A DNA stretch of 64,000 nt, taken from Macrostomum lignano (taxonomy: Eukaryota). The number at the start of each line of letters is the position of its first letter. The stretch's first letter is position 1. A program made the translations under genes and the position numbers. The notes below the pieces were generated by a model. It ran no database searches, was not told the origin of the DNA, and worked only from the letters and a program-made list of their open reading frames with translations. Positions 1 through 64,000 of this stretch are shown piece after piece. The stretch lies in the NCBI GenBank assembly GCA_002269645.1, contig NIVC01000697.1, positions 210,196-274,195 on the forward strand, written 5' to 3'.

Positions 1-157
1 CCAATCACTGGATTCACAAATGCCTAATGCTTCCCAATCACTGGATTCACAAATGCCTAATGCTTCCCAATCACAAGATTCACAAATGCCTAATGCTTCC
101 CAATCACAAGATACAAATGCCTAATGCTCCTCAATTACAAAATTCACAAATGCCTAG
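1..157. repeat. 33-bp minisatellite, ~4.5 copies
   Basis: Unit ccaatcactggattcacaaatgcctaatgcttc repeated from position 1, degenerating rightwards. Confidence 0.9.
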
Positions 158-280
158 GTTCACACATTAGAGTAATCCCAAGCAAGTTTGTCAAGCACAG
201 CTCCCTACTTATAAACTTATCCATAATATTTTTATTGAAGTAGAGTTAGTACTAGTCTTAAAAACACCTTCACATTGAAG

Positions 281-313
281 GCAGACGAAGCTGATTACGT
301 GGAAGGCGGCCAG
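281..313 (+). CDS. Candidate micro-exon of PIP5K insert region (ADEADYVEGGQ)
   Basis: AG at 279-280, open 33-nt frame, GTAATT donor at 314; phase 0 matches exon 6611. No homology evidence. Confidence 0.35.
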
Positions 314-765
314 GTAATTTGATTAGCTAATTTATTTAAAAGCAAAGTGTGCTTTAATGCTCATTACAAACATTACAGTTGCACAATTCATATCGCTTGA
401 GTTTGTTGACCTGGCACCTTACATCAATTGTTTTTTTGTGTTTGATTTTTCTATTGTTAATATCATGCCTAATATCATTCGTATGATTTCATTATTCATC
501 AGTAACACTGGCACCTGTTTGCGGGGGTCTTATCCAGATTTTTTACGACGATATATGTTAACTATTTTTAAACCTGCACAGTAGTAAATTTTGGGTCAAA
601 GTTGCCCTTAGCTTACCGAGCGCAGTTCGACGTGCGTTACGAAATATAATTGATATGTAGAGTGCCGATCAGTTTTCCGAATAGGAGCAAGAGCAGCTTT
701 GAAGTGCTCAAATTGCCTTCCCGCTGTCCGAATCTGTCAGATTTCTCTTGTCATAATATGACATG

Positions 766-1054
766 CATTCGCCGGAGCATTGCTCTTGTCCGAGTTTGTG
801 CTACCAGTTCATTCCATATGAACTATCCAGCATCCATACTGCCACATGGCAGGCTTGGGTACAATTACCGCACATACTGATATGTTGAATGGTTTTTTTG
901 AGATTAAAATGAGGCAGAAGCTTAAAAATTCTGACCATGCCAGCTATTCTCTACAAAAATTGAAATTGCCACAGCTACTGATTTCGAAACGACATCTCAA
1001 AATCGTCAAAAATATTGCGGACTAGATTTGTGACCTTCTTCTCAAAGCTGGTGT
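766..1054 (+). repeat. ~290-bp dispersed repeat, copy A
   Basis: cattcgccggagcattgctcttgtccgag...ctcaaagctggtgt recurs, diverged, at 6157-6454 in the same orientation. Confidence 0.9.
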
Positions 1055-1056
1055 AA

Positions 1057-1143
1057 GCAGCTGAGCGCCAGGCGAGAGCCTCATCTACCGAGCAGGCACG
1101 CGAAGTCAAGAAGCCACACTCGCCTGCCCTACAGGCACAAACA
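1057..1143 (+). mobile_element. Probable LTR-retrotransposon pol C-terminal tail, left part (interrupted by the LINE)
   Basis: Frame AAERQARASSTEQAREVKKPHSPALQAQT joins in frame to 5651-5809 when the LINE is removed. Confidence 0.45.
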
Positions 1144-1252
1144 CGGTGACTATTAAGGTGGGTCCAAACCAGTACGAGAAATCCCACTTCGATCAGCTTT
1201 AACAGATTCGCCCTGCGCACGACGACTTCAGATAGGAGAGTCGCGATGCTGA

Positions 1253-2195
1253 GGGAGTTGGAGTACCAAGTCTACCGAAGGCGGAGGCGACAGCTCGCCC
1301 AGTTTACAGCAACTGCATTGCGGCAAGTGCGATCGCAAGATCAGAGCCGGCCACAGCGGCACCCCGTGCGCACAATGTCACCGTGTCTTCCATCGCGCCT
1401 GCACGACCATCTCGCGCTGGAGACCTGCTGAAGGAGCTAGCTGGATATGCCAGCCCTGCGCCGCCAACAACAGAAGCAGAACAGCCGAAAACACCGGGGA
1501 GACAGAACCACCCCAACGGCCCAGCCTAGCCCGGAACAGTTCGGAGAGACCGCTCGCCGCTGCGAGGGCAGGCCGGTGTGCGGAATGCAAGAGATTCAGG
1601 AGGAGAGGACAAGGGGCTGAGTGCAAGAACTGCGGCAAGAAGGTTCACTGGTCCTGCTGCCACAGGACCTACACCCGGAGGCAAATCGAAGGTCTGAAAC
1701 ACCGGGGCTGGACATGCAACGAATGCGCCCACGAGGCCGCAGCCAAGCCGGAAGGCACAGCGCTCCCACCCCCACCACCCGCCGCTGGCCAGGCACAGAC
1801 AGCGGACGGACAACAGAGGCCGGCAGGGTGCAGCGGAGAGCCGAAGACCAGCAAGCTCACCATCATACAATGGAACTGTGACCACTTCAAGGCCAAGGAG
1901 CCGGAACTCAAAGAGCTCGTGAGGCAGCAAGATGCCGATGTCATTATGCTGCAAGAGAGCAAGCTGAAGGCCGAGGACGAGCTGCTAGCCTGGCCAGGCT
2001 ACACTGTGCTACGTGCGGACCGCAACCGGCACAGACAACACCACAGCGCGAGAGGGGGAGGCCTGGTGACCATCATCAGACACGGGCTGCGGTTCGAAAG
2101 GATACAGGCGCCAGTGACCAACTCGCCGCTAGAAATTCTAGGCGTCAGGCTATACTTTGAAGCAAACAGCGGGCAAGGTCTGGAAAAACTACATC
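1253..2195 (+). CDS. LINE ORF segment 1: two PHD fingers plus N-half of APE endonuclease
   Basis: Frame of track ORF 1919-2293 stays open upstream to a TGA at 1250-1252: CGKC..CAQC..FHRAC..WICQPC, then CAEC..CKNC..VHWSC..WTCNEC, then KLTIIQWNC. Confidence 0.85.
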
Positions 2196-2970
2196 CCGCC
2201 CCAAGCCACCTGCAACATGGCAGCAGCCGAGCTGGCGCAAATCCCAGGCGGCGAGAACCTGCTCTTGGCCGGCGACTGGAACGCACACCATGAGCTGTGG
2301 GACAACAACTCCCCCAGAGACAGGCGAGGCGAGGAGCTCGCCGACTGGATGGACGAGCAGATGTTAACGGCGCTGAACGATGGATCCACCACCCGAACCA
2401 GCTGGGACGGTGAACACAGGTCTTCGCCGGACGTGACCATAGTCCCGCAAGCGGAGCTAGACCAGTGGGAATGGCGGACAGCAAACAGGCTAAGCTCCGA
2501 CCACCTGCCGATCATCATCAGCCGCAGGGCAGAGAACGCAGACCCGGACCCCACCACCAGGAAGATCATGCGCTGGAACTGGAAGAAGGCGGACTGGCCG
2601 CTGTACCAGCGACTGGTCAGTGAGCACCTAAAGAGCGCGAACCTTATGGCTCTCAGCAACTCGGAGCATGAGGAACAGCTGCGAACGTGCCTGGTGAAGG
2701 CGGCCCGCACGGCTGTGGGCATGGTGGCCAGGAAAACCAGGAACGCTGAGTTCATCGACGAGGAAGTCCAGCTCCTGACGGCGGAGAGAGACAACATTAG
2801 AATGAGTGAGGGTATCGAGTCTGAGGACTGGAAGCACCTGGACCGGCAGATCAAGCAGAAACAGCAGGAGAATAAGAGGGAAAGATGGAGAGACAAGCTG
2901 GACAGCAATGCGACGGCGGACAAGATGTGGTCGCTGCTGAAGCAACTGAACGGCGCGGCGCCCCCCCCCC
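2157..2970 (+). CDS. LINE ORF segment 2: C-half of APE endonuclease and linker
   Basis: NYIPP, LLLAGDWNAHHELW, SSPDVT, SSDHLPI, RWNWKKADWPLY; entered by a frameshift near 2165-2195. Confidence 0.9.
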
Positions 2971-5613
2971 CAGAGCGGGGACCAGATCCTTGAGTACGAA
3001 GGCAAAAGGTACAAGTCGAACAGAGCCAAGGCCAACATCATTGCGAAAGTATACGCCAAGGTCAGCGCCACCACCGTTAGGGCCAGTCACAGATGGGCAC
3101 GCAGAGAAATTAATGCCCGGCTGAGACAAAGCGCCGCTACCCCCACCACCGAGGACTGTCAAGCCATGACCATGGACGAACTGCTAGCAGCGCTGCAAAG
3201 CATGGACGCCAACAGAGCCGCCGGAATGGACGGACTGCACCCGAAGCTGCTGAAGGCGCTCCCCCGAGAAGCGCTCCAAGAGGTCCTGAAGCTGTTTAAC
3301 CGGTTGTATGACTGCGGCTTCACGCCGCAGAACTGGCGCACGGCCCGCATCATACCTCTACTTAAGAGCGGAAAGCCCGCCAAGGACATAGGATCCTACC
3401 GCCCGGTTAGCCTAACCTCCAGCTTAGGTAAGTGGATGGAACGGGTGCTTGCGAACCGAATCAAACATGTTCTGGAGTCCACCGGCGGTCTCAGCGAAGC
3501 GCAAGCGGGGTTCAAAGGGGGCAGGTCCACGGAGGATCAACTGCTCCGGCTGTCCCAATCGATTGACGACGCTTTCCAAGAGCGAAAACTAACGGTCCTG
3601 GCGCTGTTCGACTTTGCGCGCGCGTTCGACAAGGTTTGGCGCGACGGGCTGCTGATCAAACTGCTTAACGCTGGCATTGGCCCAAAAACGGTCAGATGGA
3701 TACAGAGCTGGCTAGCGAACAGGCTGGCGTGCGTCCGGGTCGGCGACGTGGACAGCAAGCGGGAACTTTTCCAGCAAGGGCTGCCGCAGGGATCCGTGCT
3801 TTCGCCGCTGCTCTTCATCGTCTTCATCGATGACCTTCTCAGGCAACTTGACGCTATCCCGGACCTGCAGGTGAGTGGCTATGCGGACGATCTAGCCACC
3901 TGGACCAGCAGCAGAAGAGTAGCGGAGGCCTTATCCACCCAGCAGAAGGCGGTCGACACCCTGGAAGCTTGGAGCAAAGCATGGCTGCTACCGGTTGCCA
4001 CGGGGAAATGCTCGCTCACCCTCTTCTCCAGCGACCCGGCGATGACCCCGCAGAGGGCCGGTGCCACGAACGTTGTGCTTCAAGGGCAGACGATGCAATG
4101 GGTTGAGCAGCCCAAGTTCCTCGGGCTTACGTTTGACAGACAGCTGAGGTTCACAGCGCACGCTGACAATGTGATCCACAGCTGCCGGAACCGCCTCAAC
4201 CTAATGCGGCGCCTCGCGGGCAGCTCCTGGGGCTGGCAGGCCGAGCTGATCCGCAACACCTACGTTGCCCTCATCCGGAGCAAGATGCTGTATGGGCCCT
4301 GCGCCTGGATGCCGTGGCTCACTTGCGCGGCCTGGCGTAAGCTCGAAATGGTGCAGCACAGCGCGGAGCGCATCATTACCGGCGCGGTCGCCACCACCCC
4401 GGTTGAGGCCCTACGCTGCGAAAGCGGGATGATGTCGATCCGGGAGCAGAGCGAGGTGATATGGAGCGCAAAACTGGACCGATGGCTCAGGCTCGAGCAC
4501 AGCTCGCCAAGATACCGTCTCGGCACCCAGCAGACCCGGCAAAGGCTGAAGAGGCTGGGCTGGAGAGCCCAAGCCAGGAAGGGTCTCGCCAACACCGGTC
4601 TAGCCGAGGTGGCCAGGCTCGAGGACATGTCGGACCTCCCCCCGTGGCAGAGTTGGAGAGATAACATCAGCTTCCTCGTCTCCACCGACGATGCCAGGAA
4701 AGAGTCGCGCGCCGGAAACCTTGAGATGGCCCAAGCGAAGATCAACCAGGCCAGCCCAGACCCGGACATCACTATCTTCACGGACGGATCGGTGCGGAGG
4801 GAGGGCGGCGGCAGCGGTGCGGTCATCTATCGGAGCCGGCGTCTAACAGGAGAGCAGGTCGGAGATCAGATCAGCCTCCGGAGGGCAGCCGGGCAGCCGG
4901 CCTCCTCGCTGCAAGCCGAGCTCACCGCCCTAGAGCTAGCGGTGGAATGGCTCAGCGAGCAGCCGGCGTGGAGAACAGCGCTAATCGCATCTGACAGCAA
5001 GAGTGGGCTCCTCGCAGTGCAGGGCCGAGGCCGCAATCCGATCGCGACAAAGATCCGCCAGCTGCTCTCGAGGACCTGCCAGACCGGACGAGAGATTGCG
5101 CTCTGCTGGACGCCGGCCCACTGCGGTCTGGAAGGCAACGAGGCCGCGGACGAAGTGGCCGGTGGCGCGACGGCACTGCCGCAGGCGGAGGCCGGAGTGC
5201 TGGCGAGCGTTGTCCGCAGACGGCTGGCAGCCGTGGCGAAGGCGGCAAGCCAGAACAGCAGGCACTGGTCGCACGAAAGATCGAAAGACACCTATGGCCA
5301 CCTCGGTACGGCCAGGCACCCAGCCCACAAGAACAGGGCGGAGGCGGTTAGCTTTATTCGATTCCGCACGGGCCACTCGCTGGAGCTGAGGGCCTACTGC
5401 CGGCGGATAGGCAGAACCACCGACGCAATGTGCCCGGCGTGCGGGACCGAAGAAGAAACGGTCGAACATGTGAGCAGTCAGTGCCCGGCCACGGAGATCA
5501 GGCGAAGGCTGGACGGGCCCACGGAGCTGCACCACCTCAACGAGCATCCAGAGGAGGCGCTCCGGTACTGGGCCTGGTACCGTACCAAGTGGAAAGAGAA
5601 CGATGCAAACTAG
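2971..5613 (+). CDS. LINE ORF segment 3: reverse transcriptase, RNase H, C-terminal Zn knuckle
   Basis: The 815-aa track ORF extends upstream in frame (QSGDQILEYEGKRYKSNRAKANIIAKVYAKVS) to the poly-C run at ~2960-2971; stop TAG 5611-5613. Confidence 0.95.
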   Translation, partial: QSGDQILEYEGKRYKSNRAKANIIAKVYAKVSATTVRASHRWARREINARLRQSAATPTTEDCQAMTMDELLAALQSMDANRAAGMDGLHPKLLKALPREALQEVLKLFNRLYDCGFTPQNWRTARIIPLLKSGKPAKDIGSYRPVSLTSSLGKWMERVLANRIKHVLESTGGLSEAQAGFKGGRSTEDQLLRLSQSIDDAFQERKLTVLALFDFARAFDKVWRDGLLIKLLNAGIGPKTVRWIQSWLANRLACVRVGDVDSKRELFQQGLPQGSVLSPLLFIVFIDDLLRQLDAIPDLQVSGYADDLATWTSSRRVAEALSTQQKAVDTLEAWSKAWLLPVATGKCSLTLFSSDPAMTPQRAGATNVVLQGQTMQWVEQPKFLGLTFDRQLRFTAHADNVIHSCRNRLNLMRRLAGSSWGWQAELIRNTYVALIRSKMLYGPCAWMPWLTCAAWRKLEMVQHSAERIITGAVATTPVEALRCESGMMSIREQSEVIWSAKLDRWLRLEHSSPRYRLGTQQTRQRLKRLGWRAQARKGLANTGLAEVARLEDMSDLPPWQSWRDNISFLVSTDDARKESRAGNLEMAQAKINQASPDPDITIFTDGSVRREGGGSGAVIYRSRRLTGEQVGDQISLRRAAGQPASSLQAELTALELAVEWLSEQPAWRTALIASDSKSGLLAVQGRGRNPIATKIRQLLSRTCQTGREIALCWTPAHCGLEGNEAADEVAGGATALPQAEAGVLASVVRRRLAAVAKAASQNSRHWSHERSKDTYGHLGTARHPAHKNRAEAVSFIRFRTGHSLELRAYCRRIGRTTDAMCPACGTEEETVEHVSSQCPATEIRRRLDGPTELHHLNEHPEEALRYWAWYRTKWKENDAN

Positions 5614-5650
5614 GATGTTCGCGCCTTCAGCGCAAACAACAACAACAACA

Positions 5651-5960
5651 GCAACTGCAGCGGAAACACAGGCTGATACACCACCACCACACAACCCAAG
5701 CGATGACATTTGGCAACAAGCTCCGGTGCAACAGCAGACTCCACCAGTGCCGGTCGTTCGCAAAAGCCTTCGTTTGCAGGACAAACCGCGTGTGAACTAC
5801 AAGAAGTAGACTTAAATTTGAAGGCGGTGAAGGAGCCGAGAGTCAAGTACCATGAGCGATTTTTTGACAGATAGCACACTCACACTCATCTGACATGTAT
5901 TAAAGGATCGAAGTTTTGTGGCACTGGTGACTAATAAGAGCGTACTACGTTATATTATTG
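5651..5960 (+). mobile_element. Probable LTR-retrotransposon remnant: integrase C-tail, polypurine tract, possible short LTR
   Basis: ...PVPVVRKSLRLQDKPRVNYKK* resembles Gypsy/BEL integrase C-termini; purine-rich gaaggcgg is followed by TG at 5828 and an ATTAAA near 5900. Confidence 0.45.
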
Positions 5961-6156
5961 TAAGACATTTCCCATACACATGCTGGGAGACTCGCTCTTT
6001 ATAGGTATGGGCTTGAAGCCAGAGATCACTAGCTAAATAATACACAAGCGCATTGGAGAGCCAAGAGCTCATATAGAGTTTCGAACTCGCAGTAGTTTGT
6101 GTCTCACGACTTCAATTTGGTTCATCAAAGAACCAGAGAACACAACATAAGCCATA

Positions 6157-6454
6157 CATTCGCCGGAGCATTGCTCTTGTCCGAGTTTGTGCTTCCAGGT
6201 CATTCCATATGAACTATCCAGCATCCATACTGCCACATGGCGGGGTTGGATACAATTACCGCACATACTGATGATATGTTAAATGGTCTTTTTTGAAGTT
6301 AAAATGAGGCAGAGGCTTAAAAACTCCATAACTCCATGCCAGCTATTCTCTACAAAAATTGAAATTGCCACAAGCTACTGATTTCGAAACGACACCTCAA
6401 AATCGTCAAAAATATTGTGGACTAGAGTTGTGACTTTCTTCTCAAAGCTGGTGT
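6157..6454 (+). repeat. ~290-bp dispersed repeat, copy B
   Basis: Diverged direct copy of 766-1054. Confidence 0.9.
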
Positions 6455-6610
6455 TCACTTCGTCATGCCGCAGGCACTCGCCAAGCCATTCTTACTTAAA
6501 AGTACAAAAATTCGGCAGCTTTGAAGCAGGAAATATTATTTTAAAAAGAGTCCACTATCAAAGAACTCTTCGGTTGCTGTATAGAAATTGAATCCTCCGA
6601 AATCTTACAG

Positions 6611-6755
6611 GAGGCTAGCGGTCTGCTTAGTGGCAGGCACACAGCTGCAGCAGCCGCCAGTTCATCGCAGGACCCTGTATCCTTCGAGATGGAAACCGCA
6701 GCCGCGGCTGGAGGCTCTACTTCAGCTGGAGTCGAAAACCGAACCTCTGGTCAAG
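6611..6755 (+). CDS. PIP5K1: PIP5K exon, low-complexity kinase insert
   Basis: ttacag acceptor, open frame EASGLLSGRHTAAAA...RTSGQ, GTTTGT donor; phase 1 matches exon 7704. Confidence 0.6.
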
Positions 6756-6885
6756 GTTTGTTGCCTCCCATTTGTCACCATGCAGCACAAAGTTCACCAC
6801 ATGTACATATGTACATATGCATTCCTTACTCTGACAGACTCCATTGGCTACGTCCATCACTGCCTCTACTAAGTACATTCCCAGA

Positions 6886-7639
6886 GCCCACTGTCTAAGT
6901 ACACTACTCACAGCCACCACTGTCTGAGTACACTACTCACAGCCACCACTGTCTGAGTACACTACTCACAGCCACCACTGTCTGAGTACACTACTCACAA
7001 CCAATACTGTCTGAGTACACTACTCACAGCCACCACTGTCTAAGTACACTACTCACAACCACCACTGTCTGAGTACACTACTCACAGCCACCACTGTCTG
7101 AGTACACTATTCACAGCCACCACTATCTGAGTACACTACTCACAGCCACCACTGTCTGAGTACATTACTCACAGCCACCACTGAGTACATTACTCACGGC
7201 CACCACTGTGTGAGTACACTACTCAAAGCCACCACTGTCTAAGTACACTACTCACGTACAGCCACCACTGTCTGAGTACACTACTCACAGCCACCACTGT
7301 CTAAGTACACTACTCGCAGCCACCACTGTCTAAGTACACTATTCACAGCCACCACTATCTGAGTACACTACTCGCAGCCACCACTGTCTAAGTACACTAT
7401 TCACAGCCACCACTATCTGAGTACACTACTCACAGCCACCACTGTCTAAGTACACTACTCACAGCCACCACTGTCTAAGTACACTATTCACAGCCACCAC
7501 TGTCTAAGTACACTACTCACGTACAGCCACCACTGTCTAAGTACACTACTCACAGCCACCACTGTCTAAGTACACTACTCACAGCCACCACTGTCTAAGT
7601 ACACTACTCACAGCAACCACTGTCTGAGTACACTACTCA
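6886..7639. repeat. 29-bp minisatellite, ~26 copies
   Basis: Unit cagccaccactgtctgagtacactactca. Confidence 0.95.
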
Positions 7640-7703
7640 TTTGTCAATGCTTTGAATTATTTGTGACTTTTCATAGCTTAAAAAAGCGATAAAAACACTT
7701 CAG

Positions 7704-7827
7704 TCGGCCTGCAGCGTGGCCTGAGTGTCAAGCGAATCTCCCTATTCAATACGCCAATTGAGTCTATCAACGCCGAACGGGCTCGCGATCCAGTAGACAT
7801 GCAGCTCGACGAAGAGGCCTTATTCAC
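7704..7827 (+). CDS. PIP5K1: PIP5K exon (VGLQRGLSVKRISLFNTPIESINAERARDPVDMQLDEEALFT)
   Basis: Resembles the ALYSTAMESIQ segment of type I PIP5K; GTGAGC donor at 7828; acceptor position uncertain. Confidence 0.75.
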
Positions 7828-7923
7828 GTGAGCTATCTTCGCGTGCCGATATGTAGCGTAATTAACTTTATATTGACAGGGTAGCTATAATAAAAATATT
7901 GCTAACAAATGCATGGGATGCAG

Positions 7924-8056
7924 GTCGGGCGGAATTCCGGCTAAAAACAGCCACGGCGACCGGCTGTTCCTATTCACCGGAATTATCGACATTCTGCAGA
8001 GCTATCGCCTGTTTAAAAAGATGGAACACGCCATGAAGTCTATTATTACTGACGGG
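7924..8056 (+). CDS. PIP5K1: PIP5K type I catalytic C-lobe exon
   Basis: [43 protein letters not shown] matches the [18 protein letters not shown] motif; canonical splice sites. Confidence 0.95.
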
Positions 8057-8208
8057 GTGAGCTTCTGTTTTACCTGGGCTATTCATTGCTTCTGTTCTGT
8101 TCCATAGTTTGGTGATGATTTGTTTGTATCTGATTGAGTTTGTCAGTCTGTGTGTCTTTCTGTCTGCTTGTGTCCATCAGTGTCTTACTGATCAGTGTCT
8201 GTCTATGC

Positions 8209-8530
8209 CACATATACTAGGTGGGTCACTCAGCACATTTGCGTGTACATGTAAGCTACTTTTAGTTAAGTAGTAATTTAAACTGAAGCATTTTAATGTA
8301 TTTTTAAAGCCAAGACTCATTTATTGGCTCTTAAGCCCCCACCTTCTAGCTTAAACCCTCCAACCGCGCCTTTCCACACTACCCCCGCCCCAATTTTTGT
8401 CTTTCTCGGAATTCCAGCCTAAAGCTGCCAGGTACATTTCAGTGGACTGGCTAATGTACATTATGTCTGAACCAATTAGCAAGTTGTTTACGCCTGCAAG
8501 CGGCCATCAAGTTAATTTAGTGTATCCGTG
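8209..8530. mobile_element. Non-autonomous TIR element, 322-bp internally deleted copy, 8-bp TSD
   Basis: Inverted copy of 59110-59542; flanks gtctatgc (8201-8208) and gcctatgc (8531-8538). Confidence 0.75.
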
Positions 8531-8606
8531 GCCTATGCTAGTACTCGTACTTGTCGCAGTAACAGTTGCACCAGTTCGCTCCGTTCCCCGCTGAACCCGC
8601 CCGCAG

Positions 8607-8697
8607 GACACGGTCAGCGTGCACAACCCGCGCTTCTACTCTGACCGGTTTCAACTGTTCCTCAAAACTGAAGTGTTCAAAAAGCAGCCCGATGCGT
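8607..8697 (+). CDS. PIP5K1: PIP5K exon (DTVSVHNPRFYSDRFQLFLKTEVFKKQPDA)
   Basis: Matches the DTVSVHRP.FYA.RF activation-loop/C-terminal motif; cag acceptor, GTGAGT donor. Confidence 0.95.
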
Positions 8698-9344
8698 GTG
8701 AGTCTCTGTCTATTGCATTGCAGCTATAAATTAGTTTGCTTTGCTTTGCTATAAAATTATGAATGATTCCAGGTAATTTCTTTGGTTTCATTGCATGCAA
8801 AATTTATATTTGCAATTCCTAAAATATAGTGGAAAGGAAAGGACTCTATGAATTTTATTCATTTTCTTCTAGGAGTTTTAACTGGGCTTGACCGAAGGTA
8901 ATTTTTGTTAGTCAAGTTATCTTTGTTGAAATCGTTTAATTAACACATTCTATTCCGTATCGTTTTGTGAGTGAATACAACTGTTAAAATGTGTGATAAG
9001 GTCAAGATATTCGGAACTGGTGATCAAGAACCTCTGATTTATGTATTGTACTTGTTTAACCCTCGGTTTCTTATCTGTGTATCCCATTTTTATAATCAGC
9101 TCAGTGGGTTTCCTATGGGTTTCTGTTTTTGATTTTTTATTGCACGTTTACAACTTAAAATTTCAATTCCTGTTTCTTTTTGGCAATTCTTGCAATTTTC
9201 AATGAGATTGATATCATTGCCATCTTTTTTTGCAATGTGAATTAGGCAATGTTAAATCTGTATGGGGCGATGTACTCTTCTTGGGGGAACAGATAAAACT
9301 CTTTGTGGACAACGTACATCCTAGACTGGGAAAGGCAGATAAAA

Positions 9345-9945
9345 TGGTTTTAATTGGTTTGTGGGCAATGTACACTCGAGACGAGACTGGTGGCAGATAA
9401 AATAGTTTTAATTGGCTTGTGGGCAATGTACACTCTAGACTCTGGAATGCAGATATTGGCTTGTGGGCAATGTACACTCGAGACTGGTGGCAGATAAAAT
9501 AGTTTTAATTGGCTTGTGGGCAATGTACACTCTAGACTCTGGAATGCAGATATTGGCTTGTGGGCAATGTACACTCGAGACTGGTGGCAGATAAAATAGT
9601 TTTAATTGGCTTGTAGGCAATGTACACTCTAGACTGTGGAATGCAGATATTGGTTTGTGGGCAATGTACACTCTAGACTGTGGAATGCAGATATTGGTTT
9701 GTGGGCAATGTCCACTCTAGACTGTGGAATGCAGATATTGGCTTGTGGGCAATGTCCACTCTAGACTGTGGAATGCAGATATTGGCTTGTGGGCAATGTC
9801 CACTCTAGACTGTGGAATGCAGATATTGGCTTGTGGGCAATGTACACTCTAGACTGTGGAATGCAGATATTGGTTTGTGGGCAATGTCCACTCTAGACTG
9901 TGGAATGCAGATATTGGCTTGTGGGCAATGTACACTCTAGACTGA
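9345..9945. repeat. 44-bp minisatellite with composite variants
   Basis: Unit ttggcttgtgggcaatgtacactctagactgtggaatgcagata. Confidence 0.95.
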
Positions 9946-10151
9946 AGTAGCAAATAATATTGTTTTTATAAGATGTTTGAGTGTTGTAAATAACAGATGT
10001 CGTAATTTTAGGTAGGACTGCTGATTATAGTTGTTCAATATGATTTTAGGAGGTGCTTATTAAAAATTTCAAAAGGCTTCTAGTTTTTTAAATAAATATT
10101 CTAATTGACTCGAAAATAATTGTTTCATTCTTTGAAAAATCACACACAAAG

Positions 10152-10232
10152 CTGAGCCACAAGAGTCGCTGTCGCAGTCGCTGCTGCCACCGCGTCAGAG
10201 CAGCTTCAAATTTCGTCGCACGGCAAGTCTGG
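10152..10232 (+). CDS. PIP5K1: PIP5K C-terminal tail exon (EPQESLSQSLLPPRQSSFKFRRTASL)
   Basis: Phase-1 compatible with exon 8607-8697; GTAGGT donor. Confidence 0.6.
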
Positions 10233-10859
10233 GTAGGTGTTCTTATTAGAACATTTTTGCCACTTAAATTCTCTCGAGGCGGCGCCAAGCCCACCTGGCA
10301 ACAGACAGTCCTTGGGCGCTTTGATTTGTCCGCTTTCTCTGGTTTTTGCATTCATTGTCTAGAAATTTTGCATTAAAGTTTGGCTAAAAACTCACTGATT
10401 TGAACGGAACAGTATAGCGAGATGTGCATGTTTTCGGGTGCAGTACAGTTTTTTTTTCAATATTACAATGCAAGAATTTGATAATATACGTTTTATTAAT
10501 AGTAATTATGTAATTATGTTTATTAACATACTAACTTATTTCCTATTGTGATTATCTATATCGCTTTTGCATGCGTATATTCAGACATGCTCCCGGCTTA
10601 CCTTTGCCTTTTAATGGGTTTAATTACGCACTAATTACAGTAATTTTTTTATTAAGTAGTATGTAAGGAACATTGACCCTATTTTGTAGTTTTTTCGCCA
10701 CAAATCAATTTAATTTCTAAATTAAATACGGCTGTGCCGCTTCTTACCTCTCTACTAAAAGTAGACCGTTTTGGTATTTTATTCTGTGCAATTTTTAATA
10801 ACGCGCGCGCAAATTAAAATGAAAATTTGCAGCCACCGCCAAACCTGCAGCTCAGGCGC

Positions 10860-10920
10860 GCAAAAAGATTCGAACCCGTGCCTCCACAATGGAAGCGGCC
10901 GACAGGCCTAGCAGTGAACT
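10860..10920 (-). mobile_element. Possible tRNA-derived SINE head fragment
   Basis: Minus strand has B-box-like GGGTTCGAATC after a stem-like segment; A box is poor. Confidence 0.3.
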
Positions 10921-11011
10921 GATTGGTTAGTCCTAATCCTGTTATGCCTCTTTGCTCCTGTCGGTTTTGTGTAGCAAGACTTTTATTTTAAGTGTCGCCT
11001 TTTACCGCCAG

Positions 11012-11190
11012 ATGGCCTCTTAGCCTCGGCTGATATCCAGTCTCCAGTTGATGGCGACTCGGCGGAGAGGCGAAACTCTCATCAGCATCAGCAGATGGAG
11101 CTGCGCGACCTGAATCAGGACAAGGGGCGGCGGGAGCGGCCTGAGCCGCCGCGGCAACAAAGCCCAGAGAGGGAGATTTCTGCAGAGTGA
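11012..11190 (+). CDS. PIP5K1: Candidate last coding exon of PIP5K
   Basis: ttttaccgccag acceptor; only the phase-1 frame is open (DGLLASADIQSP...ISAE*), stop TGA 11188-11190. Confidence 0.5.
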
Positions 11191-11299
11191 CTGGACAAAT
11201 GCGAGTCAGCTGGTGAGTTGCCGATTTCAGCACGTACGGCTTTATTTATTTATAACAGTTTGGAGTTCGAAGTCATAACTGAATCAGTCTGTCAAGGTC

Positions 11300-11835
11300 A
11301 AGGCTAGTGATGCAAACTCAAATAACAGATCTGGTCAAGGTCTCCAAGTGAGTCAAGTTCAACTAACACAAGTTCAAGGTCTCAAGTGATTCAAGGTCAA
11401 ATAACAGATAAGGTCAAGGTCTCAAGTGAGTCAAGGTCAAATAACAGATAAGGTCAAGGTCTCAAGTGAGTCAAGGTCAAATAACATATAAGGTCTAGGT
11501 CTCAAGTGAGTCAAGGTCAAATAACATATAAGGTCTAGGTCTCAAGTGAGTCAAGGTCAAATAACAGATAAGGTCAAGGTCTCAAGTGAGTCAAGGTCAA
11601 ATAGCAGATCGTTCCAAGGTCTCAAGTGAGTGAAGGTCAAATAACAGATAAGGTCAAGGTCTCAAGTGAGTCAAGGTCAAATAGCAGATCGTTCCAAGGT
11701 CTCAAGTGAGTGAAGGTCAATTAACATAAGGTCAAGGTCTCAAGTGACTCAATCTCAAATAACATCGGTTCAAGGTCTCAAGTGAGTCAAGGACAATTAA
11801 CTGATCAGGTCAAGGTCAAATGAGTCAAGGTCACG
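11300..11835. repeat. 40-bp minisatellite rich in AGGTCA
   Basis: Unit aaggtcaaggtctcaagtgagtcaaggtcaaataacagat. Confidence 0.95.
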
Positions 11836-12284
11836 GAAATTTTCAAGTTCAATGTTTTTTTTTAGCCAGCAGACAAGCTTTTAGGTGATTTCATCAACTT
11901 CAAAGTCGCAGCATCGACCAATTTCCAGCCTCCGATCTTCATCAAGAAGCCGCCGTTGTGTGACAGGATCAGCGACGCCCGAGTGTTTCTCAGTCTGGCC
12001 TGGTGTCAGCGCCAAAAATAGAACAAATTTACACTTATACAGTCAATAGTTCGCGTTGATAAGCGCGGATTTTAATTGTTCTGCCAACAACGCGATGCAA
12101 TTATTATTTATTCATTGTTTGTTTGATTATATTTTTTCAGCTTGTATTTGTAACAACGATTCTGTCTTACTGTTAATAACCTGTTAACAAAAACTTTTCC
12201 ATCCGGGTTTCAATTAAGTTTTTATTCTTAATTTTTAGTTGGGTTTGATTATATTATAGTAAAGGTCGACGTACTGATTTTAGC

Positions 12285-12780
12285 TCTAGATTAGATATAC
12301 CCAATTGTTAGTTCATAGATCTAGATTAGATATACCTAATTGTTAGTTCATAGATCTAGATTAGATATACCTAATTGTTAGTTCATAGATCTAGATTAGA
12401 TATACCTAATTGTTAGTTCATAGATCTAGATTAGATATACCTAATTGTTAGTTCATAGATCTAGATTAGATATACCTAATTGTTAGTTCATAGATCTAGA
12501 TTAGATATACCTAATTGTTAGTTTACAGATCTAGACTATATATACCTAATTGTTAGTTTACAGATCTTGACTAGATATACCTAATTGTTAGTTTACAGAT
12601 CTTGACTGGATATACCTAATTGGTGTTTTATATATCTAGATTGGATATACATAATTGGTGTTTTATATATCTAGATTGGATATACATAATTGGTGTTTTA
12701 TATATCTAGATTGGATATACATAATTAGTTGGTTTATTTAGGTATCTGATAGCTATAGATCAACGTATTAGATTAGATAG
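12285..12780. repeat. 35-bp AT-rich minisatellite
   Basis: Unit gatctagattagatatacctaattgttagttcata. Confidence 0.95.
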
Positions 12781-12945
12781 ATCCTGAAGCCTGAACCCTG
12801 AACTCTAGCAGAATATAAAATTAACCTGTCAGTTCCTGTTAAAACCGGCTGCCAAAACCATCCCTCTGTAGTCCTTCTATCCAACGTTTTTTCACTGCAC
12901 CTGTTAATCTTTCTCATCTCATTTGAGAGGCAGGGAAAGGCCTAA

Positions 12946-13669
12946 TATAGTATTTGTCATGCTGTCTCAGCCTGGAGACATCCAAACTCAGCCAGCCCAT
13001 CTCGACAGTGCGATTTTTTACGTAAGCCAGTCAAGTTTTACCATAGACATGCTTCTTAAGGCCATGCTATCTCAGCCTGGGACATGCAATCTCAGCCACT
13101 TTTCAGATGCTATGTCAAGCTGTCTGTGGCTTAGTCTGTGATCGAAGCAAATCTCGATCAAGCTGCAGCTAGCTGACCCTGCACTGGTGGAGGAGGAGGC
13201 TGGTGGCCGACCCGATGGGGTCACCTGCGAAGCTTGGCGCCTCATTCTCTTGGAGCGAGTGGGCCGAGTCGCGCTAGATGCTGTGACGCCGCTAAAGGTG
13301 GCCAGATGGGAGATTCACTGCAATCGGAACTTCCCGCAGTGTATCGCAGAGCAGCCTTTCAACTAGGCTGAGCACTGAGCGTCTTACTGACTTTGTCCGT
13401 TGTTGCGTACCCTTACTGACTTTTCTTGCTGCGTTCATTCATTGCTGTTTTTTGCCATTTCATGTCACGTTACAGAAATGATAGCATTGAGATCTGTTTG
13501 CAATTGAAATCTATATTGGCTGAGATTGCATGTCCCAGGCTGAGATAGCATGGCCTTAAGAAGCATGTCTATGGTAAAAGTCGACTAGCTCGAGCCAAAA
13601 AACGCATTGCGGAACGGGACTGGCTGAGTTTGGATGTCTCTGGGCTGAGATGGCATGACAAATACTATA
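12946..13669. mobile_element. MITE/foldback element with ~155-bp inverted arms
   Basis: tatagtatttgtcatgc...atctcagcca (12946-13099) is the reverse complement of tggctgagat...gcatgacaaatactata (13517-13669); terminal TA could be a TSD. Confidence 0.85.
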
Positions 13670-14117
13670 GTAATTGAAGCAGAATGAAACTTAATCATTA
13701 ATAATAAATTTCATATTTTTCAATAATCCAAATCCGGTAAATTTTGCTTTCAATGCAGGTTGCAGATTGCTTATGTATATATATATATATATATATATAG
13801 ATTTCCGCCATATATCGCTGGATTCAAGGTATTTTTTCCTGACTATTCAATTGTTTGTTTCATTTCGCAGCTGCTCTGACGATTAAGTCTAAGAAGCTGA
13901 TTTATAATAATTAATCAATTTGTTTTTTATGGTGGCCAAGAAATCATTGGAGATTAAGTTGCTTCTCAACCTAATTGTACTTCAACTGGCTTCGCCATTA
14001 GCAGATCTACCGTGTTTTATAAGCAGAATTAATCTGAAAATTGATTGAATCTCGGATTGGATCCTAATGATCCATTGTCTACTGTGAAGATTAGATCGAT
14101 CAAGCTATCTATCTAAC

Positions 14118-14815
14118 ATTAACATTAAGCCTGTCTATCATGGAGATTAGATCAATCTTCTGATTTACCGTGGAGATTAGATCAATGTGCTGATTTACCG
14201 TGGAGATTAGATCAATCTGCTGATTTACCATGGAGATTAGATTAATCTGCTGATTTACCATGGAGATTAGATCAATCTGCTGATTTACCATGGAGATTAG
14301 ATTAATCTGCTGATTTACCATGGAGATTAGATCAATCTGCTGATTCACCGTGGAGATTAGATCAATCTGCTGATTTACCATGGAGATTAGATCAATCTGC
14401 TGATTTACCATGGAGATTAGATCAATCTGCTGATTTACCATGGAGATTAGATCAATCTGCTGATTCACCGTGGAGATTAGATCAATCTGCTGATTTACCA
14501 TGGAGATTAGATCAATCTGCTGATTTACCATGGAGATTAGATCAATCTGCTGATTCACCGTGGAGATTAGATCAATCTGCTGATTTACCATGGAGATTAG
14601 ATCAATCTGCTGATTTACCATGGAGATTAGATCAATCTGCTGATTCACCGTGGAGATTAGATCAATCTGCTGATTTACCATGGAGATTAGATCAATCTGC
14701 TGATTTACCATGGAGATTAGATCAATCTGCTGATTTACCATGGAGATTAGATCAATCTGCTGATTTACCATGGAGATTAGATCAATCTGCTGATTTACCG
14801 TGGAGATTAGATCAT
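14118..14815. repeat. 30-bp minisatellite, ~23 copies
   Basis: Unit ccatggagattagatcaatctgctgattta. Confidence 0.95.
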
Positions 14816-15834
14816 TTTCAGATCTAGTAAATGAATCTATTGAATAGTAAGCCAATAACTAATTGGATTGTTCGCGCTATACGGAACAAGTTTTTGTTAT
14901 TATTATTAAACAGGAAATTCGCATTCCTAATTTTGTTTTCTATCTGTTTTGCTGCACTTAATTATACGGCAGTTTATTCAGGTGGCCTAAACGAAGTTCA
15001 GAAATTTGTCAGAAGCCTATGTGCTTTTAAACTACTAGTTTCAAATCAGTAGTATCGTCTTTGAAAGTTACAGTATTCCTGCACAGATGGCAGTTATTGT
15101 GGCGTTATTGTCTCTTAATAGTTTATCCAATATTAACCACTACTTTGCAGAAAATAGTAGCCATTTTCTTTACATGCTACTGAAAAAAAATGTAGAGCTG
15201 GGAAATAGTGGGATATTTATTTATAGAAATCCACTCGGTTTCTGTCAGGAATGGCCCAGGCAACAGGGGGTTGAGCTTGTTAGTTAATTAATTTCAAAGT
15301 TCGCCATCAATTTCGGCCACAATTAGTCACGAATTTCTGGTCCGCTCTTGCAAATCACGATTTTGCTTATACTTTTGTAGTACCTAAATTTGATTGCACT
15401 GCGCCAGCGCTGTGTACAAGGCCGTAACTAGTCCATTCCAGATGTGTTCTATCATTTTTTGTTCAATTGTTCAACATCGATAAATTGAAGTGTAACACGA
15501 AAGCAATGAAAAAGTATTTTTTGGATGTAAATATTGTTGCCGTTTTTAATTAATATTATTATTTATGCACTAGCGGTAACTTTCAAGAAATCAGGTTCAG
15601 CTCTGTGAAAAATAAATATTAATAAATTTGTATTGACCTGTTTTAATAATTAAATCCTTCTGATCTTTATCTACTGTCGGTTTTTTTCAAGACTTGAGAT
15701 TTTCGGTTTACTACTTCATGGCATGACATTCTTGATGACCCCCTGGAAGCTTATAAATCCTCTATCTGTCACATTCTAAGGCCTGTGAGATTTCAAGGCA
15801 TTAGATTCACTGCCTTTAATGATATTTCCTGGTA

Positions 15835-16425
15835 TATGTGATTCGTGAAATGAGATTCTTCGGTCTTGATTAGATTTCGTGAGATAAAGTTCTTCGGTCT
15901 CGATGAAATTTCGGGAGATGAGATTCTTCGGTTTTGGTGAGATTTCATGAGACGAGATTCTTCGGTTTTGGTGAGATTTCGTGAGACGATATTCTTCGGT
16001 TTTGGTGAGATTTCGTGAGATAAGATTCTTCGGTCTTGTTGAGATTTCGTGAGATAAGATTCTTCGGTCTTGATGAGATTTCGTGAGACGAGATTCTTCG
16101 GTCTTGGTGAGATTTCGTGAGATGAGATTCTTCGGTCTTGGTGAGATTTCGTTAGATAAGATTCTTCGGTCTCGATGAAATTTCGTGAGATAAGATTCTT
16201 CGGTCTTGGTGAGATTTCGTGAGATAAGATTCTTCGGTCTTGGTGAGATTTCGTTAGATAAGATTCTTCGGTCTCGATGAAATTTCGTGAGATAAGATTC
16301 TTCGGTCTTGGTGAGATTTCGTGAGATAAGATTCTTCGGTGTTGGTGAGATTTTTTGAGATAAGATTCTTCGGTCTTGGTGAGATTTTGTGAGATGAGAT
16401 TCCTCGGTCTCGATGAGATTTCGTG
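15835..16425. repeat. 34-bp minisatellite
   Basis: Unit gagatttcgtgagataagattcttcggtcttggt. Confidence 0.95.
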
Positions 16426-17059
16426 GTATTAGATCCTTTGAAGGCTATTGCTGTGCCACTGCGTGGGCGGTTCGTCAGAGCTTCAGAACTTGAGGAGCTT
16501 AGCGCGATATTCCCATGGTAGACTTTGTACTCAGTAAGTCCTACGGCTTCTTTTTGCAACAACATACGCTCCTATGATTGCTGGAGTTTATCCCGAGTAA
16601 TAGGGCACGGACAGTTCTATGGGTCACTGGTCGGATCCGGCAGCAGCCCCGACAGTTCAATCAGCCTTGCGTCAAGGATGTCACGGAAGTGTTAGCTGTT
16701 CTTCGTTAAGTCCATATATGCATTTATCGTGCCTACTGCGGAATCGCCTAATGGCAACTGTTGCTCAATCGTCTTTCAGCGCCTGTTGCTTCACTACACA
16801 ACGGGCCGCGGGACAGATACATGTAAATCCGAAGTTTGCTTGAAAATAGTGAAGTACATTTGTACTTATAAAGCTACACAATTTCTTTTTCCCGGAACGA
16901 GGGGAGTAAGAAAAATAAAGTACCACCGATTCGGGGGAAACGGGCATTAGGAAGTTGTGTTTTTTTAGATTATGTCAATTGATGGATTGATAAAGTGACA
17001 AAGGAACAAATTTTGGATAGAACAGTGGACTTACTAGTGAATTATTATTGTCTCTTGCT

Positions 17060-17423
17060 GTTTATTATTTATTAGAGGCAGGGGGGTTGTGTGCACCCTG
17101 GCGCACTTTAAGCGACATAGGCACACAACCGGCGAGAGGCATTACTGCCCATTCCGCCGACTCCCCTGAGCAGGCATACAAGCGCGCGGATACGTACGCA
17201 GGCACACACTCACACAGGAGTATACAGCGGCCCTAGCTTTATTTATCGTTAGGCATGTACACTTCACTGCGCCTTGGGGGGTTGGCTCTCAAGGCCGTTA
17301 ATTACACGAGCAGAGCCAAGCCGAGATTCCAATTCAGCCCTAAATTAATGTGACTGCACTTGGAATCGAGCCTGGGTCGCTGGCACACCAGAGCAGCTGC
17401 GCTACCGCTGGGCTACGGCTCCC
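17060..17423 (-). mobile_element. tRNA-derived SINE, copy 1
   Basis: Minus strand starts GGGAGCCGTAGCCCAGCGGTAG (A box)...GGCTCGATTCC (B box) and ends ...gtcgcttaaagtgcgccagggtgcacac...aataaataataaa; homologous to 41592-41964. Confidence 0.85.
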
Positions 17424-17451
17424 TTGTCTCTTGCAGAGGGTTGAGATTCTT

Positions 17452-17675
17452 ATCTACCGACAGTCTCGTACCAACGGTTTAAGGTTCTCTACCGACAGTC
17501 TCCTACCAACGGTTTAAGGTTCTCTACCGACAGTCTCCTACCAACGGTTTAAGGTTCTCTACCGACAGTCTCCTACCAACGGTTTAAGGTTCTCTACCGA
17601 CAGTCCCCTACCAACGGTTTAAGGTTCTCTACCGGCAGTCTCCTACCAACGGTTTAAGGTTCTCTACCAACAGTC
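17452..17675. repeat. 35-bp minisatellite
   Basis: Unit ctctaccgacagtctcctaccaacggtttaaggtt. Confidence 0.95.
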
Positions 17676-18680
17676 TTGTATGGTCTCGTATGCTCTAAAT
17701 CTACAGCATAATCTTATTTGGCGCTTACAGTACCTCTTATGAGCTTTGGTTTCTGAGTTTTTTGGTGGTAAAAATGTTCCGAAAGCGAGGGTCAGCCATG
17801 CAAAAAAGTTTTGCGTTAAAATTTTTCGAATTTCTTAATTGAAACGTTTTTTCCTTTTTTCGTGTGACAGCTGCGCACTTTAACAAACATAACCGGGCAT
17901 CTGGGCAGACGCGACAGGCAAGAGGAGAACTAGCTCCCGTTTATTGTCACAATTCTTTCGAATTCTCGCCCACCGAAAAAGGGACGAAAAGCCAACTAAC
18001 TGGCTGGCTGACATTGAGCGGGTGATTGAGAGTCTTCGAGCGACAGAAAATGCCGCCGCGCCTTTGACAAACGCAAACCCGGATAGCCCACTGTGCCACT
18101 GAGCCGCGCCTGCGTTTGGATAAGCGAAAGCAGCTGTTCCGCTTAGCGCAGGATTTTGGGAAGAAGATTCTCTTCAGACTGAAAGGGTGGACTGCCGGTC
18201 TACGGTTTCGGGTTCGGTCAGATCCAGAGATTTCGCGGCCCCGAACGGAGTAGGGAAGATGTGGGCCGATCGCCTTGTTGTCGGGGCGCAGGATGAGGCT
18301 GGAATTCTGGAACCCCATCACCCCCCTCCCTCCGCGCGCTCGCGTCAGGTCGCCAGCTGACGGCCGGCCGCGCCGCTGATGCAGCTGCAAATTTTGACAG
18401 GCGCGGGTGGCCACCTACGCTATACGCTAACGCTAAGTTGTTGTTTCGCTGGCTGCAGGCGCACACTTGTCTTGCCGGACTATCTCTAACTTGCCATCAG
18501 TGCTGCTTGGCAGCTGGCCCACAATCCCTATTGGTTGAGAGCGCCTTCGGCTAGTCTTAGCATCTTCTAAAACTGTAGCTGGCGATAGTTCTAGCAGGCT
18601 TGTCGCGCTGATATCCGAGTTGCCTTTCTCTTGCCTGTCTCGTGTGAGCAATTGGGACAGAGCTACAACTGGTAACCGGC

Positions 18681-18829
18681 ATGCACAGCCTCATCAAGGA
18701 GGCCGTGCGATCGCAGCAGCGCGGAGGCGGAGACGACTCCTGCTGCGGCGACGACTCCTGCGAATCCGGCTCGGCTGGGACGCTGGGCGCGGCGGCTGCT
18801 TCTAATAATGGCAGGAATCTATTTGAGGA
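18681..18829 (+). CDS. Candidate first coding exon of an unidentified gene
   Basis: ATG at 18681, GC-rich open frame MHSLIKEAVRSQQRGGGDDSCCGDDSCESG..., GTGAGT donor at 18830. Confidence 0.4.
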
Positions 18830-19123
18830 GTGAGTCGGTTTTATCTGGTTGCTAGGGCTGTGGCATTGCCTTTCCATAGACAGGCTTACGTGTGCTTAGA
18901 GATTTCACTTGCCGGAAATTTTGTGTTCAAAGGGCGAGTTGAGTCTGCACTTATAAACCTCACATCGGCTTCAGAAGTTCTCATCAAAATTTTAAAAGGA
19001 AAACCTAAAGCACCCATGATGCAAGTTTCAATTATAAAAAATATTATGATTTCTTGGAACTTAATTATTCACACTTCTTTGTATCTAAAAATACACTTTT
19101 TTAAACCCTGCATTTCAGTTACA

Positions 19124-19473
19124 CCCTCCCTCGGATCCTTTAGTGAGTCGCCGCTACCCTCCCTCAGGTCCTTTAGCGAGCCGCCGCTACCCTCCCTCAG
19201 GTCCTTTAGCGAGCCGCCGCTACCCTCCCTCAGGTCCTTTAGCGAGCCGCCGCTACCCTCCCTCAGGTCCTTTAGCGAGCCGCCGCTACCCTCCCTCAGG
19301 TCCTTTAGCGAGCCGCCGCTACCCTCCCTCAGGTCCTTTAGCGAGCCGCCGCTACCCTCCCTCAGGTCCTTTAGCGAGCCGCCGCTACCCTCCCTCAGGT
19401 CCTTTAGCGAGCCGCCGCTACCCTCCCTCAGGTCCTTTAGCGAGCCGCCGCTACCCTCCCTCAGGTCCTTTAG
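19124..19473. repeat. 33-bp GC-rich minisatellite, ~10 near-perfect copies
   Basis: Unit ccctccctcaggtcctttagcgagccgccgcta. Confidence 0.95.
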
Positions 19474-20060
19474 CCTTACCCTTACCACATTCAAACAGAT
19501 TATACGGCGTAATTCATATAAAACGATTGACTATAAGTATGCTCTGGTCAGCTGACTTTCAACTCTGTCTAATCTAAATTTTATTACATGTATGCAAATT
19601 ACGATACCGAAACACCGCATTGGTCCCAAAATTACGCCGAAATGTCACAAAAATCTTTTTTTAAGGCTGTTTCCAGGACGCAGGTAACAGTGCAGTACTG
19701 TTTTATTGTTTATGTCTAGGTTGTAAACCTTAAGCCGCAGTACTAATAGATCCCGGTGTGTTACATTAAGATTTCGAGCCGAGAGTGTATCTATCCAGTT
19801 TCCCAATTCCCATATTGTTGCTATCTGCATGCTAATCATGGCTAGAGAGGACCAAACATCGATATTAAATCTGCATTGATGGCACAGTCTGGACTGTGCT
19901 GTATTGAATTTAGGCGTTGTACCCTCATGTAGGCGTCCTACTGTGTTGTTTCTCCTGTGCATGAGTTGTCCCGAAAGTTCCCGTTTAGCTTTCAGTAGCC
20001 ATTTTGTTGTCGCTATAGATGTCACTCTGATGCTTCCATATTGATAAGCCACTGGTTCCT

Positions 20061-20215
20061 GACTGTTGGCTGTCACAGTTCAACTGTCAGCGACTGTTGG
20101 CTGTCACAATTCGACTGTCAGCGACTGTTGGCTGTCACAGTTCAACTGTCAGCTGTCACAATTCGACTGTCAGCGACTGTTGGCTGTCACAATTCGACTG
20201 TCAGCGAATGTTGAC
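20061..20215. repeat. ~31-bp short tandem array
   Basis: Unit gactgttggctgtcacaattcgactgtcagc. Confidence 0.85.
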
Positions 20216-21728
20216 TGCCGACGGTTTAGTATTAGGATTAGTGTTGGGTTATTGTTGGGGTATGGAATCAATTTGTGGCTATCGTTGTACACCCTGTGTG
20301 AGCGCGCGTGTGCCAGTCTATTGCCCCAAATTGCGACACATCTGCCTATAGTTTTGTCTTCTTATTGTCTTTTGTCTTTGCTCAATTGTTGTATTCGTAT
20401 TAGTACTCCAGTGTAACTTTAGCTGATTATATAATACTTATTATGGTATTTCGATTGGTTATTCGCAATTGGTTAAGCTGAATTGGTCGCGGTTAGTACG
20501 CAGGTAGCAATTGGCGGCACATGTAACCAGGTTGTGCTGGTCAGGTGTGTATCTGTTTATTATTAATTGTTATCATAGCAATAAAAATAGAAGTTTTCAT
20601 ACTTGGTGGTGAGCGGGCCATCCACTGCCCCAATCGCATATCGATCGCTTCTCGATCGATCGATACGCTTTTGTTTCGTATTTCTTTACTCCCCATCTCC
20701 CTATTTTCCCCTCAGCGTTCCGTGTTCCCAGTCCCTCCCCGCGGTTCTCCCAGCAGTTTGCAAGCGTATCGGTTTCGCTGCTCAAGGCTCCGCGCAGGCT
20801 CTAAGGGGGCAGAGGTGCTTCTTGAATAATGGAGCAGCTACCAAACACTGCGGCCTAAGTCATGGACTTCTAGATAGAGCATCTGGATAGAGAAACTGAC
20901 TCTAGGACACAACCTATTAATCGCTCTAGACTGCTATACTCAAAACTTTGTGCCTTAAAAAAGCTGCCACCTGACAGGCCATTCCACCTTATTGGACTCG
21001 AAATTTGCTGTAGTAAGATTTTCATTTCCAGTTGATGGGTTTTTTAGCCCGGCAGTTTCCGATCCAGATAGCTGCTTCCAGAGCTGCCAGGCTTGGCCGA
21101 AGTCCCTTTCGACCGGCCGAGACCAGCTGTTAATTATTCACACCAGTCCCTCCCCTTCGCCAGCTTTATCCCCCCAATAGTTGCTCCAAATCTGAGCAAC
21201 GAGCCGCCTTCTCTCTCTTCCGCCTGCTCAATAAAAACTTTCCCCAATATCTGAGTGCGCTGAGCACGGGGAGCTTAGATGGCTAAGATATTTTTGACAT
21301 CATCGCGAAATTTCAGCTTTACTCCAGCATGCATATTTTGTCTCAGTAGAGCTCTGTTCATGAGTACTAGCCTTCGATCATTTATCACTGGGCTGCGGTT
21401 GGAACGGCGGCAGCTTCATTCATTTTAATGGCTTTTCGCACGTCTTCATCGTGTGAAGGAATTGCGAAAGGCTCTGCATTGATAAATTTGTCTTTTTGCC
21501 CGTCTGCGAAGTTCATCTAAGCAGCTAAGAGGTTGCAAACCCGTCAAGATTTCCCATTACACCTAAATCAAACAGCTCATTCATCCAGGTACTGCGTAGC
21601 TATAGATTGACAAAAAACTTTGGTTAGAGTAATAATCTAGCGTTTAGTAAACTACACTTAAAGCTGGTTTCAAAAACAGACTAATAGAGATTACAATTTT
21701 GTATTTACACACTCCATCAGGCAGAACA

Positions 21729-22617
21729 GGAACCATTGCGCACAGCGTCAGATAGAGCGGCAACCATTGCACACAGCATCAGATAGAGTGGCAACCATTG
21801 CGCACAGCGTCAGATAGAGCGGCAACCATTGCACACAGCATCAGATAGAGCGGCAACCATTGCACACAGCGTCAGATAGAGCGGCAACCATTGCACACAG
21901 CATCAGATAGAGTGGCAACCATTGCACACAGCATCAGATAGAGCGGCAACCATTGCACACAGCATCAGATAGAGCGGCAACCATTGCACACAGCGTCAGA
22001 TAGAGCGGCAACCATTGCACACAGCATCAGATAGAGCGGCAACCATTGCACACAGCATCAGATAGAGCGGCAACCATTGCACACAGCATCAGATAGAGCG
22101 GCAACCATTGCACACAGCATCAGATAGAGTGGCAACCATTGCACACAGCATCAGATAGAGCGGCAACTATTGCACACAGCATCAGATAGAGTGGCAACCA
22201 TTGCACACAGCATCAGATAGAGCGGCAACCATTGCACACAGCATCAGATAGAGCGGCAACCATTGCACACAGCGTCAGATAGAGTGGCAACCATTGCACA
22301 CAGCGTCAGATAGAGCGGCAACCATTGCACACAGCATCAGATAGAGCGGCAACCATTGCACACAGCATCAGATAGAGCGGCAACCATTGCACACAGCATC
22401 AGATAGAGTGGCAACCATTGCACACAGCATCAGATAGTAGAGCGGCAACCATTGCACACAGCATCAGATAGTAGAGCGGCAACCATTGCACACAGCATCA
22501 GATAGTAGAGCGGCAACCATTGCACACAGCATCAGATAGAGCGGCAACCATTGCACACAGCATCAGATAGAGCGGCAACCATTGCACACAGCATCAGATA
22601 GAGCGGCAACCATTGCT
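21729..22617. repeat. 31-bp minisatellite, ~28 copies
   Basis: Unit ggcaaccattgcacacagcatcagatagagc. Confidence 0.95.
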
Positions 22618-23034
22618 AAAAACTCCAGAATAAATATGCTTTAAGGCAAGTGACAAAAAGGTAAAACAACAACACGCTTCTTGAGAACAAAGGAATTTTC
22701 TCAACTGGATTTATCATTCATGCTCACAACCGGGAATTCAGCATCCTCCAGAGTTTTTTATCCTGCTTTATCTCCATCCATTCCAATTCTCCCATTCTAT
22801 AGCCCTTAAAGCGAGCGCTTCCTTGGCAAAAAATGTTGAGCAAAAAAAATAACAGCGAACGGATGCATGACGTGCCGTGCATGGTAAGAAACTGTTTTGC
22901 CCGAAACATGCATTCTGATTCTACAGCTGTCTTGAGCAGCACGCAATATGCTTTGTAGTCAGGCCTGAGTCAAATTAAACTAACTCTGATAAGCTAGGAG
23001 TGAGGCGGCCTGCATTGATAATTATAATAATTGC

Positions 23035-23180
23035 AGTAAGCACCCTGCCCATTCCTGAGCACATGCGAGCGCGCCAATACTGTACGCAGGCACGCACTCA
23101 TACACCAAGGACTACTAGACTATAAAGAAGTGTTCCTAGTGGTCCTTGTCAAACACACTCACGCTGAGTGTACAGCGGTC
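23035..23180 (-). mobile_element. Internal fragment of the tRNA-SINE family, carrying a 43-bp hairpin insertion
   Basis: ctgcccattcc..tacgcaggcacgcactca..gagtgtacagcgg matches 17145-17235. Confidence 0.65.
23106..23148. mobile_element. 43-bp hairpin mini-element
   Basis: caaggactactag...ctagtggtccttg inverted arms; flanks tcatacac / tcaaacac. Confidence 0.6.
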
Positions 23181-23464
23181 CTGACTTTCTAATAGTCAAG
23201 CAAACGCAGTCTCTGTGACTTGGGGGCTTAGCCCTCATGTGAGTGTGAATCGCACGACAACCACCCGTCAATTTTCAAGCTCAAAAAGCCGCGAATCGAT
23301 GCGAGTAGTATCGGTTCGCAGAACCTACCGAACGCTATGGAGATTGGAGGCAGAAATTGGCGATGGGCAGGTGGAGGTGACGCGGTGCATGGAGTTGGGG
23401 TGGGTCGGCGGGAAGGTTAGCAGAACAGTTGCCCAACAATGCGGCGATAGGAGAGCGAGCGTAA

Positions 23465-24300
23465 AAGGTGAGGGGGTATGGGTGCAAGGCAGAGCGTGGG
23501 GTTGGTTGGCCCAGCGCACAATGAACAGGGTGAGGGGTAGGGGTGCAAAGCAGAGCGTGGGGTTGGTTGGCCCAGCGCACAATGAACAGGGTGAGGTGGT
23601 AGGGGTGCTAGTCAAAGCGTGGGGTTGGTTGGCCCAGCGCACAATGAACAGGGTGAGGGGTAAGGGTGCAAGGCAAAGCGTGGGGTTGGTTGGCCCAGCG
23701 CACAATGAACAGGGTGAGGGGTAGGGGTGCAAGGCAAAGCGTGGGGTTGGTTGGCCCAGCGCACAATGAACAGGGTGAGGGGTAGGGGTGCAAGGCAAAG
23801 CGTGGGGTTGGTTGGCCCAGCGCACAATGAACAGGGTGAGGGGGTAGGGGTGCAAGGCAAAGCGTGGAGTTGGTTGGTCCAGCGCACAATGAACAGGGTG
23901 AGGGGGTAGGGGTGCAAGGCAGAGCGTGGGGTTGGTTGGCCCAGCGCACAATGAACAGGGTGAGGGGTAGGGGTGCAAAGCAGAGCGTGGGGTTGGTTGG
24001 CCCAGCGCACAATGAACAGGGTGAGGTGGTAGGGGTGCTAGTCAAAGCGTGGGGTTGGTTGGCCCAGCGCACAATGAACAGGGTGAGGGGTAAGGGTGCA
24101 AGGCAAAGCGTGGGGTTGGTTGGCCCAGCGCACAATGAACAGGGTGAGGGGTAGGGGTGCAAGGCAAAGCGTGGGGTTGGTTGGCCCAGCGCACAATGAA
24201 CAGGGTGAGGGGTAGGGGTGCAAGGCAAAGCGTGGGGTTGGTTGGCCCAGCGCACAATGAACAGGGTGAGGGGGTAGGGGTGGAAGGCAGAGTGTGGGGT
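23465..24300. repeat. ~61-bp G-rich minisatellite
   Basis: Unit ggggttggttggcccagcgcacaatgaacagggtgaggggtaggggtgcaaggcaaagcgt. Confidence 0.95.
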
Positions 24301-27300
24301 TGGTCAGGTGGTAGGTAAGCAGCACCCTGCGGAATATTATTGATACAAGATGTTTGAGAAAGTTTGGGGGATTTTAGGGGCTGTACAAGGGCACTGGGCA
24401 CGTATATGTATATCATTCCTGGATCGTCGGCTCTTTTTAAGCACAACAATCAAACGCTCTTAGAAAATGGAAAAATCAATTGTTTTTAAATTAATAAGCC
24501 AAGTTGCGGCGCGAGAGTCAGACGCAGCCGCTCTTACCCCCTGGCAGCTTGCATTGGAATTGGAACCCAGACCAATCTGAACTGATGGATAGCTAGGCGT
24601 GAGGCAGACCAATTTGATTCGGAGATACGAGAGAGTAGAAAATATTCAAAATTTTAAGAGCGCATTGTCTGCTGCCTCTCTCCCTTTACAGCCCTCGCTT
24701 TCCCCAGCAACATGGATCCCATTTGGCCCATCGCATTCCGCTGTTATCCAGATGCAGTCTCCCCTCCTTCATCGTGGTCAGGAATTCTACCTATTGTGCT
24801 AGGATTGCCGCCTACACCCCTTTAGAACTAGGAGCTGGCAAAGCTGCAATAGAAAGCCGCATATCTTTCATCGGATCGGAGCGAATCGTTCGATTATAAA
24901 AGTACATGTTTGTGGACTCTTTAGTGCGCAGCCCGCCTCTGGGCTAGGTACGGTAGATAGGGATTATTAGAGAGAACGAGTACAGGTGAGAGAGAAGAAG
25001 GGCTCCCGGCTAGTGTTGCTGATGGAGCTAACATGAATATATCAGTTTGGCAGCGGCAGCAGCCCTGTTTAGCGCTGCAATCTTCATAATCTGTCTACCA
25101 CCCGCTGTGTGCGATCTATCTGCTGACGCTGACACCTCCTGGGCAGCATAGCCCGAATAGAATGCGGCTGGTTTTAACTCGTAATTAGCTAAATTTGTCG
25201 GGCATTGGCCTGCGTGCCGCGAACCCAACAAACATCAACACGGAGTGATCGTATAGGGCTGCAGGCCTGTCATGGATGTTTTTAGAGTTTCGCGAATCCA
25301 CAGAACTGCTCTCGGCCATAGACAATAAAGCCGATCAAGCGGACAGCTCCCAGTTCCAACAATCAAGCAGGAAATTTCAAAACAAGTATTCCTGATTGAT
25401 TTTTCGGGCAAGACTGCTTAAGAAACGGCCAATTCTCTGCCCGATATCGGGCTGGGCCATAGACGAACCCGAAACGATTGTATTTAAAACATTAAAAGTG
25501 CAACATTACAAAGAGGACAACAGTAACGATTTAATATAGTCTTGCGGTGCAACCCACGCCGTCTTTACAGTACAGGGTAGTTCAATGCCCAAGTGGCGTT
25601 CAGAGGTACTCACTTACAGGAAAAATAGAACACGGAATCCATTTTTCTCTAGCACTGCAGTCGGCAGAACTCCATTAAAGTCCATTTGTTCGCAGTTAAC
25701 AGCAGATACTTTCACCCTGCATATATTGCGAGCATGTGATTGGACATAAAATAGAATACTTATAAATAAAGGTTTGCAGCTTCTGCAGCGGCTATTTGTC
25801 TATGTGTGAAAGTACGGCATTCTGAGCTTCTTGTGATGCTGGTGCTTGTCTATGGCTAGGACCAAAAAATCGAGCTTCTGGCGATCCATTTATATTATTC
25901 ATCCATGCCATAGACTCGCTTTCAGATGAGCGATCTTTTCTATTCCTTCAGCCATGATCGCGTCCCCCACACCCCACTTTCCCCCTGGCTCTTTCATTGT
26001 CGGCTGATTTTCCATGCAAGAATGGCATTCTTGCACTCTTTTGCGTGCAGGAATGAATGTCTATGGTAAAATCTCAATGAAAAAGCATTAGGCGCAGAAA
26101 TGCATTCCTGCACGATAAATCATCCGACAATGGAATTCCTTCACGTTCACTCGTGCGTGAAGGACATCGTGCACTCGTGCGCTAGCACGCACTCGTGCAG
26201 ATGTCATTCCCGCACTCGTGACCGTGCAGGAATATATCATTCTTATTTGATCCAGCGTGCAAGAATGCTTTGGAAGTCGCCATATGCGTGCAGAAATGCA
26301 AGTGTCTACGAGTATGGTAAAAGCATCTTGAATTTACGTGTGCACTCCGTTCAGGAATGTCAATCGTGCAAGAATGTAATGCGCAATGTTTCTATATTTA
26401 GCATAACAGCCATAGACTACAAGCATAATCTTCTTTCCATCGTGCAAGAATGTTCAGACTAGCTCGCGCATATTTTGTCTATGGTTCAAGTCTAACTCCA
26501 CACCCCCAGCTGCACCCTTGTCTACTTTAGGCACACATGTTGGATCAAATAAGAATGGGAATCAAGCACTTTAACTTGCAAAGAAAACTTTGCAAAACCG
26601 TACTCTGGAATTTAATTATCCCCTGTCGAACTTGGTGACTGGTATCTCTAAGTAAACATCTAGCATTGTGATGCAGGTTAGCAAGGCGACTTTAATCTTC
26701 TGTTGCGTGTTGCAGCCCGTCCCACTGTCCGATTAGCAATTACTATTTTATTGAATTTCCCTCTCCGCCGGCCTGTCTGAGCACTGCTCGCCCGCGGCCA
26801 GCTCGGGCTAAACTCTTTCATCCGATGGAAGCACTCCAATCGGAAATTAGCTATATATATATACATGCAGCTATAGTAACTAAGCGCATTTCGCCGCCAG
26901 TTACGGGAATCGAGTTGAAAGAATGGCTGCTGGTCTTACTTGGTCCCGGATCTGCGAAATTTGCTTTGCAACCAGTCTAGCCCGAGGCAAGACAAGTGGG
27001 CTATAATTTAAAATAAAGACAGAAATGTAGATATATATATAAGTATAGCGAAGCTTATTTGAATTTGCACTTATACTATTTGAATTTATTTGACGCCCAT
27101 GGCACGTTGTCTCCGTCTACTACAGCTCACGTTTGAGTCTATGATGGATTCTCTCTCTCTCTCTCTAGCATGTGGATAATTGGCTTCTGAATTGTGGAAT
27201 TCCGGCTCAATCCGCGATGGATACCTTCTACACAGTTTAAAATGAATATTGCATTAGAAATTGAGGGTTGAATTCAACCAGAGACAAGTAGGTCTTTCGT

Positions 27301-27850
27301 TCCAGGTGCCTCCACAAGTTTTTGGCAAACATCCTGTTCCTGTATTAGCTTAGAATTATATGAACAAGTTTTTTCCCATCTCGAATCTACTGTTCTATTG
27401 CGGCACTAAATTTACTAAGCTTATACCTTCTTTAATCAGATCGAAGTGGAAGTTTGCCTGCCCCAATTTTCTCTCTTAATGCTACTTTCAATGAGATGAT
27501 GACACACTCATTGCGTCAGTTCCAAACATGCTGTATTCTCTATTCTCAAGTTGGGCCAAGTGTCAGTTTTTTGGCCAAATGTTTTGTTTCAGGGACTCCT
27601 GCCGGCACTTTGTATTGCAAGGAATATTGTTAGCGAGCTCAGGAGCTATTAAATACAGAATAGTCAGCTCCCTACTGAACTTTCTGTGGGTTGAATTCGA
27701 ATTTCTAGCCAACTTATGATGCATACTACTCTTGGTACTATACCAGACTAACACACGATCAATGTGTGACATGATTTATTGATCAAAACACGCTGAGTTG
27801 AAGTGAATGAGCAGTAATACGTGAACCACTGTGATCTGTGATAGAAGGTT

Positions 27851-27985
27851 GCTTTCACAAACGCGAAACTTTATAACCTCTACAAAGACTGACTTTTTTG
27901 CGGTCGTGAAGTTTCGCGTCCATGAAATTTAGCGCTTATGAAATTGGGTGATTTAGCGGTTGTGAAGTTTTGCGTTTGTGAAAGC
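27851..27985. mobile_element. 135-bp inverted-repeat element related to the 36.6-37.3-kb foldback
   Basis: gctttcacaaacgcgaaactt...aagttttgcgtttgtgaaagc (21-bp arms, 1 mismatch). Confidence 0.7.
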
Positions 27986-28597
27986 CAAACCCACCAGTGA
28001 TTGGAATACTTGTACATCTACTGTAGCCTCAATGTGATGCTTACGCTCTAAATTTAGAATACCTTTGTCTAGTATCGAATCCTAAGCTCCTTTCGCCTTT
28101 TATTGATAGGAGCTTAGGACAGAGGATTTAACTAATCTACTCTCATTCACTCGGGGTGTCACTTTACAAGACCTTTGCCAAAGCAGCCACGCCCAACAAT
28201 GGGAAGATGTATAGCAAAGTAAGGCTACTGATGTTTTTTCTCTCCTGTTTACGAGTATTCAATCTGGACACAACCTACAAACTGAAAAACTCCTCATTGG
28301 CCTATGGACTGCTAGCATTGTGCAAGTTATATATGTGTAAGCTGCAGAGGAGCAGGCAACCATAGTGCGAGCCCACAGAGTACGATTTCGTCGAAATTCC
28401 CATAGAATGATCAAATCAAACTGTGGCTACGATCATGAAGACCCCGACAGTCTGGAGTCTGTCATGTCCACGTACGTGCTTTTTTATCTGATTAATTATT
28501 GCCTTGGGCTCAGGTTCTTGTCGGGCTAAGAAAGATAGATAGATTTATATCAGGGGTCGACAGTATCTGGCTTCGACAATATCTTTCTTCTCTCTTC

Positions 28598-29660
28598 TTA
28601 CCTCTCTCCTCTCCTCTCCTCTCCTCTCCTCTCCTCTCCTCTCCTCTCCTCTCCTCTCCTCTCCTCTCCTCTCCTCTCCTATCCTCTCCTCTCCTCTCCT
28701 CTCCTCTCCTATCCTCTCCTATCCTATCCTATCCTATCCTATCCTCTCCTCTCCTCTCCTCTCCTATCCTCTCCTATCCTCTCCTCTCCTCTCCTCTCCT
28801 CTCCTCTCCTCTCCTCTCCTCTCCTATCCTCTCCTATCCTATCCTATCCTATCCTATCCTCTCCTCTCCTCTCCTCTCCTCTCCTCTCCTCTCCTCTCCT
28901 ATCCTCTCCTCTCGTATCCTATCCTATCCTATCCTATCCTCTCCTCTCCTCTCCTCTCCTCTCCTATCATCTTCTCTCCTCTCCTCTCCTCTCCTCTCCT
29001 CTCCTCTCCTATCCTCTCCTCTCCTCTCCTCTCCTATCCTCTCCTCTCCTCTCCTCTCCTATCCTCTCCTCTCCTATCCTCTCCTCTCCTCTCCTCTCCT
29101 ATCCTCTCCTCTCCTCTCCTCTCCTATCCTCTCCTCTCCTCTCCTCTCCTCTCCTCTCCTCTCCTATCCTCTCCTCTCCTATCCTCTCCTCTCCTCTCCT
29201 CTCCTATCCTATCCTATCCTATCCTCTCCTCTCCTATCCTCTCCTCTCCTCTCCTCTCCTCTCCTCTCCTCTCCTATCCTCTCCTCTCCTCTCCTCTCCT
29301 ATCCTCTCCTCTCCTATCCTCTCCTCTCCTCTCCTCTCCTATCCTCTCCTCTCCTCTCCTCTCCTATCCTCTCCTCTCCTATCCTCTCCTCTCCTATCCT
29401 CTCCTCTCCTCTCCTCTCCTATCCTATCCTATCCTATCCTCTCCTCTCCTCTCCTCTCCTCTCCTCCCCTATCCTCTCCTCTCCTCTCCTCTCCTATCCT
29501 CTCCTCTCCTATCCTCTCCTCTCCTCTCCTCTCCTATCCTCTCCTCTCCTCTCCTATCCTCTCCTCTCCTATCCTCTCCTATCCTCTCCTCTCCTATCCT
29601 CTCCTCGCCTCTCCTCTCCTCTCCTATCCTATCCTATCCTCTCCTCTCCTCTCCTCCCCT
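28598..29660. repeat. (CTCCT/ATCCT)n pentanucleotide microsatellite, ~1.06 kb
   Basis: Direct inspection. Confidence 0.98.
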
Positions 29661-29924
29661 CTCTTCTCCTTTTTTCCCACGTCTCTCTTTTATTCTATCT
29701 TTCCTCCCTCTTCTCTATTCTCCTCTCTCGCCACCTCTGTCCCGCAGTCATGCGCTACGTTTTCTATCTGGCCCTTGAAGTAAGGGCCTCAAGTAAGGAT
29801 TGCCGACCCCTGATCTATATATCACCAATAGGTAGAAGCATGTTAATTTTGTTTTTTTACTCGTAAATTGATGCCAAAGATACACTACCAGTGCAACATT
29901 TGGTCTGGGGCTTCAGTGCGCGAC

Positions 29925-29974
29925 CATAGACTATAAAATTTCATTAAGTTACCCCGAAAAATATTTTGTCTATG
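29925..29974. mobile_element. 50-bp CATAGAC...GTCTATG mini inverted-repeat element
   Basis: accatagactataaaat...attttgtctatggt; no TSD seen. Confidence 0.5.
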
Positions 29975-30869
29975 GTAACTGACGGAGTTTTTGCTACTTG
30001 CTACTGGCTTATGCAGGTCTTAAAATGTGTCTGTGACCATCAACGGCCAGACTCCTAGTGTTTGTGCTCTCAGACATGATTATCCAGTGTCTGGAGCAGA
30101 GCCAGGAGAACTCTGTGCCGTGGGTGCATTTCACTCAGAGAAATTTTCAGAGAACTAATTGTAGCCTGAGGAAACGCTGGTGCGTCATTTCATTCTGACC
30201 ACACAGCCGCAAAAGTTGTTTTTTTCCTCCAGTCATGCAGAAAGCTGCTCACTCGCTGCTCCGTTTAGGTGCAGTTGGATGGCGGTAAACAACTATAATT
30301 AATTCCTGGTACTTTTATTAGCCCCAAAGACCACGAGAAGCACGGGAAGGAACAAACAAAGTGCAGAATAAGCGCCCCACGCACTCTTACACGCCAGTCC
30401 GGGATTTTGGCGCACTTTTCTACTGAGTTTCCTTGTCTCGGGAGTCCTGATTTCTTTGAACTTGGCTCCGACTTGGAACTGGAGAGAGACTTGCCACTTG
30501 AATGATGCATAGAAGTCAAGCCGAGAAAACTTCACAGGGGGCCAACGCTAAATGCTTCTTTCACTCACTCACTCACTCGCTTTCTCTAGCGCGCATAATT
30601 GCATCAGGCTCTGGTTGGGCCGCACTGCCATGCGTCATAATCGGATTAAGCAATGAGGCAATCCATTTCCCCTAGATGCGCAATCGTCCCCTTTTTGGTG
30701 GATGCGCGCGAGCCCGGCGCATTCTTGAACGAGTTTTGTTGGAGCTCTCAGTTGAAGCATCCCCCCCCCCGGAGCTGGCCGGATAAGTTCGGTCGGTTAG
30801 GAATCTCACGGGGGAACAGTGATGAAGGAAGGAGATTGAAGGTTAAAGAATCAGGGGAAAGGTAGACTA

Positions 30870-31205
30870 GGTAAAGAGAGAGGGATGGACAGAGACACAG
30901 AGAGGGAAAGACACAGTGAGTAGGGCACGGTGAGAAGGGGAGAGGAGAGAGAGAGGGAAAGACAGAAAGGGGGAGAGGAGAGGGAGAGACAAAGAGGGGG
31001 AGAGGAAAGGGAGAGTGAGAGAGGGAGAGGAGACAGAGAGGGGGAGAGAGGGAGAGGGAGAGACTGAGAGGGGGAGAGAAGGAGAGGGAGAGACTGAGAG
31101 GGGGGGAGAGGGAGAGGGAGTGGAGGGAAAAAAGGTGAGAGGAGAGGGAGAGACAGAGAGGGTGAGAGGAGAGGGAGAAGGAGAGACAGAGAGGGGAGAC
31201 ACAGA
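30870..31205. repeat. GA-rich low-complexity tract
   Basis: Purine-dominated GAGAG/GGGA repeats. Confidence 0.9.
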
Positions 31206-32049
31206 CAGTAAGAAACTAAACCAATTATTTAAATTAACATCTTTTAGTTGTTACTTGTTTTTTTCCAGCCAATGAGTAGTATGCTTCGAATCTTTGCAAC
31301 TGATTCTTTAAAAAATCCGGTTCTTTCTCGAACAAATCACAGTCCAGCAGCATCCCATACATGGTGGGTGACGGGGGAGGCCTCGGTTGCCTGCACGCAA
31401 AAAATTAGCCGCACTAAATACTCGTAATGCAAGCACACTCGTACGTTACGATTTTGTTGATTGGCTTTTTACTTTTAGATTAAAAGCCAAAGCTGCTGGA
31501 TAAGAACTGATGCGGCTCTCACAGTTGGCTAGATAAATAAAAGTTAAGGGATATATACGAGCGTAGATTGGGGGAAAAGTCCTATATAGTTCTGCTCCTC
31601 TCAGATTCAAAGGCCATAGCAACTCAGTAAAATGACATTGCGCGTTCGTTAGAGTGAAAGGCTGCCGGTGGGAGGCCCGGGTGAGGAGTGAGAATTATTC
31701 TAAGAAATCTGGAGCCCACTGTGGGAAAGAAATCCTCCGCATTGTCAAGGTGCTCTAAAATCGGCGTCTGGAGTAGCTAAAAAGAGAAACAAAACAAGGA
31801 ATTTAAAATAAAATAAAAAAAACATGAAAAACATGAAAACATGATTCTCTACAGCAACACTAGCTGAGGGGTCCGCAAGCTTCTTATTTACCTCAGGTAC
31901 CAGATGAGGAATCCAACTCACAGCTGCGGACCAAGATGAGAGAGCAAAGGATAGTGGATAGAAAAGAGAGAAGAGGAAAGAGATAGAGACAGAGACGAGA
32001 GAGAAGATGAGATGTACGAGAACGAGAACATGTGAGAAAGAAGTTAAGA

Positions 32050-32890
32050 GGAGAGAGGAGAGATGAGATGAGAGAAGGGATGAGAGAAGAGGTGACAGAG
32101 GAAATGAGAGCGGAGAGAAGAGAGAAGAGGTGACACAGGAAATGAGAGCGGAGAGAAGAGAGAAGAGGTGACACAGGAAATGAGAGCGGAGAGAAGAGAG
32201 AAGAGGTGACAGAGGAAATGAGAGCGGAGAGAAAATAGAAGAGAGAACAGAGGAAATGAGAGCGGAGAGAACAGAGAAGAGGTGACAGAGGAAATGAGAG
32301 CGGAGAGAAGAGAGAAGAGGTGACAGAGGAAATGAGAGCGGAGAGAAGAGAGAAGAGGTGACACAGGAAATGAGAGCGGAGAGAAGAGAGAAGAGGTGAC
32401 ACAGGAAATGAGAGCGGAGAGAAGAGAGAAGAGGTGACACAGGAAATGAGAGCGGAGAGAAGAGAGAAGAGGTGACACAGGAAATGAGAGCGGAGAGAAG
32501 AGAGAAGAGGTGACACAGGAAATGAGAGCGGAGAGAAGAGAGAAGAGGTGACACAGGAAATGAGAGCGGAGAGAAGAGAGAAGAGGTGACAGAGGAAATG
32601 AGAGCGGAGAGAAGAGAGAAGAGGTGACACAGGAAATGAGAGCGGAGAGAAGAGAGAAGAGGTGACACAGGAAATGAGAGCGGAGAGAAGAGAGAAGAGG
32701 TGACAGAGGAAATGAGAGCGGAGAGAAGAGAGAAGAGGTGACAGAGGAAATGAGAGCGGAGAGAAGAGAGAAGAGGTGACAGAGGAAATGAGAGCGGAGA
32801 GAAAAGAGAAGAGGTGACAGAGGAAATGAGAGCGGAGAGAAGAGAGAAGAGGTGACAGAGGAAATGAGAACGGAGAGAACAGAAAAGAGA
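32050..32890. repeat. 38-bp purine-rich minisatellite
   Basis: Unit gagaagaggtgacacaggaaatgagagcggagagaaga. Confidence 0.95.
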
Positions 32891-33825
32891 GAACAGATGA
32901 GGGCTGAAAAGAGACATATGCCGGGGCGGATTGCAATTGTGAAGTTTCAAAGGACCCGAGGGCTGGATAGAAAGGTTTCGCGGGCCGAAGTTTGCCGACC
33001 CCAGGTCTAGAGCACAAAACCTTCCACAGAACTGCATGCAGAAACTGCAGTCAGCGGATGAAAAGAGTCCATTTCCAATCCAGATTTTGGTTCTGGGAAC
33101 TGCTTGTGACCAGCGTAGCTAGCTGCAGGCGCAGAAAAGAGCGATGGGTTGCTGGGAGAAGTCTCAAAGCAAAGAGTATGCGTCGGAAGAGCTGCAGACG
33201 GTGTCCTCTCCGCCTTCCCCCAAGCTAACCAGAGCATTTGCTGTCCCACAGGCTGTGTGGTCTTTCCCCTCGAGTGGCCAGTATAGCAGCTCACAGAGAT
33301 CTGTGATCCCGCCCACACGATCACTGTCCGCGCGAGATCCCCGCCAGGAAGGGGGATGAAAGCAAGCAGACGGCCAACCAGATTTTGCCCAGTCTCCGGA
33401 GTCGGCGGGAGATGCGGCCGCTCTGCACTCGCGTATCAGCCGCCAACTTTTCTATTACTAGTTTTTGCTTGCCTCGAATTCTTCCTCCCCTCGAGCCCGG
33501 CTCCGGGAAGATTCGCTTTCTTGGGCAATTTTTTTGCTATCCGCTTCATCTGTTGTAGCCGACTTTTACTTTTTCTCTCTTTCTCCTGCCGCGCAACGCG
33601 CCTGGGGCGATAAGTTAATCCCCACCCTTCCCCCCGCACCCCGGCTCGCTTCCTCTTAAGTCGGTTTCTCACGCTCGCCTCTCGGCGCAGATAAGCGTCC
33701 CCATTCCCCCCCCCCCGCCGGGCCAAACTTGTCAATCAGTTTATCTCACCGAAGAAGCCGCGAAAAGGGAGACAGGACGAGGAAACTGGGAGGTCTGGCT
33801 TGGAGTAGCCAAGGTGCGGTTGCCA

Positions 33826-34049
33826 TGCCCACCTGCAAGCGGCTGGTTGCTCAGTCCAGCTCTGAGCACAGCCTGTCGGCATGCAGCGGCGGCGGCGCTG
33901 GCGGCGGCGGCGGGAGTCAAACAACGCTGGAGACGCCAACAACTCCGGCTGACTCGGTGGACGGGATGTCGCTGTCGCTGTGGAATCTGTACTTGGAGTA
34001 CGCGGCGGCTGGAGAGGCCCAGGATGGATCTGATCAAGCCGGGGCTCAG
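33826..34049 (+). CDS. Candidate coding exon, unidentified (MPTCKRLVAQSSSEHS...SLSLWNLYLEY...)
   Basis: GC-rich Gly/Ser-rich open frame ending at a GTAAGC donor (34050); no homology recognised. Confidence 0.35.
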
Positions 34050-34074
34050 TAAGCCGGCGTTGGTTGCTAAGTAG

Positions 34075-35120
34075 GGATTGTCGACTAGTGAGGATTATCG
34101 AGTAGTGAGGATTGTAGCGTAGTGAGGACTATCGAGTAGTGAGGACTATCGAGTAGTGAGGACTATCGAGTAGTGAGGACTATCGAGTAGTGAGGACTAT
34201 CGAGTAGTGAGGATTATCGAGTAGTGAGGATTATCGAGTAGTGAGGATTATCGAGTAGTGAGGATTGTAGCGTAGTGAGGACTATCGAGTAGTGAGGACT
34301 ATCGAGTAGTGAGGACTATCGAGTAGTGAGGATTATCGAGTAGTGAGGATTATCGAGTAGTGAGGACTATCGAGTAGTGAGGACTATCGAGTAGTGAGGA
34401 CTATCGAGTAGTTAGGATTATCGAGTAGTGAGGATTGTCGCGTAGTGAGGATTATCGATTAGTGAGGATTATCGAGTAGTGAGGATTGTTGACTAGTGAG
34501 GATTATCGAGTAGTGAGGATTATCGAGTAGTGAGGATTATCGAGTAGTGAGGACTATCGAGTAGTGAGGACTATCGAGTAGTGAGGACTATCGAGTAGTG
34601 AGGATTGTCGAGTAGTGAGGATTATCGAGTAGTGAGGACTATCGAGTAGTGAGGATTATCGAGTAGTTAGGATTATCGAGTAGTGAGGATTGTCGCGTAG
34701 TGAGGATTATCGATTAGTGAGGATTATCGAGTAGTGAGGATTATCGAGTAGTGAGGATTATCGAGTAGTGAGGATTATCGAGTAGTGAGGATTATCGAGT
34801 AGTGAGGATTGTAGCGTAGTGAGGACTATCGAGTAGTGAGGACTATCGAGTAGTGAGGACTATCGAGTAGTGAGGACTATCGAGTAGTGAGGATTATCGA
34901 GTAGTGAGGATTATCGAGTAGTGAGGACTATCGAGTAGTGAGGATTATCGAGTAGTGAGGATTATCGAGTAGTGAGGATTATCGAGTAGTGAGGATTATC
35001 GAGTAGTGAGGATTATCGCGTAGTGAGGATTATCGAGTAGTGAGGATTATCGAGTAGTGAGGACTATCGAGTAGTGAGGATTATCGAGTAGTGAGGATTA
35101 TCGAGTAGGGAGGATTATCG
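34075..35120. repeat. 17-bp minisatellite, ~60 copies
   Basis: Unit agtgaggattatcgagt. Confidence 0.97.
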
Positions 35121-35647
35121 CCTAAATAGTGATGATTATGTACCAGTGGTTTATCAATCAGTTATTACAGGAACAAACAATTTGTGCAGCTAATCTTAGT
35201 TTAGTCCGACACTGATAGACTTAAGAATATTTAACAATTTTCGGATGATTTTCTCTGCCTGGCTCCACGCACTGCAGGTCAGGAGATTTTCAATCCTACG
35301 TTTATAAATAAAAAGTTTCTTCAAAGCCTGAGTCTGCTGAGTACTATTAGAACTAATGCACTTTAGTGAGAGGCCAGTGACCGATACAGTCAATGGTTTC
35401 GCTTCAACTGCTAATTGTGGGAAAATTTCGATTAGCCTGAGCTAGATATTAGATTAGGAGCGGCGTGCGGGATTTCCACTCCCCATACAGTTGCGATATC
35501 TGGGATCAGATGAAACAGTTTCTCCCTTTTCGACTGACTTCATACAAAATATCTTAATGAGCTTTTGCATCTGAATAATATAGTGCTTACTGTCACAACT
35601 TTGCTGGAAACAAAGTACAAAGTACACACGATACACGATGGGGATAT

Positions 35648-36425
35648 CCAATGAGATCCCATCGGTTCCTCCCCCCCCCCCAATAAGATCCCATCGGTTC
35701 CGCCCACACAATGAGATCCCATCGGTTCCGCCCCCCCCCAATGAGATCCCATCGGTTTCGCCCCCACAATGAGATCCCATCGGTTCCGCCCCCCCCCCGA
35801 TGAGATCCCATCGGTTCCGCCCCCCCCCAACAATGAGATCCCATCGGTTCCGCCCCCCCCACAATGAGATCCATCGGTTCCGCCCCCAATACCAATGAGA
35901 TCCCATCGGTTCCGCGCCCCCCCCCCAATGAGATCCCATCGGTTCCGCCCCCCCCCCCCCAATGAGATCCCATCGGTTCCGCCCCCCACAATACCAATGA
36001 GATCCCATCGGTTCCGCCCCCCAATACCAATGAGATCCCATCGGTTCCGCCCCCCAATACCAATGAGATCCCATCGGTTCCGCCCCCAATACCAATGAGA
36101 TCCCATCGGTTCCGCCCCACCCCCCCCAATGAGATCCCATCGGTTCCGCCCCCCACAATACCAATGAGATCCCATCGGTTCCGCCCCCCAATACCAATGA
36201 GATCCCATCGGTTCCGCCCCCAATACCAATGAGATCCCATCGGTTCCGCCCCCAATACCAATGATAACCCATCGGTTCCGCCCCCCCCCCACAATACCAA
36301 TGAGATCCCATCGGTTCCGCCCCCCAATACCAATGAGAACCCATCGGTTCTGTCCCCCTCTCCCCAATACCGATGAGATCCCATCGGTTCCGCCCCCCCC
36401 AATACCGATGAGATCCCATCGGTTC
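35648..36425. repeat. ~30-36-bp minisatellite with variable poly-C
   Basis: Unit aatgagatcccatcggttccg(c)n(aatacc). Confidence 0.95.
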
Positions 36426-36619
36426 TTCCCAGTGATCCCATTTTATCAATGAAACCATCAGCTCAAAAATTTTTCTTCAGAAGATATAATTTAAAAAATC
36501 ATTCAGACCATGACTTCTGTAACTCAAGCCTACTCGATACTTACTACTGTAAGTAGAAAAACAAGAGTATGATTATATTAAATAATTAATGTATATATAA
36601 ATAATATCACTAAACTCAC

Positions 36620-37302
36620 ATTGTGGGGTCGCTTTCACAAGCCCTAAATTTCACAACGTCGCAAGACACAAACTTTCATAAGCTCTAAATTTCATAAACC
36701 CTAATTTTCACATCGTCGAAAAGTTGTGCACAGTATTTCATAAGCTCTAAATTTTACAAGCTCTAAATTTCACAACGTCGAAAACAAAACTTGCATCAGA
36801 CTGCATAAACTATAAATTTCACAAGCCCTACTTTTCATAAGACCTAATTTTCACAACGTCTAAAAGCACGTCTGAGAGATTGTATCTCCATAGTGTTTTT
36901 AGGCGTTGTGAAATTTAGGTCTTGTGAAAGATTGTATCTCCAGTGTTTTTAGGCGTTGTGAAATTGAGCTTGTGAAATTTAGAGCTTCTGAAAAAAGAAG
37001 CAAATTTAATTTTCGACGTTGTGATATTTAGGGTTTGTGAAATTTAGAGCTTTTGAAATTCTGTGCATGCCTTTTAGGTGTTATGAAATTTAGGGCTTGT
37101 GAAATTTAGGTCTTGTGAAATCTGCTGCATTGCTTATTTTCGACGTTGTGAAAATTAGGGCTTGTGAAATTTAGGTCTTGTGAAATCTGCTGCATTGCTT
37201 ATTTTCGACGTTGTGAAAATTAGGGTTTATGAAATATAGTTCTTATGAAAGGTTCTGGTTTCGACGTTGTGAAAATTAGGGTTTGTGAAACGACCCTACA
37301 TT
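36620..37302. mobile_element. Foldback-type element built of ~16-bp subrepeats in inverted arms
   Basis: Left arm tttcacaagccctaaa / tttcacaacgtcg units, right arm their reverse complements; termini ggggtcgctttcaca / tgtgaaacgaccct. Confidence 0.8.
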
Positions 37303-38204
37303 ATGATATCTAGAAGAAACTTTTATCTACACTCAATTGCAGCATTGGTATAATAATTTCTCAAACATTTATCAATCGCAAAGAATAATTTAACAGGCAT
37401 GTTTCGGTTGTAAGGTCACTACCTGAAATGGCATTAGTTTTACAACTAGTTGTTGCCATTGGTCAGCTCATTTATGGCTGTGAAATTTGGTTTTTATTTT
37501 TTATTTGCCCCACTTTCGGCCTTCTTAAGTCGCACGCAATAAAACGATCTGACGGAGGTGGTCGCATGGAGTACGAAAATAGCTTAGACTGGAGTGGAGT
37601 ATCTATGATCACCATGGATAGGGAAAATGGAAGTTTCCAATCCAGATACCTCTCTAGCTTAAGAACTCCGCGACTCAGACCACAGAGAGGCCGCGCTAAC
37701 GTTTAATGGCCAGAGGCTGATAGTGGGGGGTTATTGTTTCCCAGTCAGTCTCACTCTGGACATATCCTGAGGCCTTGCCAGGGATCTGGGAAGCATTATT
37801 CTTAGCTCCAGTTCCCATTCATTATTCACGCATCGTGGCGGCGCATGCGTGGATATTCGCCCTCCCTCCTGACTGATTTGGCGATTGTCAAACTTTCTTA
37901 GAAAATTTCCGGCTTCTAATATGCTGAATGCTCTCCAGTTCTCAAGGGGGGAGAGAAGGAGTTTATCCCCTGTTTCCATTCTGAGAATTTTGCCTATACT
38001 GAGGAAACACTGATTGAAGAGGAGTTTTGCATGGTTAAAGCTCCCGTGTCAATTCGCGCCTACGTCAATGAACAACGCGGTATTTTCCGTCTGATTCCTG
38101 TAGTAAATATTTTGGCTGTAACAATTGGTTGCCAGGATATTTAAACGATGTGAAAAATTGTCAACACAAAAATAAGCCTGTGGGTTTTTATAGAATATAC
38201 TGTA

Positions 38205-38760
38205 CTTTCTGTCCCTTCCATCCGATAATTGCTGCCCCCAGCCAATCAGTGCGCTAGGAGAGCCAGTAGACAGGGGTAGAAAATATCAGTGTACAGTTAA
38301 ATAGTTTCCGTCCCTTCAATCCGAAAATTGCTGCCTCCAGCCAATCAGTGCGCTAGGAGAGCCAGTAGACAGGGGTAGAAAATATCAGTGTACAGTTAAA
38401 TAGTTTCCGTCCCTTCAATCCGAAAATTGCTGCCTCCAGCCAATCAGTGCGCTAGGAGAGCCAGTAGACAGGGGTAGAAAATATCAGTGTACAGTTAAAT
38501 AGTTTCCGTCCCTTCAATCCGATAATTGCTGCCTCCAGCCAATCAGTGCGCTAGGAGAGCCAGTAGACAGGGGTAGAAAATATCAGTGTACTGTTAAATA
38601 GTTTCCGTCCCTTCAATCCGATAAATGGTGCCTCCAGCCAATCAGTGCGCTAGGAGAGCCAGTAGACAGGGGTAGAAAATATCAGTGTACTTTTAAATAG
38701 TTTCCGTCCCTTCAATCCGATAAATGGTGCCCCCAGCCAATCAGCGCGCTAGAAGAGTCC
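38205..38760. repeat. 99-bp minisatellite, ~5.6 copies, each with AGCCAATCAG
   Basis: gccaatcag at 38241, 38340, 38439, 38538, 38637, 38736. Confidence 0.95.
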
Positions 38761-39343
38761 AGTAAACAGGAATAGAACTTGTACGAGCGTACGAGCTAAA
38801 ATTTCATAGCGGTCCGGTCAACATAAAAACTGATTTCTCGTCGCATATTTAATTTCTATAAAAAATCTATAATCGCATAATGTCTCATTTAAAATATGCC
38901 CGTATGTAAGCCAATATAAGCAGCTTTGAATAAGTGGAGAAACCAAGAATAGAAAATTCCCCCAGGAAAAAATTACAGCACACCTAATCCTGGATAAACA
39001 TTGAAAAGTTTGTTTTCCAACACTGGAGTGGTATACCTATTCTTTGCATGGGGCACAGAGTTTGATAGCCTCATTGGCAGCTCCTCGAGGTCTACATCCC
39101 TAGCCCCAGCTCAGTCACAACAACTCACCAGTCCTACTAGCCAATAGAAAGCCAGGGAGGAAACGGATAGAGATTGATGGGGCCATCTATTCACGCTATC
39201 GTTTCCTAGACTCCTCTCCCAGCTCCTCATTTCTTTCTCTCTTTCTTATCTACCGGCTTGCCTCTGCCTTACCTCTCCCCAATGCCGATAAGAAGCCATA
39301 GTCGCCAATAAATCTTTCTTTGACAACACTTATCTGCTTCTAG

Positions 39344-39606
39344 CGCCGGACAAAACTTTGCTTGGACAAAGGATGCAACAGAACACTCGCTAAGCTGTCT
39401 GGAGCAATGTCCTCGTCACCCTCATCTGCTTCTGCCACAGTTGCTGGTCGGCCAAATACAAAAATTCTGAAACAGAGACGCAACGCTGCGTTGTTTGTTG
39501 TTGAGACAGACGATGAAGCTACGGTAGCCAGTGGCTATCCAGACTCCTCCTCGGCGCCGGCTGCCGCTGCCGGCGGGAGGCGAAGCGGCCAGCGTTCGCG
39601 GAACGG
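39344..39606 (+). CDS. Candidate upstream exon of the Hv gene (RRTKLCLDKG...QRSRN)
   Basis: ttctag acceptor, open frame, GTGAGG donor; phase 2 matches exon 42885. Confidence 0.45.
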
Positions 39607-39681
39607 GTGAGGGGCGAGCCGCTCATTTCGTGACGAGCGGCTATTATTCCATTATTTAGGCCGGGCTGCAGCTGCTCCTGC

Positions 39682-40324
<643 letters not shown>

Positions 40325-40816
40325 TGGGGATATAACTTGCATCAAGGATGTTGTCACGCAGAAATTATTTTAATAACTTCCCCTCCGAGTTAGACAACTG
40401 CGATTTGAGCTGCTTTGAGTCCCATATTAGGCAGGCAGACAGTATACATTATTTCGGAATAAGCACTTGTGCGTCGACACCTTTTATTAACCAGCCAGCA
40501 CGACTCGTGCTTCTCTCTACACCTAATTCGAATCTATTGGAACCATGTCCGCCCGGCTTTGCTAAGGTAATCAACTGGGATAAGTCATCATAATATTTTA
40601 ATAGAAATCAAAGGCCAGACCCGTAGAATCCAATTCTTCCCAAATATTTCTACACGGAGGGACAGGAACGGCTTTATAATGAACAGGTTGAACTATCTGG
40701 CGCGACATGGAGGCTGATAATTGAGAAATTGTGTGAGAGGCGGGCGCAATTCGCTTAAAATGTCTAACGTCAAACGCTGCTGTCTTCTTAGATTGAATCC
40801 ACTTCTGCATGGGCAG

Positions 40817-41381
40817 GTGGGATTGTCACTCTGATGAGCGTCTGAATGCACACCCACTACCTACATTCAGTCCAGGGATTGTCACTCTGATGAGCGTCTG
40901 AATGCACACCCACTACCTACATTCAGTCCAGGGATTGTCACTCTGATGAGCGTCAGAATGCACACCCACTACCTACATTCAGTCCAGGGATTGTCACTCT
41001 GATGAGCGTCAGAATGCACACCCACTACCTACATTCAGTCCAGGGATTGTCACTCTGATGAGCGTCAGAATGCACACCCACTACCTACATTCAGTCCAGG
41101 GATTGTCACTCTGATGAGCGTCTGAATGCACACCCACTACCTACATTCAGTCCAGGGATTGTCACTCTGATGAGCGTCTGAATGCACACCCACTACCTAC
41201 ATTCAGTCCAGGGATTGTCACTCTGATGAGCGTCTGAATGCACACCCACTACCTACATTCAGTCCAGGGATTGTCACTCTGATGAGCGTCAGAATGCACA
41301 CCCACTACCTACATTCAGTCCAGGGATTGTCACTCTGATGAGCGTCTGAATGCACACCCACTACTACCTACATTCAGTCCA
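40817..41381. repeat. 56-bp minisatellite, 10 copies
   Basis: Unit gggattgtcactctgatgagcgtctgaatgcacacccactacctacattcagtcca. Confidence 0.97.
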
Positions 41382-41591
41382 ATACACATTAATCATAAAT
41401 GGGTGTTTTTCTCCGTCACTGCAGTGAAGTACTTTAGCAAACTTAAGTTACCTCGGTCAGCAGCTGCCTGACAAACTTTGATTGTTAAAGAATCTCTGAC
41501 TTCATTGGCTTTTTCAAAGCTTTCTTTAGAAAGAAAAAAGGAACCAATGTAAATTTTAATGGGGTTAAAATATCTTGTTGGATAACTCCGG

Positions 41592-41964
41592 GGGGCCGTC
41601 TCCTAGTGGTCTGGTGCGGCGCTCTGATGCGCCAGCGGCCCAGGCTCGATTCCCAGTGCAGTAAACATTGATTTGGGACTAAATTGGAATCTCGGCTTGG
41701 CTCTGCTCGTGAAATTAACGCCCTTGAACTCGAAGGCCAACCCCCAAGGCACAGTGAAGTGTACATGCCTAACATCGATAAACTTAGGGCCGCTGTACAC
41801 TCCTGTGTGAGTGCGTGCCTGTGCGTATGACTGCGTACGTATCCGCGCGCTTGTGTTCCTGCTCAGGGGAGTCGGCGGAATGGGTAGTAATGCCTCTCGC
41901 CGGTTGTGTGACAATGTCGCTTAAAGTGCGCCAGGGTGCACACAGACCCTAACCACTAAAAAAA
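41592..41964 (+). mobile_element. tRNA-derived SINE, copy 2
   Basis: A-box-like TAGTGGTCTGG, B-box GGCTCGATTCCC, body homologous to 17060-17423, A-rich end. Confidence 0.85.
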
Positions 41965-42172
41965 CTGAATGATTCCTTTAAGGACTGCTGTAACGCCTGT
42001 TTTTTTACTAATTATTGTGTCGAAAAATTTCTAAATAGTTTTTTGCGGAAAGTACTATTTTGTGTATCGCCGGCTATTTATTGCAGCAAAATATTAATTT
42101 ACGCGCCTTGTCAGCGGGAACTGGCCGTGGCCGCGCTCCCCTTTGACCCGGGCAAGCGGACTGTCTGCGACT

Positions 42173-42193
42173 GAGCCAATGGGGGCGGGGGGC
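42173..42193 (+). promoter_or_regulatory. Adjacent CCAAT box and GC box (possible promoter)
   Basis: gagccaatgggggcgggggg in a GC-rich patch ~700 bp upstream of exon 42885. Confidence 0.25.
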
Positions 42194-42291
42194 AGAGAGG
42201 GGCACTTTGATTAGCGTCCCCCGACTCGAATCTGTTTTGGCAGACCACTCTGCCCACCCCGCCCCCTGGAGACGGGAGCATCGCTTTCAAG

Positions 42292-42339
<48 letters not shown>

Positions 42340-42884
42340 TCTGAAAGTGGACTCCACCGCTGAAGGAGGCGGGCCTACTGAAGCGTGCGCAAGGCCACCG
42401 AGGCTGTGGCTCAAACCCATTAATGACGATGAGGGACTCTACATAGCTTAGATATTGGTCTCTTATCCAACTAAAAATCCACATAGCGAGTCTCTGTCTC
42501 GACTGGAATTCTGAGAACCCGGGGTCTTCCAAATCCTCTTCGACCTGAGAGACTTAGCCGTCGGAAATACTTTTTTCTTACTTTCTTGTTAGGCCGTCAC
42601 TTTGGCCTGCTTTCCTATGCGCGGTTTCTCTTGCTAATAACTGTTATCTATGAATCAATAATTAGGGTATTAAGCTGATGTTGGACTCCAGCATCTACCA
42701 ATCGGAATCTGAGCATCTGTCAGCTCAAGCACGCCATGCTGAACCGCAACTACTGGTTACTTTATAATGTCACGATGACAATGAATGATAAATAAGTTCC
42801 TCTGCATCATTGCGCAGACTCAGTTGTGCTCGAACTAACACTATATTTACTTTACTTACTGTTACTTATTTTTACTAATTCCAG

Positions 42885-43010
42885 GTACTCCTACCAGTTC
42901 GGATGGATGAACAACAAGAAGTTTATCAAGCAGTTGCAGAAGGACAATATCGACTTGGCCATCCTACAGAGCGAAATCGGGGCTGTCAGCACCAAGCGGC
43001 GAAAGAAATC
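42885..43010 (+). CDS. Candidate N-terminal exon of the Hv gene (YSYQFGWMNNKKFIKQLQKDNIDLAILQSEIGAVSTKRRKKS)
   Basis: Strong pyrimidine tract plus ccag acceptor, coding-like codon usage, GTTAGT donor; phases fit 39606 and 47826. Confidence 0.6.
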
Positions 43011-43044
43011 GTTAGTGAAATGAGGTTTATTTGCAGCGTCCGTG

Positions 43045-44130
43045 TAGGTTTGTGTCAGACAGCTATGCATCAGTGCAGGTTTGTGTCAGACACCTATGAA
43101 TCAGTGTAGATTTGTGTCAGACATCTATGCATCAGTGTAGATTTGTGTCAGACATCTATGCATCGGTGCAGGTTTGTGTCAGACATCTATGCATCGGTGC
43201 AGGTTTGTGTCAGACACCTATGAATCAGTGCAGATTTGTGTCAGACATCTATGCATCAGTGTAGATTTGTGTCAGACAGCTATGCATAGGTGTAGATTTG
43301 TGTCAGACATCTATGAATCAGTGTAGATTTGTGTCAGACATCTATGAATCAGTGCAGATTTGTGTCAGACAGCTATGCATAGGTGTAGATTTGTGTCAGA
43401 CATCTATGAATCAGTGCAGATTTGTGTCAGACAGCTATGCATAGGTGTAGATTTGTGTCAGACATCTATGAATCAGTGCAGATTTGTGTCAGACATCTAT
43501 GCATCAGTGTAGATTTGTGTCAGACATCTATGCATCAGTGTAGATTTGTGTCAGACATCTATGCACCGGTGCAGATTTGTGTCAGACATCTATGAATCAG
43601 TGCAGATTTGTGTCAGACATCCATGCATCAGTGTAGATTTGTGTCAGACATCTGTGCATCAGTGCAGGTTTGTGTCAGACATCTATGCATCAGCATCAGT
43701 GTAGATTTGTGTCAGACATCTATGAATCAGTGCAGATTTGTGTCAGACATCTATGCATCAGTGTAGATTTGTGTCAGACATCTATGTATCAGTGTAGATT
43801 TGTGTCAGACATCTATGCATCAGTGTAGATTTGTGTCAGACATCTATGCATCGGTGCAGATTTGTGTCAGACACCTATGAATCAGTGCAGATTTGTGTCA
43901 GACATCCATGAATCAGTGCAGATTTGTGTCAGACATCTATGAATCAGTGCAGATTTGTGTCAGACATCCATGCATCAGTGTAGATTTGTGTCAGACATCT
44001 ATGAATCAGTGCAGATTTGTGTCAGACATCCATGCATCAGTGTAGATTTGTGTCAGACATCTATGCATCGGTGCAGATTTGTGTCAGACATCTATGAATC
44101 AGTGCAGATTTGTGTCAGACATCTGCCGTG
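43045..44130. repeat. 31-bp minisatellite, ~35 copies
   Basis: Unit gatttgtgtcagacatctatgcatcagtgta. Confidence 0.97.
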
Positions 44131-44439
44131 TAGATTTATGTCGGTCACTTTTCTGACCACAGCATGGCTTTGCAGGATGACTAAAAGATGAATTTGCATA
44201 GCTATCAATGTCGGAGAAACTTTTGTGGAGAAGTCAAAAGTTGGATTTTCAGGCGCTTTGCGTTGCGTAACAGCTTCAGCGCTAATGCGTTTGAATGGCT
44301 GGGCAAAGGGATTAAGCAGGACTGCCAGTGGGGCAGATAACCGCCTGTCGCTGTGTCTGCGTAATTTCCATGCAAATTTTATTTCAGTAAATTCGGGTTG
44401 TGCCAGACACGATATCGATTTGCGGATTGTTACATTGGC

Positions 44440-45545
44440 CCTTCCAGATCCTCTGTTGCTCGGCAGCCACCCTCCCAGATTCTCAGTTGCTGGGCAGACA
44501 CCCTCCCAGATTTTCAGTTGCTGGGCAGCCACCCTCCCAGATCCTCAGTTGCTGGGCAGACACCCTCCCAGATCCTCAGTTGCTGGGCAGACACCCTCCC
44601 AGATCCTCAGTTGCTGGGCAGCCACCCTCCCAGATTCTCTGTTGATCCTCAGTTGCTGGGCAGACACCCTCCCAGATCCTCAGTTGCTGGGCAGACACCC
44701 TCCCAGATTCTCAGTTGATCCTCAGTTGCTGGGCAGCCACCCTCCCAGATTCTCAGTTGATCCTCAGTTGCTGGGCAGACACCCTCCCAGATTCTCAGTT
44801 GATCCTCAGTTGCTGGGCAGACACCCTCCCAGATCCTCAGTTGCTGGGCAGACACCCTCCCAGATTCTCTGTTGATCCTCAGTTGCTGGGCAGACACCCT
44901 CCCAGATCCTCAGTTGCTGGACAGACACCCTCCCAGATTCTTTGTTGATCCTCAGTTGCTGGGCAGGCACCCTCCCAGATTCTCTGTTGATCCTCAGTTG
45001 CTGGGCAGCCACCCTCCCAGATCCTCGGTTGCTGCGCCATCACCAGCCTCCCAGATCATCGGTTGCTGGGCCATCACCAGCCTCCCGGATCCTCAGTTGC
45101 TGGGCAGCCACCCTCCCAGATTCTCAGTTGATCCTCAGTTGCTGGGCAGACACCCTCCCAGATTCTCAGTTGATCCTCAGTTGCTGGGCAGACACCCTCC
45201 CAGATCCTCAGTTGCTGGGCAGACACCCTCCCAGATTCTCTGTTGATCCTCAGTTGCTGGGCAGACACCCTCCCAGATCCTCAGTTGCTGGACAGACACC
45301 CTCCCAGATTCTTTGTTGATCCTCAGTTGCTGGGCAGGCACCCTCCCAGATTCTCTGTTGATCCTCAGTTGCTGGGCAGCCACCCTCCCAGATCCTCGGT
45401 TGCTGCGCCATCACCAGCCTCCCAGATCATCGGTTGCTGGGCCATCACCAGCCTCCCGGATTCTCAGTTGCTGGGCAGCCACCCTCCCAGATCCTCGGTT
45501 GCTGGGCCATCACCAGCCTCCCAGATCCTCGGTTGCTGGGCCATC
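44440..45545. repeat. 31/42-bp minisatellite with a 371-bp higher-order duplication
   Basis: Unit gatcctcagttgctgggcagacaccctccca; identical track ORFs 44806-45012 and 45177-45383 are offset by 371 bp. Confidence 0.95.
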
Positions 45546-46649
45546 GCCATACCAGATCCTTTAGCTTTAGTTTGGCTACTCCAAATGCACTCTTTGTACT
45601 CACAGTGTACTTCAACTCTGAGCTGAGAGAAAGCGAGATGAAAGTAAGATAAAATGAAGACGAGCAAAGGCAGTAACTGAGCAGGAGCCTGTACTCGCAG
45701 AAAGTTAATTAGTGAATTTAATTATCACAATATTTCAAGTGCTGGCAGATACTAATTCCCGACTCCTCCTTGATGGGGATTGCAAAAGGGCCAAGCCCAG
45801 GGATTCTCTGTGGAATGCACCATCAACACTATGGAATCATTAACGTTGACTAGACAGCAGCAATTCGCAGCATGGCATCCTTTAGATGCTACTGCTATTA
45901 GTAAAACTAGCCAATGCTTTCTAGCGGGAGTATTTTCTAGAATCACTTTATTCACACAGTTTTGGCTACTTTCAGTAGTATTTTGGCTATTCAGATGTGT
46001 CAGAATTGGACAGCACGACATCTGTAATTTTTTTACCATCGTCCTTTCCAGCCGCTTTTGTCACCTGTTGAGAGAGTCCGCAGGGGATTGACTCACCTGT
46101 GAAAATTTGAAGTTGATGCTTCGCTTTAAAGCTACAGCAGTGGAGACGAACTCAATTCCTTGAGTTCTTATTCTTGATGGCAGCTGGGAAAAGCCTGGCG
46201 GATTAAAAATCTGAGTCAATTTGAGTTCTAGCCGAGCAGCTGTCTGCAGATTATCAACTCGGTGGGACGGGGATTTGCTGAGGCCATCTTCATTTCATGG
46301 GGATGCAGGAGGCACCGATCAGGGCCGGTGCGGGGGCGGCTGTCACGGCGGGGCAGCGTGCTGCCGCTGCTGCTATAGGGACTTTAGGCCTGCTCAAGCT
46401 CTCATCTACATGTAAAGCCGAAGGAGGAATTTCTTCTGGGTGCTTTCAGAGATAAGTTCTGCTTTTCTTGACGCCTTAGACTGGTGCACCGCATATTTTA
46501 TGGCATTCTTCATGTCCTACAGGATCTAGAGTCGAAGGCAAGCCGAGAAACACTTTGGGGGCATTGAGCAACTTACTTAAAACGAGTCAAAAGCCAAGCT
46601 CTCTCAAGCAACTCCTGTCCGTCTCTTTTTTCAACTCTTTACCCCCCTC

Positions 46650-47525
46650 CCCAAATCCATCGCAATGTACACACACACGGACCCTCCAAATCAATCTTAA
46701 TGTACACACACTCTGACCCTCCAAATCAATCTTAATGTACACACACTCTGACCCTCCAAATCAATCTTAATGTACACACACTCTGACCCTCCAAATCAAT
46801 CTTAATGTACACACTCTCTGACCCTCCAAATCAATCGCAATGTACACACTCTCTGACCCTCCAAATCAATCTTAATGTACACACTCTCTGACCCTACAAA
46901 TCCATCGCAATGTACACACTCTCTGACCCTCCAAATCAATCTTAATGTACACACTCTCTGACCCTCCAAATCAATCTTAATGTACACACTCTCTGACCCT
47001 ACAAATCCATCGCAATGTACACACTCTCTGACCCTCCAAATCAATCTCAATGTACACACACTCTGACCCTCCAAATCCATCTCAATGTACACACTCTCTG
47101 ACCCTCCAAATCAATCTTAATGTACACACACTCTGACCCTCCAAATCAATCTTAATGTACACACACACGGACCCTCCAAAACCATCGCAATGTACACACA
47201 TTCTGACCCTCCAAATCCATCGCAATGTACACACACACTGACCCTCCGAATCCATCGCAATGTACACACACACGGACCCTCCAAATCAATCTCAATGTAC
47301 ACACACTCTGACCCTCCAAATCAATCTCAATGTACACACTCTCTGACCCTCCGAATCCATCGCAATGTACACACTCTCTGACCCTCCAAATCAATCTTAA
47401 TGTACACACTCTCTGACCCTCCAAATCAATCTTAATGTACACACACTCTGACCCTCCAAATCCATCGCAATGTACACACACTCTGACCCTCCAAATCCAT
47501 CGCAATGTACACACACACGGACCCT
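46650..47525. repeat. 35-bp minisatellite
   Basis: Unit ctgaccctccaaatcaatcttaatgtacacactct. Confidence 0.95.
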
Positions 47526-47825
47526 CGAAAATAACCCCACTTCATTTCAATGTAAGCACACAATACCCTTCAAAACAATCTGAGCCCATCACAACAGACA
47601 GGCTCACGAATTCTTCTCCTCAAAACTCTAGCACAGAAAGTTGCATTAATATTGATATTTCATTGTCATCATGTCCGCATTTTGCTGCCACTCTCCCTGC
47701 TTCTCTCCGCCGAGAGCTCCCATTCGCTGTCGAATCATAAATAAGCATAACTTGGGATAACCCTGCGGCAGGTCGGGCATATAGAATAAGAAGGTTTAAA
47801 CTCTATCAGTAGCATTTGCCCCGAG

Positions 47826-48106
47826 CATTGAGGTGATGTCAGAGCCCAGCTCTCAGCTCAGCCTGTTGCCAGGCAGCTGGCGTCATCAGCGAGACTCGCC
47901 TCCCATTGATGAGGAGGAAATTTACCAGAGAAGTCGCGGCCCCAGCTCTAAGAATCCGCATTCCGTTCGGGCCCGTTACAGGTGGCGCGAACGGCTGCTG
48001 CACGTGATCCGGTCCAATGCTGCGCAGATCATCCTGTGCGCTCTGGTGCTCATCGATGCGGTCATTGTCATAGCTGAGATCATCCTGGAGATCAAGGCCA
48101 TCACCA
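47826..48106 (+). CDS. HVCN1: Voltage-gated proton channel exon: S0-S1
   Basis: RWRERLLHVIRSNAAQIILCALVLIDAVIVIAEIILE aligns with Hv1 S1 (LVVLDALLVLAELILD); selectivity Asp codon at 48055-48057; GTGAGT donor; 5' boundary uncertain. Confidence 0.9.
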
Positions 48107-48174
48107 GTGAGTTCTTCGCGGACTGGGGCGCGGGATGAGCCTGGTCTGGCTCAGTGATTTGTTTGTGCTAACCG

Positions 48175-48850
48175 ATAGATGAAGGAATAGAGTGGGTTGC
48201 TAATCTAGCCAACATCATGATTGATGAAGGAATAGAATGGATTACTAATCTAGCCAACATTATGATTGATGAAGGAATAGAATGGATTGCTAATCTAACC
48301 AACATCATGATTAATGAAGGAATAAATGGATTGCTAATCTAGCCAACATCATGATTGATGAAGGAATGGAATGGATTGCTAATCTAGCCAACATTATGAT
48401 TGATGAAGGAATAGAATGGATTACTAATCTAGCCAACATTATGATTGATGAAGGAATAAATAGATAGCTAATCTAGCCAACATCATGATTGATGAAGGAA
48501 TGGAATGGATTGCTAATCTAGCCAACATCATGATTGATGAAGGAATGGAATGGATTGCTAATCTAGCCTGCATCATGATTGATGAAGGAATGGAATGGAT
48601 TGCTAATCTAGCCTGTATCATGATTGGTGAAGGAATGGAATGGATTGCTAATCTAGCCTGCATCATGATTGATGAAGGAATGGAATGGATTGCTAATCTA
48701 GCCTGCATCATGATTGATGAAGGAATAAATGGATTGCTAATCTAGCCAACATCATGATTGATGAAGGAATAAATGGATTGCTAATCTAGCCTACATCATG
48801 GATGCAGGAATAGAGTGGATTGCTAATCTAGCCAAAATCACGGATGAAAG
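48175..48850. repeat. 45-bp minisatellite
   Basis: Unit gatgaaggaatggaatggattgctaatctagccaacatcatgatt. Confidence 0.95.
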
Positions 48851-49725
48851 AATAGATTGAATTGCTGCTTAATACCAGTAAAGAAGAATCAGAATCATAT
48901 TTCCATACATTTGAAGTCAGAAGCCATTAGAAAATGTCTCTTGACAAGCTGACCGCTAAATGCCGCCCATCCTGGCAACACAACTCATAACTGCCTTTCC
49001 TTGCTTTCTTACTCGCCAAAGAGTGGATCAGCCCTTCACTGTCACTGAGTGCATGTCGCCAGGTCATTCATTACGGCCAGAAGTGCACCCGCTGAATCCC
49101 CTGGAATCCCAGCACTCCCGGAGTCGTCCATCATCTGCGAATTGTCGCTTTGTATTTTTGCACCCTAAGATTCTTCAAGTTGGCCTCGCACAATGCGGCA
49201 GAGCCACAGTTTCCACTTTCGCTATAAAATAATATACGCATCCTATAGTTATGATTGACAGTTCGAGTTTGGGCAGAAAATCTAAAAAACCGCACCATAC
49301 TTGGGATAGAGAGTTCGGTTCGAATGGGGTATTGGTATTTCTATGAAATCAATTATAAAGGTAATTATTATCTTAGATTTGTTATAGCTGGATAAATAAT
49401 AAGGCAGGCAGTGGAGGGAAATGGAAAAGTGAACGGAGAATTATTGATGGAATGAATTGACCTTCTAATGGACTGGCACACAAGGAGTTCAGAATCTATG
49501 CTCATATTGGGAAGCATTGGTGCAGACAATTAGTTGTCTAGCAGAAGCAAAGTTGCGACAAAAGAGGCCAATAGTTGCTAGCAGTCCGGGAAAGGTGAGT
49601 AGTCAGACTGCAAAGAAACAAAACAAAAAGCTTTTGTGGCTTTTGTAGCGTGAGTACGCTCGTACTCAAAACAAAAGCACTTCGTTGGTCCTACTGGATT
49701 GCCTGCTTTTAGAAGGCTTTTGCCA

Positions 49726-50277
49726 CCTGAATGGATTAGTGATGTGTCAGTCCAAATGGTTCAACCATGGACCTGAATGGATTAGTGATGTGTCAGTCCA
49801 AATGGTTCAACCATGGACCTGAATGGATTAGTGATGTGTCAGTCCAAATGGTTCAACCATGGACCTGAATGGATTAGTGATGTGTCAGTCCAAATGGTTC
49901 AACCATGGACCTGAATGGATTAGTGATGTGTCAGTCCAAATGGTTCAACCATGGACCTGAATGGATTAGTGATGTGTCAGTCCAAATGGTTCAACCATGG
50001 ACCTGAATGGATTAGTGATGTGTCAGTCCAAATGGTTCAACCATGGACCTGAATGGATTAGTGATGTGTCAGTCCAAATGGTTCAACCATGGACCTGAAT
50101 GGATTAGTGATGTGTCAGTCCAAATGGTTCAACCATGGACCTGAATGGATTAGTGATGTGTCAGTCCAAATGGTTCAACCATGGACCTGAATGGATTAGT
50201 GATGTGTCAGTCCAAATGGTTCAACCATGGACCTGAATGGATTAGTGATGTGTCAGTCCAAATGGTTCAACCATGGA
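49726..50277. repeat. 46-bp minisatellite, 12 apparently identical copies
   Basis: Unit cctgaatggattagtgatgtgtcagtccaaatggttcaaccatgga. Confidence 0.97.
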
Positions 50278-50349
50278 CGACTTTATTCAAGCAGCTGGAC
50301 TGGAGTCTACTCGTAATCTAGGATTCCACATGGTTCAACAAAAACTCAG

Positions 50350-50740
50350 ATTCCGAATCCCAACTCAGATCCCGAATCCCAACTCAGATCCCGAATCCCA
50401 ACTTAGATCCCAAATCCCAGCTCCGATGCGGAATCCCAACCCAGATCCCGAATCCCAACTCAGATCCCGAATCCCAACTCAGATCCCGAATCCCAACTCA
50501 GATCTCGAATCCCAACTCAGATCCAAAATCCCAGCTCCGATGCGGAATCCCAACCCAGATCCCGAATCCCAACTCAGATCCCGAATCCCAACTCAGATCC
50601 CGAATCCCAACTCAGATCTCGAATCCCAACTCAGATCCAAAATCCCAGCTCCGATGCGGAATCCCAACTCAGATCCCGAATCCAAATTGAGATTCCATTA
50701 CAAACACAAAATTCTATATCCGATCCCAGATCCCAACTCA
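50350..50740. repeat. ~19-bp repeat with 114-bp higher-order structure
   Basis: ccgaatcccaactcagatc units. Confidence 0.9.
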
Positions 50741-50774
50741 AATTAAATCCCTTCTCAAACAACCCTTGCGACAG

Positions 50775-51364
50775 GCGAGAAGGTGGCCCTGGAAGGCGCC
50801 TTCGTCAAGACCGCCAGCTTCGTGAACGAGACCTTCGCAAACTGCCTGTCGGAGCGCGGCCTGCTGCTGCCCGAGTTCACCCAGCGCCTGCTCTCGTCGC
50901 CGCAGTTTGCAGAGCGCCTGGCCTCCAGCATGCTGAACATCCTGCTGGCCCTCGGCGGCCACAACTCCAGCTCGGTGTGCAACGTCACAGGGGTCGCCAC
51001 GGCGGTGGCTTCGGCGGGCTCCGCGGCTGCGTCCTCCTCGCCGGCGGCGGCGGCAGCGGCTGCTCGTTCGTCAACAGCTGGACGACCGGCGTCGGCAACT
51101 GCCGCTGGACTCCGGTTGAGACGGGCGGCAAGCGGGGGCGGCAGCAGCGGAGGCGGCGGCGGCGGAGGCGGCAGCAGTGGAGGCGGCGGCGGCGGAGTTC
51201 GAATATTCAGCAGCTACCAGCAGGATTACAGCCACGCGAAGCTGCTGCACGACGTGTCCTCGGTGCTGCACTACGTCAGCATCGGCATTCTGGGCCTGTT
51301 CGTGCTGGAGGTGGCACTGAAAGTTGCCTGCTTGGGACGGAACTTCGTGAGGGAAAAATTTGAG
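50775..51364 (+). CDS. HVCN1: Hv exon: long S1-S2 loop plus S2
   Basis: Ends VSSVLHYVSIGILGLFVLEVALKVACLGRNFVREKFE, matching Hv1 S2 ([22 protein letters not shown]...HHKFE); cag acceptor, GTAAAG donor; phases 1 and 0 consistent. Confidence 0.92.
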
Positions 51365-51419
51365 GTAAAGTTTTACTTGTCTGTTAGAATTTTAGCTCAC
51401 TAGAGAGGACTGGGGAATA

Positions 51420-51615
51420 GCAGGGAGAGCAGACAGGGAAACAGCACGGAGACAGGATGTGGGGAGGGGAACAGACAGGGAAACAGCACGGAGACAGGAT
51501 GTGGGGAGGGGAACAGACAGGGAAACAGCACGGAGACAGGATGTGGGGAGGGGAACAGACAGGGAAACAGCACGGAGACAGGATGTGGGGAGGGGAACAG
51601 ACAGGGAAACAGCAT
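51420..51615. repeat. 42-bp minisatellite
   Basis: Unit gggaacagacagggaaacagcacggagacaggatgtggggag. Confidence 0.95.
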
Positions 51616-52149
51616 TTAATTTGGCCAAATTAAGCTTCCCGAGGAAAGGTATGCGGAAAATCAAAAGAACATTTAGTGAAAAAAGACTAGCTAGGACTAA
51701 AAGTCTTTTATGACTGACTGTATGGAAACAAGGTTCAAGGTGGCCAGGGGGGTGTTTTGGCAGGAAGTGCGTGCAGGCGCAAACAGGGGGGCTGTCGGTC
51801 ATGGAAGACGAGCAGGGAAATTCCATTCTGCCCAGTCTGGTCCGGGAAGGGGAGGGGTACAGAGAGACAGAGAGGAGCGGCGTAAGAATGCCGAAAGTAA
51901 AAGTAATGATAACAGGGCCTTGGACACGGACCTGTGCCGTGCGTGTGCCAAGGAGTGGCCTTGAGAGATAGAAAGCACTCGGAATTCTACAGGGGTGATG
52001 TGGACCCCGGGGCTAGTGAAACAGGATATTCATACTTGCGGAGCCAAGTTGGGGTGGCGGCATGTTCCAGCGAATATTTCTGCTGGGACCACCCACCCCG
52101 CGATGCTGAGGTACTAATTACTGACTGATTGTGTGATTGTGGCTGCATG

Positions 52150-52375
52150 AATCAGCACTGAGTGTGTGATTGTGCCTGCGGGACTCAGCACTGAGTGAGT
52201 GAGATTGTGGCTGCGGGACTCAGCACTGAGTGAGTGAGATTGTGGCTGCGGGACTCAGCACTGAGTGAGTGAGATTGTGGCTGCGGGACTCAGCACTGAG
52301 TGTGTGATTGTGGCTGCGGGACTCAGCACTGAGTGTGTGATTGTGGCTGCGGGACTCAGCACTGTGTGTGACTGA
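52150..52375. repeat. 35-bp minisatellite
   Basis: Unit gattgtggctgcgggactcagcactgagtgagtga. Confidence 0.93.
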
Positions 52376-52428
52376 GAGACAGACTGCAAAAGAGATTTAC
52401 GACCCAATGTGACTGTACACCCGCGCAG

Positions 52429-52552
52429 ATCGTGGACGCCACAGTGATCCTGATCTCATTCGTGGCAGACATCGTGTTCGTGAAGCTGGAATCCACAGAG
52501 GTGTCTGTCATGGTTCTGTTCCTGCTGTGGCGCATTGTCCGCGTCATCAATG
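52429..52552 (+). CDS. HVCN1: Hv exon: S3-S4
   Basis: IVDATVILISFVADIVFVKLESTEVSVMVLFLLWRIVRVING versus Hv1 ILDAVVVVVSFILDIV...LLILLRLWRVARIING. Confidence 0.95.
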
Positions 52553-53471
52553 GTGAGTTATAGCCAGTCTCCTAATTAAATTAATGGGCATCACTAGTTT
52601 GGGAAAGATATTGTCTTTTTGCCAATGAAATTCAAATTCAGACATGAAGACTTTTTTTCTAAAATTGAATTTTCAATATTGCTTTTGATTAATTGAAAAA
52701 GGCTTTTTAACGACTTTTTGGTAGGGTTGTTCGCTAATTGCTTTCAGAAACTCAATGTGATTAATTTTATTGCTGCGGAATATTGCTGCGTATTTATACT
52801 GTACACACGCTCACTCAGGGTGTACATCGGCCCTGGCTTTCTAATCGGCAGACATGTACACTGTCTGTGCCTTGAGGGTTGGCGCTTGATCGGGAAGAAC
52901 GGGTTTGTAAGCATGCAGCGTTAGAGCTTAGGAACTTTTCGCAATGCCAAAAAGAAGATTCGTTTTGGTCAGCCATCCGCTATAACTGGAGGCAGAGGCC
53001 CGAACTTGCCAATGCATTTCACGAGTATTTGTTTGCCTTTTCCCGTGACTGACTGGCACCTGCGCGCCAGGTGCGGCAGTGCCTGCAAGCCTCTCCGGCC
53101 CTCCTGCTGTGGGATGCAATTTCAGCTGGAAACTGCGGGGATTACAAGCGGGCTCAGGTGTTAATTTGTAATCGGCGAGCTGAAATAACTGCATTCTACA
53201 AGCTATCACAGCTTATTAATGGCGTACACACTGTAGTAGTGCATGCCAAGTAGTTCTCCCCTGGTTTTATACTGTTAATTACACGGTTCGCTTGTACCAA
53301 AGTGATTGGGTGCGAGGCTGCACTTTTCATGGATGCGGCAGTTTCCAGCTGGGCTTGCGCGAGTTTTAGGGCTTCCGTGTAAAGCCAAGTTTAATTTTGC
53401 GGCTTGTGCACGAAAATTGGCCGAAGGCTGTACATGCCGTACTATGGGAGGAGTCTGGGCTGTACACCCTG

Positions 53472-55054
53472 CAGGGACGTCGCCACCGGGGGGACATGTC
53501 CCCCCCCCAGTAAAAGCTATGGGGGGACATGCCAATGCTTTGTCCCCCCCCACCCCACCTTGTTGACCCGTTATGGAAATCAATAATTTTGCTTCAGGGC
53601 GACAAAACATAGCGCCTGCGGTGCCAAAATGAGCGCCTGCGGTGCCAAAATGAGTACCTGCGGTGCCAAAATGAGCGCCTGCGGTGCCAAAATGTGTGGC
53701 CAAAATGAGCGCCTGCGGTGCCAAAATGAGCGCCTGCGGCACCAAAATGAGCGCCTGCGGTGCCAAAATGAGCGCCTGCGGCACCAAAATGAGCGCCTGC
53801 GGTGCCAAAATGAGCGCCTGCGGCACCAAAATGAGCGCCTGCGGTGCCAAAATGAGTGGCCAAAATGAGTACCTGCGGTGCCAAAATGAGCGCCTGCGGC
53901 ACCAAAATGAGCGCCTGCGGTGCCAAAATGAGTACCTGCGGTGCCAAAATGAGCGCCTGCGGTGCCAAAATGTGTGGCCAAAATGAGCGCCTGCGGTGCC
54001 AAAATGAGCGCCTGCGGCACCAAAATGAGCGCCTGCGGTGCCAAAATGAGCGCCTGCGGCACCAAAATGAGCGCCTGCGGTGCCAAAATGAGTGGCCAAA
54101 ATGAGTACCTGCGGTGCCAAAATGAGCGCCTGCGGCACCAAAATGAGCGCCTGCGGTGCCAAAATAAGTACCTGCGGTGCCAAAATGAGCGCCTGCGGTG
54201 CCAAAATGTGTGGCCAAAATGAGCGCCTGCGGTGCCAAAATGAGCGCCTGCGGCACCAAAATGAGCGCCTGCGGTGCCAAAATGAGCGCCTGCGGCACCA
54301 AAATGAGCGCCTGCGGTGCCAAAATGAGTGGCCAAAATGAGTACCTGCGGTGCCAAAATGAGCGCCTGCGGCACCAAAATGAGCGCCTGCGGTGCCAAAA
54401 TGAGTACCTGCGGTGCCAAAATGAGTACCTGAGGTGCCAAAATGAGCGCCTGCGGCACCAAAATGAGCGCCTGCGGTGCCAAAATAAGTGTCTGCGGCGC
54501 TAAAATGAGTGCCTGCGGTGCCAAAATGTGTGGCCAAAATGAGTACCTGAGGTGCCAAAATGAGCGCCTGCGGCACCAAAATGAGCGCCTGCGGTGCCAA
54601 AATAAGTGTCTGCGGCGCTAAAATGAGTGCCTGCGGTGCTAAAATGAGTGTCTGTGGCGCTAAAATGAGTGCCTGTGGCGCCAAAATGAGTGCCTGCGGC
54701 GCCAAAATGAGTGTCTGCGGCGCTAAAATGAGTGCCTGCGGCGCCAAAATGAGTACCTGCAGCGCCAAAATGAGTGGCCAAAATGAGTACCTGCGGCGCC
54801 AAAATGAGCGCCTGCGGCACCAAAATGAGCGCCTACGGTGCCAAAATAAGTGTCTGCGGCGCTAAAATGGTGCCTGTGGCGCCAAAATGAGGGCCTGCGG
54901 CGCCAAAATGAGTGTCTGCGGCGCTAAAATGATCGATGACAACACCGATTTGGAAATAAGTACATGTACAATAGGAATTTTGTCATGTACATGTACATGT
55001 AGAAGTCTGGGCTTTGTCCCATCCCCCACCATAAAATCCATGGCGATGTCCCTG
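53472..55054. mobile_element. TIR element (CAGGG ends) carrying a 21-bp minisatellite
   Basis: cagggacgtcgcca (53472) and tggcgatgtccctg (55054), 14 bp with 1 mismatch; subterminal gggggacatgtccccc palindrome; no clear TSD. Confidence 0.7.
53610..54930. repeat. 21-bp minisatellite, ~60 copies
   Basis: Unit gcgcctgcggtgccaaaatga with periodic short variants. Confidence 0.97.
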
Positions 55055-55167
55055 ACTGTGTGAGCGCCTGCGTACAGTATCAGGGGTCGCATGGATGTGG
55101 TACCTGGTATAGCAACATAATCGTGACAGTGACGCTCACACAAAGCCGCTTTGGTCGCCCCTGACAG

Positions 55168-55283
55168 GCCTGATGATGCACGAGAAGCAGAGGGACGAAT
55201 TTCGAATTCAACTGCAGAAGCGAGCCCGGCGAATGTCCGAGATGAAGTGCGACACCCTGGAGACAGAGCGCGACCTTCAAGAG
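55168..55283 (+). CDS. HVCN1: Hv exon: post-S4 coiled coil (GLMMHEKQRDEFRIQLQKRARRMSEMKCDTLETERDLQE)
   Basis: Phase-1 acceptor completes ING-G; charged helical sequence; GTTTGT donor. Confidence 0.85.
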
Positions 55284-55839
55284 GTTTGTTTGTTTGCTGA
55301 AAAACAATTTGTTTGTTTCTTTTAGCAATGAATTGATAATATGTCACTTTTTAGACTACCGAATTGCGACTGAAGCACGCGCGCAGGCTTATTTCAAGGA
55401 CTACGTTTCTTGAACAATTTAGAAGGCAGGTTTTACTGAAATAATACATTACGGAGCTTTGGAGTTTTCATTTTATCAGCACAGAAGGCAGACCCAATGC
55501 TCATCTTATCCTACGCATCAAAAGCAACTACAATTTTTGTGCTGAAAAAATGAAAACCTCCTATCTCCGTAATGTACTTTTTAGGTAAAAACTGCCTCCT
55601 AGAAATTTTCCAAGAAACGTATAGTTTCCGGTCGTTCTAGCTGAGTAGTTCTTGGTTTATGTCATTAAAAAAATTTCGATTAAAAGCACTAATTAGAGTT
55701 TTGCCCGAACTTTGCTTTCTCATCAAAAAACATGACTAGTCAAAAAAGTCAAAAAAGTTCTTGTTTAGTTCTCAAACTTGAGAGAGATAATTTGACAATA
55801 AGATTCACTTCAGCCTAACCCTACACCGGATTACCGCAG

Positions 55840-55918
55840 AAGCAGATCCTGTTCCTGGAGGAGCTCTGCCGCGAGCTCGGCGGAAGCGAAGATCAAATCG
55901 GCAACTGCAAGCCGCGGT
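55840..55918 (+). CDS. HVCN1: Hv exon: end of coiled coil (KQILFLEELCRELGGSEDQIGNCKPR)
   Basis: ccgcag acceptor, GTGAGT donor, phase-consistent; resembles the EI..L..LL..HG coiled-coil end of Hv1. Confidence 0.85.
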
Positions 55919-56415
55919 GTGAGTTGCTCTGACTGCTAAATTGCTCCAATTAATCTCTTAGACAGTCGGCTCTCACCAATTGCTAAATTAACAAAAGCAT
56001 TACGACCAACGCGTTGGTTAAAAGCTTGGAAGCAGACTTGTTGCCTACTAGATTTCTTGTGCTTTTTTGTGAGCAAGCAATGCAGATGGAGCAGTTATAG
56101 AGGAAAAGAGATCGAAGCTGCTTATTAGCCAATTCCCAAATGAAAGCGTAGAGGCGGCTGGCTTTTTCATCATTGCCGAAAAAAGGGGCTAAAAACAGGT
56201 TCTTGATGCAACTGATGCAGCAGCCCACTCAGGGCTGGAAACTGCGCGGAGGAAGGCGCATTACTAGCAAATGCTGGCTGCATCTTTTTGTCTAAGCACA
56301 GCTTTTTTTATGCAGGTATTATTACCTGACATCAAATTTGTCGGAGTGAGAACGTATGGGAACCAATCAGGGATAGGTGTAGAATGAAATTGTTAAAAGA
56401 CTGCACTGTTCCTTT

Positions 56416-56912
56416 GGCTCTCTGACACCCACCGATCACACACATCACTCAGCTGTCCATGCAGCTCCGATGGCTCTGACACCCACCGATCACACACATC
56501 ACTCAGCTGTCCATGCAGCTCCGATGCCTCTGACACCCACCGATCACACACATCACTCAGCTGTCCATGCAGCTCCGATGCCTCTGACACCCACCGATCA
56601 CACACATCACTCAGCTGTCCATGCAACTCCGATGCCTCTGACACCCACCGATCACACACATCACTCAGCTGTCCATGCAACTCCGATGCCTCTGACACCC
56701 ACCGATCACACACATCACTCAGCTGTCCATGCAACTCCGATGGCTCTGACACCCACCGATCACACACATCACTCAGCTGTCCATGCAGCTCCGATGGCTC
56801 TGACACCCACCGATCACACACATCACTCAGCTGTCCATGCAGCTCCAATGGCTCTGACACCCACCGATCACACACATCACTCAGCTGTCCATGCAACTCC
56901 GAAGGCTCTGAC
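56416..56912. repeat. 54-bp minisatellite, ~9 copies
   Basis: Unit ctctgacacccaccgatcacacacatcactcagctgtccatgcagctccgatgg. Confidence 0.96.
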
Positions 56913-56960
56913 ATCACCAACCCATACGCCCACAAGACTTGCTGTTTTGTACAACTTCAG

Positions 56961-57499
56961 CGCCTCATTACAAAAGCAACAAATCCATCACCGCCCCCGC
57001 AGTCGTGAACATCAGCAAGCGACAGTCGAACAACGCTTTGAAGTCGATGGCGGCCATGTCGGCCGGAATTTTCGGCGGCATCGCTGGCGCCCAGCACCGA
57101 AGGTCGCTCAGCGTGCTGACCAGCAATTTGGGCAGCGGCACCCCGCCGACCACCTCCCGCCAGTCGTCAGGCCTCGACACCATCGCCGAGGACGCGGACT
57201 CGGCCCGGCCGTCCGCCGGCCAGCTCGACGAAGGCGTCGCTTTAGCCGACGACGACGGGTTAACGACGAATTCGAATGAAGATTCGGAGCCTCCGTCGTT
57301 TCTGCTGAACGGGCAGCCCAGTCAGCAGCAGCAGAACGATGAAGCCGTCACCCCCGACCCTCAGGAGCAGCCGCCGAAGCCTCCGAGGCCACAGCGACCC
57401 CGCCGGTTGCAGCCGACATCCCCGGTAGCGAGCAGAGGGAATCGGCTGGATGCGGATGATGACGCAGCAGCTCAGGAGGAGAACCCGTGGGAGCTCAGG
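56961..57499 (+). CDS. HVCN1: Hv exon: extended cytoplasmic C-terminal tail
   Basis: cttcag acceptor in phase 1, 179-codon GC-rich frame (SPHYKSNKS...NNALKSMAAMSAGIFGGIAG...EENPWELR), GTGAGA donor. Confidence 0.75.
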
Positions 57500-57679
57500 G
57501 TGAGAACTTGAGCAGTCAATCAAGCATCTTGCTATTCAATTTGTGCTATCGGACTTTTAACTTGCTTTTTTTCTTAGCGCATGTACTTTATTTGCCGTTA
57601 ATAGCTTCTTAAAACAAATCAATTACTTTAAATTACTTAGTCTAATCAGGGACCATAAAAAGTACATGCTTGCTAGGAC

Positions 57680-57711
57680 CATGGACAACTAGACTACTCT
57701 AGTTGTCCATG
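57680..57711. mobile_element. 32-bp perfect hairpin mini-element
   Basis: catggacaactaga-ctac-tctagttgtccatg; flanks gctaggac / gctaggag. Confidence 0.65.
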
Positions 57712-58065
57712 GCTAGGAGTTTACCGAGACAGGAACTTTGTTAATCAAGATTTAAAAAATTAAGATATTAAACGAGAAATTATGACCATCAAAACTTCTA
57801 AGAAACGAAAGAAAACTGAGTACCGTTTTAACTGGACGGTTTTAAAATAATGTCCGATATTTCGCATTAATCAATATGATACACATGTATAAAGATTGCT
57901 ACGTTTAAATGAATAATTTCCAGTCCAGTTGTTATTTATAGAGTCCATGTCCGCAGATCGCGAAAAGTTTCTTTTTGTATTTTCTTATAGTCTAAAGCCG
58001 CTGAACTGAAATCACGAAAACGAGACTGTAAACATCGCTTGCTTACTTTCTGCACCATCGTCCAG

Positions 58066-58086
58066 GCTGGGCCAGTGACTGGTTGA
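58066..58086 (+). CDS. Possible terminal coding exon of the Hv gene (AGPVTG*)
   Basis: Good pyrimidine tract plus ccag; phase 0 gives a stop at 58084-58086; GTGAGT donor at 58114. Confidence 0.3.
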   Translation, partial: AGPVTG

Positions 58087-59109
58087 GGAAGACTGCTTCG
58101 ATTGAGTCAGCGAGTGAGTAACTAACAGGCAGGCTATAGGCAGTATTAGCCGCAGGTGTTTGGGAATGAACCTAAGAGGCCTTAATAAGTGTAATTATCG
58201 GTACATGCATGCAGCTAGTCAGTTATTCCACAGGCACATGCTCACACAGGCTGTACAACTCTCGATCTGGAATTTGGCCCTCAGGGGCGAAATGCATTTT
58301 GGGCATAGCAGTCAGGTATACATGTAATGCCTATGCAGCTTGATGGCCACGCCCACCTGTGTGATGCGAAAAAGAATTTATCGAGTCACGCAAATAGTTT
58401 AGTCAGTTTTGCAACAAAAAATCTCAGCAATATCAAGCTGAGCGCGTGTTTTTCCTTTTTATTTCTTCATCAGAGATTAACAACAATAAGACGTGATAAA
58501 AATGTTTTCACGCAACTAATTTCCTTGACTAATAATAATAAGTTTCTCTATTTTATCGATATAACACATTGTACTGCACATAAGTGACGAACTTTAGCCT
58601 GAAGATTGCAGGTTCCTCGTCTTTCTTTAACTCTCCAATGATGCAGCGAACTATATTAAACATTGGTATAGAGCAATGCAGTTCAATAGCCTGCTATCTA
58701 TCGATTCCTTTGACTATTTAGACAATTAAATGTTATCATTTCAAGACAATTTTGCGACAAAACTTTGTTCGCACTTTGTTTCCTACAACTTTCACCCGTA
58801 AATTATCCAGGAGACACCTGGAGGTCAGTCGAGACGGCAACATCAGACTCAGGAGACCTTCTGTGTTACCGAATACTTGGCAACAACTTAACAAAGTTAA
58901 TCCACTGGCTACTATTCTAATTTTCTAATTTCTATTAAAACAGCGGTTGCGACTGTGGCCATATCGATTTATTAAAATAATCGTCTGAATTTATTGAAAA
59001 CAATGTCCATAATGTACGAGAGGTGTTACAAAAGTTTTCTGATTTATGTTTACCGTGAACAACGGGAAAGTGCAAATGTACTAAAATCTTAGCCTTAACT
59101 GGGCAAGAC

Positions 59110-59542
59110 CACAGATACTAAATAGCTAGATGGGCCACTCAGGCACATATACTTAGCAAAACAGCTTTCTACTTTCATTTCAGTAGCAAAGAAGAATACA
59201 TAAGCTATTTTATAAAAAATAAAGGCAGCTGAGATGACTTTGATAAGTTTAGGAGCCCACAAGCTTGCAGGCGTAAACAACTTGCTAAATTGTTTAGCAA
59301 TAATGTACATTAGCCTGTCCATGGCAGCTTTAAACTGGAATTCCGAGAAGGGCAATAAAAATTGGGATGCACGGAGGGGTAGTGTGGAAAGGCGCGGTTG
59401 GAGAGTTCAAGCTTGGGGGAGCCAATAAATGAGCCTTGGCTTTAAAAATACATTAAAATGCTTGTTTCACTTACTACTGAACTGAAAGTAGCTTACACGC
59501 AAATGTGCTGAGTGGCCCATCATAGTTATTCTAGCATATGTG
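59110..59542. mobile_element. 433-bp non-autonomous TIR element with perfect 8-bp TSD (hAT-like)
   Basis: ~40-bp imperfect TIRs (cacagatac...gatgggccactcaggcacat / atgtgctgagtggcccatc...atatgtg); ggcaagac at 59102-59109 and 59543-59550; second copy at 8209-8530. Confidence 0.85.
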
Positions 59543-60769
59543 GGCAAGACTAACTAAACATGTACATATGCTTAGTTAAGCTAAGAAAATTTCACCTCAT
59601 TTTGGACATTGGATGTCATTCACAGTAAACAGAGTTCGGAAAATTGCAACAGCACTTGTACATGTAGAATTAAGTGCATTCTGCCCTAAACATAATGTAT
59701 CGCTTACTAAGGACTACTATAGATACGGGACGGGAAAACTTCGTTTCTTGGAAAAAAAACAGTCAATCAAACTTGCCTTCGGTAACTATGCAAAAAATTG
59801 AGCCTTCAAAACATTAATTCCTACGAAACGAAGAGTCCCGCGCCGTACATTGATTCCAGTGTTCTTTGTGAAGACTTGAACTCGCTGCATCTAAACCCGA
59901 CTGCTATTGTATATAGGCTGCGAATATTGTATAGATTTTCTAATATTGTCGCGTTAATACCCACCAATACTCCCTACCTCGACTTTGGGTGAGGATATTG
60001 TGCTAAGCAATGCGACTGGCAACCTCTCTTGAATCTGTGGTCCCGCGATATTTTCCTATTATTTTTCCACCCAGACCCGATGGTTTCACACCTGCCTGCA
60101 TCATCAAATTATTATTTTCCGTTGTAACACGAAACAATTCGAATCAGCATGGCAGTTTTTACTCATAGAGAATAATTTTACAAAGCAATTGAAAATAAAT
60201 AGTTGTGCTGTTGATTGAGTTCAGCAGTTCAGACATTGTTGAGACACTGTTGTTTTTTGTCTCGATACGTTAAAATTTAGCAAGGTTGGATTTGCTTGAA
60301 TTCTATTTACGGAGCTCGATATATTGGCTCTGATTACTCGGAGCCTGCATGGGTAAAAATTGATACCGCGGATCTGCTTCGTACCATCCCTACAGGATGT
60401 AATCGACACTTATTTTCTGGCGTTCATTTTTGTGCCTATAAATGCTTCTGGGCGTAGCCCGAAACAGCATCTATTGTTACTAAATATAGAAAGTTTTAAG
60501 ACCATTCCAATCTGCTTCTTTTTCTTCACGGGCAAATGGAAATATTCTGCTTTTGTCGCTTGAATTTTGCCGGGCACCTACATCACATCGTCAGCCTGGG
60601 GTTTAATTAGCTAAAATATGCCAATGAAAAGTGAAGTGCACACAATTGTGAATGACAGACCTCAGTGTGTGTTTACCTGTGCAAGTTTTATGAATTTTTT
60701 GTTTTTTTTATTAACAAAACTCTTTAGCTTGCATTCCCGGGCTCCAATCGCGTCTTTCAGCTGGTATAG

Positions 60770-61110
60770 TAGGTCTTGGTGTTGCAACGCAGAACGGTCT
60801 CGGGCGCTACAGCGCCCGCCTCTGCTGGTCAAGTAATTAGGGTCTCGTTCTGCCCGACACTAACAAAAACAGCAACCAAAGTCTATCAAGCTGTCGCTGG
60901 ACGCCCTCAACCGTCGAGGAAAGCAGGGCGAGATCGTTGGCGTAGCCAAGCACGCTGAGCCGCAGCCGCCTCTCCGGTTGGCGTAGACCAACAGTCGTCG
61001 TAGCAAGAAGCCATCTTGGTTAGAAGGCAGAACACTCCGCAGCACCCCAGTCAAGCACCAGAACAAACAAGACGGTGCGAGTACATGTTATCTCCTTTGG
61101 AGCACCCCAG
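60770..61110 (-). pseudogene. Degenerate non-LTR (RTE-like) reverse transcriptase fragment
   Basis: Minus strand, with frameshifts: GVLQ.GD..LAP.LFVLVLDW.VLR...LGYANDLALLSSTVEGVQRQLDRL (YADD mutated to YAND). Confidence 0.75.
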
Positions 61111-61988
61111 AGGCTTTCACAGCAGATAGTAGAAGTACATTGTACTACTTATTAGATACTGACACCCCCCAAGCAAGCCAAATTTAAGCATTTTTAGTTC
61201 TTCTCAATTCCTATTTCTAAGTGATAACCGCTGCGCTCACTGTTACCTGATATTCACACATTCACATTTTTTATTTAAAAAAAAGAGATATTCGACTTCG
61301 AACCGAAAAACGAGAAATCTTTTTCACGCCCCTGCCTAATAAACTCCATTAATTTTAAGCTAGCCACCTGTAGCAATACATATTGCATGAGCCTACAACG
61401 TTAATTATCGGTACCATTTTTATCGCGTTGACGTTGGATTACAACCAACCAACAATACTAAACCGATGTGCTTTGGTAGGGCGGGTCAATCCAGTTGCCA
61501 GCCCGCCGGCCATTTATCAGCCAGACATTTACCAGCCAGATGTTTGCAAGCCAAGACGTTTATCGATCTAGGTACGTGTGTACTTTGAACGAACAAACAT
61601 TGTAGTTCATTATCTAGTACAAAGTACAAAGCTTGTTATTCATGGATTATTAAAATACTAAAGTATGGCTAACGAGGGTGTCTCTACTAAATGCATATCA
61701 TTGATACACGTAGACGTGAATTCTCAATGAAAAAAATTGTACAGTATCTATGCTATTTTGACTACTAGTGAGTAGTCTGTTAAGTAATATGTATCTACAG
61801 AGATTTACACAGTATATAGCAGTAGATTTGGTCTTGCCTACAGATAAAAGAAGGATTCGGCCATAGACAGCACTAAGAAGGGTGCCAGTGGCAACCTCTC
61901 TCATACTCTCTGTCGTCGTGAATTTCAAAGTTTATATTGTTAAATAATGAAGAATTCCATTTCAAATTTAACAATAGATTACATTTTT

Positions 61989-62037
61989 TCAATCCAGGTT
62001 CACAATCGTCAGTCTGTTGTCTTCAGCTACATCAAAC
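61989..62037 (-). CDS. RPL19: Probable last exon of RPL19 (FDVAEDNRLTIVNLD*)
   Basis: 79-bp intron 62116-62038 (GTAGTT...gctaat...GCGCAG) removes the apparent TAG and restores a ~200-aa total length. Confidence 0.5.
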
Positions 62038-62116
62038 CTGCGCACAATTTATTTAATCCCAAACAGTAATTAGCCAGATCGAAAAGTCACCAAAATAGAG
62101 AGACTGTCCAAACTAC

Positions 62117-62666
62117 TCCAGCACTTCCGCGCGCTTCTGCGCCACGCGCTCCTGGCGCCGCTTCCTGGCCTCTCTGGCGCGGGTCCGCCTGGCCTCGGCC
62201 TGGTCCATGAGCTGCTTAGTGCGAGCCCGCTCCGCCTTCTTCCTGTGGATGTGCTCAACCAGCACGCGCTTGTTCTTGAACCCGTTGCCCTTGCAGCTCA
62301 TGTACAGCTGGTGGTACAGGTGCTTGTCGAGCTTCTTAGCCTCGCGGTAGCGCTTGAGCAGGCGGCGAAGCACGCGCATGCGGCGCATCCAGAGCACCTT
62401 CTCGGCATGCGCGCGTTAGCCGTGCCCTTGCGCTTGCCCTGGCCCATGTGGCGGCCCTTGCGCCTGGCGATCAGGTTCTTGCGGCAGCGGGCACGCGAGT
62501 GGACAGCAACCGGCTTGCGGATGATCAGGCCGTCCTTGACCAGCTTGCGAATGTTCTGCGACTGTTGGCATTGGCGATCTCGCTGTTCTCGTTGGGATCC
62601 AGCCAGATCTTGGCTTTGCCGCACTTCAGCACGGCAGCGGCAAGCCGCTTTTGCAGGCGCAGGTTG
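62117..62666 (-). CDS. RPL19: 60S ribosomal protein L19 (eL19) main exon, two 1-bp deletions (~62557, ~62403)
   Basis: [26 protein letters not shown]...[29 protein letters not shown]...[36 protein letters not shown]...[11 protein letters not shown]; cacag acceptor at 62667. Confidence 0.95.
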
Positions 62667-63564
62667 CTGTGATCGAAGGGGGGGTTGTGAGATTTTATAG
62701 CACTGGGTCATTGTCAAATTATGTTAGCGGGGCTAGCGTGATAATAAATTTGATAATAAAATAAGGCAATTCTAGAATAATCACTATAAGTTTATAGCAC
62801 TCTCACTTCATTTTCAGTGCATGATAGACATGGGTCAAGTGAAGTGAGTAACGAGTACAACTAAATTATGTAATAGACCAATAACGGCATTATTATATTT
62901 TTGTATTTAATTTATCATAAATGGACAATTGTAATAAACCAATTACAACTTGAGCCAACTAATTCAATAAAAGTTAGGTAATCCATCTTTTAAGTACATG
63001 GTTATGTAATACAAGTTTACAATTAATGGTTTTGTTGTGACACAAAAGATTTTATGACTATAGAAACATGTTGACTATGCTGTATGGAAAGGCAGAATTA
63101 GAAAAATATATAAAATTGGAGGGCAGATTTTAACTCACAAGTAAAGGCACTACAATATACACTAGAGGGGTGCAATACCAAGCAAACTGAAGGCAGTGAG
63201 GACCTTTTTTAGGGCAAAGTTTATAACAGTTATTAGGAGGCTTAGGAGGCTTAGTTTTGGTTTATCATTATATTTTCTTACAATTTTTTTAGGTCTTCAT
63301 AAAAAGAAGAAGGCACCAGCTTTGGTGGCTCCTTGACCATAGCTTATCAATTTTAAATTTACAGTTGATCAATTTTGACAATTTTGGTTTATTCAAAAAA
63401 TAAGTTGTTTTTGCAAAGTAATATTTAATTGAATGATACAATTGTATGTTCTTTAATCTTTATCTTAGAATAAATAGTACTATACTTATATTATGGTAAT
63501 ATAATATTAGTGTTTTTACTATTGTATAATTGTTATTTTTATATTAAGGTCTCTTCAATGCAAA

Positions 63565-63573
63565 GTAAGCAAA

Positions 63574-63604
<31 letters not shown>

Positions 63605-63655
63605 ATGAATGATAAATAAATAGATAAATAGATAAATAAATCTTTAATAAATAAA
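63565..63655. repeat. (TAAA)n microsatellite
   Basis: Direct inspection. Confidence 0.9.
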
Positions 63656-64000
63656 TGTTAAATATTATTTATCATTTGTTTAGTTATAAGCATAGAGATA
63701 AGTAAAAAACATATTTGTATACAATACAAGGTTGCATAAATTAATTATATATACTTAAATCATAACTTCTTGTTTACTTTAATAGTATTCTTTGTTTATA
63801 TTTGACATATAGCATCTATATTGATCTTTTTATTTTTTATTACTTTTGCTTAATACTAGGGACTCTAATAATAAGATTTAAAAGTTTATAGCATATTAAA
63901 AGATATATCCTAACTAGAGATGTTCAAAAGTGCACTTGGTACAATGATGAGTGCAAAGTGCAAATGAAAAGTGCATTTTCTCTTGAAATAAAAAATTGAA

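What the first reader, a model, noticed from the sequence alone, without database searches (positions are those of the whole stretch)
52510..52552. Proton-channel S4 has only two arginines (LxWRxxR instead of RxWRxxR)
Seen: S4 reads VLFL-L-W-R-I-V-R-VIN; the first gating Arg position (human R205) is Leu (CTG, 52522-52524), while the S1 Asp, S2 His/Phe/Glu/Lys, both S3 Asp, the Trp and the Asn are retained; the S3-S4 His (H193) is absent. Established, from recall: a molluscan Hv3 paralogue with Leu at this position shows closed-state proton leak. Inference: a low-gating-charge or leaky proton channel in a non-molluscan-looking genome, possibly extending that subfamily. Caveat: CTG is one base from CGG (Arg).
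Basis: partly seen in the sequence, partly recalled or inferred. Interest (0 to 1): 0.78.

Follow-up and report, generated by a model that had tools for sequence, protein, structure and literature searches.

The report
Flatworm proton-channel gene lacking first arginine
This is an intact flatworm (Macrostomum) gene for a voltage-gated proton-channel relative whose voltage sensor naturally has two arginines instead of three; it belongs to an old, already noticed invertebrate branch of that family, of which only one member (from a sea slug) has been tested.

Summary
Exon 52429-52552 (+) encodes S3-S4 of an Hv-type voltage sensor. CTG 52522-52524 (Leu) sits where human Hv1 has R205. The S1 Asp, the S2 His/Phe/Glu/Lys, both S3 Asp, the Trp, R2, R3 and the Asn are all kept.

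It is not a sequencing error. The same Leu occurs in four other Macrostomum lignano protein models and in every close homologue recovered: cestodes, trematodes, a monogenean, an annelid, a brachiopod and a bryozoan. A nemertean has Ile and a bivalve Val.

I rebuilt the gene as 8 exons (39407-57511, 636 aa). It has a ~160-aa glycosylatable S1-S2 loop and a ~250-aa tail after S4. These are the hallmarks of the 'unconventional' Hv3-type channels described in Lophotrochozoa in 2022-2023.

In a neighbour-joining tree all R1-less sequences, including Aplysia AcHv3, form one clade. Bootstrap is 0.86, or 0.67-0.70 without the S4 motif columns.

The gene lacks the Pro of the molluscan LPWR motif and does not match TMEM266 at that protein's diagnostic positions.

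Function is inferred, not shown: a proton-selective channel with reduced gating charge and possibly closed-state leak. The inference rests on AcHv3 and on human R205W.

Verdict: a real new member of a known kind, of moderate interest.

The parts
39407..39606 (+). Exon 1: start codon and N-terminal 66 aa (MSSSPSS...RRSGQRSRN + first two bases of Gly67). Donor is GG|gtgagg, phase 2.
   Evidence: Sequence read. The spliced product aligns continuously across this junction with the M. lignano paralogue fragment P0182 (62% identity over 92 aa, E 1e-36). This is the least certain exon, because no transcript data were available.
42885..43010 (+). Exon 2: conserved cytoplasmic N-terminal motif YSYQFGWMNNKKFIKQLQKDNIDLAILQSE...KRRKKS.
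   Evidence: tblastn matches to the cestode N-termini and to P0182. AG/GT splice sites and phases. The motif is conserved across the clade (A2).
47982..48106 (+). Exon 3: S1 helix (48019-48093), with the selectivity-filter Asp (GAT 48055-48057, Asp134) and Glu residues at the human E119 and D123 positions.
   Evidence: Acceptor ttacag|G, donor CCA|gtgagt.
50775..51364 (+). Exon 4: ~160-aa extracellular S1-S2 loop plus the S2 helix (51263-51334). The loop carries three N-x-S/T sequons (50825-33, 50963-71, 50981-89) and Ala/Gly/Ser low-complexity sequence. S2 carries His, Phe, Glu and Lys at the human H140, F150, E153 and K157 positions.
   Evidence: Loop length compared with relatives. The AF2 model shows helices at the start of the loop and a disordered middle.
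52429..52552 (+). Exon 5: S3 (52429-52482, Asp at the D174 and D185 positions) and S4 (52501-52551).
52522..52524 (+). CTG = Leu379 at the first gating-charge position (human R205). It is followed by Leu380, Trp381, Arg382 (R2), Arg385 (R3) and Asn388.
   Evidence: Conserved as Leu, Val or Ile in all 84 R1-less relatives tabulated.
55168..55283 (+). Exon 6: post-S4 helix LMMHEKQRDEFRIQLQKRARRMSEMK..., the start of the predicted coiled coil. The motif is conserved in the clade.
   Evidence: AF2 predicts one continuous helix from S4 at pLDDT 93-95.
55840..55918 (+). Exon 7: end of the coiled coil and the conserved C-K/R-P motif (…IGNCKPR).
56961..57511 (+). Exon 8: ~180-aa C-terminal tail and the stop codon. 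It holds the conserved hydrophobic motif NNALKSMAAMSAGIFGGIAGA, followed by acidic and Pro-rich sequence that looks disordered.
   Evidence: The motif is shared with flatworm, annelid, bryozoan, brachiopod and mollusc relatives.

Best explanation
What it is. The window holds an intact 8-exon gene (39407-57511, + strand, 636 aa) of Macrostomum lignano or a very close relative. [quoted passage not shown]

Shown here:
- The protein is a pore-less S1-S4 voltage sensor.
- It keeps the Hv selectivity-filter Asp in S1.
- It keeps the charge-transfer Phe/Glu/Asp and the S4 Trp-Arg-x-x-Arg-x-x-Asn.
- It carries Leu at the outermost gating-charge position.
- It has a ~160-aa extracellular S1-S2 loop with three N-glycosylation sequons.
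- S4 is predicted to run straight into a coiled coil.
- A ~250-aa tail follows S4.
- The Leu is the ancestral state of its clade, not a lesion of this gene.

Inferred mechanism:
- The protein probably dimerises through the coiled coil.
- Each subunit probably conducts protons through its own voltage sensor, with Asp134 pairing with Arg382 or Arg385.
- Only two S4 charges cross the field, so gating charge should be about one third lower than in Hv1.
- Voltage dependence should be shallower and activation faster.
- In the resting state no R1-Asp salt bridge seals the outer vestibule. R2 can then reach the Asp across the hydrophobic gasket, giving a proton-selective leak as in AcHv3 and human R205W.
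- Loss of the S3-S4 His should weaken Zn2+ block.
For: Identity as an Hv-type sensor:
- The best solved-structure sequence hits are human and mouse Hv1 (E 2e-12 and 1e-10), with all signature residues in register.
- Pfam Ion_trans matches only the S2-S4 part of the profile (positions 27-109 of 241).

Gene integrity: seven AG/GT introns, consistent phases, no internal stop.

Conservation of the Leu:
- Four other M. lignano models carry it.
- So does every named flatworm homologue recovered: Hymenolepis, Taenia, Mesocestoides, Rodentolepis, Spirometra, Sparganum (two paralogues), Clonorchis, Fasciola, Calicophoron, Heterobilharzia, Schistosoma and Cichlidogyrus.
- So do Owenia (annelid), Lingula (brachiopod) and Bugula (bryozoan). 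Tubulanus (nemertean) has Ile and Dreissena (bivalve) has Val.

Subfamily membership:
- R1-less sequences have S1-S2 loops of median 127-138 aa (minimum 82) and post-S4 tails of median 214-325 aa.
- Conventional RxWRxxR sequences give ~5 aa on the same loop measure and ~75 aa for the tail.
- The window protein has 158 and 248 aa.
- In the NJ tree of 99-102 sensor cores, all 53-54 R1-less sequences, including AcHv3 (P0062 = Aplysia XP_005094274, 980 aa, L429-P430-W431), form one clade with bootstrap 0.855. The 12 flatworm sequences are monophyletic at 1.0.
- Clade-specific motifs lie outside the sensor: N-terminal KDNID..IL..E, post-S4 KQRxEFRIxLQKRARR, C-K/R-P, and a hydrophobic C-terminal motif.

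Functional precedent:
- AcHv3 is proton-selective, with leak and weak voltage dependence (PMC10911540).
- Human R205W, which has no proline, leaks in the closed state, activates faster and has weaker voltage dependence. Its authors describe its currents as comparable to AcHv3 (PMC11853527).
- R205A lowers z-delta from 0.90 to 0.57 (PMC10377628).

Structure: the AF2 model has TM helices at pLDDT ~90 and S4 continuous with a long helix.
Against: - There are no functional data for this protein or for any Pro-less member of the clade.
- The authors of the AcHv3 work attribute part of that channel's behaviour to the Pro next to the Trp, and this gene lacks that Pro.
- Leu has not been tested at R205. 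R205A still gates.
- Several clade members have lost other classical residues. The E153 position is Gln, Thr or Cys in cestodes and trematodes. The Trp is Leu in the monogenean. R2 is Gln in P0024 and P0114. The clade may therefore not be held to classical proton-channel gating.
- Clade support falls to 0.67-0.70 without the S4 motif columns, and the clade is not recovered from S1-S3 alone. The tree is a simple NJ tree.
- Expression of the gene and exon 1 are not confirmed by transcripts.
- Foldseek against the PDB gave no significant match.
Confidence: 0.6

Rival explanations
1. It is a non-conducting voltage-sensor protein. It would work like vertebrate TMEM266/HVRP1, sensing voltage or Zn2+ and signalling through its long cytoplasmic tail without passing protons.
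For: - Like TMEM266, it has a coiled coil followed by ~250 residues of seemingly disordered tail (PMC6392501).
- NCBI's pipeline names some isoforms of the close Lingula relative 'transmembrane protein 266'. The review supplement lists that gene as a 'C15orf27 homolog'.
- Some clade members have lost E153, the Trp or R2.
Against: - The TMEM266 diagnostic residues are not present. TMEM266 has Val at the filter position, Met at D185, three S4 Arg plus K213, and D217. This protein has Asp134, Asp at the D185 position, two Arg and Asn388.
- The only tested member of its clade, AcHv3, conducts protons selectively.
- No TMEM266 sequence could be placed in the tree.
Confidence: 0.2
2. It is a normally gating proton channel. 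On this view Leu at R1 is functionally silent, because R2 and R3, and perhaps nearby basic residues, suffice. The channel would open only on depolarisation and extrude acid like Hv1.
For: - All other Hv signature residues are present.
- R205A in human Hv1 still gates with voltage.
- The Pro thought to distort S4 in AcHv3 is absent.
Against: - Every reported neutralisation of R1 changes gating: a lower slope in R205A, faster activation and a negative shift in R1Q, and leak in R205W.
- No compensating basic residue is in register upstream of Leu379. The S3-S4 stretch reads KLESTEVSVMVLFLLW.
Confidence: 0.15
3. It is an artefact or a dead gene: a base-call error (CGG read as CTG) or a decaying paralogue in a duplicated, repeat-rich genome.
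For: - CTG is one substitution away from CGG.
- The M. lignano genome has several copies of this gene (P0001, P0007, P0157, P0179, P0182).
- The older model P0001 carries obvious frameshift errors in S4.
Against: - Leu is conserved at this position across at least four phyla and in all other M. lignano copies.
- The 636-codon reading frame is intact, with canonical splice sites.
- The sensor is 92-100% identical between copies while the loops diverge.
Confidence: 0.02

Closest known systems
Aplysia californica AcHv3 (XP_005094274; Chaves et al. 2022, PMC10911540), the only characterised Hv3-type channel
   Same: - R1 is replaced by Leu, while S1 Asp, Trp, R2, R3 and Asn are kept.
- It has a very long S1-S2 loop and a long C-terminal domain after a coiled coil.
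- It falls in the same R1-less clade in my tree.
   Different: - AcHv3 has LPWR, with Pro before the Trp. The window gene has LLWR.
- The AcHv3 loop is 299 aa and its tail 535 aa, against ~160 and ~250 aa here.
- Core identity is only ~27%.
- AcHv3 lacks the KQRxEFRIxLQKRARR post-S4 motif in its flatworm form.
Large-loop, Pro-less Hv channels of annelids, bryozoans, nemerteans and brachiopods (PMC10377628 section 2.1.4 and supplement: Eisenia GIUK01058977, Dendrobeania GJXY01243660, Lingula LOC106155662)
   Same: - They share the S4 type (F/I-L-L/M-W-R-x-x-R-x-x-N), the long S1-S2 loop and the long tail.
- They share the N-terminal D-x-x-D..I..E motif, the post-S4 KxRxxFRIxxQKRxR motif, C-K-P and the hydrophobic C-terminal motif.
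- They are the nearest non-flatworm relatives.
   Different: - They come from other phyla, and core identity is ~32-43% (A1).
- The flatworm genes form their own clade with bootstrap 0.93-1.0. In neodermatans that clade has duplicated.
- None of these channels has been tested functionally.
Human Hv1 (HVCN1) and its R205 mutants
   Same: - The sensor architecture and all key residues except R1 are shared.
- R205W is a single-residue mimic, with R1 replaced by a hydrophobic residue and no Pro. It gives leak, fast activation and weak voltage dependence.
   Different: - Hv1 has RLWRVAR.
- Its S1-S2 loop is about 10-15 residues, and the protein ends at the coiled coil.
- It has His193 for Zn2+ binding.
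Schistosoma haematobium Hv channels XM_012937229 and XM_012937230, the flatworm Hv printed in the 2023 review's supplement
   Same: They come from the same phylum and are Hv-family sensors.
   Different: - They are a different lineage, with a short S1-S2 loop and an elongated S3-S4 loop.
- R1 is present (YRLWYIK... and FRLWRVIF...).
- They fall outside the R1-less clade in my tree.
TMEM266 / HVRP1 (C15orf27)
   Same: A pore-less sensor, a coiled coil and a ~250-aa disordered tail. The S2 His and S1 Glu of the Zn2+ site are kept.
   Different: TMEM266 has Val at the filter position, Met at D185, three Arg plus K213 and D217, and no proton current. The window protein has Asp, Asp, two Arg and Asn.

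Membership tests
Voltage-gated proton channel (Hv) family | An S1-S4 voltage-sensor domain with no S5-S6 pore domain. | tested here: met
   The gene model encodes four TM helices and then a coiled coil. Pfam Ion_trans matches only profile positions 27-109 of 241. The best PDB sequence hits are human and mouse Hv1.
Voltage-gated proton channel (Hv) family | An acidic selectivity-filter residue in mid-S1 (human D112). | tested here: met
   Asp134, GAT 48055-48057, aligned to D112.
Voltage-gated proton channel (Hv) family | The S4 signature RxWRxxR. | tested here: not met
   The motif is LLWRIVR. R1 is Leu379, while Trp, R2 and R3 are present. The same departure defines the Hv3-type branch, whose one tested member is still a proton channel.
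Voltage-gated proton channel (Hv) family | Charge-transfer and counter-charge residues (F150, E153, D174, D185, K157) and N214. | tested here: met
   All are present at the aligned positions.
Voltage-gated proton channel (Hv) family | Voltage- and pH-gradient-dependent, proton-selective conductance. | not testable with these tools
   This needs patch-clamp recording of the expressed protein.
Unconventional / Hv3-type Hv channels (Chaves et al. 2022, 2023) | The first S4 arginine is missing. | tested here: met
   Leu379.
Unconventional / Hv3-type Hv channels (Chaves et al. 2022, 2023) | A proline directly before the S4 tryptophan (xPWRxxR), as in molluscs, brachiopods and phoronids. | tested here: not met
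   Leu380 occupies that position. The review states that the annelid, bryozoan and nemertean large-loop channels also lack the Pro.
Unconventional / Hv3-type Hv channels (Chaves et al. 2022, 2023) | [quoted passage not shown] | tested here: met
   The loop is ~158 aa by the same measure that gives ~5 aa for conventional Hv. It carries three N-x-S/T sequons.
Unconventional / Hv3-type Hv channels (Chaves et al. 2022, 2023) | A large intracellular domain beyond the coiled coil. | tested here: met
   248 aa follow S4, against a median of 75 in conventional Hv.
Unconventional / Hv3-type Hv channels (Chaves et al. 2022, 2023) | Phylogenetic grouping with AcHv3 rather than with conventional Hv1, Hv2 or Hv4. 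| tested here: met
   The R1-less clade has NJ bootstrap 0.855, or 0.67-0.70 without the S4 motif columns. It is not recovered from S1-S3 alone. Support is moderate and an ML tree is still needed.
Unconventional / Hv3-type Hv channels (Chaves et al. 2022, 2023) | Proton-selective leak and weak voltage dependence. | not testable with these tools
   Known only for AcHv3.
TMEM266 / HVRP1 | A non-polar residue (Val111) at the Hv selectivity-filter position and Met at the D185 position. | tested here: not met
   Asp occupies both positions.
TMEM266 / HVRP1 | S4 with three Arg (RxxRxxR) plus an extra Lys, followed in register by an Asp. | tested here: not met
   There are two Arg, no extra Lys, and Asn at the in-register position.
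TMEM266 / HVRP1 | Orthology in a tree. | not tested

The most novel reading that the evidence does not exclude
The Leu-for-R1 sensor may be the founding character of a spiralian Hv lineage more than 500 million years old. On my evidence that lineage spans flatworms, annelids, nemerteans, bryozoans, brachiopods and molluscs. The Pro-less flatworm form would then show that loss of R1 alone, without the molluscan Pro, makes a stable and selectable two-charge proton pathway with shallow voltage dependence or standing leak. In that case these are physiological proton-leak or inward proton channels rather than acid extruders. Because one or two copies are present in Schistosoma, Fasciola, Clonorchis, Echinococcus-type cestodes and Taenia, they would be an unexplored class of parasite membrane proteins with a large, lineage-specific extracellular loop.
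Probability: 0.4. Interest if true: 0.55.

Novelty: new member of a known kind. Interest (0 to 1): 0.4.

Why it matters
- It gives a natural Pro-less counterpart to AcHv3, in Macrostomum lignano. That separates the effect of losing R1 from the effect of the S4 proline, a question the AcHv3 authors left open.
- It places flatworms, including major human and livestock parasites, in the R1-less Hv lineage. It also shows that flatworms carry this lineage alongside the R1-bearing Hv genes already listed for Schistosoma.
- It corrects the public gene models for this locus, which are truncated or frameshifted.
- It does not reveal a new kind of protein.

Tried and rejected
Searches and submissions that led nowhere:
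- The word-indexed homology searches were swamped by low-complexity loop words. One search gave 2 hits and one search gave 13, several of them fragments. The exhaustive representative search supplied the usable set.
- Foldseek of the AF2 model against the PDB gave no significant match. The best E was 0.75, although the top hits were all voltage-sensor proteins. It adds nothing beyond the sequence match.
I used the near-identical UniProt model P0157 instead, so the N-terminal motif and the C-terminal tail were not modelled.

Ideas rejected:
- Sequencing error or pseudogene: rejected on conservation and an intact reading frame.
- TMEM266 identity: rejected on four diagnostic positions.
- My own interim idea that flatworms have only R1-less Hv genes: rejected. 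The review supplement shows two Schistosoma Hv genes with R1, and these fall outside the clade.
- The ATG at 47836 used by UniProt model P0157 as the start codon: rejected. Exons 1-2 upstream encode motifs conserved in cestodes and in paralogue P0182, and they splice in phase.
- P0001's N-terminal match at 46235-46425: treated as a spurious prediction.

Left unresolved: which of the two neodermatan paralogue groups the Macrostomum gene belongs to (bootstrap 0.41).

Full report
**Observation**

The stretch 52510-52551 reads ATG GTT CTG TTC CTG CTG TGG CGC ATT GTC CGC GTC ATC AAT, which translates to MVLFLLWRIVRVIN. It lies in an exon bounded by cag|ATC at 52429 and AATG|gtgagt at 52552.

I searched the S2-S4 translation against all PDB sequences. 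Human Hv1 (5oqk, E 2.2e-12) and the mouse Hv1 chimera (3wkv, E 1.4e-10) came out well ahead of calcium-channel and phosphatase sensors. The alignment puts 'lfllwrivrving' on 'llrlwrvariing'. So CTG 52522-52524 is the R205 position, with Trp, R208, R211 and N214 in register.

- S1 Asp at 48055-57.
- S2 His, Phe, Glu and Lys at 51269-71, 51299-301, 51308-10 and 51320-22.
- S3 Asp at 52435-37 and 52468-70.
- No His in the S3-S4 loop.

**Source organism and gene model**

The closest database proteins are Macrostomum lignano models at 94-100% identity, so the window is from that flatworm or a very near relative.

The public models are poor:
- P0001 has frameshifts inside S4.
- P0157 starts at an ATG that I place in an intron, and it reads through a donor site at its end.

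I used cestode homologues and a fragment of an M. lignano paralogue (P0182) as guides, and rebuilt eight exons on the + strand: 39407-39606, 42885-43010, 47982-48106, 50775-51364, 52429-52552, 55168-55283, 55840-55918 and 56961-57511. All seven introns are GT...AG, all phases agree, and the product is 636 aa with no internal stop. Exon 1 rests only on homology to P0182 across the junction and is the least certain.

In this numbering the filter Asp is 134, the Leu is 379, Trp 381, R2 382, R3 385 and Asn 388.

**Is the Leu real?**

Four other M. lignano models carry the same Leu. One of them (P0179) is a diverged paralogue with a different loop.

An exhaustive HMMER search of 1.84 billion representative proteins gave 841 hits. 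Among the 150 best, three S4 types appear:
- Conventional L-R-L-W-R-x-x-R.
- L-L-P-W-R-x-x-R, the AcHv3 type.
- L-x-W-R-x-x-R without Pro.

The third type fills the top of the list. The sequences I could name are cestodes, trematodes, a monogenean, the annelid Owenia, the nemertean Tubulanus (Ile), the brachiopod Lingula, the bryozoan Bugula and the bivalve Dreissena (Val). A base-call error or a private mutation is excluded.

**What family it belongs to**

Across the hit set, losing R1 goes together with two other features:
- S1-S2 loop: median 127-138 aa (minimum 82) in R1-less sequences, against about 5 aa on the same measure in conventional sequences.
- Post-S4 tail: median 214-325 aa in R1-less sequences, against 75 aa in conventional sequences.
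- The window protein has 158 and 248 aa.

These are the characters by which Chaves and colleagues define 'unconventional' Hv3-type channels. Their review says such channels, without the S4 Pro, exist in annelids, bryozoans and nemerteans (PMC10377628 section 2.1.4).

P0062 in my set is Aplysia XP_005094274. It is 980 aa long with L429-P430-W431, which matches the published description of AcHv3.

I built a neighbour-joining tree of 99 sensor cores (148 columns, 200 bootstraps). All 53 R1-less sequences fall on one side with support 0.855. The 12 flatworm sequences form a clade at 1.0.

The tree was then extended with the review's Eisenia large-loop channel and its two printed Schistosoma channels. 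Eisenia falls inside the R1-less clade. The two Schistosoma genes keep R1, have a long S3-S4 loop instead of a long S1-S2 loop, and fall outside it. Flatworms therefore carry both lineages. The one in this window is not the one the review illustrates for the phylum.

The clade support is only moderate. It is 0.695 without the R1 and Pro columns and 0.665 without the whole S4 motif. The clade is not recovered from S1-S3 alone.

Independent characters outside the sensor support the grouping:
- An N-terminal KDNID..IL..E motif.
- A post-S4 KQRxEFRIxLQKRARR motif.
- A C-K/R-P motif at the end of the coiled coil.
- A hydrophobic motif about 80 residues after S4.

**TMEM266**

The automatic name given to some Lingula isoforms raised the question of TMEM266. 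Published TMEM266 features are Val at the filter position, Met at the D185 position, three S4 Arg plus K213, D217 in register after them, and no proton current. The window protein has Asp, Asp, two Arg and Asn. It shares only the coiled coil and the long tail. I could not obtain a TMEM266 sequence to place in the tree.

**Structure**

I ran AlphaFold2 on P0157 with a 36-sequence alignment. P0157 is identical to the window protein in S2-S4 and has one conservative difference in S1. The result:
- Mean pLDDT is 72.6, with the TM helices near 90.
- S4 is continuous with a 68-residue helix at pLDDT 93-95, which fits a coiled coil.
- S1 continues as a helix about 27 residues beyond the membrane.
- Two more short helices follow in the proximal loop.
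- The Ala/Gly/Ser-rich middle of the loop is disordered.

Foldseek against the PDB gave no significant hit.

**How it most likely works**

Shown: the protein is an Hv-type sensor with the filter Asp and two of the three gating arginines. Its loop has three N-glycosylation sequons, consistent with an extracellular position.

Inferred: proton-selective conduction through each subunit of a coiled-coil dimer, with lower gating charge, shallower voltage dependence, faster activation, weaker Zn2+ block and perhaps closed-state leak.

The inference rests on three results:
- AcHv3 behaves this way.
- Human R205W has no Pro, leaks when closed, and is described by its authors as comparable to AcHv3. Their explanation is that without the R1-D112 bridge, R2 reaches D112 across the hydrophobic gasket.
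- R205A lowers z-delta from 0.90 to 0.57.

Against it:
- No Pro-less member of the clade has been tested.
- Leu has not been tried at R205.
- Some clade members have lost E153, the Trp or R2. That leaves room for a sensor-only role.

**Novelty and verdict**

The gene is real, intact and correctly read by the first stage. It is a new, undescribed flatworm member of a known branch of the Hv family that is functionally almost unexplored.

The subfamily had already been extended beyond molluscs in the literature. The finding therefore adds a phylum and a convenient Pro-less test case rather than a new kind of channel. Interest is moderate (0.4).

Noticed in passing
window 43042-44124, 44439-45560, 46651-47530, 48174-48866, 49725-50278, 50343-50683, 51422-51614, 52124-52370, 53611-54932, 56420-56913: Intron 1 was only partly scanned (from 42000), and the scanned part gave no array. 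Each of the other six introns holds at least one minisatellite array of its own. The periods are 31, 31/42/73, 35, 45, 46, 19, 42, 33, 21/42 and 54 bp, with up to 35 copies at 80-100% identity. These arrays produce many long spurious ORFs in the six-frame list.
   Followed up: partly
window 2157-5613 (+): Non-LTR retrotransposon ORFs: an endonuclease (Exo_endo_phos_2, E 1e-19), followed by reverse transcriptase (RVT_1, E 5e-37) and RNase H (E 1e-9). The reading frames appear intact.
   Followed up: partly
window 62113-62397 (-): An ORF matching the C-terminal domain of ribosomal protein L19e (PF25476, E 3e-18). It is presumably the last exon of an RPL19 gene on the opposite strand, downstream of the Hv gene.
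   Followed up: partly
window 56961-57100 (exon 8) and 55900-55918 (end of exon 7); relatives in A2: Two motifs outside the sensor are conserved from flatworms to molluscs in the R1-less clade. One is C-K/R-P at the end of the coiled coil. The other is a Ser/Ala/Gly-rich hydrophobic stretch about 80 residues after S4 (NNALKSMAAMSAGIFGGIAGA here). The second could be a membrane-associated helix. I found neither described in the papers I read.
   Followed up: partly
proteins P0024 and P0114 (unnamed sources) and P0016 (Cichlidogyrus casuarinus): Some relatives go further than this gene. P0024 and P0114 read LLLWQIVR, so R1 and R2 are both gone and one Arg is left. The monogenean P0016 reads LLFLRVLR, with the signature Trp replaced by Leu.
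   Followed up: no
protein P0026 (Lineus longissimus, nemertean): This nemertean protein carries the LLPWR motif. The 2023 review states that the S4 Pro is confined to molluscs, brachiopods and phoronids.
   Followed up: no
window 47833-47981 and 55919-55930; UniProt A0A1I8IXJ9 (P0157) and A0A1I8F401 (P0001): The public M. lignano models of this gene family look mis-built. P0157 starts at an ATG that I place in intron 2 and ends by reading into intron 7 (…CKPRCELL). P0001 has compensating frameshifts that turn WRIVR into CAHCR.
   Followed up: yes
cestode and trematode relatives (P0003, P0008, P0011, P0017) in the core alignment: The S2 Glu at the human E153 position is kept in Macrostomum. 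It is Gln, Thr or Cys in the neodermatan paralogues. The cestode S1-S2 loops are Cys-rich and unrelated in sequence to the Macrostomum loop.
   Followed up: no
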